Shown: positions 1 through 64,000 of the stretch, one piece after another | Layout of the letters: each line of letters begins with the position of its first letter | Numbering within the stretch: position 1 is the stretch's first letter | From: Obrimoposthia wandeli | Lineage: Eukaryota | Length of the DNA stretch: 64,000 nucleotides | Assembly: GCA_977020255.1 (NCBI GenBank) | Contig: CDROCS010004653.1 | Location: forward strand, 1-64,000 | Direction: 5' to 3' | The notes under the pieces: model-generated | What the model was told of the DNA's origin: nothing | Databases searched by the model: none | What the model saw: the letters and a program-made list of their open reading frames with translations, nothing else | Program-made: the position numbers and the translations under genes

Positions 1-180
1 AAGCAACAAAAAGATTGTCGGAACTATTTCAATACCGAGTAATATTTTATTTAACATTGATATTTTCATTATATAATTGGCTCGTTACCTACCTTCGTGA
101 ATACCCAGTAGCTGTATTTAATTTTGACTGCCTGCGCTAACCTTCCTTTATTTTACTGCACGAAAACCAGCAACCGGCGC

Positions 181-1371
181 TCAAAAATTACCCACATAAT
201 TGGCGCGTTTTTGGAAATTAATCAGCACCACTAAAATAATAGAGCCCAACAACATCACAGCACCAGATAAGTATAAGCCAATATTATAATTGCCGTAATG
301 CTCAGCTAAAATACCAGTGCAAATAGGCGCAACAATTTGTGAAACACCATAAGCTAATGTCATTTTCCCCATAAACTTGGCGGGGTTACTGGGATAAAAC
401 TGCCCTGCCATCGTCAATACTAAGCTAACGCAAGCGACGAAAGTGCCTCCAAATAATACCGCACTTAACATGATCACCGCTAAATGATCACTTAAGCTCG
501 GCAACACAATACCAACAATTTGTAAGCAGTAAGCAAAAAATAAACTCTTTAAAAAGCCTATTCTTCTAGCGATTAAATCCCACACTATCACCGCAGGTAT
601 TGCAGCCATACCAACGATAACAAAGATAAGCTGCCCCTTACCTTCTAACGCAGCTAAGCCTTCTACTATATCAACGATAAAGGTGGCGCTTACAACATAA
701 CCATAGCCTGCACAAAAATAAGCAGCCAGTAATAATACAGTGAACTGTTTGCCCGGTGGATTATCTTTTATGACAGTTGAATGGTGCGATTTTTTATTGA
801 GATCAGGGTGTGGCATCCACTGCCAAGCAGGGATACTGAATAACAATGCCAATGCCGCAAAAGTAAGCCATTGGTATTGCCAGTTAACACCGTAAAAGGT
901 GAGCAACTCCACCAGCAAGGCAGCAAACATAATGCTGATACCAATGCCTGAAAAGTGGATACCCAGTTCAGGGCGATGTTTGTTATGGACTAACCATTTT
1001 AGAATTAAGCCGGACGCTAAAATAAGCCCTGCTGAAGCGCAAACCCCTGCGACAAAGCGCAACATAGACCAAATAATGATATCCGTGGTAAGCATCATGC
1101 CCGCGGTACTGAGCACGCCAAATATTAAGTAAATACGATACAAAATAAATTTATAGTTGAGATTGTTTAGGTTCGATGCCAGCAGCACTCCTGCCATATA
1201 CCCTAAATAGTTTGAGGTTGCTAACCAGCCACCGACACTTTCGCTAATACCGGCTTGTTCCTGCATGATAGGCAATAACGATGTATAAGAAAAACGCGCG
1301 ACACCGACGGTCACAATCAAGCTACAAATTCCTGCTAGATACACTTTTGCTCTTGATAATTTATCTTGCAT
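181..1371 (-). CDS. MFS transporter (YbfB/YjiJ-like)
   Basis: 396 aa with about 12 hydrophobic segments; N-terminal GVARFSYTSLLP, NYLGYMAG and LRFVAG motifs typical of this MFS group. Confidence 0.85.
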   Translation of the reverse strand: MQDKLSRAKVYLAGICSLIVTVGVARFSYTSLLPIMQEQAGISESVGGWLATSNYLGYMAGVLLASNLNNLNYKFILYRIYLIFGVLSTAGMMLTTDIIIWSMLRFVAGVCASAGLILASGLILKWLVHNKHRPELGIHFSGIGISIMFAALLVELLTFYGVNWQYQWLTFAALALLFSIPAWQWMPHPDLNKKSHHSTVIKDNPPGKQFTVLLLAAYFCAGYGYVVSATFIVDIVEGLAALEGKGQLIFVIVGMAAIPAVIVWDLIARRIGFLKSLFFAYCLQIVGIVLPSLSDHLAVIMLSAVLFGGTFVACVSLVLTMAGQFYPSNPAKFMGKMTLAYGVSQIVAPICTGILAEHYGNYNIGLYLSGAVMLLGSIILVVLINFQKRANYVGNF

Positions 1372-1418
1372 CTACTTACCTGTTAACTCCAAACTTAGCG
1401 GTGATTATTAACCTAATA

Positions 1419-1564
1419 TATTGCTGTCCGGTTAAAAAATTAAGCTTCCTAACCTATTTGTGGTTTTTCTATATGGGAAAAGCCGGTAACTTTTTAGAAG
1501 GGAGTTTTCCCTTAACGTAAAATCAATGAAGGTAAGAGCAACAAAAATAAACCGGACACTAATG
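1419..1564 (-). mobile_element. MITE family 1, diverged copy in reverse orientation
   Basis: Begins TATTGCTGTCCGGTTAAAAAAT and ends AAATAAACCGGACACTAATG, the reverse complement of the copies at 3585, 6012, 6257, 7556 and 14709; 146 bp with small internal deletions; no target duplication visible. Confidence 0.85.
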
Positions 1565-1688
1565 ACAATATATTGATTATTTTAATAATAACAGCTTTGC
1601 GCGATAAATTATAAAATGTTTATCTAGAGGTCTACTCTATCTTGAAAACAATAAATTATAAATTAATGAAAGATATCAAAAACGACTA

Positions 1689-2081
1689 TTATTGATTTTC
1701 GCCATTATAAAGAGAATCTACAGCAGAGTTTTTATTTAATGCTACTGCAAGATTATCGAACAAATTTTTTGCCAAATAATGATGAAAGTCCACTAACACT
1801 TGCTCCATTTCAACCAGCGTTCCAGCTGTGTTATAACAACTCAGCGCCGCTTGTTGTAAGCGCTCACAAATGGCTTTGTCTTCAGCTAAAGATTTTTCTT
1901 CAACTAGGGGCTTCATTTGAGCTAAAAGCTCCTTTTTAGCTAACGGCTTCCTTTGAGCTATGGGCTTTTTTACCTCTGTTGATGGCTGTTCAGTCGGCTT
2001 AATCAAGCTTTGCGCCCATACCACTGCCCATACTGAGCCGACAATCAAAGCGGTTAAAATCACCGATTTCAACATATTCAT
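1689..2081 (-). CDS. Hypothetical protein with N-terminal hydrophobic/signal segment
   Basis: 130-aa ORF, hydrophobic N-terminus then charged helical region; no family recognised. Confidence 0.55.
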   Translation of the reverse strand: MNMLKSVILTALIVGSVWAVVWAQSLIKPTEQPSTEVKKPIAQRKPLAKKELLAQMKPLVEEKSLAEDKAICERLQQAALSCYNTAGTLVEMEQVLVDFHHYLAKNLFDNLAVALNKNSAVDSLYNGENQ

Positions 2082-2427
2082 AATTTCTCTCGTATAACCG
2101 TTTTGTGATAACTGCTTAAGTGCATAGCAATGCCTAACGTAATCTGTCGCTACTTTTTAAGTTTTTGTTTTCGCTAATATAGGTAAAAAATATTTATTGT
2201 CAATTAAGACAACAAACTATTTTTAAACACATTAACTGATTTATAGATGCGAGGACAGCACACAACAGTTGCTGCTTTTAAGCAAAAACTAAATAGTGAA
2301 TTGCTTAGCAGTGCAAAAGCTCAGATAATAGCGCTTATTCTATCGTCGTTTGATGCATGCCTTAGTATAGGTTTCGCTAATTAAATAATCGACATAACAA
2401 ACTCAGTGCTATTAAAGAGAATCTTTT

Positions 2428-2556
2428 ATGCCTAATATTTCAAAAATCTTATTGATTGCTTGTTTCACCTTTACCCTTGCTGGGTGCAGTACAATTGAAG
2501 GCATTGGTAAAGATTTGAAGAAAGGCGGGCAAGCAATTCAAGACGCTACTAAATAA
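2428..2556 (+). CDS. Entericidin A/B family lipoprotein (not in ORF track)
   Basis: Translates MPNISKILLIACFTFTLAGCSTIEGIGKDLKKGGQAIQDATK*; lipobox LAGC followed by the entericidin-type TxxGxGKDxxxGGxAI pattern. Confidence 0.85.
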   Translation: MPNISKILLIACFTFTLAGCSTIEGIGKDLKKGGQAIQDATK

Positions 2557-2618
2557 TGAACCTATAACCTACAAAGCCATTTATTAATTTGAGAACGAAC
2601 TAATAAGAGCGACCTATC

Positions 2619-3590
2619 ATGACAGTTACCCCACCATTTCGTTTTAGACGTTTACGCCGTACCCAAGTATTACGCGATTTAACTCGCCAAATACACTTAT
2701 CTGCAAATGACTTTATTTTGCCGCTATTTATTGAAGAAAATATCACGCAAGAAGTGGCGATTGAAAGTATGCCAGGTGTGAGTAGAATTCCTGAAAGCCA
2801 GCTTGCTGAACGCGTGCAACAAGTTTGGAATAACGGTATTAAAGCCATCATTTTATTTGGTGTATCTCATCATAAAGATGATAGCGGATCAGATAGCTGG
2901 GATGACGAAGGATTATTATCGCGCTGCATTAAAATAGCTAAGCAAGCAGTACCTGATATGCTGGTAATCAGTGATAACTGCTTTTGTGAATACACCGATC
3001 ACGGCCATTGCGGCGTAGTGGTTAACGACGATGTAGATAATGATTTAACCTTAGCTAATTTACAAAGACAAGTGATTAGCAGTGCTAAAGCCGGTGTCGA
3101 TATGATCGCTCCCTCTGGCATGATGGATGGCATGATTGCTGCTATACGCCAAGCATTAGACAGCGAAGGTTTTCAACATATACCTATCATGAGCTACTCA
3201 ACCAAATTCGCCTCTGCCTTTTATGGCCCATTTCGCGAAGCCGTTGATTCAAGCTTTAAAGGCACACGTAATACCTATCAGCAGGACCCCGCTAATCCAA
3301 GGGAAGCGCTTGCTGAATCAATGCAAGATGAAGCAGAAGGCGCTGACATTTTGATGGTAAAACCCGGTTTAGCCTATTTAGATGTGATTGCCAATATCAA
3401 AGATCACAGCTCTCTGCCAATAGCGGTTTACCAAGTTAGTGGTGAATACGCGATGATTAAAGCCGCCTCGGCTGCCGGTGTCATCGATGAGAAAGCAATC
3501 GTGCTTGAAACTATGACCGCATTTAAACGTGCAGGTTGTGATTTAATTATTACCTATTTCGCCGAAGATTTAGTGAAGTGGATTCATTAG
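2619..3590 (+). CDS. hemB: Porphobilinogen synthase (Zn-binding type)
   Basis: RFRRLRR N-terminus, CFCEYTDHGHCG Zn site, SGMMDG, FYGPFREA, MVKPG and YQVSGEYAMIKAA motifs. Confidence 0.97.
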   Translation: MTVTPPFRFRRLRRTQVLRDLTRQIHLSANDFILPLFIEENITQEVAIESMPGVSRIPESQLAERVQQVWNNGIKAIILFGVSHHKDDSGSDSWDDEGLLSRCIKIAKQAVPDMLVISDNCFCEYTDHGHCGVVVNDDVDNDLTLANLQRQVISSAKAGVDMIAPSGMMDGMIAAIRQALDSEGFQHIPIMSYSTKFASAFYGPFREAVDSSFKGTRNTYQQDPANPREALAESMQDEAEGADILMVKPGLAYLDVIANIKDHSSLPIAVYQVSGEYAMIKAASAAGVIDEKAIVLETMTAFKRAGCDLIITYFAEDLVKWIH

Positions 3591-3737
3591 TGTCCGGTTT
3601 AATTTTTGTTGTTGTTTAACTCACTGATTTTACGCTAACCACCAGAATTACTTGTCTGAAAAAGACCCATTAACTATGTTATAAAATCACAAATCAATGT
3701 GGTTAGAGAGCTTACACTTTTTAACCAGACAGCAATG
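3585..3737 (+). mobile_element. MITE family 1 copy overlapping the hemB stop codon
   Basis: CATTAGTGTCCGGTTTAA...TTTTTAACCAGACAGCAATG, 153 bp; 9-bp flanks AAGTGGATT / AAATGGATT (8/9 match). Confidence 0.92.
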
Positions 3738-4161
3738 AAATGGATTAACGAATAACTCACCTAATGTGATGATTGAATGATCGTATGCGCGGTTATTCAA
3801 TTCATTGCGATTATCGCTAAATACCGATCTGTCATTGAGTAATCAAATTGCACACTCGATTGAGCGCCACCAGCTGAAATCACACTTGAATCTAACAATT
3901 GTGTAAGCGCTACCGGATTTTTTCGATGCCAGTAACGACTAAAAACGAAAATTTCTGATCTGCACCTTTCTCGCACTGACTTTCGTGATTCAGTATTATT
4001 CTTCATGAACCAGTAACCTTTGTTAATTTTGTGCAGCCTCGACTTTACCTAAAACTAAGCATAGGTTGCTATTTAAAGCCATTAATATTGGTATTAGGGT
4101 TTTTCTAAGATAGAATCTTGAAGTAAGGTTAAATAGCTTATGATGTACCAAAGGGGGATCA

Positions 4162-4929
4162 ATGGTTAATTTAAATATGAAGTACATTTTTATACCAATT
4201 GCGCTTATATTCTTGGTTATCGCTCAACCTAAACTAGAGGCCAGAGAATTCAAAATAGTTGGAACGCCTGAAATCCCCTACAGGTTTATAGAAAAAGGAA
4301 CGTCCCATGTTCAAGGTATTGATATTGATATTATGAAGATGGTAATGGAGGAGCTAAATTTACCTTACAATATAAGTTTAATTAATTCTGGAAGCAGGAT
4401 TATTAAAGAAGCTAAAGATGGAAAAGTTGATATGGTACTCAGTTTTTCTAGAAAATCAGATAGAAGCTATTTGCTGTACCCAAAAGCATCGTATAAAAAA
4501 TTAGACTGGAATTTTTTTATTCGCAAAAAAAATACTGGCAAAATTATTTTCAATAACTTCAGTGATTTAAAAGGCCTAGTAGTTGGAGCCACGCAAGACT
4601 GGTCATACACCCCACAATTTTGGAAAGCGGGGTTAAATTTAAGTGTACTGACAAATAATAATTTACACCTGCAGATGTTATATCTTGGAAGAATTGATAC
4701 AGTACCTCTCAATACAGTGTCTGCTCTTTATGAGATAAAGAAAAACGGGTACTCAGAAGAAATAACATTCCTTCCTAAATCATTAAAATCAAAGCCTTAT
4801 TATAATGCCTTCGTCGCGGCTTCTAGCTACCCCAACAAAGAAGAGCTGCGCCGACAGTATGACGAAGTACTTTATCGCATGATACATGAAGGTACAGTAC
4901 AAAAAGTATTTGATAAATATTTGAATTGA
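4162..4929 (+). CDS. Periplasmic substrate-binding protein, family 3 (stand-alone)
   Basis: Signal peptide, PYRF...GIDIDIMK, GKVDMV and GRIDT motifs; no adjacent permease or ATPase. Confidence 0.8.
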   Translation: MVNLNMKYIFIPIALIFLVIAQPKLEAREFKIVGTPEIPYRFIEKGTSHVQGIDIDIMKMVMEELNLPYNISLINSGSRIIKEAKDGKVDMVLSFSRKSDRSYLLYPKASYKKLDWNFFIRKKNTGKIIFNNFSDLKGLVVGATQDWSYTPQFWKAGLNLSVLTNNNLHLQMLYLGRIDTVPLNTVSALYEIKKNGYSEEITFLPKSLKSKPYYNAFVAASSYPNKEELRRQYDEVLYRMIHEGTVQKVFDKYLN

Positions 4930-5019
4930 AATTTGCTGTCTAACACTTCTCTGCATACTGCTCACTTTTTGTTTATCTGTGTGCGCAATATTGTTTAGAT
5001 AACTCAAGTTTCTAAGTAG

Positions 5020-5176
5020 TTCTCATCCAGAAACGGGGCCGTAACGAGGGCGTCTCAATGGTTCAAGATGTGTGCTACTAGATATGGGCGTTTGGTCATT
5101 CCAAATAACTATATCTAGTGGTGCTCAGATTGATCCAGTGAGCCGGTCGCAGTAGGCATCAGTTTCTGGATGGGAA
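5020..5176 (+). mobile_element. MITE/hairpin repeat family 2, copy A
   Basis: 157 bp; terminal IR TTCTCATCCAGAAAC / GTTTCTGGATGGGAA; flanked by direct repeat CTAAGTAG (5012-5019 and 5177-5184); about 81% identical without gaps to the reverse complement of 17844-18000. Confidence 0.88.
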
Positions 5177-5189
5177 CTAAGTAGAGCCT

Positions 5190-5948
5190 TTATTGTAGGT
5201 TGTATTTGATGAGTAGAGTTTCAAGATAATTTTCTGCATTTAAAGCCCTCAACGCTTTGTCTAATTTTGATACCATTTTGGTCACTCTATCTTTGCTCTT
5301 GCTATCTGGCGTAAAAGCTAAATACACCTTTTGTGCTGGTAAGCACCCTACGGATTGGATGGAATCAACTAGGTCATTATTATTGATGTAATCTCTCATA
5401 GAATAGTAGGTCATCAATACCGCTTCAGCGCGACCTGCTATTAGCATACTGGTAGTTTGATCTAAGAAGTCACTTGTAAATGGTCTTGCGTCAAATTCGG
5501 CTTTACCTTTATATTCAACTAACACTTCAGGGAGTGCATCTTGCAGATAAATAATCCTTTTCCCTACCACAGATGCAGGCTTATCATATCTCCAAATATT
5601 TTCTTTTAGTGCAAAAAAACAAAAGCGCTGTGTTCCGATTTCAACATTTGGATACACAAGACCAGGAGCTTCGTTTTTAGCTGGCGCTAAAAGAGCATCT
5701 GAAAATCCTGAAGTTACATTCCAGATACTTCTGGACCATGGGTAGGGCTTGAAACTTGCTTCATACCCCGCTTTTTTAAGTGCAGCATCGGCAAATTCTA
5801 CCAACAGACCTGGACGCTTTTTATCTTCTACGCAAATGAATGGGCACCAATCCGTTGTTGCTACATTGACAGTTTCTGCTGATACTATTACGGATGTTCC
5901 TACTGTAAGGAAAACTAAAAGTAACCTGTACTTTAATAGTATTTTCAT
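5190..5948 (-). CDS. Periplasmic substrate-binding protein, family 3 (stand-alone)
   Basis: Signal peptide, DWCPF...GLLVEF, PWSRS and GRAEA motifs. Confidence 0.8.
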   Translation of the reverse strand: MKILLKYRLLLVFLTVGTSVIVSAETVNVATTDWCPFICVEDKKRPGLLVEFADAALKKAGYEASFKPYPWSRSIWNVTSGFSDALLAPAKNEAPGLVYPNVEIGTQRFCFFALKENIWRYDKPASVVGKRIIYLQDALPEVLVEYKGKAEFDARPFTSDFLDQTTSMLIAGRAEAVLMTYYSMRDYINNNDLVDSIQSVGCLPAQKVYLAFTPDSKSKDRVTKMVSKLDKALRALNAENYLETLLIKYNLQ

Positions 5949-6011
5949 AGAACCCCCTAAAAAATATTTATTGTTAAGTAGCTAGAGTATCAATTTTTTA
6001 ACATATCTAAT

Positions 6012-6164
6012 CATTAGTGTCCGGTTTAATTTTTGTTGCTCTCTAACTCATTGATTTTAAGTTAACGGCAAATACTCTTTAGCTAAAAAATATCTATTTA
6101 TCCATGATAGAAAACCACAAATCAATGAGTTAGAGGGCTTACATTTTTTAACCAGACAGCAATG
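6012..6164 (+). mobile_element. MITE family 1 copy
   Basis: 153 bp with the same termini; perfect 9-bp target duplication ATATCTAAT (6003-6011 and 6165-6173). Confidence 0.95.
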
Positions 6165-6256
6165 ATATCTAATCAAAAATAGCCTTAATAAAGTATGCCA
6201 AGCTGGAGGGGCAATTAAAACGAGCTAATTATGGAGAAATGATCATGTTACTGAGT

Positions 6257-6407
6257 CATTAGTGTCCGGTTTAATTTTTGTTGTTCTGTAAGTCATTGAT
6301 TTCACGTTAACCACAAGTATTATTTGGCTAAAAAAACCAATTATCTATGCTAGTAACCCACAAATCAATGGGTTAGAGAGCTTACACTTTTTAACCGGAC
6401 AGCAATG
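6257..6407 (+). mobile_element. MITE family 1 copy
   Basis: 151 bp with the same termini; flanks TTACTGAGT / TTATTTAAC match only 5/9. Confidence 0.92.
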
Positions 6408-6631
6408 TTATTTAACTTAACACATCAGTAACATTAAGCGGGTGCTTGAATACTAACTCTAATTAGTAATGTATGAGGATCTGCAGGGACTTGAGGTAGT
6501 AATTGGCTAAGAGCGGTGGTTTTGTAATAGCCTAAAAATACCTTTAATAATCAGGGAGTGATACCTATCCTGAAAGAGGGAATATACCTAGATTTCCTGA
6601 TGCAATCAAATTGAAGGTATTGGGCCAAACC

Positions 6632-7354
6632 TTACTGATTTTTTTTGTTATTAGACATTGCCGCAATAAATTCAGATCGTATCTTCTCTATGAGGCCTTC
6701 CTGTTGCATCTTTTTTAGCACCTCCACTAGTTTTGGAAGCAGGTGGGCATTTTTTTTATGAATGTAATGAAAAAGTGGATATGTTTGGAGCACACTTTGA
6801 TATAGCGGTACTTTTTGCGTCGCAATGAAATTTAGCATAAGAGGAATACTAGTAATACGAGCAATAATAATCATATCGCATCTGTTTTTTCGGAGCATGC
6901 CAAAAAGCTGAGAGTTTAAACTTACGGATTGAGCTTTAATATTACTTAAACCAGCTTCTGCAAACTTCACTCCATGTCTAAAGCAAGTTCGGTGGAGAGC
7001 CAGATCGTCCCATTTTTTGATGGATATATTTTTCTTCTTTGTGATCGCTATGCCCTCCAATTTACCAATAGGGACAGGAACCATAATTAAATTTTTATAC
7101 TTAAATTGCATATTTTTAATTCTATAAAGCTCTCCATCAGCAGTTCCCATGTTTGCAGCAAGAATGGCTCTTTCGGCGGGGAGGCTTATCACAAACATAT
7201 CAATCCCCAAGCGATCATACGCAACTCGCATCACATGTTCACTAATAGTCGCGTAAGATGACTTTTCGATAGTGGTAAATCTCATCAAATTCTGAGCCTG
7301 TAAAAATCCTGAGCTTAGAGTTAATGTGAAAATTGCCATTTTTAGAAAATTCAT
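6632..7354 (-). CDS. Periplasmic substrate-binding protein, family 3-like (stand-alone)
   Basis: Signal peptide, LPAERAIL..ANMGTADGELYRI and YPLFHYIHKKN motifs. Confidence 0.75.
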   Translation of the reverse strand: MNFLKMAIFTLTLSSGFLQAQNLMRFTTIEKSSYATISEHVMRVAYDRLGIDMFVISLPAERAILAANMGTADGELYRIKNMQFKYKNLIMVPVPIGKLEGIAITKKKNISIKKWDDLALHRTCFRHGVKFAEAGLSNIKAQSVSLNSQLFGMLRKNRCDMIIIARITSIPLMLNFIATQKVPLYQSVLQTYPLFHYIHKKNAHLLPKLVEVLKKMQQEGLIEKIRSEFIAAMSNNKKNQ

Positions 7355-7555
7355 TACTACTCCGTTCTGAGTTTAAATTAGGCAAAAAATTAGAAAACTA
7401 AAGTTTGGAATCAACCCCTTTTATTTTATGGGTACGTAGTGAATCAGTATAACTTGTTTCATAATAAAAATAGGCTATGCTCTCTTCAAGTGTGACTGGA
7501 GAAACAACAATATCAAAAGAACAGAATCTAACATTGAACTTTCTTTAATTACAAT

Positions 7556-7708
7556 CATTAGTGTCCGGTTTAATTTTTGTTGCTCTCTAACTCATTGATT
7601 TTACGTTAACGGAAAATACTCCTTAGCTAAAAAATATCTATTTTTCCAAGATAGAAAGCCACAAATCAATGAGTTAGAGGGCTTACATTTTTTAACCGGA
7701 CAGCAATG
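7556..7708 (+). mobile_element. MITE family 1 copy
   Basis: 153 bp; perfect 9-bp target duplication AATTACAAT (7547-7555 and 7709-7717). Confidence 0.95.
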
Positions 7709-8007
7709 AATTACAATGCTTTAATGACCAAGCGTTATCAATACAAAGTACAAGTTTCTACAATTGGTATATTTTGATGGTAATTTAAATTTTCCTATCC
7801 ACTAGTTATAAAGTAGCACTATTTAAAGGGACATAACAAAAATCATTTTAAACTATAGTACAATAGAATAGCGGCCGTACTTTGAAGTTGTGAGTAAGCA
7901 CAAAAAACTACCTTGATTTGCTATAGATATTGGGGTAATCAAAATATACAGTAAAATTACTAAGGTATAAGTGAGCCAACTAAATTTTATTTTATAGGAG
8001 TCATACA

Positions 8008-8769
8008 ATGTTGAACTCTTCATCAATAAAGGTAATGATTATTTCACTTAGCATGACTATATTTTGCAGTGCTGCATTCTCAAAAGAAAAAGTAACCATG
8101 CTCACCACTAACCATCTTCCTCTTAATTATTTAGAAAATAACATACTCAAAGGGCCATCTGTAGATATCGTCCGAAAAATTATACAAAAATTAAATCTAA
8201 AAGATGAAATTAAAGTATATCCATGGATTAGAGCTTATAAACTGATAAAAAAAGATGTAAATATCGGGTTGTTTTCAACAGTCAGGAACGAAGAAAGAGA
8301 AAAAGCATTCAAATGGGTAGGCCCATTAGCTGAGAAATCATATTCATTATATGCAAAAGACGATTCAAAGATAACAATTACAGATCTTAAAGACGCCAAA
8401 CAATACACTGTCGGGGTGTTGAAAGAGTCGGCTACTGATTATTTCCTTAGATCTGAAGGTTTTAAAAATGTAGAATCTGTATTATCCCCTAAGCAGAACT
8501 TGGAAATACTAATGGGAGGTAGATCAGATTTATGGTATACGAGCAGCGCCACATTAGCGGCAACTTCGAAATTATTAAATATACAACCTGATGAAATAAA
8601 AGAAATATACGTAATTAAAAAAGCAAAACTCTACATTGCTTTTAATAATAAAACCTCCGATGAGGTTATAAAATTATGGCAAGATGCTTACGACGATCTA
8701 TACGAAAGTGGCGTTGTTAAAGAGATATTCAAGAAGTATAGTTTAGAGTTTTTATATCCTAGTTATTAA
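8008..8769 (+). CDS. Periplasmic substrate-binding protein, family 3 (stand-alone)
   Basis: Signal peptide, PLNY...GPSVDIV, PWIRAY, RNEEREKAFKWVGPL and LYIAFN motifs. Confidence 0.85.
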   Translation: MLNSSSIKVMIISLSMTIFCSAAFSKEKVTMLTTNHLPLNYLENNILKGPSVDIVRKIIQKLNLKDEIKVYPWIRAYKLIKKDVNIGLFSTVRNEEREKAFKWVGPLAEKSYSLYAKDDSKITITDLKDAKQYTVGVLKESATDYFLRSEGFKNVESVLSPKQNLEILMGGRSDLWYTSSATLAATSKLLNIQPDEIKEIYVIKKAKLYIAFNNKTSDEVIKLWQDAYDDLYESGVVKEIFKKYSLEFLYPSY

Positions 8770-9448
8770 CCAGCTGTTTACTTAAAATACATTCAATAAT
8801 AATTCCTTAACGTATTAAATACTTACCTCTATAGTCACCGCAACAAAAAATTACTCGCTATGTTCATTTAGTAGCTCGTGCTCATTTTGTAACGAAGATA
8901 TTTTTATTTATTTCTTTGTCTCTATACTTTTTATAGGTAATTTTTCATCAATTTATGTGCGTATTTTAGATGTTGTTGATTATGAAAAAGCATAGTTTGG
9001 TATTATTGTGACAAGGGCTATTTTTACTACCAGTAATATGCCAGATAGACGAGACTGTTATCCTGACTATAATATTAGCAATGGGTTTAGTAGTTACACT
9101 CCACTTTTATTATCCCTAGATCTATTACTATTTTTCATCGCAAACTTTGTGATTATTTAAATATAAAATTTTTCCTAAGACACCTCATTTAATAGTTTCG
9201 AATTGCATTCGGCTATAACGACTATACGGCCACTGATTCGCATGGGCGCAAATCATAAACCCAACCTCTTACTATAAATCCCGGCTTAATTGAGATTACA
9301 TTTCACCTTTGACCAGCAGTGAGTCGGGCTGATGATAATTACTACCTGGTTTCCAATACACATAACTATGTTGACAATATTATCATAATCCCAATTATAA
9401 ATTGACTTTAAAGCGAGTTTTATCATATATTGTCGACAATATAATTTT

Positions 9449-10150
9449 TTGGTTACTAGTATGTGGTATGATTTATTTGGTTCAATCAATACAATTTTAA
9501 TCTTTGTAAGCTTGTACGGGATTTTTTTACAACTAAATAATATATGGTTGCGAAAAAGAAATAATAATACAAAAGTAACCGATGTACTGTCTCAAAATCA
9601 GTTTACAATGAGCTTCTTAGCTTATTTTTCCTTTTTTATATACGGTTACAGTCTCGATGACTTCAATCATTATATCGTTTGGCCTAGACTTATCGCTTCG
9701 TTAATTGTGGCCGTCATATTATTTGAAATTTGGATGGATAGAAAATCGAACAGCTCTCTTGCTTGTATGCTGTTTAGTGTTCTTTGCTTCGTTCTTGGAG
9801 TCTTAGGACTGCTTTTTTACAGTGAGTATTCAAGCCAGAGTAAAAATATTTCTACTGCACTCATCGTTATCATTACGGCACTATTAGCTCAAGGGTATAT
9901 ACATCAAATAAAATTAATACTCAATTCAGGAAAAACTGGCGCTATAGACATTAGAATGAGTCAATTCATTTTCATGATGGACATCTCCACGATAGCTTTT
10001 GCTATGGCCATGGGAATGAACGAAGGGTGGCCGTTAATGTTGCTTGCTGTAGTGAGCGGAATAACGAAAATAATTATTATGTATTTATTTAGATGGGTAC
10101 GCTTAAGCTCTGCCGCAGAGAACCAACGCTTAAACGGTAAAATTAATTGA
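9449..10150 (+). CDS. Integral membrane protein with two PQ-loop/SemiSWEET-like repeats (likely start MWYD)
   Basis: About 7 TM segments; repeated xQ-helix then T..(L/I)(S/D) unit (FLQLNNIW...TDVLS and IHQIKLI...TGAID). Confidence 0.55.
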   Translation: MVTSMWYDLFGSINTILIFVSLYGIFLQLNNIWLRKRNNNTKVTDVLSQNQFTMSFLAYFSFFIYGYSLDDFNHYIVWPRLIASLIVAVILFEIWMDRKSNSSLACMLFSVLCFVLGVLGLLFYSEYSSQSKNISTALIVIITALLAQGYIHQIKLILNSGKTGAIDIRMSQFIFMMDISTIAFAMAMGMNEGWPLMLLAVVSGITKIIIMYLFRWVRLSSAAENQRLNGKIN

Positions 10151-10245
10151 GTTTAAATGTGATTGTGCCGAATAATTAATACTTTATTGGCTTCTAGACG
10201 TTTATAAAATGAAGGTATTATTGGCTTCAACTACTTATTTCAACT

Positions 10246-10273
10246 CATTGCTGTCCGGTTAAAAAGTGTAAGC
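10246..10273 (-). mobile_element. Solitary right end of MITE family 1 or its parent IS
   Basis: CATTGCTGTCCGGTTAAAAAGTGTAAGC is the exact reverse complement of the last 28 bp of the 6257 and 14709 copies; the sequence that follows is unrelated. Confidence 0.8.
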
Positions 10274-10491
10274 GTATGTTCTTTATAAATGTCAATTATG
10301 CGCTATTTCGGGAATTTTATTAATCACAGACTCAAACGAAATGACCGCTTTGTGTTATAACCAGTAATTTTAATAAATATAAATACCACTCGTCCAGCAT
10401 GAAACTCTATTACTTTGTATAATACTTTAATATTTAGAAGAAGGTTTTCTACTCAACGATATTATCATTCACAAAATTTTAAGGAATAACT

Positions 10492-11709
10492 GTGCCAAAG
10501 TCCCACAAAATACTCCAATCGTTAATCGTTTTTGCCTGTTTATTGTTGGTATTGAACTTTGGCTTGCGCTCCTCTATGGGTTTCTTTTTAACTCCCATAT
10601 CTGAAACCTTTGGTTATGGCCGCGAGGTATTTGCATTTTCACTCGCATTACAAAATTTATGTTGGGGTATTTTCCAGCCGATAGCCGGTGCGTTTGCGGA
10701 TAAGTTTGGCACCTTTAAAACGTTAGTTGTAGGCTCGATAGTCTATGCAGCGGGTTTATATTTCACCTCTATTGCCGATTCTGTATTAGGGTTACATACC
10801 GCAGCGGGGCTTTTGATTGGTATGGGTGTTGCCGGCACTGGCTTTGGTGTGGTGCTACCCGCTATGGCTCGGATGGTAAGCGCAGAAAACAGAGCAATGG
10901 CACTCGGTTTGGGCACCGCTGCGGGCTCTGCTGGGCAGTTTTTAGTGATCCCTGCAGCACAAGAGCTAATTGCCAGTTTTGGCTGGCAGTTCACGCTGCT
11001 TATTTTGTCATTTGGCGCACTTTCGATGGTTGCTTTAGCATTGCCTTTTGCGAAAGATAAAGGGGCTCAACAAGTAGTTGAAAACGACGATAATCAAACC
11101 ATGAGTGAAGCATTATCTGAAGCAACCAGCAATGTGCATTATTGGCTGTTAATCGCCGGTTTTTTTGTTTGTGGCTTCCAGTTGGCTTTTATCACTGTAC
11201 ATATGCCCTCTTACTTACACGATAAAGGCTTTGATAGCCAAGTCGCAGTTATCTGCCTATCGTTGATTGGTTTCTTTAATATTATTGGCTGTTTGTTATT
11301 TGGTAGGTGGTCAGGTAAGTATTCAAAAAAGAACTTATTGGGGATTATATATTTTTTCAGAGCAATCGCTATTGCCGCTTTTATGATTTACCCCATCAGC
11401 ATAACTTCTGTGTATATATTCGCTATCGTTACCGGCTTTTTATGGCTGGCAACAGTGCCTGCTACATCCGGTATTGTGGCGCAAATGTTTGGCCTTAAAT
11501 ACATGGGCACCCTTTATGGTGTGGTATTTTTAAATCACCAACTAGGCTCTTTTTTAGGCGTATGGCTTGGCGGTTATCTATACGATGAAACAGGCTCTTA
11601 CGACATCGTATGGTGGAGTGCGGCAACTATTGCACTGATAACAGCTATCATTCATATCTTTATCGATGAACGACCTGTTGCCAGATTAAGACTTAAAACA
11701 GGTTTTTGA
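10492..11709 (+). CDS. MFS transporter
   Basis: 405 aa, about 12 TMs; GAFADKFG, GFFVCGFQLAFITVHMP and HQLGSFLGVWLGG motifs. Confidence 0.9.
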   Translation: MPKSHKILQSLIVFACLLLVLNFGLRSSMGFFLTPISETFGYGREVFAFSLALQNLCWGIFQPIAGAFADKFGTFKTLVVGSIVYAAGLYFTSIADSVLGLHTAAGLLIGMGVAGTGFGVVLPAMARMVSAENRAMALGLGTAAGSAGQFLVIPAAQELIASFGWQFTLLILSFGALSMVALALPFAKDKGAQQVVENDDNQTMSEALSEATSNVHYWLLIAGFFVCGFQLAFITVHMPSYLHDKGFDSQVAVICLSLIGFFNIIGCLLFGRWSGKYSKKNLLGIIYFFRAIAIAAFMIYPISITSVYIFAIVTGFLWLATVPATSGIVAQMFGLKYMGTLYGVVFLNHQLGSFLGVWLGGYLYDETGSYDIVWWSAATIALITAIIHIFIDERPVARLRLKTGF

Positions 11710-11897
11710 TGGCTATTATTTAAATCACCTTTTGTGAACCTGTGATTTCATCAATTTGTACAGCTTTTGACAGCGCGATCAAGCCAATCATCACACGATT
11801 GCTTTTCAGTAACAAAGTTGCTATGCTGTTGCTGAGTGAGGTACTACGCAAACTGCGAGCAAGTGCCGGACATAGTACTAACAACGTTCATTAGTTT

Positions 11898-12678
11898 TAT
11901 CATAGACGGTTACAAAAGGTTTTTGATTTTATTTATCAAAACTTAGATCAACCGCTGGATCTCAAAGCTGAAGTCGCTTGTATGTCGCCTACCATTGGCA
12001 TCGCGTTTATCTATTTACGGTGAATCAATTCTGTGCAAACGTTTAGTCAATTCAGATAACGAGATAAAGCAGATCGCCAAGCACTCTGGTTACAGTGGTG
12101 TGCACGCTTTTAATCGCGTTTTTAACGAACACTATGGCCTTCCACCAGCAAAAATATAGACATGACTTGCAAATTAACAATTCACTTCAAGGAAGCCACA
12201 ACATGTCTAAACATACATCGTTAATATCGATGCACTCTCTTTCATCTGCCAAGCCCATCAAGGAAGCTATATGAATATAGGTAATGCCTTTGAAAAGTTG
12301 TTTGGCTGGGTGGGCATGCAAGGGCTATTCCCACAGTTACGTAAAACGGTTGGCATCTTTTACGATGACCCCGGCAGTGTTGCTGAAGCTGAACTGCGCT
12401 CCCTTGCCTGTATTCAATTACAAGATAACCATCTACCCACGCTCTCTTCTCCTATACAAGTAGTCAGCATCGCAGCGGGGAAGTATGCCGTGCTGCAACA
12501 CAAAGGCCCGTACTCGGATATGCAATCAGCTTACCAATGGCTATATAGTGTGTGGCTGCCTGAATCCGGCTTAGAGCTAGCCGATCTGCCTTGTTTTGAA
12601 GATTATCTAAACAATCCACGCGAAGTAGCTGCAACTGAGTTGTTAACTGGGTTTTATATTATGCAATACTGGCATTAA
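11898..12678 (+). pseudogene. Degraded AraC-family regulator with C-terminal GyrI-like effector domain
   Basis: Frameshifted fragments YHRRLQKVFDFIYQNLDQPLDL / AEVACMSP / HWHRVY / IYGESI and QIAKHSGYSGVHAFNRVFNEHYGLPPAK (AraC HTH), then the GyrI-like ORF 12271-12678 (GKYAVLQHKGPY...FEDYLNNP). Confidence 0.8.
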
Positions 12679-12691
12679 TAATCGCGCTTTC

Positions 12692-12743
12692 AGTTCAACT
12701 TCAATTCGGTCATTAAATTACGCAACTGAATTCAAGTTGAACT
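12692..12743. repeat. 19-bp imperfect inverted repeat
   Basis: AGTTCAACTTCAATTCGGT ... ACTGAATTCAAGTTGAACT (17/19 match) with a 14-nt spacer. Confidence 0.6.
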
Positions 12744-12821
12744 ATATCTCACATTTCAATTCACCTAGAATAACCACTATCACTTTCACCATTCTTTCAT
12801 TTGAAAAAACTTGGAGTTTTA

Positions 12822-13322
12822 ATGGGCGCACAAAAACAATTATTCGGCCGCTTCGTAAAAGACTTACCTAATGGCGAGTTATGCTGGATAGGCCTGCGCC
12901 CAGCGCGCAAAGAGGACATGCACATTGTTGATCAAGTCTCTGCATTACAAGAGCTTGGTTTAAGCGGTGATCATCGATGTGAAAAAACACCGGGCTCCGG
13001 CAGGCAAGTCACTATTATTTCAAAAGAATATATTGCTCAAATTGCTCATTTCACGGGTAGGGAATCGATAGACCCAGCTATTTTAAGGCGCAATTTAGTC
13101 GTCTCAGGACTTAATTTAACCGCCCTCAGACATCAGCAATTCACCATCGGTAACGCACTATTTGAAACCACCGCTCTGTGCCATCCTTGCTCACGCATGG
13201 AACGTGCTTTAGGCAAAGGCACTACTGCAGCAATGTTGGGTCATGGTGGGTTGTGCGCAAAAATTTTACGCAGTGGTGACATTAAAATTGGTGATGCGGT
13301 GATACCTGTCATTCCTGAATAA
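12822..13322 (+). CDS. MOSC domain protein
   Basis: GLSGDH, RQVTII, LRRNLVVSG, CHPCSRME and GHGGLCAKIL motifs; ATG at 12822 follows a GGAG RBS (ORF track starts at TTG 12801). Confidence 0.9.
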   Translation: MGAQKQLFGRFVKDLPNGELCWIGLRPARKEDMHIVDQVSALQELGLSGDHRCEKTPGSGRQVTIISKEYIAQIAHFTGRESIDPAILRRNLVVSGLNLTALRHQQFTIGNALFETTALCHPCSRMERALGKGTTAAMLGHGGLCAKILRSGDIKIGDAVIPVIPE

Positions 13323-13333
13323 ACCGACTAGAC

Positions 13334-13469
13334 CTCAGCATAATTTACCCAAAGTGCAGGATAACTGCGCTAATAATAGCGAGTTAAAAATATTTCGAGT
13401 CAGCTAAAACAGCTGTCTAAATCTGCAGCGTCGACCTTATCTCATTATCGCTCGATATATTATGCTGAG
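13334..13469. repeat. 136-bp segment bounded by 11-bp perfect inverted repeats
   Basis: CTCAGCATAAT ... ATTATGCTGAG between convergent genes; single copy in the window. Confidence 0.4.
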
Positions 13470-13493
13470 ACTTTCAATAACCCTTAAACTGTT

Positions 13494-14435
13494 TTAAGTT
13501 AGCTCTGGCGTTTCTATCAAGAATTTTTTTACTTGTTGGCGAAACCAAAGATGACTTGCTCGAGCTTTATTTAACTTATGCCAATAAAGTTTTACTTGGT
13601 ATTCAGGTAAAGGAAGTGGCGGTTGGAAAATAACAAAGCCAGCTTGCTCGCCATGATGCTTTTGCATCAGCTTCGCCATACGATAAGGCATAGTTAGCAA
13701 AGCATCTGTTTTTATCACAACCTGCGGTGCAACTAAAACGCTCGGTAATTGCAGCACCACATTACGCTGCATTTTTTGCGCTTGCAAAGCTTTATCAACC
13801 ACTCCTAAGGCCTCTCCCCACGGGCTAACTCTAATATGAGGTAGCTGCAAAAAGTTCTCTAAATCCAAACCTTGGCTCAGTGCTGGATGATTCCTTCTAG
13901 CGATGGTGCAATAACTATCGCTAAAAAGCGTTAAGCATTCAATATTAGCCATTGGCTGTGAGCTATGCTCAAACCCAAGCGCAAAATCAATCGCCTGCTC
14001 TACCATTTGCGATTGTGGAGTACTTTGCTCGCTAGGTAATAGATTAATTGAAATATTCCCCGAGTATAGATATTCATTCAGCCCCGCCAGTAACTTGGGT
14101 AATAAACAATACTCCGTATAATCTGTACCAACCAAACTGAATTGTTCACTGTCATTAGCGGCGTCAAAGTTAATTGGATTCTGTATCGCTTGTTTTATCA
14201 ACAGCAAAGCGTCGCTGACTTGAGTGTTCATTTGCTCCGCCCTTAAAGTCGGCTGCATCTTCTGCCCTAATCTAACAAATAGCGGATCCTGGAGGCGAGT
14301 TCGCAACCTTGCTAGAGAATGGCTGAATGCCGATTGGCTAATATGCAGAGATTGTGCGGCGCGACTAACAGATCGCAACTGATATAAAGCATCAAAAACC
14401 AATAATAAATTTAAATCTATTTGCTGTAAATTCAT
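13494..14435 (-). CDS. LysR-family regulator (NodD/LeuO-like)
   Basis: MNLQQIDLNLLLVFDAL...SVSRAAQSLHISQSAFSHSLARLR HTH; probable start at 14435 (ORF track extends to 14519). Confidence 0.92.
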   Translation of the reverse strand: MNLQQIDLNLLLVFDALYQLRSVSRAAQSLHISQSAFSHSLARLRTRLQDPLFVRLGQKMQPTLRAEQMNTQVSDALLLIKQAIQNPINFDAANDSEQFSLVGTDYTEYCLLPKLLAGLNEYLYSGNISINLLPSEQSTPQSQMVEQAIDFALGFEHSSQPMANIECLTLFSDSYCTIARRNHPALSQGLDLENFLQLPHIRVSPWGEALGVVDKALQAQKMQRNVVLQLPSVLVAPQVVIKTDALLTMPYRMAKLMQKHHGEQAGFVIFQPPLPLPEYQVKLYWHKLNKARASHLWFRQQVKKFLIETPELT

Positions 14436-14708
14436 CACAATACTCGAAATTAGATAACTGATAATTAATTTTTCATAGAAGCTATTTGCTTCAAAAAGCT
14501 GCTGGTATAAACAGGTCATTTATAAGATAGGGCAGCTCTTAATCATTAATATAATTTACATTAGTTAACTGTAGTTGTCGCACGATTATAGCAGTTTAAG
14601 GCGCCTCAATTGGCGGTAGGTTAGTAGCTATTAGGTTGCATGTTGATACAGGCAAAGAACTGTTAAATTAAAACGAGACTTACTCAAAGGGAGCTATTTA
14701 ACTGAGTT

Positions 14709-14860
14709 CATTAGTGTCCGGTTTAATTTTTGTTGTTCTGTAACTCATTGATTTCACGTTCAACACAAGTATTATTTGGCTAAAAAAATCCAATTACCTT
14801 TGTTAGAAAACCACAAATCAATGGGTTAGAGAGCTTACACTTTTTAACCGGACAGCAATG
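14709..14860 (+). mobile_element. MITE family 1 copy
   Basis: 152 bp; perfect 9-bp target duplication AACTGAGTT (14700-14708 and 14861-14869). Confidence 0.95.
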
Positions 14861-14955
14861 AACTGAGTTATAAATAGCTCTAAAAAATTACAGTAATCTC
14901 CCTTTTATTCTGTTTTAATAGCACTCTTCAGATTTAGCGATACAAGGTAAAAAAA

Positions 14956-15306
14956 ATGGCTTACGAACTAACCGGAAAGGTTAAGTTAATTCAGGACCCA
15001 CAGAGCTTTAACAGCGGTTTTACTAAACGTGAAATGGTGGTAACGGTAGAAGAAGGTAAATACCCACAAGATATCAATGTCGAATTTGTACAAGATAAAG
15101 TGAGCTTACTAGATGCGGTACAAGTAGGCGAACAGATTACTGTTACTTTTGATATCCGTGGTCGTGAATATAACGGTCGCTACTTCAACAATTTAGTTGG
15201 TTGGAAAGTACAAAGTGGTAGCGCATCAGCCGCTGATCCATACGATCAAACACCAATGTATGATACAAGCGCACCTACTGACTACGATGATGAAGTACCT
15301 TTCTAA
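14956..15306 (+). CDS. DUF3127-like OB-fold protein with an SSB-type acidic C-terminal tail
   Basis: FTKRExVVT...YPQ.I..EF.QDK and DIRGREYNGRYFN patterns; ends DYDDEVPF. Confidence 0.8.
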   Translation: MAYELTGKVKLIQDPQSFNSGFTKREMVVTVEEGKYPQDINVEFVQDKVSLLDAVQVGEQITVTFDIRGREYNGRYFNNLVGWKVQSGSASAADPYDQTPMYDTSAPTDYDDEVPF

Positions 15307-15316
15307 TCGACATAAT

Positions 15317-15340
15317 CAGGGTAGGTTTATATCTGCCCTG
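15317..15340 (+). terminator. Hairpin downstream of the DUF3127-like gene
   Basis: CAGGGTAG / CTGCCCTG stem; weak U-tract. Confidence 0.4.
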
Positions 15341-15499
15341 GTTAAATTATATTAAAAATATGTATCCCCAATGTAAATTTCTAGTGAAACCGCTTCTATA
15401 GAAACTGGCACTCAATTAATTATTCAGTCTCTGGATTTTTAAACTGCTAACGTCTAAACATCTCAATTCCAGCTTTGTAATATCAGCATTTAACAAAGG

Positions 15500-15895
15500 T
15501 TAATCTTGCGTGTTTTGTGTATGAGCCTGGTTAAATACTTCGCCCCATTCACATAGTTGATCTAATACCGGCGTTAGTTTATTTGCTAACTCAGTGGGTG
15601 AATACTCTACTTTAGGCGGAACCTGCGCATAAACTTTGCGTATAACTAACCTATCTCTCTCTAGCTCTCGCAATTGCTGCGTTAACATCTTTTGTGTAAT
15701 CTTAGGAATCATCCGTTTGAGCTCGCCAAATCTCAAGGTTTGTCCGCGCAGTTGGTAGAGTATAATTACTTTCCACTTTCCTCCAATAACCGTAATAGCA
15801 GTAATGACTGGGCAAACGGTTAAATCGACGGCTGTTTTATTTTCCGTATTTTTTGTTAATTTTTTTTCTACTGCTGAGACCTCTAAATTAGCCAT
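15500..15895 (-). CDS. HxlR-family winged-helix regulator
   Basis: CPV...IGGKWKVIIL, LRFGEL, ITQKMLTQQLRELE and VPPKVEYS motifs; divergent from GST-OYE. Confidence 0.93.
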   Translation of the reverse strand: MANLEVSAVEKKLTKNTENKTAVDLTVCPVITAITVIGGKWKVIILYQLRGQTLRFGELKRMIPKITQKMLTQQLRELERDRLVIRKVYAQVPPKVEYSPTELANKLTPVLDQLCEWGEVFNQAHTQNTQD

Positions 15896-16033
15896 TAGGC
15901 ACCTCTTTGTAACTATGTTTCTAAATTGTACGTACTTGTTTTATGACAGCTTCGATCCTATTGTATAAAAAGTATACTATGTATCCATAAGAAACTAAAG
16001 ATACTTTTACCCTGTAAGAAATAAGGAGCTGCC

Positions 16034-16729
16034 ATGTCATTTCAATCAAAAAAACCGCAACTAATAGCACTGCAACCAATAGAACTAATTAGTTTCAATT
16101 TGTGTCCCTTCGTGCAGCGCTCAGTCATCACTTTGTTGAACAAAGGAATCGAATTTAAAATCACCTATATCGAACTTGCTGATAAACCCGATTGGTTCTT
16201 AAAAATATCACCTATGGGAAAAGTACCTGTACTGCGATATGGGGATGAAGTGCTATTTGAATCGGCAGCGATCAATGAGTTTATCGATGAAATAACGCCT
16301 AACTCGCTGATGCCAACCAGCCCCTTACTAAAAGCTAAAGATAGGAGCTGGATTGAATATGCCAGCCAAATTATTATGGATCAATACATGCTCAGTGTTG
16401 CCAATAGTAAGGAAGACTACCAGTCTAGGCATGACACTTTTCAAGCAAGGTTACAAAAACTGGAGCAACAATTAACTGGCAATCGTTTTTTTAATAGTGA
16501 CTACTTTAGCTTAGTAGATGCCGCTATTGCTCCCGTGTTTATCCGTTTAGAGATAATAGCCCGCCGCTTGAATAAAAACTTAATGGCCGATTTTCCCGGC
16601 TTAAGCAAACTGGCTGCTACCTATTTAGCGCAAACATATGTAGCAAAATCAGTTATCGATGATTTCGAGCAAGTTTATTTAGATTTTTTAAGTAAAAACA
16701 ACAGTGTATTAGCCGCTTATAACGGCTAA
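16034..16729 (+). CDS. Glutathione S-transferase family protein
   Basis: CPFVQR active site, SPMGKVPVL, FESAAINEFIDE and FSLVDAAIAP motifs. Confidence 0.9.
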   Translation: MSFQSKKPQLIALQPIELISFNLCPFVQRSVITLLNKGIEFKITYIELADKPDWFLKISPMGKVPVLRYGDEVLFESAAINEFIDEITPNSLMPTSPLLKAKDRSWIEYASQIIMDQYMLSVANSKEDYQSRHDTFQARLQKLEQQLTGNRFFNSDYFSLVDAAIAPVFIRLEIIARRLNKNLMADFPGLSKLAATYLAQTYVAKSVIDDFEQVYLDFLSKNNSVLAAYNG

Positions 16730-16744
16730 TTACAGGAGATTCCC

Positions 16745-17839
16745 ATGTCAAACCAAAAACTTTTCAGCCAAGCACCACTAGGCCACTATACCTTAGATCA
16801 TCGTATTGTTATGGCACCGTTAACCCGCTCTCGCTCTGCACAGCCAGGCGATATTCCTCAATCAATAAATGTTGACTATTATGCCCAAAGAGCCTCAGCT
16901 GCGCTGATTATCACTGAAGCAACCCAAATTTCGCCTCAGGGGAAAGGTTATGCTTTTACACCGGGAATATATTCACCAGCGCAAATTGAAGGCTGGCGTA
17001 AGGTGACACAAGCAGTACATGAAAAAGGCTCTAAGATATTTTTACAGTTGTGGCACGTGGGCCGTGTATCTCACTCTAAAATACAACTCGATGACGCACT
17101 ACCGGTAGCACCCTCTGCGATAGCAGTTGAAGGACAGGCATTTACAGAGGAAGGGATGCTAGATTTTGAAACACCGCGCGCCTTAGCCAACGATGAAATG
17201 GCAGGTATTGTTGAACAGTTTAAACAAGGCGCTATCAATGCTTTAGCAGCAGGTTTCGATGGTGTAGAAATTCATGCAGCCAATGGTTATTTGCTTGATC
17301 AATTTTTAAAAGATGGCAGTAATCAGCGCAGTGATAATTATGGAGGGAGTATTGAGAACAGAGTGCGTTTAACACTACAAGTGACCCAAGCCGTTACCGA
17401 TATATTTGGTAGTGACAAAGTAGGTATTCGCATTTCACCAACTGGCACCGTTAATTCAATGTCTGAAAGCGACCCTCAATCATTATTTAATCATCTAATA
17501 ACGGAGCTTAATCAATTCAATCTGGCGTATTTACATGTCGTTGAACAATTTGCAGGGGCTAGCAGTGACACCTTCGATTTTGCGGCTCTACGCAGCACGT
17601 TCAATGGTGCCTATGTTGCAAATGGCGGTTATACCAAAGAGCGTGCAGAGCAAAGTTTACAGCAGAACAATACTGACTTTATCGCGTTTGGCATGCCCTA
17701 TATTGCCAACCCTGATTTAGTTGAAAGGCTACAGCAAAACGCAGCTCTTAATGAGGTTGATCAAGCAACTTTGTACGGGGGTGATAACAGAGGCTACACA
17801 GACTATCCAAGCCTAGAGCAAGAATTAGAATCTGCTTAA
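16745..17839 (+). CDS. Old yellow enzyme / alkene reductase (NemA-like)
   Basis: MAPLTRSR, QLWHVGR, GFDGVEIHAANGYLLDQF and RSDNYGGSIENR motifs. Confidence 0.95.
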   Translation: MSNQKLFSQAPLGHYTLDHRIVMAPLTRSRSAQPGDIPQSINVDYYAQRASAALIITEATQISPQGKGYAFTPGIYSPAQIEGWRKVTQAVHEKGSKIFLQLWHVGRVSHSKIQLDDALPVAPSAIAVEGQAFTEEGMLDFETPRALANDEMAGIVEQFKQGAINALAAGFDGVEIHAANGYLLDQFLKDGSNQRSDNYGGSIENRVRLTLQVTQAVTDIFGSDKVGIRISPTGTVNSMSESDPQSLFNHLITELNQFNLAYLHVVEQFAGASSDTFDFAALRSTFNGAYVANGGYTKERAEQSLQQNNTDFIAFGMPYIANPDLVERLQQNAALNEVDQATLYGGDNRGYTDYPSLEQELESA

Positions 17840-17843
17840 GTAG

Positions 17844-18000
17844 TGCCCATCCAGAAACGGATGCCTACTGCGAACGCCTCACTAACTCAATCTACTTACT
17901 ACAAGATCTAGTTATTTGGAATAACCAAACGCCTATGTCTAGTAGTACGTATCTTGAGTCATTGAAACGCTCTCGCGACGACCCCGTTTCAGGATGAGCA
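17844..18000 (-). mobile_element. MITE/hairpin repeat family 2, copy B
   Basis: 157 bp; terminal IR TGCCCATCCAGAAACGG / CCGTTTCAGGATGAGCA; flanks TTAAGTAG / CTAACTAG; the left flank contains the OYE stop codon. Confidence 0.88.
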
Positions 18001-18172
18001 CTAACTAGTAGCTGAGGTCCCAAGTTAAAAATATACTTAGCAACACTCATTGAGCGCTGATAATACATTTATGAATTTGATGCATTTAGCAATGCTTAAA
18101 ATGCATTATGTTCATGCTGATTTTATCTTTATAATAGCCAAAAACGTATATGAAACTAATAGGAAACTCATC

Positions 18173-18694
18173 ATGACTGTTAACGCACGCCCTGATAGCA
18201 ATAAGACCGACACTAACGCTGTCACTGTAAGAGAGGCCACTGTAGAAGATGCAGCTATTCTTTTTCAATTCATTAAAGAACTCGCTGTTTATGAAAAAGC
18301 ACTTGATCAAGTTGAGGCTACAGAGCAAAGCATCGCTAGTAGTTTGTTTGCTCAAGACAGTAATAGTTACGCACTCATTTGTGAACACCAAGGCCAAGTG
18401 ATTGGCTCGGCTATTTACTTTTTTAATTACTCCACTTGGCAGGCAAAAGCGGGGCTCTATTTAGAAGACCTGTATGTTACTCCGCAAGCGCGAGGTTTGG
18501 GTGGTGGCACAGCTCTATTAAAGGCAATGGCGAATATTGCCCTAGAAAAAGATTGTGGTCGTTTTGAATGGAGTTGCTTAGATTGGAACACACCCTCTAG
18601 AGATTTTTATGCAGCTATTGGCGCTGAAGATCAACCAGAGTGGGTACGCTATCGCATGAATGATAAACAGATGCAGCAGTTTATTGCTAGTTAG
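18173..18694 (+). CDS. GNAT N-acetyltransferase (diamine/SSAT-like)
   Basis: IKELAVYEK, YSTWQAKAGLYLEDLYV..RGLGGG and LDWNTPSRDFY motifs; probable start 18173 (ORF track 18050). Confidence 0.88.
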   Translation: MTVNARPDSNKTDTNAVTVREATVEDAAILFQFIKELAVYEKALDQVEATEQSIASSLFAQDSNSYALICEHQGQVIGSAIYFFNYSTWQAKAGLYLEDLYVTPQARGLGGGTALLKAMANIALEKDCGRFEWSCLDWNTPSRDFYAAIGAEDQPEWVRYRMNDKQMQQFIAS

Positions 18695-18852
18695 TTACAC
18701 TCAAGCCCTATAAAGTCCCTAAACCAGAAGTATCATTGACCCAGCGAGCGAAGTAATTGAAGGACGATCTCTTATTCCAAAATTAACCAGCGCTTATGGC
18801 TTAGCCTGATATTGGAATATAATTCATCATTTCTAAATGTTTAGAATTATTT

Positions 18853-19377
18853 CTAGTATTGTGGGTCATCTTCTATAAACGGAGTGATATGTGAGATTAT
18901 TTTATCAATATCTAAAAAGATAATCATATTATCATTATTAAAAGCCACTCCTTTTACAAAGCCACTTTTTGCATCGCCATCCGATACCCTTGGAGCGATT
19001 TCGATACTTTTTGTCAGAATATTTACCACTTCATCAACACTATCAACAATAAAGCCTACTATTTCTTCTTTGTTGAATTCAACCAGAATAATATTAGTAC
19101 TACTATCAGGTGTTTTTTCGGGTAAGGCAAACATTATTCGAGCATCTATAACGGTGATTACCTTGCCTCTTAAATTGATGAGGCCACATACATAATCATC
19201 TGATCCGGGTACAGGTGTGATTTCGCTATACTTCTGTACTTCTATAACTTGCAAAGCATCTACAGCAAATAGTTCGCCATTAATTTTAAATGTAACCCAT
19301 TGCTTAAACTCAGTATCTTTGTCAATAGTACGAGATTTAATCGAAGTATTAGGCTTTTCTTTCATTTCATGCTCCAC
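18853..19377 (-). CDS. cheW: CheW chemotaxis coupling protein (isolated)
   Basis: QWVTF, ITPVPGS, GLINLRGKVITVID and GFIVDSVDEV motifs. Confidence 0.92.
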   Translation of the reverse strand: MEHEMKEKPNTSIKSRTIDKDTEFKQWVTFKINGELFAVDALQVIEVQKYSEITPVPGSDDYVCGLINLRGKVITVIDARIMFALPEKTPDSSTNIILVEFNKEEIVGFIVDSVDEVVNILTKSIEIAPRVSDGDAKSGFVKGVAFNNDNMIIFLDIDKIISHITPFIEDDPQY

Positions 19378-19937
19378 ACGTTACTGCCAATGCTAATAAA
19401 CCTTAGGCTGAATTTTTCAACTACGTGAATTATATAGTGTATCTACGCACTTAAATATAACATGTATACTCCATACTGCTCTTTATTGTGCATTTGAAGA
19501 ACAAAAGATGATCATAAAAGGAGGATTGGATGATAATAACCAACTCTAATAACATAGAAGAGATCTATTCATCTGTTGGACCCAAGCATGTGCCATCATT
19601 ATTCTAAGCATGAACAATCAATTTTTGATTGCCCTTGAGCTTAGTATCCAAACTGATCAGTATTTTCGTCTATGCTTCCCATATCAACGCTCAACTCATT
19701 GGAGTTGTAAAAATAAACGCCTCAGGCCTGATGAAACTGGCTATTGTTTGCTTAATATTTTTGAGTAATCTGCTGTCTGTATGAGTATAGAAATCACATT
19801 TTTCATCGCCGTTCACAAGGTTACTCTTAACATTCAATGATAAAAATCAGAATGCCTTGCCACCTGCTTATCAAATCACTCAAAAATTCACAACTGAATG
19901 TGAGCTTGGTTATTAATTCTCTGCTTATGTTATTGTT

Positions 19938-21533
19938 CTACCTACCAACTGAATTCCCCTCCTCGGGCCAGCGCATTATTAAACTAGCGCCACCTGATGG
20001 AGAGTCTGCAACACTGACCTCACCGCCATGCCAGTTGGCAATACGCTGCACAATCGACAAACCTAGACCAAACCCGCCAGTCCCGCGGTCACGGCTGGCA
20101 TCCAGTCGTCGAAATGCATCAAATATTTGCTCTCGTTGGTCTTTTGGAATGCCGCTGCCATCGTCATCAACCTTGAGTTGATAATAACCATTATCTCTTG
20201 AAAAGGTGGTTTTTATCTCGCTACGTGCATAACGCTTTGCATTTTCAAGTAGGTTTCCTAACGCTCTCGCCATTAATGCTGGATCAAAGTGTGCATGCTT
20301 GAATTCTTGACCTGATATTTCAAAATCAATAACAAACTCACTCGTGCCAATTTGCGCTTGGCGTATCACTTCGACTAACCAGGGATAAACCTCTAGGGCT
20401 TGAAAATCTACGACCGGGCTTTCCCTGTCAAACCGTGCATAAGTAAGCAATTCAGCAACAAGCTGATCTAATTCATCGATGTCACTATTGATACTCAACA
20501 TATAGCGGTTTCTACTTTCAGTATCTGTCGCTGTCTCTAACATCTCCATACCGAACCGCATTCGCGCTATCGGTGTTCGAAGCTCGTGAGACACGGCATT
20601 GGTGAGTTCTTTATGTGATGAGATAAGTCCCTGTATACGACTTGCCATCGAATTGAAGGCGCCTGCTAAGCGATACAGTACGGAATGTTTGCGAGTTAAG
20701 ACTCGCACGCTAAATTCTCCTTGTCCGAATGCTTTCGTGCTACTACTTAAGCGATTCAAATCTCGCCATAGAGGGAACACCCACAGCAACACAGCCAGTG
20801 CCACCATTATCAAAAACACCAACATAACCACTGTGTTTACATAATCCAATGTTATTGGCTCATCAAATGGCCCTAATTTAATTATGTAGGATGAATTATT
20901 TATCCTGCGATAGAACAGCTCATCATCATTCTCTTCAAACTCAAATATGATGATTTCTCTACTCTTCAGTTCCTGCGACTTATCACTGAGTAATTCGTCA
21001 TCATGTTGCTCAACAAGGTCTATCTGGAAATAAAAGTGCCGATTTAAAGTTTCGACAATAGCACTCCAATCCTGCGCCGGCTTACCTTGCAAACTTGCTT
21101 CTATGAGATTAAAAGTACTATTGGTCAGACGTTGTACATGCTGATAACCTGACTGTTCATATGGTATCTGCAAGATCCATTGTTTATCGCCCAAGCGCTT
21201 ATAGGTGTATTGAGCGCCATATATTTCAGCAACCACGAAAGCGCCCTGCTTTAATCTATCTATATCTTCTGGGGCCAAAGACAAAGATTCTATCGGTAAT
21301 ATTTCTACTTGATAACCATCACCCCTATTAATCTCAGCCATCGTCTGTGACCACTGCGCTTCAGGTTCATTTTGCAAACGCTCTTCCAATAGATGATAAG
21401 TGCCGCTTGTCAGGTTGCCTAAATGGTTTTCTAAGGTTCCATGTAAAATATTACCCACGTTAGCCACACCGATAAAAAAAACAATTGCGGCCAGTGCGAT
21501 GAAGGAATACAGCTTTAGAAATAATCTGCCCAC
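19938..21533 (-). CDS. Sensor histidine kinase, RstB-like
   Basis: Two TMs, HAMP domain, AVSHELRTP H-box, NLLENA, VDDDGSG and GGFGLGLSI boxes. Confidence 0.92.
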   Translation of the reverse strand: MGRLFLKLYSFIALAAIVFFIGVANVGNILHGTLENHLGNLTSGTYHLLEERLQNEPEAQWSQTMAEINRGDGYQVEILPIESLSLAPEDIDRLKQGAFVVAEIYGAQYTYKRLGDKQWILQIPYEQSGYQHVQRLTNSTFNLIEASLQGKPAQDWSAIVETLNRHFYFQIDLVEQHDDELLSDKSQELKSREIIIFEFEENDDELFYRRINNSSYIIKLGPFDEPITLDYVNTVVMLVFLIMVALAVLLWVFPLWRDLNRLSSSTKAFGQGEFSVRVLTRKHSVLYRLAGAFNSMASRIQGLISSHKELTNAVSHELRTPIARMRFGMEMLETATDTESRNRYMLSINSDIDELDQLVAELLTYARFDRESPVVDFQALEVYPWLVEVIRQAQIGTSEFVIDFEISGQEFKHAHFDPALMARALGNLLENAKRYARSEIKTTFSRDNGYYQLKVDDDGSGIPKDQREQIFDAFRRLDASRDRGTGGFGLGLSIVQRIANWHGGEVSVADSPSGGASLIMRWPEEGNSVGR

Positions 21534-21538
21534 AGCTC

Positions 21539-22315
21539 TTACCCTTCCCAGGCTTGTTTAACAAAGAGATAGCCTTTGCCACGTATGGTTTTAATTCGCA
21601 GTGGATGGCTGGTATCATCTCCGATTTTTTTACGCAAACGCGATACCCGTATATCGACCGAGCGATCGATACCGTCATAATCTATGCCACGTAGGCTTTC
21701 TAGGATTGCATCGCGCGTAAAAACAACCCCAGGGTTACTTGCCAGTAACCACAACAGATCAAAATCATTGGTGGTTAGATCTAACACTTCGCTACCAAGC
21801 TTTGCTTCACGTGCGCTGGCATTAATACTGAAATGGCCATAACTAAATTGGCTGTTTTCAATGGGCTGTTCCGGTTGAGTCGATGTAGGGTTTGAAAAAC
21901 GGCGCATCAATGCTCTGATACGTGCTAACAACACCCTTGGCTGCACCGGCTTAGTGATGTAATCATCAGCTCCTATTTCTAACCCAACCACCTGATCTAT
22001 ATCTTCATCGCGCGCGGTTAGCATCATGATGGGCCCAGCATACTGCGGACGCACTGCTTTGCAAACTTCTAAGCCATCCATGCCTGGCAGCATCAGATCC
22101 AATATAACGAGGTCTGGTGATTCAGTGATAATGCGATTACATGCCTGGTCGCCACGATGTTCGATAGATACCTGCATCGTCTGTTTCTGTAAATACTCTT
22201 GAATAAGTACAGAGAGTCGATTGTCATCTTCGATCAGTAATATTTTCAATACATTCTCAGCACAAACAGCCTTAGAATCGTCATATGTAAATGTGTTAAC
22301 AGACACGTTATTCAC
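21539..22315 (-). CDS. OmpR-family response regulator, RstA-like
   Basis: IEDD, LDLMLPG, GADDYITKP and DRSVDIRVSRLRKK motifs; RstA-type boxes upstream. Confidence 0.93.
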   Translation of the reverse strand: MNNVSVNTFTYDDSKAVCAENVLKILLIEDDNRLSVLIQEYLQKQTMQVSIEHRGDQACNRIITESPDLVILDLMLPGMDGLEVCKAVRPQYAGPIMMLTARDEDIDQVVGLEIGADDYITKPVQPRVLLARIRALMRRFSNPTSTQPEQPIENSQFSYGHFSINASAREAKLGSEVLDLTTNDFDLLWLLASNPGVVFTRDAILESLRGIDYDGIDRSVDIRVSRLRKKIGDDTSHPLRIKTIRGKGYLFVKQAWEG

Positions 22316-22387
22316 CTTATCTCAATTTTCGAGCTCTCATTATAATTCACTAGCGCCGCTTGCATTGTTGTCGGTTTGTTACTCTTT

Positions 22388-22454
22388 TGTAGTCAAATGT
22401 AACAGAGCGAGTAACGATCACTTAATAGTTACACATTGATACAAATCTTATACA
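22388..22454. promoter_or_regulatory. RstA-type TACA-N6-TACA boxes in the divergent promoter
   Basis: Minus strand TACATTTGACTACA at 22388-22401; plus strand TACA-CATTGA-TACA-AATCTTA-TACA at 22430-22454. Confidence 0.65.
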
Positions 22455-22546
22455 CATGAGCAACAGACGAAACAAAAATGATCCCTATACTTGCAACCAA
22501 GCATCGGGACTTACTCGTTGCACTGAAGACAACGAGCGTGTGACCT

Positions 22547-23149
22547 ATGAATAATTTACCAACAGTTTTTACTATAACAAGAACAGCACTATCAGCACTA
22601 CTTTTTATGGCGGTGCCAGCCGCTTACGCAGAAGATACACAGAATGATGCTTGGACAGGCAACGTCAGCGCTTATCTAGGGCACAAAAACGTCAGTGATA
22701 AAGATTGGCCAAATCTCGATTCGCAAGGATCGATAGGCGTAATATCAGATTTCAAGAAAGAGAGCTGGCCTGTCAGCATCGCTGCAGATCTTATCGTTTC
22801 GGGTACTGAAAATAGTAGCGGCATAAATAAGACTTCAGGCGGCAGTGCAGAAATACACTTGGGAGTTAGAAAGATATTTACCCTTCAGAACTCCTCTTTC
22901 AAGCCATATATAGGGGGCGGTATTGCGTTAATTTCCGCGGGACTTGAAAAAAAGACTGCTGGAGTAACCGTTGACGATGATGACAGTGCACTCGGTGCTT
23001 GGATCGGCGTAGGCGGCTATTATGCTGTGACGCAAAACATTAGCCTGGGATTAGACGTTCGTTACTCAAACGCTGAAGTGACACTTTTCAATGAAAAGCG
23101 TGATACAGGCGGTGTAAATGCAGGCATGACTGTCGGTTATCACTGGTAA
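22547..23149 (+). CDS. Outer-membrane beta-barrel protein (8-stranded OmpA/OmpW-like)
   Basis: Signal peptide, alternating beta-strands, FKPYIGGG, C-terminal VGYHW. Confidence 0.85.
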   Translation: MNNLPTVFTITRTALSALLFMAVPAAYAEDTQNDAWTGNVSAYLGHKNVSDKDWPNLDSQGSIGVISDFKKESWPVSIAADLIVSGTENSSGINKTSGGSAEIHLGVRKIFTLQNSSFKPYIGGGIALISAGLEKKTAGVTVDDDDSALGAWIGVGGYYAVTQNISLGLDVRYSNAEVTLFNEKRDTGGVNAGMTVGYHW

Positions 23150-23178
23150 TCGTGGATCACCTATAGCGGAGTAAAATC

Positions 23179-23595
23179 ATGTATACAGCAGGCGTTCTTT
23201 CTAGACTCAGTCTAGGAGCTACACTAATAGCAACACTTATCATGACAGGGTGTGCTGCCAACATGGCAGCCAATGGACAAAATGGTCCAGAGCTGAGCCT
23301 TGTCAGTCAGGAGAAATCGAGACGAGAAGTCGAGCGGCATTTAGGTGCACCCATCAATATTTTAAACTTAAAAGGTGGCCAGTATATTGCCACCTACGAT
23401 GTTCATGCCAAGACAGAGCCCAGTCTTGCTCGGGCTGCGGCCCATGGTGCACTCGATATATTTACCATTGGATTATGGGAAGTGATAGGCGGGCCAGCCG
23501 AGATCTACCTCGGCCGCAGGGTTATTGTTTCTGTCAGGTACGACAAGGCCAACCAGTTACTCACACTACAAAGCAAGCCAAAAGAGCTATTTTGA
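23179..23595 (+). CDS. Putative lipoprotein (BamE/SmpA-like fold, tentative)
   Basis: Lipobox MTGC; SRREVERHLGAP and FTIGLWEVIGGPAE segments. Confidence 0.65.
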   Translation: MYTAGVLSRLSLGATLIATLIMTGCAANMAANGQNGPELSLVSQEKSRREVERHLGAPINILNLKGGQYIATYDVHAKTEPSLARAAAHGALDIFTIGLWEVIGGPAEIYLGRRVIVSVRYDKANQLLTLQSKPKELF

Positions 23596-23687
23596 TAGGA
23601 CAATGCCTTTTGAGAACTGAGCAGGTCATCATGGCCTAGTCATAAATTTTTCAATTATCTTAGCTGTACTTACCGAGACCAAAATAC

Positions 23688-24173
23688 ATGAAATTTCCTA
23701 GAGCCAAGGTTGCCGAATTTCAAAATCCAGCCTGTGAACTTACCCTACGAGAGGCGATAGCCGAATTCTATGCAGTGAATTCACATATATTCTCTACGCC
23801 TGAACCAAATACAGCGTGGACGAAATTGTTAGTTCATCACGATGTGTGTCACGTATTTTTTGGCGTAAACACCAGTATTTTGGACGAGGCAGCAGGAGAT
23901 TACTGGACGCTCTTCGGCACTGATTTGAGTGCTAAAGAATATTTAGCCTATGCGAAATCGCCAGAGGGCAAAAAACTACTCCATGACATCGGCTTTATCA
24001 ACATTGTTAAAAGCCTTTTTCTGGGAATCCCCCTTTTGTATAAAATTTATTTCCGCGCTAATAAAATGTCAGCTAAGTGGAATACTAGAAATTACAGCCA
24101 ATACATGGACATACCACTAGTTGAAATACGTAGAGAATTTAATTTGGAAATTTTGGAATATCCTTACCATTAG
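23688..24173 (+). CDS. Coq4-like protein (HDxxH...E motif)
   Basis: HHDVCHVFFGVNTSILDEA resembles the Coq4 metal motif; C-terminal IPLVEIRREFNL. Confidence 0.55.
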   Translation: MKFPRAKVAEFQNPACELTLREAIAEFYAVNSHIFSTPEPNTAWTKLLVHHDVCHVFFGVNTSILDEAAGDYWTLFGTDLSAKEYLAYAKSPEGKKLLHDIGFINIVKSLFLGIPLLYKIYFRANKMSAKWNTRNYSQYMDIPLVEIRREFNLEILEYPYH

Positions 24174-24388
24174 CCAAAACATAGCAAGTAGCTGCATTTT
24201 GTAAAATGATTGATTACTCCTGGAAGCCGATCCCAGTAAAGGCACCGACCAAGCCGCCAATGTTTTTGCTGACTGATCCATTACTGCATCATTAACACGC
24301 AGCCGTTTCTATACATTTTAAAGATAAAAATGTGAGATGAGTAATAATTCTCTCCACTTGATAAACCTACATAAACACGAGGCTCCAC

Positions 24389-24862
24389 ATGAAAGTTCCA
24401 CTTAAACTAGCGATAACATTCTTAATTGTAATGATGACAGGCTGTCAAAGCTTACATTTTCTTCCTGAGAAAACACAACAGAAAATTCAAACACAAAATT
24501 TTCAATATCCTCATCAACCCTCTGCTAAAAAAGCGATGATTTATGTGGTTCGCCCTAATATTTACCTTGGTTTAGTACATTTCAATGTATATCTTGATAG
24601 CAAAGACGACACTGCTGAAATGGGTTATAACACCAGTAACGAATACATATATTTTGAAGTGGAGCCCGGTAGGCATACTATTTTTTCACATTCGTCAATT
24701 TGGTATGAAAAAGACATTCAAGTAAAAGCAGGAGAAATATTAGTGCTCGAGCAAAAACAAGGTGCCTTTGCAACACACCAACTGATCAGATTAAGTGAAA
24801 GCGCTGCTAAGTTTCGCATTATGAAAGCCTCGCAAGGGAAAATAATTAAAAAAAGTTTATAA
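24389..24862 (+). CDS. DUF2846-like lipoprotein
   Basis: Lipobox MTGC, AMIYVVRP and YIYFEVEPGRHTI patterns. Confidence 0.7.
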   Translation: MKVPLKLAITFLIVMMTGCQSLHFLPEKTQQKIQTQNFQYPHQPSAKKAMIYVVRPNIYLGLVHFNVYLDSKDDTAEMGYNTSNEYIYFEVEPGRHTIFSHSSIWYEKDIQVKAGEILVLEQKQGAFATHQLIRLSESAAKFRIMKASQGKIIKKSL

Positions 24863-25072
24863 TATGAGGCCTTCGGCATAACGTAGCGAACAATAATAAG
24901 ATAAGGTGGTCCCTTTAAAATAACTACTCTGCTCTATACTGGCAACTATACCGCCAGTTATATAGCCAGCTAAATCAGCTTCATTGTAACGAATGAATTA
25001 TGACCTTTATTCCTCATCATTTAAAGATAGCTAGGTTATATGAGAAGACATAAATAATTCGAGTTGGACAGT

Positions 25073-25111
25073 AAATGACTTTTGCATAACTTGTTAAATC
25101 AAAAGTCATTT
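25073..25111. terminator. Perfect 12-bp inverted repeat between convergent genes
   Basis: AAATGACTTTTG ... CAAAAGTCATTT with a 15-nt spacer. Confidence 0.5.
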
Positions 25112-25237
25112 GGTTTTTCAGCCTAGGGTTATGCCCTGTTATCTACTCATCATTGCTAAGTAAAAAGTGGTTTACAATCACTTTTTAGTACTAATTTTTA
25201 GTTTAATACTGAGCATTATTTTTTTACAATCCTCCAC

Positions 25238-25807
25238 TTATGCAACAGCCACTAAATTCAATAATTCTTGCGTGCTAGCCACATTGCAATAACCAGCACT
25301 TAGCGCTGCCATAAAAGCGTAATGTACTTGCTGTGCTGGCACTATTGTATTATTAAATTCTAAATCAAGTGTTGCACAAGCATCGTGTGCAACATGGCAT
25401 TCATAACCTAAATCACTGGCTGCACGTGCCGCTGCATCGATACACATATGACTCATTGCGCCAATAATGATTAACTTAGTTATACCAGCATTTTGTAGAA
25501 CATCGTTTAACTCCGTTTCGCGAAAACTGTTAATTTGATGTTTTAACACAACGATTTCATCATCAGTAGCAGCAACGCTAGGATGGATGTGCGCGCCTGC
25601 TGAGTTTGGTAGAAAAAAAGGTGCATCTGACGTGGTAAATTCGTGTCTAACATGAATGACTGGTAATCCTTGCTCACGAAACAGTGCCAATAATTTAGCC
25701 CCTTGTGCCGCTGCAGCTTCTGTTTCAGATAGTGCTAATTTAGCACCTTCGTAACTTGAAAAGTAATCGTTCTGAAAATCTACAATTAATAAGCCTGTTT
25801 TTGGCAT
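25238..25807 (-). CDS. Isochorismatase-family cysteine hydrolase
   Basis: LLIVDFQNDY, KHQINSF, GAMSHMCID and DACAT motifs. Confidence 0.93.
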   Translation of the reverse strand: MPKTGLLIVDFQNDYFSSYEGAKLALSETEAAAAQGAKLLALFREQGLPVIHVRHEFTTSDAPFFLPNSAGAHIHPSVAATDDEIVVLKHQINSFRETELNDVLQNAGITKLIIIGAMSHMCIDAAARAASDLGYECHVAHDACATLDLEFNNTIVPAQQVHYAFMAALSAGYCNVASTQELLNLVAVA

Positions 25808-25904
25808 GATATTATTTCCTCATTTGTATTTGCGGTATGAGGGGCATTATGCGTATTATCGCCGATACAAACGAATGGCATTAATGACATAAACTGGTTT
25901 ATAA

Positions 25905-26831
25905 ATGACAAATAATATTTACATCACCATTGTTAATTACCCAAATGCACTGAAAAGTGCAGTGTATGGGCTAGAAGAGCTATTTATTTCTGCCAACACT
26001 ATCCTTGAAAATCATGCACTAGAGACCCGGTTCCAAGTAAACATTTGTACCCCTGAGCAGCTAGAAATGGCTAAAAATGCTCATATTGATTTAATCATTG
26101 TCCCTCCTATTATTAACGGGGACTACCACTTAAACCCTACCCTGCAGTTAATTAACTTCCTGACACAAGCACAGCGTAAAGGCGTTATTTTGTGCTCGGC
26201 TTGTGCTGGCGCTTTTATTCTGGCCGAAACAGGATTATTCGAAGGTAAAATGCTCAACACCCATTGGCAATTAGCCAACGATTTTCGAGAAAAATACCCC
26301 AAGGTGCGTTTGAATACAGATAAAATTTTAATCAATAGTATTGATGCTATTTCTGCAGGAGGGTTGATGTCATGGATAGATTTAGGCCTAGAAATTGTGT
26401 CGCGCTTTAGCAAACCTTTCGTCATGCGCTTACTAGGTAAGTTTCTAATTGTAGATACTGGCACACGTGAACAGCGCTACTACGAAAGCTTTAACCCAAG
26501 CTTTGCACATAACAACGATAAAATTGTCAAAGTACAGCACTATATTCAAGAGAACTATCAAACACGTATCACCATTAAAGATTTATCCGAACTGGCTTTT
26601 ATCACCGAACGTACTTTATTAAGGCAGTTCACACAAGCAACTGATTGGAAACCGCTGCAGTATATACAGCGTATTAGAGTACAAAAAGCCTGCGAAGCCC
26701 TTGAATCAACTACGCAAAGTTTAGAGCAGATAGCCTCCTTGGTTGGTTATAACGATGTGAATAGTTTTCGCAAAATATTCAATAAAGTAATTGGTTTGAG
26801 CCCGACTGAGTTCAGGCAACGCTTTCGTTAA
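25905..26831 (+). CDS. GlxA-type AraC regulator with DJ-1/PfpI domain
   Basis: SACAGAFILAETGL, THW, C-terminal double HTH; divergent from the hydrolase. Confidence 0.92.
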   Translation: MTNNIYITIVNYPNALKSAVYGLEELFISANTILENHALETRFQVNICTPEQLEMAKNAHIDLIIVPPIINGDYHLNPTLQLINFLTQAQRKGVILCSACAGAFILAETGLFEGKMLNTHWQLANDFREKYPKVRLNTDKILINSIDAISAGGLMSWIDLGLEIVSRFSKPFVMRLLGKFLIVDTGTREQRYYESFNPSFAHNNDKIVKVQHYIQENYQTRITIKDLSELAFITERTLLRQFTQATDWKPLQYIQRIRVQKACEALESTTQSLEQIASLVGYNDVNSFRKIFNKVIGLSPTEFRQRFR

Positions 26832-26859
26832 AAAAGCACCAACCACTGATTTTGGATAT

Positions 26860-27741
26860 TTATAGTTTTATTTCCCACAAAACTCTTATTTCTTGCAGCA
26901 TCGCGCTGATAACAGGTTGATCCATTCTGTTTTTGGCAACCACAAAGTGTAGCGTTGTTGCAAAATCAAGTGTCGATATAACTTGCACCTGTTGCTTCTT
27001 TTCAGCTTCAAGCGCTTCTTCTAACTCTAAAAAGCTCAGCCCGAATCCACTTTTCACCAGTTCAAGTCGAGTACCATCATCACTTGTTTTCAGCACTGTT
27101 TTAATGGACTGTGCTAACACAGGAGATAACTGCTTTTTTAAAAAACCATCAAAAGGGCAATAATCTCCCATCATTATCCACTGCTGCTTACTTAACTGAA
27201 CTGTTGATAACATTGCGGACACATCAAAAGTTTGTGGAGCAACCGTTGTAATTTTTTGCTCCATCACTGCTAAACCAAAAAAATCATCTGGTATATCACC
27301 AAAGATATAACCACCATCAAGCTGCTGCTCTCTAATTTCACTGATGGTTTTACCCGTTGATTGCTGATGTACTTCTAAGCTGATTCCGGCACAGTTGTCT
27401 TGCAAGTTTTCTACTAATTTAGCCAGCCTTACTTGCTTAGCCGTTAAATTAATCGCCATGTGAAAGGTGCCGATAATTTCATGCAAATTATCAGCCGCTA
27501 GATTCACTAAGTCTACCGCGCTATCAAGTGTAAGCTGCGCTTGTTTTAGCAATAACGCACCTTTTTCTGTTAATAACATGCCTTTGCTTGAGCGTATAAA
27601 TAACGCAGTAGAAAGCTCTTCTTCAAGTGCTTTTATATGGGCACTAATCGCAGGAGGCGTGGTATATAAACGCTTTGCAGCTTGGGTTAAATTACCCGTT
27701 TTAGCAACCGCTACAAAAGAGCGTAAATGGTAAAACTCCAA
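26860..27741 (-). CDS. LysR-family regulator
   Basis: MEFYHLRSFVAVAKTGNLTQAAKRLYTTPPAISAHIKALEEEL HTH. Confidence 0.92.
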   Translation of the reverse strand: MEFYHLRSFVAVAKTGNLTQAAKRLYTTPPAISAHIKALEEELSTALFIRSSKGMLLTEKGALLLKQAQLTLDSAVDLVNLAADNLHEIIGTFHMAINLTAKQVRLAKLVENLQDNCAGISLEVHQQSTGKTISEIREQQLDGGYIFGDIPDDFFGLAVMEQKITTVAPQTFDVSAMLSTVQLSKQQWIMMGDYCPFDGFLKKQLSPVLAQSIKTVLKTSDDGTRLELVKSGFGLSFLELEEALEAEKKQQVQVISTLDFATTLHFVVAKNRMDQPVISAMLQEIRVLWEIKL

Positions 27742-28190
27742 AACAATACTCCTTGGTGATATTCTTTAATCAAAACAATACTCAATTTAATCATTAATCC
27801 CCTACTACGCTATTCAGCTTAACTGAACACTGTCTTCAATAAAGCTGAATTTCACATCTAATAAAAGCTAGCTACATTAGCTCTGCACCTTGTAAACAGC
27901 AATAGCCAAATAATAACTGGCATTTAAATGAGTAATTAAAGTAACGCATTTGCCAACTACCCTAAAGACACTTTGTTCGTGGTTTATCACCGAAGCTAGG
28001 TTGTAACAGTGCTGCTAAAGCGTTTTAAATATTTGCGGCATTTTATTTTGGTCTTCAAGAAATGCAAGCGATATTCACTACTGGGAAGGTTTTGACAGAT
28101 ATCCTGTTACTCGTCGCACTCAAGCTCATTAATAACAAACTTTTCAACGCTCATATAGAGAAAACCACAATTTAATTAAAAGGCTTAGCC

Positions 28191-28490
28191 ATGATTACTT
28201 GTTTTATCGAATATAAAATTGATACGCAACAGCTGCTAGAATTCGAAATTTACGCCAAAACTTGGGTTGGGTTAGTCAACAAATTAGGCGGGCAACACCA
28301 AGGATACTTTTTACCATCCGAAGGTGCGAACAATGTGGCACTAGCTCTATTTTCCTTTGCAAGCTTGGCCGATTACGAGCAGTACAGAATAGCTTCTTTT
28401 AAAGATCCACAGTGTATCGAAGCTTTTGAATATGCAGCTAAAACACAGTGTATTAAGAGCTATCGGCGTAGTTTTTTCCGACCATTATGA
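28191..28490 (+). CDS. NIPSNAP family protein
   Basis: MITCFIEYKID, GYFLPSEGANNVALALFSFASLADYEQYR pattern. Confidence 0.85.
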   Translation: MITCFIEYKIDTQQLLEFEIYAKTWVGLVNKLGGQHQGYFLPSEGANNVALALFSFASLADYEQYRIASFKDPQCIEAFEYAAKTQCIKSYRRSFFRPL

Positions 28491-28704
28491 AATAAAACAA
28501 AGTAATCAGCGCTATTCAAAGATAGCGCTCTAAACGCCTGAAGCATATTCTTTGAATAATCCTATTTTTCATGGATTAACGTTGGACTTTTAACCTCTAC
28601 AATAATAGATTCTTTACTTTGGATACATTGCAATTATAAGCCCTATTGGATATTTTAAAACAAACACAAAATTACAAAAATAATAATTTGAAAAAGGTTA
28701 ATCC

Positions 28705-29931
28705 ATGAAAGTCGTCGCCTGTAATACCTACGTTGTCGCCACCCCACCTCCGCATGTTGGCGGTATGTATTGGATTTTTGTCAGCATCAGAACTGATTGT
28801 GGAATAGAGGGTATTGGTGAAGTGTACGCCGCCTCTTTTCATCCTAGTGTAATGGAGCTTGCGATTAGCGATGTGTTTGATCGATACTTAAAAAACCATG
28901 ACCCGCACTTAATAGAACGCTTTTATCGCGAAGCTTATTCCAGTGGGTTTACCCAACGACCTGATTTAAGCATGATGGGCGTTATCAGTGGTTTAGAAAT
29001 GGCGTGCTGGGACATTATCGGTAAAGCAGCGAATAAACCGGTTTATCAATTAATTGGCGGAAAAGTGCATGAAAAGCTGCGTTGCTACACTTACCTTTAT
29101 CCAGAAAACAAACAAGGTGAGTATGATTATGACAACGTAGAGTTAGCAGTAGAGTGTGCTATTAAAAATATGGAGCTGGGCTTTACTGCCCTTAAATTTG
29201 ACCCTGCTGGACCTTATAGTGCTTATTCAGGACAACAAATCTCTTTAGAGGCACTCGAAAAATCCGCCACCTTTTGCCAGCGTATTAGGGAAGCAGTCGG
29301 CAATAAATGTGATTTATTATTCGGCACACATGGGCAAATGACACCAGCATCGGCTATTCGCTTAGCAAAACGTTTAGAGCCTTTTGATCCTTTATGGCTT
29401 GAAGAGCCTGTGCCTCCTGGCCAATCAGAGGCGATGGCGCGGGTGGCTGGAAAAACCAGTATTCCAGTGGCAACCGGGGAGCGCCTTACCACTAAGTATG
29501 AGTTTCATGATGTGCTCAAAAATGGCGCAGCCTCTATTTTACAAATGAACCTTGGCCGTGTGGGCGGCATTTTAGAAGCCAAGAAAATAGCCGCCATCGC
29601 TGAAGTATATTACGCACAAATAGCACCGCATTTGTATAACGGGCCCGTTGGCGCTGCGGCGAGTATTCATCTGGCAACCGCCACACCTAACTTCTTAATT
29701 CAAGAGAGCATCATGACGTGGGGGGGCTTTCATGCAGAAGTACTGCAAGAAAAAATACAATGGCAAGATGGTTATATTATACCTTCTGACAAACCAGGTC
29801 TTGGCATCGAATTAAACATGGAGGTGGTAAAGTCGCAATCGCCGTATAAAGGGAAAGCACTGCATCTTTCTATGGATAGCAAACCTTATGACGTTAAAGA
29901 AAATTCATCTACACAGTGGAAAAACTCTTGA
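28705..29931 (+). CDS. Mandelate racemase/enolase-superfamily enzyme, substrate unknown
   Basis: GIGEVY, MACWDIIGK..KPVYQLIGG, KFDPAG, GTHG, WLEEP, TGERL, APH and PGLGIEL motifs. Confidence 0.9.
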   Translation: MKVVACNTYVVATPPPHVGGMYWIFVSIRTDCGIEGIGEVYAASFHPSVMELAISDVFDRYLKNHDPHLIERFYREAYSSGFTQRPDLSMMGVISGLEMACWDIIGKAANKPVYQLIGGKVHEKLRCYTYLYPENKQGEYDYDNVELAVECAIKNMELGFTALKFDPAGPYSAYSGQQISLEALEKSATFCQRIREAVGNKCDLLFGTHGQMTPASAIRLAKRLEPFDPLWLEEPVPPGQSEAMARVAGKTSIPVATGERLTTKYEFHDVLKNGAASILQMNLGRVGGILEAKKIAAIAEVYYAQIAPHLYNGPVGAAASIHLATATPNFLIQESIMTWGGFHAEVLQEKIQWQDGYIIPSDKPGLGIELNMEVVKSQSPYKGKALHLSMDSKPYDVKENSSTQWKNS

Positions 29932-29992
29932 AGCAAGCAGGTAAGTTCTTAAGGGAAAGAGGCAAGCTCTTAAGGGAAGGCTCAAACTCAAC

Positions 29993-31648
29993 ATGAAATA
30001 TGATTTTATTATTATCGGTGCAGGATCCGCCGGTTGCATTCTGGCTGATAGGTTAACGCAATCCGGTAAGTATTCAGTGTTAATTTTAGAAGCTGGCGGC
30101 AAAGATAACAGCCCTTGGATTAAGCTACCGGTAGGTTTCGGCAAAACCTACTACAACCCTCAGTATAATTATATGTATTACAGCGAGCCCGAAAAAGAGC
30201 TAGCTAATCGTAAGTTGTACGCACCTAGAGGGAAGGTTCAAGGTGGCTCAGGTTCTATTAACGCGATGATTTACGTGCGCGGCCAAGCGGCTGATTTTGA
30301 TGGCTGGGCTGCTGCAGGTAACGAGGGATGGTCATACGCTGAAGTATTACCTTTCTTTAAAAAGCTAGAGCGGCACCCCGCTGGAAATACTGCGTTTCAC
30401 GCCGCTGATGGAAAAATGACCATCACTGCGATGCATGATAAAGCGCATAGCCTGTGTCAGCATTATCTACAAGGGGCTGAAGAATCAGGGTTTGAAATCA
30501 ACCACGACTTCAATGGCCAGCATTTTGCGGGAGCGGGTATTTATGAAATTAATGTTCGCAACGGTCAGCGCGATTCTAGTAACACCGCCTACTTAAAACC
30601 CGCATTAAAAAGAAGTAATTTAACTATTTATAGAAATACCGTAGCTGAAAAAATAATTTTTGCAGAAAGCTCTCTTGAATCTAGCGTTTCTCAAGATAAC
30701 CCTTATATAATAAAAAACGCAACAAGTGTACAAATCAGACGTAAAGGCGCACTTGAGATTGTTAGTGCAAACAAAGAAATACTTATAGCCGCCGGTGCCG
30801 TCGATTCACCAAAACTGCTGCAGTTATCGGGTATTGCTGATAGAGCATTATTGGCAAAACACAGTATAGATCAGGTTCAGCACGCACCGGCTGTAGGTCA
30901 AAACCTGCAGGATCACTTATGTGTTAGTTATTATTACCGTGCTAATATCAAAACCCTCAATGACGATTTAGGCTCATTGTTCGGCCAGGCGAAAGCCGGA
31001 TTACAATATGCGATTAATCGCTCGGGCCCCTTATCAATCAGTGTTAATCAGGCAGGTGGGTTTTTTAAAGGCGCAGATGATGAAGCGCAGGCAAACATCC
31101 AACTCTACTTTAATCCCATGTCTTATCAAATACCTAAAGATCCCAAAGCTCAGCTAAAGCCTGATCCTTACTCAGGCTTTCTAGTCGGTTTTAATTCGTG
31201 CAAGCCTACCAGCAAAGGCAGTATTGAACTTAGCTGCGCTGATCCTGCTACCCCGGCATTGATAAAGCCTAACTACTTATCGACAGATAAAGATATTCAA
31301 GAAGTGATACAAGGCAATAAACTGATTCGAAAATTAATGGCATCAACGGCGCTAAAAGCGATTACTGACCAGGAGATAGCACCAGCCGAAGCGGTGACCG
31401 ATGAAGCTTCAATGCTGCAATATTTTCGTGAAAATGCCGGTTCTATCTTCCATTTATGTGGATCTTGCAAGATGGGACCTAACCCAGAGGACAGCGTAGT
31501 GGATAATCGTTTACGTGTCTATGGCGTGAATAGCTTACGAGTGGTCGATGCATCAATCTTCCCAACCATCACCTCTGGCAACATTAATGCGCCGGTAATG
31601 ATGGTCGCTGAAAAAGGCGCGCAGATGATATTAGAAGATAACGCTTGA
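29993..31648 (+). CDS. GMC-family FAD oxidoreductase (choline dehydrogenase-like)
   Basis: GAGSAG, RGKVQGGSGSINAMIYVRG, GQNLQDH, FHLCGSC and GNINAPVMMVAEK motifs. Confidence 0.93.
   Translation: MKYDFIIIGAGSAGCILADRLTQSGKYSVLILEAGGKDNSPWIKLPVGFGKTYYNPQYNYMYYSEPEKELANRKLYAPRGKVQGGSGSINAMIYVRGQAADFDGWAAAGNEGWSYAEVLPFFKKLERHPAGNTAFHAADGKMTITAMHDKAHSLCQHYLQGAEESGFEINHDFNGQHFAGAGIYEINVRNGQRDSSNTAYLKPALKRSNLTIYRNTVAEKIIFAESSLESSVSQDNPYIIKNATSVQIRRKGALEIVSANKEILIAAGAVDSPKLLQLSGIADRALLAKHSIDQVQHAPAVGQNLQDHLCVSYYYRANIKTLNDDLGSLFGQAKAGLQYAINRSGPLSISVNQAGGFFKGADDEAQANIQLYFNPMSYQIPKDPKAQLKPDPYSGFLVGFNSCKPTSKGSIELSCADPATPALIKPNYLSTDKDIQEVIQGNKLIRKLMASTALKAITDQEIAPAEAVTDEASMLQYFRENAGSIFHLCGSCKMGPNPEDSVVDNRLRVYGVNSLRVVDASIFPTITSGNINAPVMMVAEKGAQMILEDNA
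31579..31639 (+). repeat. 61-bp direct repeat, copy 1 (3' end of the GMC gene)
   Basis: CAACATTAATGCGCCGGTAATGATGGTCGCTGAAAAAGGCGCGCAGATGATATTAGAAGAT; 56/61 identical to 33927-33987. Confidence 0.92.
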
Positions 31649-31941
31649 TCACTACGCATAATCCTAAATTCGGCAGTTGAATCACGAAAGTAAGCACAAT
31701 CTCTTGATGCACCTAGAAAACCAGAAAATATTTTCATCACCAATAAGGTGACCACAAAATTTTTTTCCTATGCACACCAATATCTTGCACTTCTTTTCCG
31801 CACTCAATCGCCGAATCTAGGATAATAATCGATGAGGCTAATCCTAAATTGAGCCATTGAATTTAAGGATTATCCGCAACTGCTTATTCATTAAATCATC
31901 TCCTGCTCAGCTATCTAAGCAATACCCCAACCTCTAATAAC

Positions 31942-32841
31942 TTAAATTTTAAGTGTATTAAAGGTGGGTGGTTTTATCTTGCTGAAAATAATTACATTCC
32001 CCGCGATCACTAAACATAAACCGCATAGTGCCATAGAAGACCAAGTGTAATCCTCATAAACAGAGGAGATACTCAAGGCTATAACAGGGAATAAAACAGT
32101 AGAGTAAGCCGCCGCATCTGAGCCAATTCTGCTTACTAGCATTAGATAGGCGGTAAAACCAATCACAGTACCGGGAATTGCCAAATACAACAGAGATACC
32201 AAATAGCTAACATCTTCAACGATAGTGAATTCTACCCCAGTGAACAAACTAATAATTAACAATATAGTGGTACCATAAAACATGCCCCATGCATTTGTGG
32301 TCGGTGGTTTTAAGCCCCGCTTGTGATGCCTTACCGTCAACATATTACCTAGTGAGAAACAATAAGTGCCTGTCACTGCTAGCCCTATACCAACCAGCAA
32401 TTGCTGAAAACTGCTTTGCTGTTGTAATTCAGGCCAAAACAACACACTGATACCTAACAAGCCGATAGTCGCGCCTGCAATTGTTCGCATGTTAGGTTTT
32501 TTTGAGAAGAATACCCACGAATTCCCGATATTTAGAATCGTCGCTAGTGAAAATATGATCGAAACAAGCCCGCTAGATATATAACCTGTCGCTAGATAAA
32601 AGCAGTAAAAGTTTAAGCTAAATAAACAGCCTCCCTGTAAAAAGCAGTAAAAATGATCCCGCTTGGTTAATTGCTGACGTTTATCAAGCAAATGTAACAG
32701 TAAGAACATGACGACAGCGGCTATCGTAAATCGATAAATAATAGATGCTTCAATGGCAACGGCTCCTAACTGGAGCTTTATCGCTATCCAAGTGGTCCCC
32801 CAAATAATGACCGTCAAGGCGTATAAAAATAGGTTAAGCAT
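31942..32841 (-). CDS. DMT/EamA-family transporter
   Basis: 10 TMs, IWGTTWIAIK and GTVIGFTAYLMLVSRIG motifs; probable start 32841 (ORF track 32895). Confidence 0.92.
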   Translation of the reverse strand: MLNLFLYALTVIIWGTTWIAIKLQLGAVAIEASIIYRFTIAAVVMFLLLHLLDKRQQLTKRDHFYCFLQGGCLFSLNFYCFYLATGYISSGLVSIIFSLATILNIGNSWVFFSKKPNMRTIAGATIGLLGISVLFWPELQQQSSFQQLLVGIGLAVTGTYCFSLGNMLTVRHHKRGLKPPTTNAWGMFYGTTILLIISLFTGVEFTIVEDVSYLVSLLYLAIPGTVIGFTAYLMLVSRIGSDAAAYSTVLFPVIALSISSVYEDYTWSSMALCGLCLVIAGNVIIFSKIKPPTFNTLKI

Positions 32842-33053
32842 AATATGGTTTATTCCGTGGTTAATGTAAGCCATATTATGGCAACTTAACCGCACTAGCT
32901 CTGGTAAATACTTGCGCAGTTAGAACGCGAAGAATTAGTTTTTGGTAGATTCTTGCGGTTTTGTTAGTGTTACAGGTGGCCTGCTCGCCTGGGTTTGATT
33001 AACATAGCCCAATCGATTCAGCATTATTAGCACATCATTCAATTGGACAATCA

Positions 33054-33935
33054 ATGCAGCCAACGCCAATAGATTCTCATGATTATTTAGTGTTCCAGCA
33101 ACTAAATGCTTCTAGAGCAAATCTTGAACAAGCCGCCTATTTAGGTGCTGTGTCGACTGCTGTCTGGTCAAATGCAGAAGATTTTGTACAGTATCGCAGC
33201 CCAAAACATCACACGCTTAGCTGCTATTTAGCTGGTGGTTACGATATTAGCCGTCGCCGAGAAGGACTGCGTCTAACAGGTGGTGCCCCTGGAAAAGTGT
33301 GTGTGATGCCTCAAGGGCATGAATCCACTTGGCATGTCTCTGGCTATTTAAGATTCTTTCATTTGTATTTTGATCAAGAAAACCTAGTAAATTTGGCAGC
33401 GCAAATCTGGGATACTGATTATAGAGTACAAATGCCAGATCTGACTTTTGAAAAAATTGCTTGGATAGATGCCTTGTGCCGCAATGTCATCATGCCACTT
33501 GATTGGTCATCACCGGCTGATCGTCTGAATTTAAGTAGTGCCACTGATATGCTGATGATTCACTTATTGCAACACTACGCCCAACAAAACAGTTTACCTC
33601 ATGTTGTCGGCGGACTAGCACCTTATATCAAACGCCAGGTCGTTGAGTATATGCACGAACATTTAGAGCAAGGGGTTAGCCTTGATGAGCTGGCAAAATT
33701 AGCAAACTTAAGCACTTATCACTTCTCTCGCATGTTTAAATACTCATTGGGTGAGCCACCACATCGCTATATGACAGAATTGAGATTACAAAAAGCGCGG
33801 CAATTAATTCTGCAAAGTAATGTTTCATTAAAAAATGTAGCAGCACAGCTAGGTTTTAATGACCAAAGCCACCTGGGGAAAAAATTTAAACAGCGTTTTG
33901 GCGCTAGTCCTGCACAAGCACGCCGTCAACATTAA
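33054..33935 (+). CDS. AraC-family regulator
   Basis: HHTLSCYLAGG cupin-like N-terminus, LANLSTYHFSRMFK and FNDQSHL HTH; divergent from EamA. Confidence 0.93.
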   Translation: MQPTPIDSHDYLVFQQLNASRANLEQAAYLGAVSTAVWSNAEDFVQYRSPKHHTLSCYLAGGYDISRRREGLRLTGGAPGKVCVMPQGHESTWHVSGYLRFFHLYFDQENLVNLAAQIWDTDYRVQMPDLTFEKIAWIDALCRNVIMPLDWSSPADRLNLSSATDMLMIHLLQHYAQQNSLPHVVGGLAPYIKRQVVEYMHEHLEQGVSLDELAKLANLSTYHFSRMFKYSLGEPPHRYMTELRLQKARQLILQSNVSLKNVAAQLGFNDQSHLGKKFKQRFGASPAQARRQH

Positions 33936-33987
33936 TGCGCCGGTAATGATAGCCACTGAAAAAGGTGTGCAGATGATATTAGAAGAT
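33927..33987 (+). repeat. 61-bp direct repeat, copy 2 (orphan GMC 3' end)
   Basis: Reads NINAPVMIATEKGVQMILED followed by YQ*; contains the AraC stop codon. Confidence 0.92.
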
Positions 33988-34263
33988 TATCAATAAGCCT
34001 TTCATGCTAGAGATAATATTACAGAGCTGCTTTTACCTCAGTTTTGTGACTACTTGGCGCAGTGCTTTTGATTGAATAACTGTTACCTCAGGATCTTTTA
34101 CTTCAAAATCACCCCTTCTGGGCTTAGCTTTTTCTTAGCTTATCTCTAAACCCTTCAAAATCAGCAGATACCAATGAGATTGATTCAGGTATACTGCTCG
34201 ATCACGTGCTGTACTGAATAAAAGTTCTTAAAAATCACTATCGTAAAGGTAAATAAATCACAG

Positions 34264-35079
34264 ATGGATGTTAACAATTTGGTACAGCATAAATTGCCGA
34301 TTCAAAGTACTGATAATCGTGCCAAAAAACTAACCATTGGTTTGATTGGCTATGGCAGTTTTGGGGCTTTTTTACATCAATTAGCACAGCGCTTTGTGGC
34401 AGATGCACAAGTCAAAGTATTTTCCGATCAGCACACCCTTGATAATCAAACGTTCTTTGCTTCAGATGAGGTAATCAATTGCGATATAGTCGTGCTCGCT
34501 GTACCTATTAGCGCCTATCGTGACGTATTGACCGCTATCATCCCTAAAATGCGCACACAAAGTGTTTTAGTCGATGTGGCAACAGTCAAAGATCACACTA
34601 TGCAGGTAATCAAAAGTCTATCACCTGCATGTAGCTATATTTCTCTACACCCGATGTTTGGCCCAGAGAGTTATCGCAAGCGTGGTGGCGATCTATCCGG
34701 CTTATGTGTAGTGATGACAGGCCATACTTTAAGCCAACCACAGTATTCGCTATTTAGTCACTTTATCGAACATACTGGGTTACGCTTAGTTGAAAAAACA
34801 GCTCAAGAGCATGACCAAGAATTAGCAGAAACGCTGTTTTTAACCCACTTTATTGGCCAAATAATATCCAAAGGCAATTTCAAACGCACCGAGATAGACA
34901 CCTTATCTTTTGCCTATCTGATGGACTCAGTTGACTCTGTTAAACATGATGATCAGTTATTTAAAGATGTTTGCCGTTTTAATCCTTACTGTTTAGAAGT
35001 GATGCAAAGATTTGATGAAAGTGATCGATTTGTGCGCAACACCATGTTGGGCTTAGAGAGCACTGATGCTATTAAATAA
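34264..35079 (+). CDS. Monofunctional prephenate/arogenate dehydrogenase (TyrA family)
   Basis: GLIGYGSFG, DVATVK, LHPMFGPES and EHD motifs; no chorismate mutase domain. Confidence 0.85.
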   Translation: MDVNNLVQHKLPIQSTDNRAKKLTIGLIGYGSFGAFLHQLAQRFVADAQVKVFSDQHTLDNQTFFASDEVINCDIVVLAVPISAYRDVLTAIIPKMRTQSVLVDVATVKDHTMQVIKSLSPACSYISLHPMFGPESYRKRGGDLSGLCVVMTGHTLSQPQYSLFSHFIEHTGLRLVEKTAQEHDQELAETLFLTHFIGQIISKGNFKRTEIDTLSFAYLMDSVDSVKHDDQLFKDVCRFNPYCLEVMQRFDESDRFVRNTMLGLESTDAIK

Positions 35080-35201
35080 TCATCGCAGCGCTATCTTTTG
35101 ATTTTGCTAAAAGATGGCGCCCATTTAGCAGGATAGCCTCCACTTAAAATGACAGCTTTCTTTTAAAAAAAATCGCGACAAATGTCCTTTAGAATAGCGT
35201 T

Positions 35202-36644
35202 TTATCCTGAAATAACCGCCTTAGTTTCAATATATTCATGCATACCTTGCTCACCCCACTCGCGACCATTTCCCGATTGTTTGTAGCCGCCAAAAGGGGC
35301 ATGTAAAGAAAAGTATCCACCTTGGATGTAACATTGCCCCGCTCTTAAATGCTTGGCTATTTTTAAGGCGCTGGCTTTATCTTTTGCATACACACCTGAT
35401 GACAAACCGTAGTCAGAATCATTGGCTATTTCAATCGCCTGCTCAATGGTTTGATAAGTCATAATACATAGCACTGGGCCGAATATTTCTTCGCGGGCGA
35501 TACGCATATCGTTAGTCACATCGGCAAAAATAGTTGGCTGTATGTAAGTGCCGTTAGTTAAGTCAGCAGGTTGCTTACCGCCAGTAACAAGTAATGCACC
35601 TTCTTGTAAACCTAAATCAATATAACTTAATACTGTCTCTAACTGGCGCTGTGACGCTATCGGGCCCATGGTTGTTTGTGGACTTAGCGGATCTCCTACT
35701 ACTTGCTCTAATGCATACTGCTCAGCCAAAATGAGTGTGCGCGCATATAAATTTTGCGGAATAAGCAAACGTGTTAACGCGTTGCAGGTTTGACCGGTAT
35801 TAGCCATCACATCTTCTACCGCATAGCGAACAGCCGCGGCTAAATCGGCATCTTGGGTAATAATTAAAGCAGATTTTCCGCCTAGTTCTTGGCACACTCG
35901 CTTCACACCGGAAGCAGCGTTTTTAGCCACATCAATGCCCGCCGCAGTAGAACCCGTAAATGAAACCATATCGACTAACGAATGGCTGCTAAGTAGCGGG
36001 CCAATACTTTTACCGGTACCCGTGACTAAATTAAACACACCGGCAGGGAAGCCTATTTTATGTAATATTTCAGCCAGAATGAAATCTTGTAGCGGTGTTT
36101 GCTCAGCAGGTTTAGTAACAATAGTGCAACCTGCTGCAAGGGCTGGCGCTAACTTACCACTGAGTTGATGCAGTGGATAATTCCAAGGATTAATAAACGC
36201 ACAAACCCCAACCGCTTCTTTGAAAATGCTGACATTATCTTGCTCTTCTACCGCTTCCATCGTGTGCGCCAGCTTTGCGTAGTAGCGCATTGCATCAATC
36301 GCTGCATCCACATGAAACGCCCCAGCTAGGTGCTGTGGACAACCCATAGCAACAGTATGTGCCAACACTAAATCATCGTATCGAACCAGCATTTCATCAG
36401 CTATTTTTTCTAACCATGCTGCGCGGGTCGCCGCTGACGTCGTCGACCAACTTTTAAAAGCGCCTTTAGCTGCTAATACCGCCGCTTCAACATCCTGCGC
36501 ATTCGCATCAGGGAAGCTAGCAAAAACTTCTTGTGTCGCGGGGTTAACAGCTTCTAATCTTTGCTCGCTGTGTGGCGTTTGCCATTGCCCATCAATATAT
36601 AAATGCGCAAAGTGAGTAGTGGATAAGTGCATAGAATCTCGCAA
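35202..36644 (-). CDS. NAD-dependent aldehyde dehydrogenase
   Basis: PWNYP, FTGSTAAG, ELGGKS, GQTCNA, EEIFGPV and FGGYKQSGNGRE motifs; probable start 36632. Confidence 0.95.
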   Translation of the reverse strand: MRDSMHLSTTHFAHLYIDGQWQTPHSEQRLEAVNPATQEVFASFPDANAQDVEAAVLAAKGAFKSWSTTSAATRAAWLEKIADEMLVRYDDLVLAHTVAMGCPQHLAGAFHVDAAIDAMRYYAKLAHTMEAVEEQDNVSIFKEAVGVCAFINPWNYPLHQLSGKLAPALAAGCTIVTKPAEQTPLQDFILAEILHKIGFPAGVFNLVTGTGKSIGPLLSSHSLVDMVSFTGSTAAGIDVAKNAASGVKRVCQELGGKSALIITQDADLAAAVRYAVEDVMANTGQTCNALTRLLIPQNLYARTLILAEQYALEQVVGDPLSPQTTMGPIASQRQLETVLSYIDLGLQEGALLVTGGKQPADLTNGTYIQPTIFADVTNDMRIAREEIFGPVLCIMTYQTIEQAIEIANDSDYGLSSGVYAKDKASALKIAKHLRAGQCYIQGGYFSLHAPFGGYKQSGNGREWGEQGMHEYIETKAVISG

Positions 36645-36695
36645 GTGAATTTCCTTTATGTTGAACGGTTAATTGAATCTATATCGAATGTCTCG

Positions 36696-36778
36696 CAACT
36701 CGCAATTTCTAGCTTCTAGTTTCTCTGTAGCTTCTCCCTACCTTCTATCTACCTTCTATCTACCTTCTCTCTAGCTTT
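36696..36778. repeat. Degenerate short tandem repeat, pyrimidine-rich on the + strand
   Basis: TTTCTAG CTTCTAG ... CTTCTATCTAC CTTCTATCTAC CTTCTCTCTAG in the intergenic gap. Confidence 0.55.
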
Positions 36779-36781
36779 ATT

Positions 36782-37774
36782 TTAGCCCTTTGGAATAACT
36801 TCATAGCCCGGCTCTTCAGGTTCATCATCTACCATTTGTGCAGGAAAACCGTCAGCTAGCACTTGTACATCACACGCATCTTCCAAGCGTCTAATTATAT
36901 TTGGTGACCACTCCCTAGCTCCGTAACGTGCTTGCCCATCTTTGAAAATATCGAGGATTAAAGGAGAAAGCTCTAAAGGAACGGCTAAGTCTTTAGCCAG
37001 TGAATCGAAAAGACCCACATCTTTGATAACAAGGTCCATAGTAAAACTGATATCACGGCTGCCGTTTAGAATCACTTGTGACTCGGTTTCATGCACAAAT
37101 GAGTTTCCTGAGGAAATACGAATTGCTTCATAAGTGGTATTCAAATCCATACCCGCTTTCTTCGCGACGGTTAAAGCTTCAGCAAGTGAGCAAAGATTGG
37201 CGGTTGCTAAATAATTAGTGAGTACTTTAAGCACAGAGGCAGACCCCAGCGCACCTGTGTGTAAAACACGTCTGCCCAGAGTTGTTAGCAGGGGTAATAC
37301 CTGATCAAAAACAGCGCGCTCACCACCTGCAAAAATAGCAATATTACCGGTATCTGCACGATGGCAACCGCCCGATACAGGTGTTTCTAGGGCACAAGCT
37401 CCTGTGCTTTCAACAAGTTTAGCCAGCCGTTTAATTTCTGACTCATCTGTAGTGCTCATTTCTAACCATATTTTGCCTTCGCTAAGCCCTGCAATAACAC
37501 CCTCTGGGCCTTGCATCACTTGGGCACAAATGCTCGGGGATGGTAGACAAGTGAAAACCAAATCAACACCTTGAGCCAGCGCTTTAGGTGTATCAGCCCA
37601 TGATGCGCCTTTATCTAGAAACGGCTGTGCAACACTCTTATCTAAATCTAGCACTGTTAAATCGTAGCCGTTGCGCAATAAGCTGCCCGCCAGTTTTGCG
37701 CCTACATTACCCAAACCAATAAAACCTACTTTCATAGCAAAATACTCATCGTTGTAATTAATTGTTTTACGCAC
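36782..37774 (-). CDS. Beta-hydroxyacid dehydrogenase family (NAD(P)-dependent) oxidoreductase
   Basis: GFIGLGNVG, EMSTT, PVSGG and KVLTNYL motifs; probable start 37735. Confidence 0.9.
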   Translation of the reverse strand: MRKTINYNDEYFAMKVGFIGLGNVGAKLAGSLLRNGYDLTVLDLDKSVAQPFLDKGASWADTPKALAQGVDLVFTCLPSPSICAQVMQGPEGVIAGLSEGKIWLEMSTTDESEIKRLAKLVESTGACALETPVSGGCHRADTGNIAIFAGGERAVFDQVLPLLTTLGRRVLHTGALGSASVLKVLTNYLATANLCSLAEALTVAKKAGMDLNTTYEAIRISSGNSFVHETESQVILNGSRDISFTMDLVIKDVGLFDSLAKDLAVPLELSPLILDIFKDGQARYGAREWSPNIIRRLEDACDVQVLADGFPAQMVDDEPEEPGYEVIPKG

Positions 37775-37829
37775 TTAAAATGCTGATGCTTTGGCTAAAA
37801 GATTAAGGATTGACTAGCCTAAAAACAAT

Positions 37830-37863
37830 TCAATTTTTTTTGATGATCGGTAAAAAAAATTGA
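37830..37863. promoter_or_regulatory. Perfect 12-bp inverted repeat, candidate LysR site
   Basis: TCAATTTTTTTT-N10-AAAAAAAATTGA between the divergent dehydrogenase and LysR genes. Confidence 0.5.
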
Positions 37864-37945
37864 TTTCTATTTAGCTGTTAAAAGAGTAGTTTTGCACAAT
37901 CAATCTATGGTTAATTATGTTGTTTAATAACTGTGTTTAATAATT

Positions 37946-38887
37946 ATGTCAAATGAGCATTCAAGTAAGATCAATTTATATTCCCTACCGCCTTTAAAAT
38001 CACTTAAAGGCTTTGAAGCCGCGGCGCGTTTGCTGAGTATTCGCGGTGCCGCTCAAGAGCTAAACCTCACCCATCCTGCGGTTACTCACCAAATACAAAT
38101 ATTGGAAAGCAGCCTCAACGTAAAACTCTTTAGCAAACAAGGCAGAAACATAGTGCTCACCGCTGAAGGGGAAACGTTTTACCCTTATGTCCGCCAAGCA
38201 ATTGAAACGCTGATTAGTGGCACACAAGCCTTGAGTAGAGCGGTGTTATCTAGACCGTTGCGCATCCAAGTATATGTCACTACCTCGATACGCTGGTTAG
38301 CGCCGCGTTTGGCAGACTTTCGGGCTAAATTTCCTGAAATCAATCTACAACTGATGACTTGTAATCTGGGCTGGGAGTTTGATGCAGATAACGCTGATAT
38401 AGGTTTGATTTTTAAAAACCAGCCACTAAAACCACAGTACCACTGGTGTAAATTGTTCGACTCTCAATTATTTCCTGTCTGCAGCCCACAACTGATCAAA
38501 AATCAGCAAGAATTAAACGCCGCTGACTTACTCAATTATCCCCTCATTACTGTCTATACTGAAGGCTGGAGCTGGCAACAATGGTTTAAAGAGTTTTGTA
38601 ATCCAGCCAACATGGAACAGCAACTAAATGCGCATAAATCGATCGTGATCGACACTTTAGCAGTCGCCCTTGAAATGGCCATAAAAGGAGAGGGAATAGC
38701 GCTAGTAAATGGGCCCTCAGCGGATGATGATTTACACTCTGGCCGCTTGATTAAGCCTGTGGATAATGTGGTATCGGGCTTAGGAGAATGGGGCGTTATT
38801 TGTCATAACGATATTAAAGATGACAAGCGAGTGGTGCTATTTATCCAATGGCTCAAAGCAGAAGCGGCCAAACGAAATGAGTGCTAA
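37946..38887 (+). CDS. LysR regulator, GcvA-like
   Basis: LPPLKSLKGFEAAARLLS, RWLAPRLADF and LFPVCSP motifs. Confidence 0.93.
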   Translation: MSNEHSSKINLYSLPPLKSLKGFEAAARLLSIRGAAQELNLTHPAVTHQIQILESSLNVKLFSKQGRNIVLTAEGETFYPYVRQAIETLISGTQALSRAVLSRPLRIQVYVTTSIRWLAPRLADFRAKFPEINLQLMTCNLGWEFDADNADIGLIFKNQPLKPQYHWCKLFDSQLFPVCSPQLIKNQQELNAADLLNYPLITVYTEGWSWQQWFKEFCNPANMEQQLNAHKSIVIDTLAVALEMAIKGEGIALVNGPSADDDLHSGRLIKPVDNVVSGLGEWGVICHNDIKDDKRVVLFIQWLKAEAAKRNEC

Positions 38888-38904
38888 TTACGGCTCTCTC
38901 ACTA

Positions 38905-40218
38905 CTACAACTTATCTCTTATTGAGTAGTAGCTCATCGCCAGCACTAACCCCGGCCACCTTAATAATGTGCCACCTGGAAAACTTGGGGTTTTCACATT
39001 TGCCATCACATCAAAACGAGCGAGTGTGCCCTGCACTACTTCCGCCATTAGTTTACCGCCTAAAGTGGCCATTCCAATACCGTGACCTGAGTAACCCACT
39101 GCACAAAAAACATTAGAGGCGAGTTTATCGAAATAAGGCATGCGATTAACGGTAATACCTAGGGTCCCACCCCAAGCGTAATCTAACTTCACGCCTTTTA
39201 ACTGTGGATATATTTCGAGCATAGGTTTAGTGACGAATTGTTTGATATCTTGCGGGAATTTAAATCGATAGCTTTCACCACCGCCAAATAACATACGCCT
39301 ATCAGCACTTAATCGAAAATAGTTGATGACAAATTTAGAGTCGGCAACCGCCACATTATCGCGAATAAGATCGCGTGCTTGCGCTTCGCTTAATGGCTGC
39401 GTGGCCGCGATATAATTATTGATGGGCATTATTTTATTGGCGACTTTTTTATCTAAATCATCTAAATAGCCGTTACAAGCGAGTAATACAAAACGCGCTT
39501 TTACCTGCCCGTTTTGTAAAGTCACTAGCGCTGGATCGGTTTTAGTGTAGCTTTTTACTTCTGATTGCTCATAAATAGTCACACCTGCCGCAATCGCAGC
39601 CTTAGCAAGACCTAAAGCATAGTTAAGCGGATGCAAATGCGCAGATTGGCTATCTAAACTGCCACCGTGGTAAGCATCTGATCCCACCATCTGTCTAATT
39701 TCATCACGCTCGATAAAACGTATATCCTGATACTGATAATCACGTTGTAACTTTGCAACATATTCGCGGGTTTCAGGCACATATTTGGCTTTGTGATCAG
39801 CATGTAAAATGCCGGGCGTTAAATCACACTCAATATTGTGCTCAGCGATTAACGCCTTGCACAAATTAACAGACTCTAAGCCTAGGTCCCATAACTTGCG
39901 CGCATCTTCTTTACCAACCATCTCTTCTAGCACATCTTGCTCGACACGCTGGCCAGTACCTAGCTGGCCACCGTTGCGCCCAGACGCACCCCAACCTACA
40001 CGATGCGCTTCTAAGACAATAACTTTAAAGCCTGATTTAGCTAAATGTAATGCTGCAGATAAACCGCTAAAACCTGCGCCAATAATGCAGACATCTGCCT
40101 CTTCTTTTCCTGCTTGCTGACCTAGGTTTAGTTGCACATTTGCAGTTGCTGCATAATAAGAATCGGGGTATTGCCCTAAGATGTCATTATCATGTAAAAA
40201 GCGGCCAGAAAACGTCAT
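38905..40218 (-). CDS. puuB: FAD-dependent oxidoreductase, gamma-glutamylputrescine oxidase (PuuB)-like
   Basis: SYYAATA, GAGFSG, GASGRNGGQ, HLHPLNYALGLA, YFRLSADRRMLFGG and GYSGHG motifs; polyamine locus context. Confidence 0.8.
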   Translation of the reverse strand: MTFSGRFLHDNDILGQYPDSYYAATANVQLNLGQQAGKEEADVCIIGAGFSGLSAALHLAKSGFKVIVLEAHRVGWGASGRNGGQLGTGQRVEQDVLEEMVGKEDARKLWDLGLESVNLCKALIAEHNIECDLTPGILHADHKAKYVPETREYVAKLQRDYQYQDIRFIERDEIRQMVGSDAYHGGSLDSQSAHLHPLNYALGLAKAAIAAGVTIYEQSEVKSYTKTDPALVTLQNGQVKARFVLLACNGYLDDLDKKVANKIMPINNYIAATQPLSEAQARDLIRDNVAVADSKFVINYFRLSADRRMLFGGGESYRFKFPQDIKQFVTKPMLEIYPQLKGVKLDYAWGGTLGITVNRMPYFDKLASNVFCAVGYSGHGIGMATLGGKLMAEVVQGTLARFDVMANVKTPSFPGGTLLRWPGLVLAMSYYSIRDKL

Positions 40219-40298
40219 AAGGGAACCTTTTTGTGGGAATAAAGTTTCGAGAAGTGAGTTTCGAAGCTACAGACGCACAGTTTATAGCTCGTAGCTTC

Positions 40299-41675
40299 TT
40301 AGCAATAACCTTTCTCTTTCGCTTCTGCTAACGTTAGATCCAAGCAGCGCGTGGCCTTTTCGATCAGCTCATCAACTTCCGCATGGCTGATGGTTAAAGG
40401 TGGAGATATAATCATACTGTCTCCTACGTGGCGCATCACTAAGTTATTATCGAAACAATGCTCCCTGCACATTAGACCGATAGTGCCTTGTTTTGAGCTA
40501 AATGCTGCGCGGGTTGCTTTGTCAGGAGTCAGTTCTATTGCTCCCATTAAACCAATCATGCGCGCCTCACCGACTAGCGGGTGCTCAGCTAGTTTTGCCC
40601 AACGCTCTTGCATGTAAGGACCTATATCATCACGCACTCTTTCTACTAAGCCTTCACGCTCAATAATAGCTAAGTTAGCAAGCGCGGCGGCACAAGCTGC
40701 GGGGTGACCTGAATAAGTAAAGCCGTGGTTGAATTCGCCGCCATCGTCAATCAATACTTTGGCAACCCTATCACTAATCATTACGCCGCCAATCGGTAAA
40801 TAGCCTGAGCTCAAGCCTTTTGCAATCGGCATGAAGTCCGCTTTAATCCCCAGCGTATCGCAACCAAACCAGTTACCGGTGCGCCCAAAACCACAGATCA
40901 CTTCATCGGCAATTAGTAAGATGTCATATTTATCGCAAATTCTTTGAATTTCAGGCCAGTAGCTGGCAGGTGGAATAATAACGCCACCAGCACCTTGAAT
41001 CGGCTCGCCAATAAAAGCGGCCACACGATCGGCACCTAATCGCAAAATTTCTGTTTCTAGTGCTTGAGCGCGTTCTAAGCCAAAAGTTTGCGGATCTGTA
41101 TCCCCGCCTTCGCCATACCAGTATGGCTGATCGATATGCGTAATATTGGCGATCGGTAAATCGCCTTGTTCGTGCATGCCCTTCATGCCACCTAAACTAG
41201 CACCTGCCACAGTAGAGCCGTGGTAAGCATTTTTACGTGAGATCACTACTTTCTTAGTGGCTTGACCTAAACTTGCCCAATAATGACGCACCATTCGCAA
41301 AACAGTATCGTTGGCATCAGAACCGGTACAGGTAAAAAAAGTATGATTAATATGTGCGGGAGCTAGTTGCGCTAATTTTTTAGACAGGGCAATTGCAGGA
41401 GGATGAGAGGTTTGGAAAAACATATTGTAATACGGCAAATCACGCATTTGTTGCGCGGCGGCATCGGCTATTTCATCGCGCCCGTAGCCTACATTTACAC
41501 ACCACAACCCAGCCATACCATCGAGAATTTTATTACCTTGGGAATCCCAAATATAACAGCCATCCGCTTTGGTAATGATACGAGCACCTTTTTGCGCCAA
41601 TTCTTTATTATCTGTAAAAGGTTGTATGTGGTGAGCGGTGTTGGTTTGCTGCAATTGCTCGGTATTAAATGTCAT
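40299..41675 (-). CDS. Class III PLP aminotransferase (SpuC-like putrescine/omega-amine:pyruvate)
   Basis: LDGMAGLWC, AYHGST, GEPIQGAGG, DEVICGFGRTG and AKGLSSGYLP motifs; start 41675 has an AGGAG RBS. Confidence 0.9.
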   Translation of the reverse strand: MTFNTEQLQQTNTAHHIQPFTDNKELAQKGARIITKADGCYIWDSQGNKILDGMAGLWCVNVGYGRDEIADAAAQQMRDLPYYNMFFQTSHPPAIALSKKLAQLAPAHINHTFFTCTGSDANDTVLRMVRHYWASLGQATKKVVISRKNAYHGSTVAGASLGGMKGMHEQGDLPIANITHIDQPYWYGEGGDTDPQTFGLERAQALETEILRLGADRVAAFIGEPIQGAGGVIIPPASYWPEIQRICDKYDILLIADEVICGFGRTGNWFGCDTLGIKADFMPIAKGLSSGYLPIGGVMISDRVAKVLIDDGGEFNHGFTYSGHPAACAAALANLAIIEREGLVERVRDDIGPYMQERWAKLAEHPLVGEARMIGLMGAIELTPDKATRAAFSSKQGTIGLMCREHCFDNNLVMRHVGDSMIISPPLTISHAEVDELIEKATRCLDLTLAEAKEKGYC

Positions 41676-41780
41676 GGTGTTTCTCCTACACTTAGTCATA
41701 CATTAGATGATGTAGACATTGCGTTATTTTTATAAGCGGTGGCTAAAAAATCAAAAACGGTGATTAACGATCCCTGGGGA

Positions 41781-41866
41781 AAGCTCTCTCGTTAGGCTCA
41801 CCTTCACTTTGTGAGCGGGGTATTTACCCTTGATGAATTAGGCTGGGCCTAATTCATCTCTATTAA
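41781..41866 (-). repeat. Intergenic hairpin repeat family 3, short copy
   Basis: Two blocks each about 80% identical to 54462-54499 and 54546-54595; contains the perfect hairpin GATGAATTAGG-N5-CCTAATTCATC. Confidence 0.7.
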
Positions 41867-43272
41867 ACCGTCAACAGCAAATGTTCTCGCTCCCAAGGGC
41901 TAACAACCTGCATGAACTCATCGAATTCATGCTCTTTTAGTTTCAGATAAATACTTGAAAACTGTTCACCTAAAATTTCTTTCAAATCATCACACTGATC
42001 AAATTTAACTAGCGCTTCTTGCAAACCGCGGGGCAATCCGTAATCCGCGTTATAAGCTTCACCAATAAACTCATCTCTAGGCTTAATTGCATTTTTCATA
42101 CCTAAATATCCTGTAGCCAAGCTCACCGCTATTGCGTTATATGGATTGGTATCAACACCGGCGATACGGTTTTCTACGCGGCGTGATTCAGCAGAGCTAT
42201 TAGGTACACGAATACCGGCAGAACGGTTATCAAATGACCACTCTAAATTGATCGGCGCTGAGCCACTTGGCACTAAGCGGCGGTATGAATTTACATAAGG
42301 CGCTAAAATGCAGGTAGCGGCTTCTAAGTATTTTTGATGACCACCGATAAAGTGGTAAAAGTGATCGGTGGCTTTACCATTTTCATCATTAAAAATATTC
42401 TTGCCTGTTACACAATCCACGACTGACTGGTGAATATGCATGGCGCTACCTGGCTGATTAGTCATCGGCTTCGCCATAAATGTGGCATAGCAATCATGCC
42501 TAAGAGCTGCTTCACGAATTAAGCGTTTAAAGAGGAAGACGCTATCGGCCAATACTAATGGGTCACCGTGATCCATATTGATTTCTAGCTGCGCTGCACC
42601 ACCTTCTTGAATTATTGTATCAATGGTTAACCCTTGCGCTTCAGCAAACTGGTAAATGTCTTCAATGATTGGCTCGTACTCATCTATCGCTGCCATTGAA
42701 TAAGATTGGCGCCCCACACTTTGCCTGCCTGAGCGCCCAACAGGTGGCTCAAGTGGCATATCAGGATTTATATTGCGCTTAGTTAAATAAAACTCTAACT
42801 CAGGCGCAACGACTGGCTGCCAGCCCTCTTTTTTATATAACTCAAGAATACGTTTCAGCTGGTTTCTTGGCGCACAAGCTACCGGCTCACCTGATACGTA
42901 ATGGATATCGTGTATTACATGTAAACTTGGGTAACGCGCCCATGGAATTTCGCGAATAGTACTCAAATCAGGAATCAGCAACATATCTGTTTCAGTATCG
43001 TAATCTGCTGAATCATAATCGATGTATTGGCCCGTTATACTCTGGAAAAAAATACTAAAGGGCAAAAATGTCTGTGTTGATGCTGCAAATTTAACGGCGG
43101 GCATCGCCTTGCCCCTTGCCACCCCATGGAAGTCTGGAACAGTACACTCTACCTCATCTATTTTATGACGCGACATAAAAGCACGTAGCTCCTCTGCTTG
43201 TGTCGGGAGCTGATTGAGGTCGATATTTAAACTGTTGCTATCATTCATAAGGTATCCAATATTGTCAGGCAA
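41863..43272 (-). CDS. Glutamine synthetase-like gamma-glutamylpolyamine ligase (PuuA/SpuB-like)
   Basis: ELEFY, EGGAAQLEIN, GSAMHIHQS, NSYRRL, DNRSAG.RVP and RVENR motifs. Confidence 0.9.
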   Translation of the reverse strand: MPDNIGYLMNDSNSLNIDLNQLPTQAEELRAFMSRHKIDEVECTVPDFHGVARGKAMPAVKFAASTQTFLPFSIFFQSITGQYIDYDSADYDTETDMLLIPDLSTIREIPWARYPSLHVIHDIHYVSGEPVACAPRNQLKRILELYKKEGWQPVVAPELEFYLTKRNINPDMPLEPPVGRSGRQSVGRQSYSMAAIDEYEPIIEDIYQFAEAQGLTIDTIIQEGGAAQLEINMDHGDPLVLADSVFLFKRLIREAALRHDCYATFMAKPMTNQPGSAMHIHQSVVDCVTGKNIFNDENGKATDHFYHFIGGHQKYLEAATCILAPYVNSYRRLVPSGSAPINLEWSFDNRSAGIRVPNSSAESRRVENRIAGVDTNPYNAIAVSLATGYLGMKNAIKPRDEFIGEAYNADYGLPRGLQEALVKFDQCDDLKEILGEQFSSIYLKLKEHEFDEFMQVVSPWEREHLLLTV

Positions 43273-43428
43273 ATTGAAAGGAATTAGCTGTAGGTATTAC
43301 TGCGTTAGCTTAGCTATTTTTAACGGGCGTAGCAGAAAAACATTAATCATTGAAATGTCTGAAAATTCACATAAAAGTAAAACATCCATTGCATGGCTAT
43401 TGTTTCGCAGCAGTCGTTAGTTTTTTTA

Positions 43429-43443
43429 TTTTGTGATCACATT
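43429..43443. promoter_or_regulatory. Candidate GntR operator, site 1
   Basis: TTTTGTGATCACATT upstream of the ligase/aminotransferase/oxidase operon; near-identical to site 2. Confidence 0.6.
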
Positions 43444-43544
43444 CTGAGAGCGATCAAAAATAAAGTCAATGTTTTTTAGCAGATAATTACTTTCAGACGC
43501 TGCGCAAGGATAAAAAAAATTCATCGAATAAGTAATAAAGCTGG

Positions 43545-44222
43545 CTACAGCAGTGTATTACTAGCACCGATAAAGGTCATTCCCTGTTGGATATCTTCCA
43601 TGATGGCGTTTTTAAATCCTATGGTATCCCTATTTTCTAAAGCTTTAGTGGCCACACGGTGTTGGTCATCTAAAGCAGAGGTGCCTATATGGCTATAAAC
43701 CTGTCGCATATAAGGGCCAAATTGTAACCACAAGCTATCCACTAAACTAAGTAAAACATCGTTATTAGCTAAGCGATAAATCAGAAAATGGAATTCATAA
43801 TTGCCACGCATATATCCAGCTAAATCACCGCTTTCAAGTGCAAGATCTGTTTTTTTATCAATTATTATCAAAGAGTTAATTTCATTATCTTTAATATTTA
43901 TCATCGCTAAGCTAGCCAGTTCTGGCTCTAACATTAAACGTGCATGGCGAATTTCTTGAAAGCGCTTAGCGGTCATTTCTGGAATAGCAACACGGCGATT
44001 ATCTTGTAAATTAAGTGCTCTTTCAGCGATTAAACGACGTACTGTTTCTCTCACCGGCGTAGGGCTTACATCCAGTGATTCTGCCAATCCACGCAAAGTA
44101 ACTGGGCGACCTGGTAACATATCGCCAAACAATATTTTCTCGCGCAATGCTCTATATGTTGATTCGTTAACCGTGAGATTACTACTGCTTGGCTGCATGT
44201 TGAGATCCAATGTAAAAAACAA
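43545..44222 (-). CDS. GntR-family (FCD domain) regulator
   Basis: LRGLAESLDVSPTPVRETVRRL HTH; NYEFHFLIY. Confidence 0.92.
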   Translation of the reverse strand: MFFTLDLNMQPSSSNLTVNESTYRALREKILFGDMLPGRPVTLRGLAESLDVSPTPVRETVRRLIAERALNLQDNRRVAIPEMTAKRFQEIRHARLMLEPELASLAMINIKDNEINSLIIIDKKTDLALESGDLAGYMRGNYEFHFLIYRLANNDVLLSLVDSLWLQFGPYMRQVYSHIGTSALDDQHRVATKALENRDTIGFKNAIMEDIQQGMTFIGASNTLL

Positions 44223-44297
44223 GATAGTATAGTAAGTGCCGATAATTAGAGAGGCAAAATAACAATATTTTCAAAAACGCTCAAAATAAAACCAATT

Positions 44298-44311
44298 TTT
44301 GTGATCACAAA
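44298..44311. promoter_or_regulatory. Candidate GntR operator, site 2
   Basis: Perfect palindrome TTTGTGATCACAAA between the divergent gntR and potF. Confidence 0.65.
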
Positions 44312-44359
44312 TGTTGATTAGTTAGCGTAAATATGAGATTTTAACTTTAGCGAAAAACC

Positions 44360-45502
44360 TTGAACTTCAAAAAAACAATAGACGGGGAAGGTAGCATGTT
44401 AAAAAAATGGGCATTGAAAAAAACGCTAGTAAGCACTGCAGTAGGCTTATCGTTACTAGCGGGCGGTGCAAGCGCCGCTGATAAAGTAGTGAATGTATAT
44501 AATTGGTCTGATTATATTGATGAATCTATTATTACTGACTTTGAAAAAGAAACCGGCATCAAAGTAAATTACGATGTTTTTGATTCCAATGAAATCCTAG
44601 AAACCAAAATGCTAACAGGCTCTTCCGGCTACGATGTTGTTACCCCATCCGGTGCTTTTTTAAAGCGCCAAATTCAAGCAGGTATTTTCCAAAAACTCGA
44701 CAAGTCTAAACTAACGAATTTAAAAAATGCTTGGGATGACATCCAAAAAGTCACTTCTGCATATGACCCAGACAATGCCCACTCTATCAATTATATGTGG
44801 GGTACAACAGGTATAGGGTTTGTTAAATCTAAAGTGGAAGAGCGGATTAAAGATGCCCCACTAAACTCTTACAGCCTGATTTTCGACCCGGCCAATGCAG
44901 CACAACTCGCTGATTGCGGTATTTATATACTAGATGCACCCACCGAAACACTGCCCGCTGCCCTTAAATACTTAGGATTAGATCCGAACTCGAAAGATAA
45001 AGCTGACATCAAAAAAGCGGAAAAAGTATTCAACGATGTACGCCAATATGTGCGTAAATTCCACTCATCTGAATTTATCAGCGCACTCGCCAATGGTGAT
45101 GCTTGTGTTGCTCTAGGTTGGTCTGGAGATATTTTACAAGCAAGAGACCGCGCCATTGAAGCTAACAACGGTATAGAAGTTGGCTATCGTATCCCTAAAG
45201 AAGGTGCGCAAGTTTGGTTTGATCAAATGGCGATCCCTGAAGATGCTAAGAACGTTGAAGAAGCGCATATCTTTCTCAATTACATGTTGCGCCCTGAAGT
45301 TATCGCTAAATCAACCAATTATATTAACTACGCTAACGGCAACAAAGCATCACAAAAGTTTGTCGACAAGGCTATTTTAGAAGATCTTGCAATCTACCCA
45401 GACAGCGAAACAATGAAGACCCTGTTCACGCATACTGCGGATGGACCTAAATATACTCGCTTTTTAAACCGTACTTGGACACGCATCAAAACCGGCCAAT
45501 AA
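44360..45502 (+). CDS. potF: Putrescine/polyamine ABC substrate-binding protein
   Basis: VYNWSDYI, FDSNE.LETK, YMWGTTGIG, WSGDI, PKEGAQVWFD and F.NYMLRPEV motifs; probable start 44396. Confidence 0.93.
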   Translation: MNFKKTIDGEGSMLKKWALKKTLVSTAVGLSLLAGGASAADKVVNVYNWSDYIDESIITDFEKETGIKVNYDVFDSNEILETKMLTGSSGYDVVTPSGAFLKRQIQAGIFQKLDKSKLTNLKNAWDDIQKVTSAYDPDNAHSINYMWGTTGIGFVKSKVEERIKDAPLNSYSLIFDPANAAQLADCGIYILDAPTETLPAALKYLGLDPNSKDKADIKKAEKVFNDVRQYVRKFHSSEFISALANGDACVALGWSGDILQARDRAIEANNGIEVGYRIPKEGAQVWFDQMAIPEDAKNVEEAHIFLNYMLRPEVIAKSTNYINYANGNKASQKFVDKAILEDLAIYPDSETMKTLFTHTADGPKYTRFLNRTWTRIKTGQ

Positions 45503-45705
45503 GCTAAAACTACCGCTCTTCGCTCTTACCATTATCGGTAGGAGCGAGTACTTTTAAGAGCATAATGAGGCTTTGGCTTTATCTATAACACTATTATTTA
45601 TAGCCTCTCTAATTTGGTAATTAACTTATTTAGCACAATTACCCGCTTTGAATCCAAAGCGAGTGTTAGTAGCAGTCTACACAAGTAATTTAGACATTAG
45701 GTATC

Positions 45706-46866
45706 TTGATGAATTCTTCAGAAAAAGCGAATACCAGTTCAGAGTATGCCCCCTGGCTTGATGATAGTGTCAAACCCATTATACGTTTTGAGAATGTCAC
45801 CAAAAAATATGGCGACTTCACTGCAATTGATAACCTCACGTTAAATATCTACGAGCGAGAATTTTATTCATTACTTGGCCCCTCAGGCTGTGGAAAGACC
45901 ACTTTAATGCGCTTATTAGCTGGGTTTGAAACACCTACTAGTGGGCGTATTTTCATCGGTGATGAAGACATGTCAACAGTGCCGCCCAACAAGCGCCCGG
46001 TGAATATGATGTTCCAATCTTATGCATTGTTTCCGCATATGACCGTCGCCGACAATATCGCTTTTGGCTTGAAACAAGAAAAACGACCTGCCAAAGAAAT
46101 TCGCAAAAGAGTTAATGAGATGCTGGCACTAGTGCAGCTTGAGGCACTGGCAAATCGCAAGCCACAGCAATTATCAGGCGGGCAAAGACAACGTGTTGCG
46201 TTAGCTCGCGCACTAGCTAAAAAGCCAAAACTGTTATTGCTAGATGAGCCTTTAGGCGCACTGGATAAAAAGCTACGTGAGCAAACCCAGTTTGAACTCA
46301 TGAACTTACAAGAAGATTTAGGCGTCACTTTTGTTATCGTCACCCATGACCAAGAAGAAGCGATGACGGTTTCTAGCCGAATCGCCATCATGAATCACGG
46401 ACAAGTCATGCAAGTTGACACCCCCGATATGATTTATGAAATGCCTAAGTCTCGCTATGTTGCTGACTTTATTGGTGATGTAAATATCATTGAAGGCATC
46501 TGCATTAAAACGGAAACCAATACTAAAACCAACAGCGCACATTTTTCAACACTCACTCAAAGTAACTTAATTGCTAATACCGAAAAAGTGTTAAACGTAG
46601 ACGACAAAGTTTGGTTAGCACTGCGCCCTGAGAAGATCGAAATCAGTAAAGAGAAACCACAAGAGCAACAAAACTTAATCAAAGGAAAAGTATGGGATAT
46701 TGCCTATATCGGCAATACTTCTACATATCATGTACAGCTTGAAGATGGCAGCACTATCAAAGCGCAACGCGTTAACCGCAATAGACTAAACAAGCGTTCA
46801 ATCACTTGGGAAGATGAAGTGTGGTTGTATTGGAACTTAGATGCTTGTGTCGTACTAACCCAATAG
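45706..46866 (+). CDS. potG: Polyamine ABC ATPase
   Basis: GPSGCGKT, LSGGQRQRVALARAL, LLDEPLGALDKKLRE and a TOBE-type C-terminus. Confidence 0.92.
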   Translation: MMNSSEKANTSSEYAPWLDDSVKPIIRFENVTKKYGDFTAIDNLTLNIYEREFYSLLGPSGCGKTTLMRLLAGFETPTSGRIFIGDEDMSTVPPNKRPVNMMFQSYALFPHMTVADNIAFGLKQEKRPAKEIRKRVNEMLALVQLEALANRKPQQLSGGQRQRVALARALAKKPKLLLLDEPLGALDKKLREQTQFELMNLQEDLGVTFVIVTHDQEEAMTVSSRIAIMNHGQVMQVDTPDMIYEMPKSRYVADFIGDVNIIEGICIKTETNTKTNSAHFSTLTQSNLIANTEKVLNVDDKVWLALRPEKIEISKEKPQEQQNLIKGKVWDIAYIGNTSTYHVQLEDGSTIKAQRVNRNRLNKRSITWEDEVWLYWNLDACVVLTQ

Positions 46867-47783
46867 GTGATGCTATGAGTAATCGTATAAATTGGGGACG
46901 CACCTTACTAATCGCCATTCCTTTTATTTGGCTGTTAGTGCTGTTTCTACTGCCCTTCGTCTCTGTTATTAAAATGTCACTCTCAGATATGGCCACGGCG
47001 AAACCGCCTTATGCACCTGTCTATAATAGTGAAGCCGGCCTGCTGGGTATTTGGCAGTTAATCAGCGAATTTGATCTAGAAAACTATATCTGGTTAGCGG
47101 AAGATGATTTGTACTGGCGCTCATATCTATCCAGTTTAAAAATAGCTTTAATCTCAACCTTCTTCACACTATTAATCGGCTTCCCCATTGCCTATGGCAT
47201 GGCCAAAACACCAAGCCAATGGCGTGCTACGCTAGTGATGCTGATCATATTACCGTTTTGGACTAGCTTTCTAATTAGAGTTTACGCTTGGATTGGTATT
47301 TTAAAACAACAAGGCCTGCTCAATAATTTCTTAATTTATATAGGCGTTATTGATCAACCCTTAATTATCTTGAATACTGATATCGCGGTGTATATCGGCA
47401 TTGTCTACTCCTATCTGCCTTTTATGGTACTGCCACTGTATGCAACATTGGAAAAGCTCGATTACAGCTTATTAGAAGCGGCATTAGATCTTGGCTGCTC
47501 ACGTTTAAAAACTTTCTGGGTGATCATTGTGCCACTGGCAATGCCGGGCATTTATGCTGGTTGCTTTTTAGTATTTATTCCCGCGATGGGCGAGTTTGTA
47601 ATACCTGATTTACTCGGCGGATCATCGACATTGATGATAGGTAAAACACTGTGGGGTGAGTTCTTTAACAACCGAGATTGGCCTGTTTCCTCAGCGGTTG
47701 CGGTAGTGTTATTACTCTTGCTTATTGTACCGATAGTGCTCTTTCAAAAAATGCAAGAGCGCCAATTAAAGGGAGAGTCATAA
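46821..47783 (+). CDS. potH: Polyamine ABC permease
   Basis: LPFWTSFLIRVYAW and LLEAALDLG motifs; probable start MSNRINW. Confidence 0.9.
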   Translation: MVVLELRCLCRTNPIGDAMSNRINWGRTLLIAIPFIWLLVLFLLPFVSVIKMSLSDMATAKPPYAPVYNSEAGLLGIWQLISEFDLENYIWLAEDDLYWRSYLSSLKIALISTFFTLLIGFPIAYGMAKTPSQWRATLVMLIILPFWTSFLIRVYAWIGILKQQGLLNNFLIYIGVIDQPLIILNTDIAVYIGIVYSYLPFMVLPLYATLEKLDYSLLEAALDLGCSRLKTFWVIIVPLAMPGIYAGCFLVFIPAMGEFVIPDLLGGSSTLMIGKTLWGEFFNNRDWPVSSAVAVVLLLLLIVPIVLFQKMQERQLKGES

Positions 47784-48607
47784 TGAATGTGAATCGCTTT
47801 AGCTGGTTTAATATTACCTCTTTAACCTTAGGTTTTGCATTTTTGTATATTCCTATTTTATTGCTGATTATCTTTAGCTTTAACAAATCAAAATTAGTCA
47901 CGGTCTGGGGAGGTTTTTCTACTAAATGGTACACCAGCTTATTTCAAAACGATGCCTTTATGGACGCCGCTTGGATGACCGTTAAAGTAGCAGTAGTCAG
48001 CGCTAGCTTTGCCACTGTACTTGGCACGTTGGCGGCTTTGGTACTATTGCGCGGCGGCGCTTTCAAAGGTAAAACGCTGTTCTCAAGCATGATTTACGCA
48101 CCCTTAGTAATGCCCGAAGTTATTACTGGTTTATCACTGTTACTGCTATTTGTTGCTTTAGGTTTAGATCGTGGATTTTGGACTATCACCATGGCACACA
48201 TCACTTTTTCAATGTGTTATGTAGCAGTGGTGGTATCTGCCAGATTAGTCACTTTTGATCAATCCTTAGAAGAGGCGGCATTAGATTTAGGCTGCAATAA
48301 GCTCTCGGCCTTTTTACAAGTGACCCTGCCAATAATAGCGCCTTCTATCATCGCCGCTTGGCTACTTGCGTTTACGCTGTCATTAGATGATTTAGTGATC
48401 GCATCTTTCACTTCAGGGCCCGGTGCTACTACTTTGCCAATGAAAATTTACTCGCAAGTACGCTTAGGCTTAAAGCCCGAAATTAACGCCTTATCCACTA
48501 TTCTAATTGTAATTGTCTCCTTTGGAGTGGTGCTCGCTTCTTTGATTACCAAAAAGGCAGCCCTAAAAAAGAGCCGATACGAACAACAAGCAAACGCTGA
48601 AGCCTAA
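47678..48607 (+). CDS. potI: Polyamine ABC permease
   Basis: FLYIPI, PLVMPEVITG, SLEEAALDLG and LSLDDLVI motifs; probable start MNVNRF. Confidence 0.9.
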   Translation: MACFLSGCGSVITLAYCTDSALSKNARAPIKGRVIMNVNRFSWFNITSLTLGFAFLYIPILLLIIFSFNKSKLVTVWGGFSTKWYTSLFQNDAFMDAAWMTVKVAVVSASFATVLGTLAALVLLRGGAFKGKTLFSSMIYAPLVMPEVITGLSLLLLFVALGLDRGFWTITMAHITFSMCYVAVVVSARLVTFDQSLEEAALDLGCNKLSAFLQVTLPIIAPSIIAAWLLAFTLSLDDLVIASFTSGPGATTLPMKIYSQVRLGLKPEINALSTILIVIVSFGVVLASLITKKAALKKSRYEQQANAEA

Positions 48608-48616
48608 GGAACACAG

Positions 48617-49621
48617 ATGGATACTATTAACCAACCTGTAGAACTTGATGAGTTCTCTAACATTGATCTTGCGGTTACCCGTGACAGCTATTATGGCACC
48701 ATAGGCGAGCCCGTTTACAGTGGTGTATTAAGCTTTATGCGCCGTAAATACAGCAAAGATTTAACGGGTGTTGATGTAGCTGTTGTCGGTGTTCCCTTTG
48801 ATTTATCGGTTACTAATCGCCCTGGGGCTCGCTTTGGGCCACGCGCCATACGTGAAGCGTCAGCGCAACTTGCCTGGGGGAAAGCATGGGGTTGGGGTGT
48901 TGATCCTTTTGACAAGCTCAGCGTTGTCGATTGGGGTGATTGCTTATTTGATCCCGGGCGCCCTGCACAAATACCCGCCGTTTTAGAGCGCCAGTTTAGC
49001 CAAATACTCGCGCAAGATGTGGCAACATTGGCTATTGGTGGCGATCACTTCGTCACTTACCCAATATTACAAGCGCATGCTAAAAAGCACGGTAAACTCT
49101 CGTTGATTCACTTTGATGCACACTGCGATACCTGGCGCGATGACGAAGGACGTATTGATCACGGCACGATGTTTTTTCATGCGGCTCAACAAGGTATTAT
49201 CGACCCACAAAGCTCTGCACAAATTGGTATTCGCACCCATAATAGTGAAACCCATGGTTTTAATATTTACGATGCAGATTTAGTGAGAAAGCTAGGAGTA
49301 CCCGCAATCATAAAAAGAGTACGTGAAGTGGTTGGCGACAACCCTTGTTACCTCACGTTTGATATTGATTGCCTAGACCCCTCTTGCGCACCCGGTACCG
49401 GCACTCCAGTAGTGGGCGGTATGCAAACGGCCGAAGCGTTAGAGCTACTGCGCGGCCTTGCAGGTATTAATATTGTGGGAATGGATTTAGTTGAAGTCTC
49501 TCCAAGTTATGATGTGGGTCAAATTACTTCTTTAGCAGGGGCCACCATTGCACTAAATTTACTATGTTTATTTGCAGCAGCCCAAACTAGGAACGAACCA
49601 ATAGCGCCTGTTAATAAATAA
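48617..49621 (+). CDS. speB: Agmatinase
   Basis: GGDHFVT, HFDAHCD, DHGT and TFDIDCLDP Mn-binding ureohydrolase motifs. Confidence 0.9.
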   Translation: MDTINQPVELDEFSNIDLAVTRDSYYGTIGEPVYSGVLSFMRRKYSKDLTGVDVAVVGVPFDLSVTNRPGARFGPRAIREASAQLAWGKAWGWGVDPFDKLSVVDWGDCLFDPGRPAQIPAVLERQFSQILAQDVATLAIGGDHFVTYPILQAHAKKHGKLSLIHFDAHCDTWRDDEGRIDHGTMFFHAAQQGIIDPQSSAQIGIRTHNSETHGFNIYDADLVRKLGVPAIIKRVREVVGDNPCYLTFDIDCLDPSCAPGTGTPVVGGMQTAEALELLRGLAGINIVGMDLVEVSPSYDVGQITSLAGATIALNLLCLFAAAQTRNEPIAPVNK

Positions 49622-49701
49622 GCTCAACGAATTACTCCAAGTGATATAAGGCTCTTATATCACCCTGTATAAATGAATGAATAAACGAATAGAGAAGTAT
49701 T

Positions 49702-51090
49702 ATGCAAATAGCCAAAGAACACCTCGATGTAGCCGCGTTTAAGCAAGCTGCTGCACAGTATTTAGTTAACCATCCTAACACTGAGCGTTTAGAGCTATTA
49801 TTTGTCGATCTCAATGGTATTTTACGCGGTAAATGGCTACCTGTTTCTTCATTGCTGAAATTAGCTGAAGGCGCTTTTCGCCTGCCTAGATCTGTTTGCT
49901 ATGCTGATATTTGGAGCGATGATGTCACGCAACTTGGCCTAGGCATACAAGTCGGCGATCCCGATGGAATATGTTTACCATTAGTTGAAACTCTCGCACC
50001 TGTTCCTTGGGCAAAAGTACCCACCGCGCAAATGATGCTCACCATGCTTGATCAAGATGATATGCAACCTTGCCAATATGCACCTCGAGTAGTATTAGAA
50101 AAACAGCTAAGAGCCCTTAAAGCACAAGGTTTTACGCCCGTTGTCGCCACTGAGTTAGAGTTTTACTTTATTGATCCTCAACTTGTTAATTCGCAGCCAC
50201 AAAGACCTGTGAATGCAGATGGTAGAAGGCTCGATGAAGATCAACAGTATTCAATGGAGCTACTAGAGCAATTTGAAGAGGTACTGCAAGATATTTTAAG
50301 CACCGCTGCCATACAAAAATTACCGGTAGATACCACGATTGCCGAGTGTGGCCCCGGCCAGTTTGAAATTAACTTATTACATCAAAACGATGCTTTGTTA
50401 GCTGCTGACCAAGCTATTTTGCTCAAGCGCTTAATTAAGCAAGTTGCGCGAAAGCACCACTTAAGAGCTAGCTTCATGCCCAAGCCCTACGCCATAGAAA
50501 TGGGTAATGGAATGCACGTACACGCCAGCTTAAACAACGCGCAAGGTGAAAATATTTTTGCCAGCGAAAACGGCGAAATACACCCAACACTTGCCAAATC
50601 AGTAGCCGGTTTACTGCACAGCATGAAAGACACACAACTGATTTACGCACCACATGCCAACTCATACCGACGCTTCATTCCAGGGTGTTTCGCACCCGTA
50701 AGCCCTTGCTGGGGTTATGATCACCGCGCTGCAGCCGTGCGTGTGCCGGCTATTTCAGGTGCTCCGGCTAGGCTTGAACATCGCGTATCTGGTGCGGACG
50801 CTAATCCTTATTTAGTGATATCAGCGGTACTTGCGGGGATGCGCTACGGGCTCAACGAGGCCCTAACACTAGCTGAACCTTTAAATAGCGAAACAGATTT
50901 AACACAGCTAATCCCAATGACGCGGCACTGGGCAATTGCCATTGAACAGCTGCAGAACTCTGAATTTATGACAAACTATTTTGGCGCAGAGTTTAAACGC
51001 GTGTACAGTGGCATCAAAAGCCATGAAGAGCTGGCATTTGCCAACACTATCACCGCTTTTGAATGCGATACTTACTTACTAAAAGTGTAA
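49702..51090 (+). CDS. Second glutamine synthetase-like gamma-glutamyl ligase
   Basis: DLNGILRGK, ELEFY, ECGPGQFEIN, GNGMHVH, NSYRRF and RLEHR motifs. Confidence 0.9.
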   Translation: MQIAKEHLDVAAFKQAAAQYLVNHPNTERLELLFVDLNGILRGKWLPVSSLLKLAEGAFRLPRSVCYADIWSDDVTQLGLGIQVGDPDGICLPLVETLAPVPWAKVPTAQMMLTMLDQDDMQPCQYAPRVVLEKQLRALKAQGFTPVVATELEFYFIDPQLVNSQPQRPVNADGRRLDEDQQYSMELLEQFEEVLQDILSTAAIQKLPVDTTIAECGPGQFEINLLHQNDALLAADQAILLKRLIKQVARKHHLRASFMPKPYAIEMGNGMHVHASLNNAQGENIFASENGEIHPTLAKSVAGLLHSMKDTQLIYAPHANSYRRFIPGCFAPVSPCWGYDHRAAAVRVPAISGAPARLEHRVSGADANPYLVISAVLAGMRYGLNEALTLAEPLNSETDLTQLIPMTRHWAIAIEQLQNSEFMTNYFGAEFKRVYSGIKSHEELAFANTITAFECDTYLLKV

Positions 51091-51123
51091 AAATAGTCAT
51101 AGCTTTGCGCCCTGCTAACACTT

Positions 51124-51915
51124 GTGCGCAATTGTTTTATTAAGGTGAAAATATTGAAAACCATCACGATAGGCATTTTAGAAACTGGATTGCCGCCAGA
51201 GGAATATCGTCAGCAACACGGCAGCTATCCTGACATGTTTAGCCAACTGTTAGCCAATAGCGATCAGCATCTTAAATTTCAATACTTCCATGTTTTAGAT
51301 GACGACATACCGGCTGGTCCAACGCAGTGCGATGCTTGGCTAATTACCGGCTCTAAGTTTGGTGTTTATGAAGATCACAGCTGGATACCTAAGCTAGAAA
51401 CATTAATTCAACACGCTTATGCACAAGATGTACCGGTAGTGGGTATTTGTTTTGGTCATCAGCTAGTTGCACAGGCTTTGGGTGGAAAAGTAATTAAATC
51501 TGATAAGGGCTGGAGCCTAGGTGTTAGTGAATACCAAATTGATGCCACACCTGGCTGGATGAATAGTTCGAACGATAGCGCTGAAATAACTAGCCCTAAC
51601 AACTTTTCAATTCAAGCTTATCATCAAGATCAAGTGGTGAAATTACCTGCTGATACCCAAGTATTAGCTAGCTCTGATTTCTGCCCGTTTGCCGCACTTA
51701 ACTTCAATGACCGTGCGATCTCTTTTCAAGGTCATCCTGAATTCGCCGCTGACTATACGAAAAAACTACTGACTAATCGCCGCGATTTAAAACTACTGCC
51801 TTTCGAATTGAGCAGCAAGGCAATTGACGAAATAGAAGCGCCTATCCAACGCCAGCAAGTTGCAGATTGGATCTGTAATTTTTTACGCTATAAACTTACT
51901 GATATTAACGCCTGA
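51124..51915 (+). CDS. Class I glutamine amidotransferase-like protein (putative gamma-glutamyl hydrolase)
   Basis: LITGS, GICFGHQ nucleophile and QGHPEF triad motifs; no synthase partner adjacent. Confidence 0.85.
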   Translation: MRNCFIKVKILKTITIGILETGLPPEEYRQQHGSYPDMFSQLLANSDQHLKFQYFHVLDDDIPAGPTQCDAWLITGSKFGVYEDHSWIPKLETLIQHAYAQDVPVVGICFGHQLVAQALGGKVIKSDKGWSLGVSEYQIDATPGWMNSSNDSAEITSPNNFSIQAYHQDQVVKLPADTQVLASSDFCPFAALNFNDRAISFQGHPEFAADYTKKLLTNRRDLKLLPFELSSKAIDEIEAPIQRQQVADWICNFLRYKLTDINA

Positions 51916-52261
51916 ATTTAAGCTGCTAGTTAAGCGCGATTGTGTTGATTAATAGCGCTTATGTTACATACCCCCTTTACTGGCTTATAGTCGAGTAATA
52001 AGATGCATATTCAACACATCTACAGGCATAAACTCAGCTATTCTAACCCTTATACAGAAAAAAAGTATCGTACTGGATGCAATCTGAATTCATTGCAAGG
52101 TATGTTTTGAGTAGTAAAGTTGCATACTATAAGTCTGTATAATAGTCTGATTATCAAAAGCAGGTGAATACAGTTAACGGCAAAAGCGAACATCCTAGGT
52201 ATAAGAATATCCACTTTTCGAAACTACTTTTTTTGCACGGTTTCCCGCTCCGCGTTAAGGT

Positions 52262-52633
52262 TTAGACAGAAAAAACTATTTTATTTTTATCTAAGTCTCT
52301 CGCATATGCAGAAAATTTAGGCCCTCGTTGTTTTGGCTCTCCTTCACAAGTACCACCCAACTCAATAACCTTTTTATGAAGCCTTTTTACTTCTTCGATT
52401 GAGCCAACATTTAAACCAATCATGGTTCCATTTCCATTAGTAGCAGGCTCCTCATTAAAGGGGATAGCTATTGCAAATGCAAAATCTTCACACTGCCAGA
52501 AGGTCATTCTTTCAGTTGATAATACTTGGTTAAGTTCTGTTTGTTCGAAAAGTGAATCATAGAATTTAATCGATGCTCCCATGTTATTTGTTCCAAGAAC
52601 GCAATAGTCCATTTTCATAGTTAAATATCTCAT
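52262..52633 (-). CDS. VOC/glyoxalase family protein
   Basis: LGTNN, PATNGNGTMIGL, GGTCEGEP and AYARDLDKNK motifs. Confidence 0.9.
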   Translation of the reverse strand: MRYLTMKMDYCVLGTNNMGASIKFYDSLFEQTELNQVLSTERMTFWQCEDFAFAIAIPFNEEPATNGNGTMIGLNVGSIEEVKRLHKKVIELGGTCEGEPKQRGPKFSAYARDLDKNKIVFSV

Positions 52634-52720
52634 AAGTTAAGCAGGGTTTAGGCAAAGTTTATTGTTAGCAATGGTCAATGCCTTAATACTGGTCAGAGTT
52701 GTTATTATGTTAGACTGCTG

Positions 52721-52735
52721 TGACAGTTTCTGTCA
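52721..52735. promoter_or_regulatory. Candidate YafY/WYL regulator site
   Basis: Palindrome TGACAG-TTT-CTGTCA 10 bp upstream of the WYL gene start and upstream of the divergent VOC gene. Confidence 0.6.
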
Positions 52736-52745
52736 GGGTTGATTA

Positions 52746-53423
52746 ATGCGCACAACTAGATTGTTTTCCATATTAGATGAACTACGCTCTAGGCGATTAC
52801 CGGTCTCAGCAGAAGTCCTCGCTGAATTACTTAATGTGTCGGTTCGTACCATCTATCGCGATATGGTGACGCTCCAAACAATGGGAGCTCCTGTTCGAGG
52901 CGAAAGCGGGTTGGGATTTCAGATAGAAGCTGGAACTTTTCTACCGCCTTTACACTTCGCACCCGATGAGCTAGATGCCATACTCATTGGTATGCGCATG
53001 CTCCAGTCACGTGCTGATACAAAACTTGCCGACGCGGCCTCACGGGCACTTAACAAAATTGGGGCAGTGCTTCCTGATCATTATGATCACCTATTTCTAG
53101 ATTCCCCACTACTGGTTCATTCACCAGCATCCAATAAACAGCCACTTCAAGGAGATATATTGAGCGAGCTGTGTGAAGTTATAAGGAATAAGGAGCGGAT
53201 TGAAATAAATTATGTGGATGGTAATGGCGGCGAAACCAATCGGCATGTCAGACCGCTAGGCGTAGTCTGTTTTGATTCCATTTGGTTATTTATAGCTTGG
53301 TGCGATTTAAAACATGATTTTCGTAACTTTAGAGTGAATAGAGTACGAGCAATTTCGAGAACGGGTGAAATATTCAAAGACCAACCAGGAGAAGGGTTTA
53401 AAGACTATATACGCTCATTTTAA
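52746..53423 (+). CDS. YafY-family HTH-WYL transcriptional regulator
   Basis: VSVRTIYRDMVTL, RHVRPLG, WLFIAWCDLKHDFRNFRVNR motifs. Confidence 0.93.
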   Translation: MRTTRLFSILDELRSRRLPVSAEVLAELLNVSVRTIYRDMVTLQTMGAPVRGESGLGFQIEAGTFLPPLHFAPDELDAILIGMRMLQSRADTKLADAASRALNKIGAVLPDHYDHLFLDSPLLVHSPASNKQPLQGDILSELCEVIRNKERIEINYVDGNGGETNRHVRPLGVVCFDSIWLFIAWCDLKHDFRNFRVNRVRAISRTGEIFKDQPGEGFKDYIRSF

Positions 53424-53633
53424 CCAAAAATTTTATATCTTTACGCCCTATCGTTTGCGACATAACAACACTGAAATACGCAATTGCTCTATATTGTAGT
53501 GATTGAGCAGATACATCGTTATTTTAAAGTTCCAAATAACTCACGCCAGCTTACTTGTGGGGCCGTAAAAAAAACATGATGAACCCCAGATACTATTTTT
53601 GGCATGATTTGTTTTACCAATCTGCTTATACAA

Positions 53634-54425
53634 TCAAACTAGCCGCGCATTGAGCTTGGAAAATATACTGTTATTTGCAACCATTACTCTATTACCATTT
53701 TGTAGCGCGCCATCAGATAAAAACTCACTACAACTAGCACCTGCTTCTGCGGCAATTAGCCAGCCTGCACAAGCATCCCAGCTATTAAGGTGTGCTTCGT
53801 AGTAGCCATCAATTTCGCCATTGGCTATTTGCGCCAGCGTTAAAGCCGCTGAGCCAAAGCGTCGATAATCTATCCCCTGCTCATAAAGATATTCTATAGT
53901 CGCTATATACTGTTTGAAGCTACTGCGATTAGAACGCCCTATACCTAACACTATTTTATCTGCACTCACATCTAGTAAGTTGCTGAGTGTTTTACCGTTT
54001 AAAGTAGCGCCTTGATCTTTTAGCGCTAAGTACATTTCATTTTTATCTGGTGCAAAAATACAGCCTAATAAAATGTCATTATTGCGGACTAAAGCAATGG
54101 ATATGCACCAATAATCCATGCCTTTCATGTAGTTGGTTGTGCCATCTATTGGGTCAATTACCCATGTTAGATCGCTGGCATCTTCATTCGTGCCCTCACT
54201 TGCCCCCTTACCCAGCTCTTCGCCAAAAACAGCATCTGTTGGATAATGCTTTAATAACTGCGTTTTTATTAACTGCTCAACGGCAACATCAGCTTGTGTC
54301 ACAAAATCTTGTATACCTTTGGCATCAATACTCAATCCTTGATTACGCTGTTGTTGCGCTAGCTCACCAGCCATTTTTGCTACATTTATTGCCACATCGC
54401 CGCGCTCGGCCAAATTAAGCTTCAT
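53634..54425 (-). CDS. Inositol monophosphatase (FIG) family protein
   Basis: DFVTQAD, GEE, WVIDPIDGTTNY, RFGSAA and WDACAG motifs; start 54425 has an AGGAG RBS (ORF track 54488). Confidence 0.92.
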   Translation of the reverse strand: MKLNLAERGDVAINVAKMAGELAQQQRNQGLSIDAKGIQDFVTQADVAVEQLIKTQLLKHYPTDAVFGEELGKGASEGTNEDASDLTWVIDPIDGTTNYMKGMDYWCISIALVRNNDILLGCIFAPDKNEMYLALKDQGATLNGKTLSNLLDVSADKIVLGIGRSNRSSFKQYIATIEYLYEQGIDYRRFGSAALTLAQIANGEIDGYYEAHLNSWDACAGWLIAAEAGASCSEFLSDGALQNGNRVMVANNSIFSKLNARLV

Positions 54426-54461
54426 TTTTTCTCCTAGATTTATCATAAAAGCCCCCACAGC

Positions 54462-54595
54462 AAGCCTTCTCGCTAAGCTCGCCTTCACTGTGTGAAGCGT
54501 AGTAGTGTGTTACTGCAAAGGGAATAACATTCGCTCCAAGGAGCAGGGCATTAACCCTTGGATAATTTAGGCTGCGCCTAATTCATCTCTAATAA
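54462..54595 (-). repeat. Intergenic hairpin repeat family 3, long copy
   Basis: Same two blocks as 41781-41866 plus about 47 extra nt containing small hairpins (e.g. GCTCC-AA-GGAGC). Confidence 0.7.
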
Positions 54596-54686
54596 ATAAC
54601 GATGGCGATTAAGGTAGTAACTAAGACAGTAACTAAATAGCCTTCATTCTCAAACAACTAGCCCAAGCATACCCTTTACGTTGCAC

Positions 54687-55718
54687 CTAACTGCGTCGTC
54701 TAACAGTGCTTCGCGTTATTAACTCTACCGCGATATCTTCAACCACTTGTACTTTTGAATTATCTGCAGCGCGCTGCTTTAATAATTCTAATGCTTGGCG
54801 GGCAATGCCTGCTGCATCTTGCCTGATAGTGGTTAGTTGATAACTTTCAAATTCAGCGACAGGAATATCATCAAAGCCAACAATACAAAAATCTTCTGGG
54901 GCTTTTAAGTTGTATGCACTTCTAGCCCCATCAATAAAACCACAGGCCAGTAAATCATTTGCACAAAAAATGCCATCGTATTTACAGCCATCAGCAAATA
55001 CTTTTTTAGCGACGTTAACGCCCCCTTCATAGCGCGGATACTGTGCCACTATTTGCTCAAAACTGACCCGGCTATCCACAATATCTTGCGCGATTGCTTT
55101 AAGAAAAGCCGCACCACGTGCCGAAGATGAATAGGTATCGTTTTCAACATTTAAATAAGCAATGTTTTTACAGTTAGCATCCAAAAGGCATTTCGCGGCT
55201 AATTCTGCACCCATTGAGTTATCCGATTTCACCACATCAGCATTGGCTAAATCTGTTTCGCGGTTGATAACTACCACAGGAATTTCACAGCGCACGCATT
55301 CTTTAGCAAATTCAGCAGGCGGTCTTCCAGATGTGATGATCACCCCTGACACTCTAAACTGAATGAACTTTTGCAGGGTTTGCTCTAAATCTTCAGCGCT
55401 TTCAACCTCTGTCACTAATGCTTGGAAGCCCGCTAATTGAATTTGCTTAATCAAGTGCTCTAACAGCAAGCTACGAAACGGATCACGAATCGTGGTTGTT
55501 ACTAATCCGACCAAATCACTGCGCTGCCTGTTTAAGCTTTGCGCCAAAATATTTACTTGGTAGCCAAGTGTTTTAGCGGCGTCTAATACTTTTTGACGCG
55601 TAGCGGGAGCAACACTGCCTCGCTTGGAAAACGTGCGAGACACCGCCGCTCTTGACACTCCAGCCAAATCAGCAACATCTTGGGCAGTTATACTTTTTGC
55701 TTTATTTTTCACTGTCAC
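54687..55718 (-). CDS. LacI-family regulator
   Basis: ITAQDVADLAGVSRAAVSR HTH, FCANDLLA, IVGFDDI and LTTIRQ motifs. Confidence 0.95.
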   Translation of the reverse strand: MTVKNKAKSITAQDVADLAGVSRAAVSRTFSKRGSVAPATRQKVLDAAKTLGYQVNILAQSLNRQRSDLVGLVTTTIRDPFRSLLLEHLIKQIQLAGFQALVTEVESAEDLEQTLQKFIQFRVSGVIITSGRPPAEFAKECVRCEIPVVVINRETDLANADVVKSDNSMGAELAAKCLLDANCKNIAYLNVENDTYSSSARGAAFLKAIAQDIVDSRVSFEQIVAQYPRYEGGVNVAKKVFADGCKYDGIFCANDLLACGFIDGARSAYNLKAPEDFCIVGFDDIPVAEFESYQLTTIRQDAAGIARQALELLKQRAADNSKVQVVEDIAVELITRSTVRRRS

Positions 55719-55757
55719 TCAATCATTGGTTATTCATAAAAAGATAGCATACAGCAA

Positions 55758-55772
55758 TGTACACGAGTTCAT
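55758..55772. promoter_or_regulatory. Candidate LacI operator 1
   Basis: TGTACACGAGTTCAT; CG-centred pseudo-palindrome repeated at 55948. Confidence 0.65.
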
Positions 55773-55947
55773 TATGATCAAATCGTCATAATACTGCAAT
55801 ATTAGATCGCTATAATAATATTGACATTCACACACTACAAACATTAAACGTTAATAAACAAATAGTTAAATATTAAAAAATATAGATAACGACATGTTAA
55901 TAATTTATATCTTATAATTATTAGTAATTATATATTGACGATAACAG

Positions 55948-55962
55948 TGTACACGTGTTCAT
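55948..55962. promoter_or_regulatory. Candidate LacI operator 2
   Basis: TGTACACGTGTTCAT, 14/15 identical to operator 1, upstream of the SBP gene. Confidence 0.65.
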
Positions 55963-56046
55963 ATATGTCAGGTAAATAATATGATTAAACCGCCATAAAA
56001 ACGGCGGTAACGTGTACCTAGTTTTAACAGCTATTGGAGGCTGAAA

Positions 56047-57300
56047 ATGATAAAAGCAATAAATAAACTACAGGTCCTAAAAAAATCTCTAACAGCAGCT
56101 GCTGTTGCTATAGCAGTGCTAAGTACTAGCGTTGCCGCTAAAGATTTAGTGATTGCTGCTCGTGATGGCATTTATGGTGCTGCGATGGAACAAACCATTG
56201 CCAAGTACAACCAAAGCAACCCAGATGTAAAAGTAGAATTATTAAAACTGCCTTACGCTAATTTGTATGAAAAACTAGTTATTTCCCTAAAAGGAAACGC
56301 CAGTTCATACGATTTAGTATTACTAGATGATACTTGGGCAACTGAGTTCATGAAGAACGATTGGTTAAAAGAACTAAAAGATGTGAAGGCTGATTTCGTA
56401 CCTGCTGCATTGAATATCTCAAAATATCCAATCAACACCGGCAAGCTATACTCTGTTCCTCTTGTAGGTAATGTTGAGATGATGGCTTATCGCGCTGACT
56501 TACTGAAAAAGCACGGCTTTGACGGATTAAACAGCTGGACCGAAGTGGTTAAAGCGGCTAAAACAATCAACGAAAATGAAAGTGATGTTGCAGGTATCGT
56601 TTTTCGCGGCGCTAAAGGCAACCCTATCGTGACCGGTTTCTTACCTATTTTCTGGGCTAACGGTGGCGAAATTGTTGATAGTGAAGGCAATGTAACGCTT
56701 AACTCAGAAGCGGGTCAGAAAGCGTTAGATCAATTCTTAAGCTTAAAGCCTTTAGCACCTAAAGGCGTTGAAATTTATAACTCAACTGAAGTTCGCGATG
56801 CTATTCAACAAGGTAAAGCGGCGATAGCGATTGAAGTATGGCCATCATGGGTACCTTCAATGGATGACCCTGCTAAGTCTAAAGTAGTTGGAAAAATGAC
56901 TATCACCGCAGCACCTGGTGAAGTAAAAGGCCCTGCGCCTATGCTAGGCATTTGGCAGTTAGGTATTACTAAAGATTCTAAAAACGCTGACACTGCACGT
57001 GAATTCTTAGATTTCATGACTTCAGCTGAAAACCAAAAAGCACTCGCTTTAGATCTAGGTTTACCGCCTACTCGCTCATCTGTTTATACCGATGCCGATG
57101 TGGTTAGTAAGTACCGCTGGTATCCAGCACAACTTAAAGCATTAGAAAACGGTAAGCCACGTCCTAGAATTAAGAAGTGGAAGCAAGTTGAAACCGTTTT
57201 AGGTGATTACTTACAGCTAGCACTTGTTGGCCAAATGCCTGCTAAGCAAGCTTTAAAGTTAGCGGCAAAGGATATTACTCGCGCTTTACGTAAGAAGTAA
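56047..57300 (+). CDS. CUT1 carbohydrate ABC substrate-binding protein
   Basis: Signal peptide, YDLVLLDDTW, MMAYRADLL and LGIWQLGI motifs. Confidence 0.9.
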   Translation: MIKAINKLQVLKKSLTAAAVAIAVLSTSVAAKDLVIAARDGIYGAAMEQTIAKYNQSNPDVKVELLKLPYANLYEKLVISLKGNASSYDLVLLDDTWATEFMKNDWLKELKDVKADFVPAALNISKYPINTGKLYSVPLVGNVEMMAYRADLLKKHGFDGLNSWTEVVKAAKTINENESDVAGIVFRGAKGNPIVTGFLPIFWANGGEIVDSEGNVTLNSEAGQKALDQFLSLKPLAPKGVEIYNSTEVRDAIQQGKAAIAIEVWPSWVPSMDDPAKSKVVGKMTITAAPGEVKGPAPMLGIWQLGITKDSKNADTAREFLDFMTSAENQKALALDLGLPPTRSSVYTDADVVSKYRWYPAQLKALENGKPRPRIKKWKQVETVLGDYLQLALVGQMPAKQALKLAAKDITRALRKK

Positions 57301-57485
57301 AAATCATAAATACCCGCGGTGCTTTTCATTAAATTAGTGATTAGCACCACTTTTCAATCTACTACAACGCTGCAAATTATTTTTTATTTAGTCGCCAGTT
57401 ATTAACACCATTATCAAAGCGCACTTTTTAGTTATTCGTTTTTAACGATAGCTTTGGATATGTACCGTTATCGAGATTTAACACC

Positions 57486-58355
57486 ATGATTTTCTCTAAT
57501 AAAAAACACCTACTAATGCTGCTATTCCCCGCATTATTAGTATTATGCATTTTTGCTATTTACCCCGTTATACAAGTGACTGTTTTCTCTTTTATGGAGG
57601 TAGATTTTAATACTGATGAAAGTCATTTCGTCGGCTTACAAAATTACCGAGACCTGTTAGACGACTGGTTTTTCACCACCAGCATTAGCAATACCGTAAA
57701 GTTCTCGCTAATAGCTTCTGTGGTACAAGTTTCCTTAGGTTTGTTACTGGCTATTCTTTTTAATCGCAATTTTCCCGGCAAACGCTTTGCACTTCCCGTC
57801 ATTATTTACCCAATGATGTTGTCGACCTTAGTGTGTTCTGCCATTTGGCGCTCTTGGTATCACTACGATTTTGGCATGCTAAACCATTGGTTAACCGGCT
57901 TAGGTATGAGCCCTGTTGAATGGTTATTTAACCCGAGCATAGCGCTTTACTCCGTCATATTAGTTGATGTATGGCAGTGGACACCGATGACGTTTTTGAT
58001 CGTACTAGCAGGTTTACAGTCAATTCCACAAGATATTTCAGAAGCAGCGCGCACTGATGGTGCTAACGAATTTCAAATCCTATTTTTCATCACACTGCCT
58101 ATGATCAAAGGGCATATCATGCTGGCATTGCTGCTGCGTACTTTAGATACCTTTAAGCTATTCGATAAAGTATATGCACTGACCGGCGGTGGCCCAGGCA
58201 ACTCCACCGAAACGATGTCAGTATTTGTGTATCGCAACGGCTTCAAGTTTTTCGAAATTGGATTAGCCTCAGCTGCCTCTGTTTTCATGCTCGTTATCGC
58301 TTGTTCTTTAAGTATTCTCTATGCCAGTAAGATTTTGGGAGAGCAAAACAAATGA
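57486..58355 (+). CDS. Carbohydrate ABC permease
   Basis: HFVGLQNY, DVWQWTP and EAARTDGA (EAA loop) motifs. Confidence 0.93.
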   Translation: MIFSNKKHLLMLLFPALLVLCIFAIYPVIQVTVFSFMEVDFNTDESHFVGLQNYRDLLDDWFFTTSISNTVKFSLIASVVQVSLGLLLAILFNRNFPGKRFALPVIIYPMMLSTLVCSAIWRSWYHYDFGMLNHWLTGLGMSPVEWLFNPSIALYSVILVDVWQWTPMTFLIVLAGLQSIPQDISEAARTDGANEFQILFFITLPMIKGHIMLALLLRTLDTFKLFDKVYALTGGGPGNSTETMSVFVYRNGFKFFEIGLASAASVFMLVIACSLSILYASKILGEQNK

Positions 58356-59221
58356 ATCAATTATGTCATTCTAAGCCTGTAAATACCGGCTTGCCACTAC
58401 TCAAGCTCACCAAAAACGGCTTGTTTTTTGCAGCGCTACTATTGAGTATTGCCTTTTTTATCACCCCTGTGTTGTGGATGTTAGCTACCGCGTTTAAAGA
58501 GCCTGGCGAATATGTATCTAGCACTCCTAGCTTTTTCCCTACCACACTAACGCTACAACATTTTGAAAGTTTGATTGACGATGGCTTCTTACAGCGTTTA
58601 GGTAACACGGTATATGTGGCATTTGGCGCGACCGTCACCTCAATATTTTTAGGGTTTATGGCCGCTTATGCACTAGTGCGGTTTCAATTCCCTGCACGCT
58701 TAGACATTGCCTTTCTATTACTAGTATTAATAGTAAAGCTAATGCCGCCGATTGTTGTGGCGATTCCGCTTTACGGATTGCTCACTGATATCGGCTTATT
58801 AGATTCACTGTTCGGTTTAATCTTGGTGTATCAACTTTACACACTACCCTTTTGTATATGGATGCTATTGGGATTCGTGCGCGATGTTCCCTTAGAAATA
58901 GAAGAAGCCGCCGCCTTAGATAACGCCAATATAGGTGAGCGCTTATGGTACATCGTATTACCGTTATGTAAGCCTGGGTTAGTCGCCACAAGTATCTTCA
59001 CATTGATTTTATGCTGGAATGAATTTCCGTTTGCGCTGCTGTTTTTACAAAAGCCGAGCACTTTCACCTTGCCTTTATATATTTCAAACTTCATCACCGA
59101 AAATGAAACATTCTGGGGTGAGTTAATGGCGATCGGCTTACTTTCATCTATCCCAGTATTGCTTTTCGCAGGCTTCATTCAAAAGCATTTAATTCGTGGT
59201 TTCTCGATGGGTTTAAAATAG
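58352..59221 (+). CDS. Carbohydrate ABC permease
   Basis: EIEEAAALDNA EAA loop and WNEFPFA motif. Confidence 0.93.
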   Translation: MNQLCHSKPVNTGLPLLKLTKNGLFFAALLLSIAFFITPVLWMLATAFKEPGEYVSSTPSFFPTTLTLQHFESLIDDGFLQRLGNTVYVAFGATVTSIFLGFMAAYALVRFQFPARLDIAFLLLVLIVKLMPPIVVAIPLYGLLTDIGLLDSLFGLILVYQLYTLPFCIWMLLGFVRDVPLEIEEAAALDNANIGERLWYIVLPLCKPGLVATSIFTLILCWNEFPFALLFLQKPSTFTLPLYISNFITENETFWGELMAIGLLSSIPVLLFAGFIQKHLIRGFSMGLK

Positions 59222-59334
59222 CTCATCGCTGGCAAAGTATTATCTCCAGTCATTAAAACCAGAACCACGACAACCTATAAACGACAGCTAGAGTAGGTGT
59301 TAACTACTTCTCTAGCTTGCAGAAGGACAAAGAC

Positions 59335-60465
59335 ATGAGCGGTTTAAAACTCAGTGCAGTAAAAAAATCTTTTGGTAGCATTGAAATTATCAAAGGGGTA
59401 GATTTAGATATAAAAGATGGTGAATTTATTGTTTTTGTCGGCCCATCTGGCTGTGGAAAATCTACTTTATTACGTACCATTGCAGGCCTTGAAGATCTTA
59501 GTGCGGGTAGCATTGAAATAGGCGATCGTGTGGTGAATCACATTGACGCTGCTAAACGCGGTATCGCGATGGTTTTTCAATCTTACGCTTTATATCCTCA
59601 TAAAACCGTGCGCGAAAATATGGCTTTTGGCCTAAAAATGAATCGTATAGAAAAGAATGAAGCCGATAAACGCATCCAACACGCCGCGCAAATATTGCAG
59701 CTCGATAGCTTATTAGAGCGCAAGCCTAAGCAGTTATCAGGCGGCCAACGCCAGCGCGTTGCAATAGGCCGTGCGATTGTGCGCGAACCTGAAGTATTCT
59801 TATTTGATGAACCGCTATCTAACTTAGATGCAGAGTTACGCGTAGAAATGCGCGTACAATTAACCCGCTTGCACAGACGCCTAAGCGCCACCATGATTTA
59901 TGTAACCCATGACCAAGTAGAAGCAATGACTATGGCTGATCGCATTGTTGTATTACGCGATGGGCGCATCGAGCAAGTGGGCAGCCCTATGCATTTATAC
60001 AAAAACCCGTGCAATAAATTTGTAGCAGGCTTTTTAGGCTCGCCTAAAATGAACTTTCTGGATGCTCTCATCACCCAGAAATCGAGCCATAACACGCAGA
60101 TTAGTTTGCCAGGTGACATCTGCTTTAACTTACCTTTTGATAGCTCGCTGGCCAATGTTGGCGATAAAGTGACTTTAGGGATTCGCCCAAGTGACTTAGT
60201 GATCACAACCTCACAAGAGCCGTCTCAAAATTCAAACAATGAATTGCAGATAAGCGTAGATGTGAGTGAGCACCTAGGTGGCCAAACGATTGTTTATGGC
60301 AGCTTTTTAGATACAACTATTATTGCTGAAGTAGACAAAGATATGCCTTTAAATTACCAGCAAACGCTGAACCTACAATTGCCTGTTGATAAGTGTCACT
60401 TGTTTGATGAGCAAGGCCTAGCAATGATCCGCGCAGTTGAAAACGACGCCACTGCACAAGGATAA
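59335..60465 (+). CDS. Carbohydrate ABC ATPase (MalK/UgpC-like)
   Basis: GPSGCGKS, LSGGQRQRVAIGRA and DEPLSNLDA motifs; likely start MSGLKL (ORF track 59317). Confidence 0.93.
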   Translation: MSGLKLSAVKKSFGSIEIIKGVDLDIKDGEFIVFVGPSGCGKSTLLRTIAGLEDLSAGSIEIGDRVVNHIDAAKRGIAMVFQSYALYPHKTVRENMAFGLKMNRIEKNEADKRIQHAAQILQLDSLLERKPKQLSGGQRQRVAIGRAIVREPEVFLFDEPLSNLDAELRVEMRVQLTRLHRRLSATMIYVTHDQVEAMTMADRIVVLRDGRIEQVGSPMHLYKNPCNKFVAGFLGSPKMNFLDALITQKSSHNTQISLPGDICFNLPFDSSLANVGDKVTLGIRPSDLVITTSQEPSQNSNNELQISVDVSEHLGGQTIVYGSFLDTTIIAEVDKDMPLNYQQTLNLQLPVDKCHLFDEQGLAMIRAVENDATAQG

Positions 60466-60468
60466 CGC

Positions 60469-61209
60469 GTGTTAATTTCTATTATTGGAACCGGTGATGC
60501 CTATGCCCTTCATCGTGCAAATAGCGCGATTTTAGTAGAGGAGCAGCAATTTAAGCTGCTCATCGACTGCGGCCCAACCGTATGCCAGCAACTGTGGAAA
60601 ACAGCTAACTGGCAACACATCAACGCGCTGTATTTTACCCACTTACATCCAGATCACACATTGGGCTTAACCTCGCTGATTAATCGATTCAACTCTGTAG
60701 GTCGTCGCCAGCCACTGCAAATTTTTTGCCACAAGGGGAAAGAAGAAAGGCTACAACAACTAGTTGAATTCGGCTTCTGGTCAGATCGTGAAAACTACAC
60801 CGTTGAATTTGTCATTATAGATGACGAAGATTTAAGCCAGCCTTTTCAAATCGGCCCTTTTAGCTGTTTAAGCGAGCAAACCCATCATGGCGTCACCAAC
60901 CATGGCTTGGTGCTAGATGATGGACAAAAGCGCTTATTTTATTCGGGCGATGGGTGCATCACTGAGCAAAGCGCTAAATTAATAGCCAACAGCGATTTAG
61001 CCTTTATTGAATGCCAAGCCATGTCATTAGCACAGGGCGCTGGCCATAGCGATTTTGCTAAAGTACTAGAACTTGCTAAGGCTATGCCCGAAGTACCTTT
61101 TCAGCTTTATCATATTGGCGATGCTGATTATTCACCAATGAGCGATGCTGTAAAAGATTTACAGCAAATATCCATTGCCGAACAAGGCGCTGAAATTGAA
61201 CTTAAGTAA
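60469..61209 (+). CDS. RNase Z-like MBL-fold metallo-hydrolase (putative phosphodiesterase)
   Basis: IGTGDA, LIDCG, THLHPDH (HxHxDH), THHG, YSGD and GHS motifs; GTG start 3 bp after the ATPase stop. Confidence 0.85.
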   Translation: MLISIIGTGDAYALHRANSAILVEEQQFKLLIDCGPTVCQQLWKTANWQHINALYFTHLHPDHTLGLTSLINRFNSVGRRQPLQIFCHKGKEERLQQLVEFGFWSDRENYTVEFVIIDDEDLSQPFQIGPFSCLSEQTHHGVTNHGLVLDDGQKRLFYSGDGCITEQSAKLIANSDLAFIECQAMSLAQGAGHSDFAKVLELAKAMPEVPFQLYHIGDADYSPMSDAVKDLQQISIAEQGAEIELK

Positions 61210-61228
61210 CATCTAGACGCTTTCAACA

Positions 61229-61254
61229 AGCGAGCTGTTGTTAAGCAGCTCGCT
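61229..61254 (+). terminator. Hairpin after the ABC/MBL operon
   Basis: AGCGAGCTG / CAGCTCGCT perfect stem. Confidence 0.6.
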
Positions 61255-61278
61255 GGTATTTGCACAAAGCTACTGCGT

Positions 61279-61382
61279 TCTTACCTTCGCCCTTACCTTT
61301 ACCCTTATTTACTTTCTTATCTTCCCTCTTACCTCACCCTTAACTACCTTCTTATCTTCATTAAGCTGATACTTACCCTTGT
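61279..61382 (+). repeat. G-poor, C/T-rich degenerate repeat tract
   Basis: TCTTACCTTCGCCCTTACCTTTACCCTTATTTACTTTCTTATCTTCCCTCTTACC..., recurring CTTA(C/T) units. Confidence 0.5.
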
Positions 61383-61446
61383 TTTATGTAGTATTATGCA
61401 GCCTATCGAACACCTGCGCTCACCCATTTAATAAAAGACTCTACCA

Positions 61447-61929
61447 ATGCTAAATAATATAGATACCTACTTTATCGCGCGCGCCATACACATCATCGCC
61501 ATCGTTTTTTGGATCGGCGGCGTCGCTTTTGTTACTTGTGTATTAATACCTGCCATTAAAGAAATCAACAGCGCTGAAGATAAGCTAGAGCTATTTGAAA
61601 AGCTAGAAAGCCGCTTTGCTACACAAGCCAAAATCAGCACCGTGCTTAGCGCCCTTTCCGGCTTTTACATGCTCAATTTTTTACAAGCCTGGCCAAGATA
61701 CGCATCTATCGATTATTGGTGGATAACGTTAATGACTGTTGTTTGGCTAATTTTCAGCTGCGTACTGTTTATATTCGAGCCATGGTTTTTACATAAATGG
61801 TTTAAGCGTAGTGCGCAAAAAGACAGTGTTAAAACCTTCAGGTACCTGCATATAATGCACATTATTTTGCTTAGCATTAGTGTGATTGCCGTGGCAGGAG
61901 GTGTGCTGGGAAGTCATGGTTATTTATAG
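61447..61929 (+). CDS. Conserved-type 4-TM membrane protein (CopD/DUF4149-like, tentative)
   Basis: ARAIHIIAIVFWIGG start, His residues in TMs, ends GSHG. Confidence 0.65.
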   Translation: MLNNIDTYFIARAIHIIAIVFWIGGVAFVTCVLIPAIKEINSAEDKLELFEKLESRFATQAKISTVLSALSGFYMLNFLQAWPRYASIDYWWITLMTVVWLIFSCVLFIFEPWFLHKWFKRSAQKDSVKTFRYLHIMHIILLSISVIAVAGGVLGSHGYL

Positions 61930-62381
61930 CTAGAATTCCTAGCTGTTTGAGTTTTATGACGTAGCTAAGTGATAACTTTAGTGACTTACTCTTGGGAGTT
62001 ATTTCAGGGTGTACTGTCACTTTTATTAGATACATTGGTGACACTTTTCCAAACAGGTAGTTTATTTATGTCTGTCTTTGAATATTTATGTAGCTTTGTA
62101 AATCAACTGATTTAAGACTCCTCGATATACTCTTGTATTACGCACTTTTTTAAATATTTTTATTAGCCATCTCACATCATAACAATTCATAATATTACCC
62201 TTTCGATGCGAACAAAGCATATCGTCTCATTTTCTATACAAATAATCTCAATTAAACGCAGCTTTATTTACATTTCGTGCCGCCTGCTTGATGATAAGCC
62301 CAGTCAGCTACAACGACTAAATTAATTTTCAACTTACCTGCCAGCGGCTAGCAAACTAGCACAGAGCTAAAATATTGATAG

Positions 62382-62900
62382 GTGAATAATATGTCTAAAA
62401 TTACAGCTAAAAAATTCTTAAAGAACAGCGGTATTACAACAGTGGCACTATTAGCATCACTGTCACTTCCCAATTTAGCCTCTGCAGCCGATGAGCACAA
62501 CGTGGCACCTGGTTTAACAGCAGTAGGTGCCCCTTTAGGATTGCATGGTGCCGACCCTGTTGCAGCGATTACCCGTGGAGAAGCAAGCGAAGGATTGTCA
62601 CAATTCACATCTAAACATGATGGCGTGGCTTATTATTTTAGTGATGCTGTCAGCCAGAGTGAATTTGAGAAAAATCCTGCACAATACATCCCTCAAAATG
62701 GTGGATTTTGCACCTTTGGTGTCTCTGTTGGTAAGAAATTTGACGGTGATCCAAACTTCGCCAGCATCATTAAAGGTAAGCTTTACGTCTTTCTGAACGA
62801 AGAGATTTACAACCTATATCTTAAAGATGAGGCAGGCGTTATCGCTAAAGCTGACACTCAATGGCAGAAAATTCAACACACTGCCGCAGCTTCGCTTTAA
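62382..62900 (+). CDS. Secreted YHS-domain protein
   Basis: Signal peptide, GADPV, GVAYYFS...FEKNPAQYIPQNGGFCTFG and GKLYVF motifs. Confidence 0.85.
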   Translation: MNNMSKITAKKFLKNSGITTVALLASLSLPNLASAADEHNVAPGLTAVGAPLGLHGADPVAAITRGEASEGLSQFTSKHDGVAYYFSDAVSQSEFEKNPAQYIPQNGGFCTFGVSVGKKFDGDPNFASIIKGKLYVFLNEEIYNLYLKDEAGVIAKADTQWQKIQHTAAASL

Positions 62901-62926
62901 AACATTAACACTGCATACTTCACAAA

Positions 62927-62954
62927 GTCGATACTAATGATCTACAGTATCGAC
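62927..62954 (+). terminator. Hairpin after the YHS gene
   Basis: GTCGATACT / AGTATCGAC perfect stem. Confidence 0.55.
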
Positions 62955-63112
62955 ATTGTTATATGTAGAAAGCGATTCATGGCATGCTCGAAAGCATCTA
63001 GTATTGAATTATTAAGAATATTATATTTTCCACTACTTACAACTAGAGAAAGATAGAAAGAGCTATTTCTTTGCTGCTCTAGCCTTTTTTATCCTTTGAA
63101 AATTGTTGGTGC

Positions 63113-63150
63113 AAGCAGTAATAGCCGCTCATGAGTGGCTATTACTGCTT
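63113..63150. terminator. Long hairpin between convergent genes
   Basis: AAGCAGTAATAGCC ... GGCTATTACTGCTT, 14-bp perfect stem. Confidence 0.6.
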
Positions 63151-63289
63151 ACCTTATCACTCCAATAAAGCAACTTCTCACTTGTATCTTTGAGCGATAT
63201 CTCTCTCGACTCTTTAGTATAAAATATTCACACCTATTGCTGCCTTTGCATACCTAAATCCAATTTATACGCCAGCGTGATAAAGCCCT

Positions 63290-64000
63290 TTAAGCACTTT
63301 TTGACAACAACTGAGCATCAACATAAAGTTGGCCGTGGCGCGTTTGCTCTAAGCTTGTTAATACTTTGTAGCTCTCCCCTAATACCGGCATTGACAAGAC
63401 TTCACTTGCTGGACCACTGACTTGTATTTTACCGTTATTTAAGAGTATTAAACGATCGCAGTATTTAGCGGCTAAGTTAACATCATGCAGCGCTGCAATG
63501 GTAATCAGCCCCTTGCTGATGGTTAAGTTGCGCACCACATCTAAAATCGCCAATTGATGATGCAGATCTAGCGCGCTGGTAGGCTCATCCAACAACACCA
63601 CTTTAGGGTCAACCACTAAAATACGCGCCATTGCCACTAGCTGCTTTTGCCCACCACTGAGTTCGCAGATATCCTTATCTGCCAAGTGATCAATAGCTAA
63701 GGTACTTAATATTTCAGACACTTTAAATAAATCTTGTTGTTTAACCCGCCATTTAGAACGCTGCTTTAAAGCCAGTAACACTGATTCAAACACTGACAAG
63801 GCTAAATTCGTATGAAACTGCTGCGATAAATAAGCAACATTGCCTGCTCTTGCGGTGCGTGATAATTTTGCAAGATTTACACTATTGAGATAAAGCTCCC
63901 CTGCATCACTTTTAATCAATCCTGCTAACGCTTTAAATAAAGTCGATTTACCCGCGGCGTTGGGCCCTAATAAACCGGTAAAACTGCCCGGTTCTAACCC
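63290..64000 (-). CDS. Iron-siderophore/cobalamin ABC ATPase (FecE/BtuD-like), 5' end outside the window
   Basis: Frame continues to the window edge with Walker A GPNAAGKS; LSGGQKQLV, LLDEPTSALD and LHDVNLAAKYCD motifs. Confidence 0.9.
   Translation of the reverse strand, partial: GLEPGSFTGLLGPNAAGKSTLFKALAGLIKSDAGELYLNSVNLAKLSRTARAGNVAYLSQQFHTNLALSVFESVLLALKQRSKWRVKQQDLFKVSEILSTLAIDHLADKDICELSGGQKQLVAMARILVVDPKVVLLDEPTSALDLHHQLAILDVVRNLTISKGLITIAALHDVNLAAKYCDRLILLNNGKIQVSGPASEVLSMPVLGESYKVLTSLEQTRHGQLYVDAQLLSKSA

What the first reader, a model, noticed from the sequence alone, without database searches (positions are those of the whole stretch)
28705..38887. Uncharacterised catabolic module built around an atypical enolase-superfamily enzyme
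Seen: an enolase-superfamily gene and a GMC oxidoreductase are co-oriented, and converge on an ALDH plus a beta-hydroxyacid dehydrogenase that sit divergent from a GcvA-like LysR with a perfect 12-bp inverted repeat (37830-37863). The enolase-like protein departs from the mandelate racemase subgroup: KxK reads KFD, the first metal-ligand position reads GTHG (galactonate dehydratase has DFHG), and the His-Asp dyad partner region reads QMNL; EEP, GER and APH are kept. Known: GMC plus ALDH pairs oxidise an alcohol to an acid (choline to betaine being the model), and GcvA-like LysRs often control amino-compound catabolism. Inference: a pathway for an unidentified, probably nitrogenous, marine osmolyte or hydroxy-acid, with non-standard enolase-superfamily chemistry. 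It abuts the polyamine locus but has no transporter of its own.
Basis: partly seen in the sequence, partly recalled or inferred. Interest (0 to 1): 0.72.

Follow-up and report, generated by a model that had tools for sequence, protein, structure and literature searches.

The report
Orphan enolase-family catabolic gene module
A marine bacterium's contig carries a widespread but functionally unassigned enzyme set, built around an enolase-superfamily protein with a rewired active site, that keeps turning up beside genes for breaking down DMSP and betaine-type osmolytes.

Summary
The genes, the atypical residues and the 12-bp inverted repeat are all present as described. EamA and AraC are a 2.3-kb insertion that a 90%-identical sister contig lacks.

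The enolase-like protein is about 80% identical to PDB 4E4U and belongs to a huge family with five solved structures and no assigned function. All 153 members checked, down to about 50% identity, keep K164-F-D166, G207-T-H209-G, E233, E259 and H309. None has the usual first metal-ligand Asp or the dyad Asp.

The four enzyme families recur together in unrelated gamma- and alphaproteobacteria. In 401 gammaproteobacterial genomes the enolase-like and HIBADH-like genes co-occur in 14 (chance about 1). The usual core operon is AldA-like ALDH, MFS, enolase-like, GMC; this strain lacks the first two.

Neighbours elsewhere include DddD and BCCT in a DMSP-degrading Marinobacterium, OpuAC transporters, MttB, TMAO demethylase and PurU.

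My best reading is inferred, not shown. The enolase-like enzyme performs beta-elimination or hydration on a small carboxylate derived from DMSP or a betaine. The alcohol and aldehyde dehydrogenases then oxidise the product. The substrate is unknown.

The parts
28191..28490 (+). Small NIPSNAP-family ORF (99 aa) in the 960-bp 'gap' upstream of the enolase-like gene. Its membership of the module is uncertain.
   Evidence: Pfam NIPSNAP 56 bits. Sequence read. No remnant of the ALDH474, MFS or IclR genes lies in this gap.
28705..29931 (+). Enolase-superfamily protein (408 aa) of the orphan K-F-D / G-T-H-G family. Predicted alpha-proton-abstracting beta-eliminase or hydratase.
   Evidence: MR_MLE_N and MR_MLE_C. 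Below every NCBIfam cut-off; best is DgoD at 254 of 311 bits. PDB 4E4U E=1e-207. Residue mapping. Family invariance.
29993..31648 (+). GMC flavoprotein oxidoreductase (551 aa), 61 bp downstream of the enolase-like gene. Predicted dehydrogenase for an activated primary alcohol. Its last codons were remodelled by the insertion.
   Evidence: GMC_oxred_N and GMC_oxred_C. BetA equivalog 438 of 732 bits. Adjacent to the enolase-like gene in about 75 of 84 loci. A separate orthogroup (60% identity) from Halomonas DddA (38%).
31641..33926 (.). About 2.3-kb inserted cassette: EamA transporter 31942-32895(-) and AraC-type regulator 33054-33935(+). It is flanked by an imperfect ~62-bp direct repeat of the GMC 3' end (31579-31640 and 33927-33988).
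   Evidence: Absent from sister contig C1004, which is otherwise collinear. Repeat aligned. GMC tail fragment detected at 33937-33987. Pfam.
34264..35079 (+). PDH_N-like NAD-binding protein (271 aa) of unknown role. Lineage-specific.
   Evidence: Pfam PDH_N 54 bits. No NCBIfam hit at E<=1e-30. Present in C1004 but in none of 84 other loci.
35202..36644 (-). Aldehyde dehydrogenase (480 aa, 'ALDH480'). Best family similarity is to betaine-aldehyde dehydrogenase, below the cut-off.
   Evidence: Aldedh 520 bits. BADH 440 of 669 bits. 60% identical to the Halomonas ALDH that follows the HIBADH-like gene. Orthologues of 42-47% lie next to the enolase-like gene in G027 and two Rhodobacterales.
36782..37738 (-). 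Beta-hydroxyacid dehydrogenase (HIBADH family, 318 aa from the ATG at 37738) with a conserved acidic C-terminal extension.
   Evidence: NAD_binding_2 and NAD_binding_11. Below the HIBADH, GarR and LtnD cut-offs. 72% identical to the Halomonas orthologue. Co-occurs with the enolase-like family in 14 of 401 genomes, p=4e-17.
37830..37863 (.). Perfect 12-bp inverted repeat with a 10-nt spacer in the divergent promoter region. Candidate LysR operator.
   Evidence: Function not tested. One mismatch in the sister contig.
37946..38887 (+). GcvA-like LysR regulator, divergent from the HIBADH-ALDH pair.
   Evidence: HTH_1 and LysR_substrate. GcvA subfamily 234 of 288 bits. 52% identical to the Halomonas LysR in the same triad. 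48% orthologue in the G027 cluster.

Best explanation
The locus is a real, recurrent catabolic module whose substrate is unknown.

Shown:
- An orphan enolase-superfamily enzyme and its dedicated GMC flavoprotein form a two-gene unit.
- A LysR-controlled pair, HIBADH-like dehydrogenase plus ALDH, is its recurrent accessory.
- This strain's copy is a reduced version. It lacks the AldA-like ALDH, the MFS transporter and the IclR regulator of the canonical operon.
- An EamA-AraC insertion at the GMC 3' end interrupts it.

Inferred mechanism:
- The enolase-like enzyme keeps the DgoD-type base (H309), acid (H209), two Glu metal ligands and K164.
- It has Gly in place of the first metal-ligand Asp and carries an invariant Asp166 on the neighbouring strand.
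- I propose that it abstracts the alpha-proton of a small carboxylate lacking the usual 2-hydroxyl. It would then eliminate a beta-substituent, or run the reverse reaction and hydrate an acrylate-type enoate.
- The resulting or preceding primary alcohol, of the 3-hydroxypropionate or 2-(hydroxymethyl)-acid type, would be oxidised to the semialdehyde by the GMC enzyme and/or the HIBADH-like enzyme.
- The ALDH would then oxidise the semialdehyde to the acid.

The most likely source of the substrate is catabolism of DMSP or a betaine-type osmolyte. Acrylate and 3-hydroxypropionate are the leading concrete candidates.
For: Module reality:
- The enolase-like and GMC genes are adjacent in about 75 of 84 loci across Pseudomonas, Burkholderiaceae, Chromobacterium, Halomonas, Marinobacterium, Photobacterium, Psychrobacter and Rhodobacterales.
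- The full four-enzyme set occurs in Halomonas, in gammaproteobacterium G027 and in two Rhodobacterales genomes.
- Partial sets occur in G357, a PS1-clade alphaproteobacterium, Janthinobacterium and a Glaciecola-like contig.
- At genome level the enolase-like and HIBADH-like genes co-occur in 14 genomes, out of 18 and 22 carriers among 401 (p=4e-17, not corrected for phylogeny).

Chemistry:
- Catalytic His209 and His309, E233, E259, K164, D166 and G207 are invariant in 121 close and 32 distant members.
- An alcohol dehydrogenase of some type lies directly beside the gene almost everywhere: GMC, HIBADH-like, or Zn-ADH in 15 of 20 Rhodobacterales loci.
- GMC enzymes are genetically shown 3-hydroxypropionate dehydrogenases (PMC7940609; PMC12632250). 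The first paper also cites a HIBADH-family enzyme acting on 3HP in Pseudomonas denitrificans.
- The closest solved relative of the HIBADH-like protein is 2-(hydroxymethyl)glutarate dehydrogenase.

Osmolyte link:
- In Marinobacterium profundum the operon lies directly beside a DddD-like gene and two BCCT transporters. PMC9327192 lists a Marinobacterium profundum isolate (MC13-7) as growing on DMSP, and for its reference strain PAMC 27536 (the genome of L005) lists dddD and dddP but no acuN or acuK.
- OpuAC ABC systems flank the operon in Burkholderia and Collimonas.
- MttB lies next to the HIBADH-like gene in Aestuariispira and next to the enolase-like gene in one Rhodobacterales genome.
- TMAO demethylase, a BHMT-like gene and PurU are adjacent in three gammaproteobacteria.
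- The HIBADH-like gene is present in 4 of 5 DddD-positive genomes of the sample (p=3e-5).
Against: - No experiment, annotation or paper assigns a substrate.
- The ACS-type MFS of the canonical operon suggests an anionic substrate, not a zwitterionic one.
- ALDH474 passes the AldA (lactaldehyde/glycolaldehyde) model. That fits 2-hydroxy-aldehydes better than malonate semialdehyde.
- All the linked ALDHs are of non-acylating types. Known 3HP routes use the CoA-acylating DddC.
- The module's GMC is not the DddA orthologue.
- The Rhodobacterales copies sit beside pcaD and pcaB, and an oceanic clade's copy follows sulfate-assimilation genes. The contexts are therefore heterogeneous.
- The window itself carries no DMSP or betaine catabolic gene next to the module.
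- The co-occurrence statistics ignore phylogenetic relatedness.
- The role of D166 as a substitute metal ligand is untested.
Confidence: 0.42

Rival explanations
1. A non-nitrogenous hydroxy-acid or acid-sugar route. The enolase-like enzyme would be an ordinary 2,3-dihydroxy-acid dehydratase acting on, for example, a tetronate, pentonate or glycerate. The terminal CH2OH of the substrate or of the 2-keto-3-deoxy product would then be oxidised by the GMC or HIBADH-like enzyme and the ALDH to a dicarboxylate such as oxaloacetate or 4-hydroxy-2-oxoglutarate.
For: - The closest characterised families are galactonate, gluconate and mannonate dehydratases, and the DgoD acid/base His pair is kept.
- The MFS partners resemble D-galactonate-type anion symporters.
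- ALDH474 is AldA-like and also resembles alpha-ketoglutarate semialdehyde and glyceraldehyde dehydrogenases.
- The HIBADH-like protein resembles tartronate-semialdehyde reductase and L-threonate dehydrogenase.
- The IclR regulator resembles KdgR and BhcR.
Against: - Every known acid-sugar dehydratase of the superfamily keeps the first Asp ligand, which helps chelate the 2-OH and carboxylate. This family never has it.
- No kinase, aldolase or second dehydratase typical of such routes is linked.
- No sugar or lactonase genes are nearby.
- Recurrent neighbours are betaine, C1 or DMSP genes instead.
Confidence: 0.22
2. The enolase-like enzyme is itself an onium lyase. It would abstract the proton alpha to a carboxylate and expel trimethylamine or dimethylsulfide from the beta-carbon. 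Candidate substrates are DMSP, beta-alanine betaine, or an oxidised betaine-lipid head group such as aspartate betaine. The GMC, HIBADH-like and ALDH enzymes would prepare or consume the carbon skeleton.
For: - Methylaspartate ammonia-lyase is an enolase-superfamily C-N lyase (established knowledge).
- TMAO demethylase lies directly upstream of the gene in G070, a BHMT-like gene in G268 and MttB in one Rhodobacterales genome.
- OpuAC and BCCT transporters are nearby.
- ALDH480 and ALDH509 resemble BADH and PuuC, the amino- or onium-aldehyde dehydrogenases.
- An aspartase-like lyase is linked in Loktanella and Psychrobacter.
Against: - The MFS partner suggests an anionic substrate.
- M. profundum already has DddD and DddP.
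- No aromatic-cage evidence could be obtained.
- All evidence is contextual.
Confidence: 0.15
3. A sulfonate route. 2,3-Dihydroxypropanesulfonate would be oxidised by the GMC or HIBADH-like enzyme to sulfolactaldehyde and by the ALDH to sulfolactate. The enolase-like enzyme would then eliminate sulfite to give pyruvate.
For: - The chemistry fits every enzyme. The AldA-like ALDH suits a 2-hydroxy-aldehyde.
- The HIBADH family contains sulfolactaldehyde reductase.
- The transporter is of an anion MFS type.
- Invariant R85 could bind a second anionic group.
- An abundant oceanic clade has the gene right after PAPS-reductase, CysNC and CysQ genes.
Against: - No sulfite exporter or sulfite dehydrogenase lies in any neighbourhood seen.
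- No paper links sulfolactate and this family.
- The cys-gene adjacency is a single lineage.
Confidence: 0.07
4. In this window the two halves are merely neighbours. The enolase-like/GMC pair and the LysR/HIBADH/ALDH triad would serve unrelated pathways.
For: - About 3.5 kb and three genes separate them, and they have different regulators.
- Most Pseudomonas and Burkholderia genomes have the first unit without the second.
- In several genomes the two are hundreds of kb apart.
Against: - They are tightly clustered, in varied gene orders, in at least seven unrelated lineages.
- Genome-level co-occurrence is 14 observed against about 1 expected.
- In the sister contig only about 2.2 kb and one gene separate them.
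Confidence: 0.08

Closest known systems
Structural-genomics entries 4E4U, 4E5T, 3T4W, 3RCY, 4J3Z ('mandelate racemase/muconate lactonizing enzyme' of unknown function)
   Same: Same family. 4E4U aligns over residues 1-400 at E=1e-207. The printed alignments for 4E4U, 4E5T and 3T4W show the K-F-D and G-T-H-G motifs.
   Different: None in kind. The depositors give no function, and no paper in the searchable library cites these entries.
E. coli D-galactonate dehydratase DgoD (mandelate racemase subgroup of the enolase superfamily)
   Same: Two-domain fold at 36% identity. Conserved are His185 (acid), His285 (base), both Glu metal ligands, the Glu after strand 8 and the Lys at the end of strand 2.
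   Different: The first metal ligand Asp183 is Gly. The dyad Asp258 is Asn or Ala. A new invariant Asp166 stands where DgoD has Asn. The score is below the DgoD cut-off (254 of 311 bits). There is no dgoK or dgoA partner.
ddd/acu 3-hydroxypropionate module of DMSP degraders (DddA GMC dehydrogenase, DddC aldehyde dehydrogenase, LysR regulator, BCCT DddT, DddD)
   Same: The composition matches: a GMC flavoprotein, an ALDH and a LysR. In M. profundum the operon physically abuts DddD and BCCT genes. The GMC precedent for oxidising a beta-hydroxy acid is genetic.
   Different: The GMC is a paralogue (38%) of Halomonas DddA, not its orthologue. The ALDHs are non-acylating types rather than the MMSDH-type DddC. 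An enolase-like enzyme is not part of any described ddd or acu cluster.
BetA/BetB choline-to-glycine-betaine oxidation
   Same: A GMC plus ALDH pair oxidising an activated primary alcohol to an acid. A GcvA-like LysR and betaine-type transporters occur nearby in some genomes.
   Different: Both enzymes score below the BetA and BADH equivalog cut-offs (438 of 732 bits and 440 of 669 bits). Choline oxidation needs no enolase-type enzyme.
3-Hydroxyisobutyrate / tartronate-semialdehyde / 2-(hydroxymethyl)glutarate dehydrogenases (HIBADH family)
   Same: Same fold and cofactor domains. The best solved relative is 2-(hydroxymethyl)glutarate dehydrogenase, E=4e-47.
   Different: The score is below every equivalog cut-off. 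It has a conserved acidic C-terminal extension. It forms its own highly conserved orthogroup, 64-87% identical across classes.

Membership tests
Enolase superfamily | N-terminal capping domain plus C-terminal modified TIM-barrel domain | tested here: met
   MR_MLE_N 47 bits and MR_MLE_C 207 bits. Full-length match to solved members.
Enolase superfamily | Three carboxylate metal ligands at the ends of barrel strands 3, 4 and 5 | tested here: not met
   The first position is Gly207 in all 153 sequences examined. The second (E233) and third (E259) are kept. Whether D166 substitutes is not testable here.
Mandelate racemase subgroup | KxK motif at the end of strand 2 | tested here: not met
   It reads K164-F-D166, invariant across the family.
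Mandelate racemase subgroup | His-Asp dyad (strand 7 His, strand 6 Asp) | tested here: not met
   His309 is kept. The Asp position is Asn in the close clade and Ala or Asn in the distant clade, never Asp.
D-galactonate dehydratase (DgoD, NF010624) | Score above the curated equivalog cut-off, and the general-acid His two residues after the first ligand | tested here: not met
   254 bits against a cut-off of 311. The His (H209) is present.
Choline dehydrogenase BetA (TIGR01810) | Equivalog cut-off | tested here: not met
   438 bits against 732, and subfamily PRK02106 525 against 605. The GMC N and C domains are present.
DddA / Gmor 3-hydroxypropionate dehydrogenase | Orthology to the GMC gene located within a dddC-dddA-dddT-dddD cluster | tested here: not met
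   In Halomonas G001 the GMC beside dddC, dddT and dddD is only 38% identical to the window's GMC. The copy linked to the enolase-like gene is 60% identical.
Betaine-aldehyde dehydrogenase (TIGR01804), tested for ALDH480 | Equivalog cut-off | tested here: not met
   440 bits against 669.
3-Hydroxyisobutyrate dehydrogenase MmsB (TIGR01692) and tartronate semialdehyde reductase (NF008592) | Equivalog cut-offs | tested here: not met
   151 bits against 292, and 183 against 397.
GcvA subfamily LysR (NF008352) | Subfamily cut-off | tested here: not met
   234 bits against 288. It is GcvA-like, not GcvA.
Canonical ALDH474-MFS-enolase-like-GMC operon (defined here) | AldA-like ALDH and MFS genes directly upstream of the enolase-like gene, with an IclR or LysR regulator nearby | tested here: not met
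   The window and its sister contig have only the enolase-like and GMC genes. No ALDH474, MFS or IclR gene or remnant is in the window. The rest of this bacterium's genome cannot be delimited, because the assembly holds many organisms.

The most novel reading that the evidence does not exclude
The K-F-D / G-T-H-G family is a new mechanistic subgroup of the enolase superfamily with a relocated metal ligand. It would act on carboxylates that lack a 2-hydroxyl. It would be either a CoA-independent acrylate hydratase (3-hydroxypropionate dehydratase) or a new DMS- or TMA-releasing lyase. That would add an unrecognised, near-core step in DMSP and betaine carbon flow in roseobacters and Oceanospirillales.
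Probability: 0.2. Interest if true: 0.85.

Novelty: new variant of a known kind. Interest (0 to 1): 0.62.

Why it matters
- The family is very large. One search returned 8000 or more relatives.
- It is highly conserved, at 72-90% identity across three proteobacterial classes.
- It occurs in 247 of 301 sampled Rhodobacterales genomes.
- Five crystal structures exist, yet no function is attached to them.
- Its active site breaks two rules used to define the mandelate racemase subgroup.
- Assigning its substrate would name a widely distributed marine and soil pathway.
- It would explain how an enolase-type barrel works without the first metal ligand.
- If the DMSP, acrylate or betaine link holds, it would fill a gap in models of osmolyte carbon and sulfur cycling.
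- The comparative data here give concrete strains (Marinobacterium profundum, Halomonas, Pseudomonas, roseobacters) and candidate substrates to test.

Tried and rejected
- Literature: seven searches aimed at an assigned function found nothing relevant. They covered the PDB codes, enolase/GMC/IclR/ALDH combinations, sulfolactate plus mandelate racemase, and enolase superfamily plus trimethylamine plus betaine (one search was a syntax error).
- The ESM Atlas gave only generic names such as 'Isomerase'.
- NCBIfam: every enzyme of the window is below all equivalog cut-offs.
- Remnants of the missing ALDH474, MFS and IclR genes were sought in the window's intergenic regions. None was found.
- The 'own genome' search is uninformative about this bacterium. 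G000 is a 1.35-Gb, 6912-contig multi-organism assembly.
- Orthology of the GMC to DddA was tested and rejected.
- The idea that ALDH509 is a CoA-acylating MMSDH was rejected. It is PuuC/BADH-like.
- The promoter and terminator scan was not above shuffled expectation and gave no operon boundaries.
- Structure prediction was not run. A homologue of about 80% identity is already solved, and the tools return no coordinates, so the D166-to-metal distance could not be measured.
- My naive ORF clustering in high-GC loci produced antisense artefacts. Called genes from the look-up of encoding contigs were used instead.

Full report
**What is in the window**

ORF listing and Pfam/NCBIfam scans give the following map.

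| Coordinates | Strand | Gene |
|---|---|---|
| 25905-26831 | + | DJ-1+AraC regulator |
| 26860-27741 | - | LysR |
| 28191-28490 | + | NIPSNAP ORF, 99 aa |
| 28705-29931 | + | enolase-superfamily protein, 408 aa |
| 29993-31648 | + | GMC oxidoreductase, 551 aa |
| 31942-32895 | - | EamA transporter |
| 33054-33935 | + | AraC regulator |
| 34264-35079 | + | PDH_N-like protein |
| 35202-36644 | - | ALDH, 480 aa |
| 36782-37738 | - | HIBADH-family dehydrogenase |
| 37946-38887 | + | GcvA-like LysR |
| 38905 onward | - | DAO oxidase, class-III aminotransferase, GS-like and GntR genes (a polyamine-type set) |

The perfect 12-bp inverted repeat at 37830-37863 is real. Only three sites in the 64-kb window carry such a repeat. 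It consists largely of T8/A8 runs. The sister contig has one uncompensated mismatch in it, in a region that is 91% identical overall. It is a plausible but unproven operator.

**Provenance**

The 'genome' is a 1.35-Gb assembly of 6912 contigs holding many bacteria. The closest named relative of the HIBADH-like protein, at 97% identity, comes from an Oceanospirillaceae MAG.

The assembly contains a sister contig, C1004, at about 90% nucleotide identity. Its enolase-like protein is 98% identical to the window's. It also contains a third, unrelated copy on contig C546.

C1004 is collinear with the window from the enolase-like gene to the DAO gene but lacks window 31641-33926, which carries EamA and AraC. 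In the window this segment is bracketed by an imperfect ~62-bp direct repeat of the GMC 3' end. The distal copy preserves the ancestral stop region. This confirms the earlier scan note s1-211209. The cassette is an insertion, and the ancestral arrangement was enolase-like, GMC, PDH_N-like, then ALDH and HIBADH on the minus strand, then LysR.

**The enolase-like protein**

It scores below every NCBIfam cut-off. The best is DgoD at 254 of 311 bits. It matches PDB 4E4U at E=1e-207 over residues 1-400, and it also matches 4E5T, 3T4W, 3RCY and 4J3Z. All five are structural-genomics entries named only 'mandelate racemase/muconate lactonizing enzyme'.

Alignment with E. coli DgoD maps the catalytic positions as follows.

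| DgoD residue | Role | Window protein |
|---|---|---|
| D183 | first metal ligand | G207 |
| H185 | general acid | H209 |
| E209, E235 | metal ligands | E233, E259 |
| D258 | dyad partner | N282 |
| H285 | base | H309 |
| E310 | Glu after strand 8 | E334 |
| 'KLN' | end of strand 2 | K164-F-D166 |

The functional roles of the DgoD residues are from established knowledge of that enzyme, not tested here.

In 121 sequences of at least 74% identity these residues are invariant. In 32 sequences of 50-60% identity from Rhodobacterales and other lineages the same set is invariant. The exception is position 282, which is Asn or Ala and never Asp. The unusual site is thus a conserved family trait, not decay. 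Whether D166 replaces the missing ligand cannot be measured with the tools available.

**Distribution**

The word-based protein search saturated at 8000 hits. Identities run at 74-98% across Gamma-, Beta- and Alphaproteobacteria, and names are only generic. The family was found in 18 of 401 sampled Gammaproteobacteria and in 247 of 301 sampled Rhodobacterales.

**Genomic context**

*Canonical operon.* In 84 loci the recurrent operon is ALDH (474 aa), MFS, enolase-like, GMC, with an IclR or LysR regulator.
- The ALDH passes the curated AldA-type model NF007497 (519 bits, cut-off 500).
- The MFS weakly resembles organic-anion symporters.
- The window and C1004 lack the ALDH474, MFS and IclR genes, and no remnants are present.

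*The accessory triad.* The LysR, HIBADH-like and ALDH480 genes of the window have clear orthologues immediately downstream of the operon in Halomonas (52%, 72% and 60% identity). The four enzyme families recur as follows.

| Genome | Arrangement |
|---|---|
| Gammaproteobacterium G027 | one 8-kb cluster with an MFS and PurU |
| Two Rhodobacterales genomes | HIBADH, then ALDH480-enolase-like-GMC, then LysR |
| G357 | HIBADH-GMC-enolase-like operon |
| PS1-clade alphaproteobacterium | GMC-enolase-like-HIBADH |
| Janthinobacterium | partial set |
| Glaciecola-like contig | partial set |

*Genome-level co-occurrence.* In the 401-genome sample the HIBADH-like gene occurs in 22 genomes and the enolase-like family in 18. 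Both occur in 14. Fisher p=4e-17, not corrected for phylogeny. Pseudomonas and Salipiger genomes that have the canonical operon lack the HIBADH-like gene. The module is real, with a core pair and an accessory triad.

**Hints to the substrate**

An alcohol dehydrogenase is almost always the direct neighbour of the enolase-like gene. It is a GMC enzyme, an HIBADH-like enzyme, or, in 15 of 20 Rhodobacterales loci, a class-III-like Zn-ADH.

Neighbours pointing to methylated osmolytes recur in independent lineages.
- In Marinobacterium profundum PAMC 27536 the order is Fe-ADH, BCCT, an 837-aa two-domain CoA-transferase of the DddD type, IclR, the operon, then a second BCCT. PMC9327192 lists a Marinobacterium profundum isolate (MC13-7) as growing on DMSP, and for its reference strain PAMC 27536 (the genome of L005) lists dddD, dddP, dddA, dddB, dddC and dddT but no acuN or acuK.
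- OpuAC-type ABC systems flank the operon in Burkholderia and Collimonas. Collimonas also has a formaldehyde-activating enzyme there.
- TMAO demethylase lies directly upstream of the gene in G070 (1189 bits, cut-off 1100). A BHMT-like methyltransferase does so in G268, and PurU abuts the G027 cluster.
- An MttB-family gene follows the HIBADH-like gene in Aestuariispira and neighbours the enolase-like gene in one Rhodobacterales genome.
- In Pseudomonas benzenivorans the LysR-HIBADH-ALDH509 unit has OpuAC beside it and a DddD-like gene 9.5 kb away.
- In the 401-genome sample, 4 of 5 DddD-positive genomes carry the HIBADH-like gene (p=3e-5). Two of 5 carry the enolase-like family (p=0.018).

Published genetics show that GMC enzymes oxidise 3-hydroxypropionate in Halomonas bluephagenesis (PMC7940609) and in Cereibacter sphaeroides (PMC12632250). 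The first paper also cites a HIBADH-family enzyme with that role in Pseudomonas denitrificans.

However, the Halomonas GMC that sits inside the dddC-dddA-dddT-dddD cluster is only 38% identical to the window's GMC. The operon-linked copy is 60% identical. The module's GMC is therefore a paralogue of DddA, not DddA itself.

**Counter-signals**
- The ACS-like MFS suggests an anionic substrate.
- The AldA-like ALDH fits 2-hydroxy-aldehydes.
- All linked ALDHs are non-acylating types.
- Many Rhodobacterales copies follow pcaD, an alpha/beta-hydrolase gene and pcaB.
- An abundant oceanic clade has the gene alone after PAPS-reductase, CysNC and CysQ genes.
- Pseudomonas, Burkholderia and Collimonas also carry a nearby unit of aldo-keto reductase, SSADH-like ALDH and MFS.
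- The context is therefore suggestive, not decisive.

**Interpretation**

Shown:
- A conserved module exists.
- Its active site is atypical in a family-wide way.
- This strain carries a reduced and interrupted copy.

Inferred:
- The retained His base, His acid, two Glu ligands and Lys argue for classic alpha-proton abstraction with beta-elimination.
- The loss of the Asp that normally helps chelate the substrate's 2-hydroxyl and carboxylate, plus a new invariant Asp on the neighbouring strand, suggests a substrate without a 2-hydroxyl.
- The constant pairing with dehydrogenases for activated primary alcohols, and with ALDHs, suggests a beta-hydroxy-acid to semialdehyde to acid sequence.
- The leading concrete model is acrylate-type enoate to 3-hydroxy-acid hydration, or elimination of a beta-substituent, feeding the GMC, HIBADH-like and ALDH enzymes in DMSP or betaine catabolism.

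Alternatives not excluded are an acid-sugar-type dehydratase route, a direct onium lyase, a DHPS/sulfolactate route, and mere adjacency of two unrelated units.

**Verdict**

The locus belongs to a large, structurally known but functionally orphan enzyme family, set in a recurrent and undescribed gene module. It is a new variant within a known superfamily. It is worth experimental follow-up, and specific organisms and substrates are now nameable.

The scan had already noted the EamA-AraC insertion on this same stretch (s1-211209).

Noticed in passing
window 31579-31640 and 33927-33988: An EamA-AraC cassette of about 2.3 kb was inserted into the last codons of the GMC gene, with a ~62-bp imperfect duplication. 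The distal copy keeps the ancestral stop region seen in the sister contig.
   Followed up: yes
window 19805-24865 versus G000:C1004:61766-66890: In the sister contig this 5-kb block lies between the upstream LysR region and the enolase-like gene, not before it. About 50 bp (window 28438-28487) is shared at the junction. This is a block transposition between close relatives.
   Followed up: partly
G000:C1004:77109-77437; window 3583-3739, 6011-6165, 6256-6407, 7545-7713, 14698-14869: Two tandem copies of a ~155-bp repeat lie between the DAO and aminotransferase genes in the sister contig but not in the window. The repeat probably belongs to the hairpin/MITE family noted elsewhere in this scan. 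Five copies occur elsewhere in the window.
   Followed up: no
window 28191-28490 (+): A small NIPSNAP-family ORF (99 aa) lies in what looked like a 960-bp empty gap upstream of the enolase-like gene.
   Followed up: partly
window 34264-35079 (+): A PDH_N-like NAD-binding protein with no NCBIfam match. It is conserved between the window and the sister contig but absent from 84 other loci of the family.
   Followed up: partly
G000 as a whole (C4653, C1004, C546, C5599, C5168, C506, C1089, C3321): The assembly totals 1.35 Gb in 6912 contigs and holds many bacteria. It contains three copies of the enolase-like gene (100%, 98% and 83% identity) and seven DddD-like genes on other contigs. It looks like a host-plus-microbiome assembly rich in DMSP-degrading Oceanospirillales.
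   Followed up: partly
L101 and L102 (Tara/ENA marine contigs), gene at 9001-10212: An abundant oceanic clade (cluster of 190 sequences) has the enolase-like gene alone, with no GMC gene. It lies directly after PAPS-reductase-like, CysNC and CysQ genes.
   Followed up: no
L135-L147 (Rhodobacterales loci): In many Rhodobacterales the order is pcaD-like lactonase, an alpha/beta-hydrolase, pcaB-like cycloisomerase, an optional MFS, a class-III-like Zn-ADH, then the enolase-like gene. The family is present in 247 of 301 sampled genomes of the order.
   Followed up: partly
L106-L108 and L103: A second recurrent unit lies a few kb from the operon in Pseudomonas, Burkholderia and Collimonas: aldo-keto reductase, SSADH-like ALDH, sugar-porter-type MFS and LysR. 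Loktanella has an AKR, a BADH-like ALDH and an aspartase-like lyase instead, and Psychrobacter has a Lyase_1 gene and an ALDH there.
   Followed up: partly
window 25905-26831 (+): A DJ-1/PfpI+AraC regulator, with the architecture of GbdR-type regulators, lies 2 kb upstream of the module. Similar regulators lie within a few kb of the operon in Pseudomonas and Collimonas. This may be coincidence, since the family is very common.
   Followed up: no
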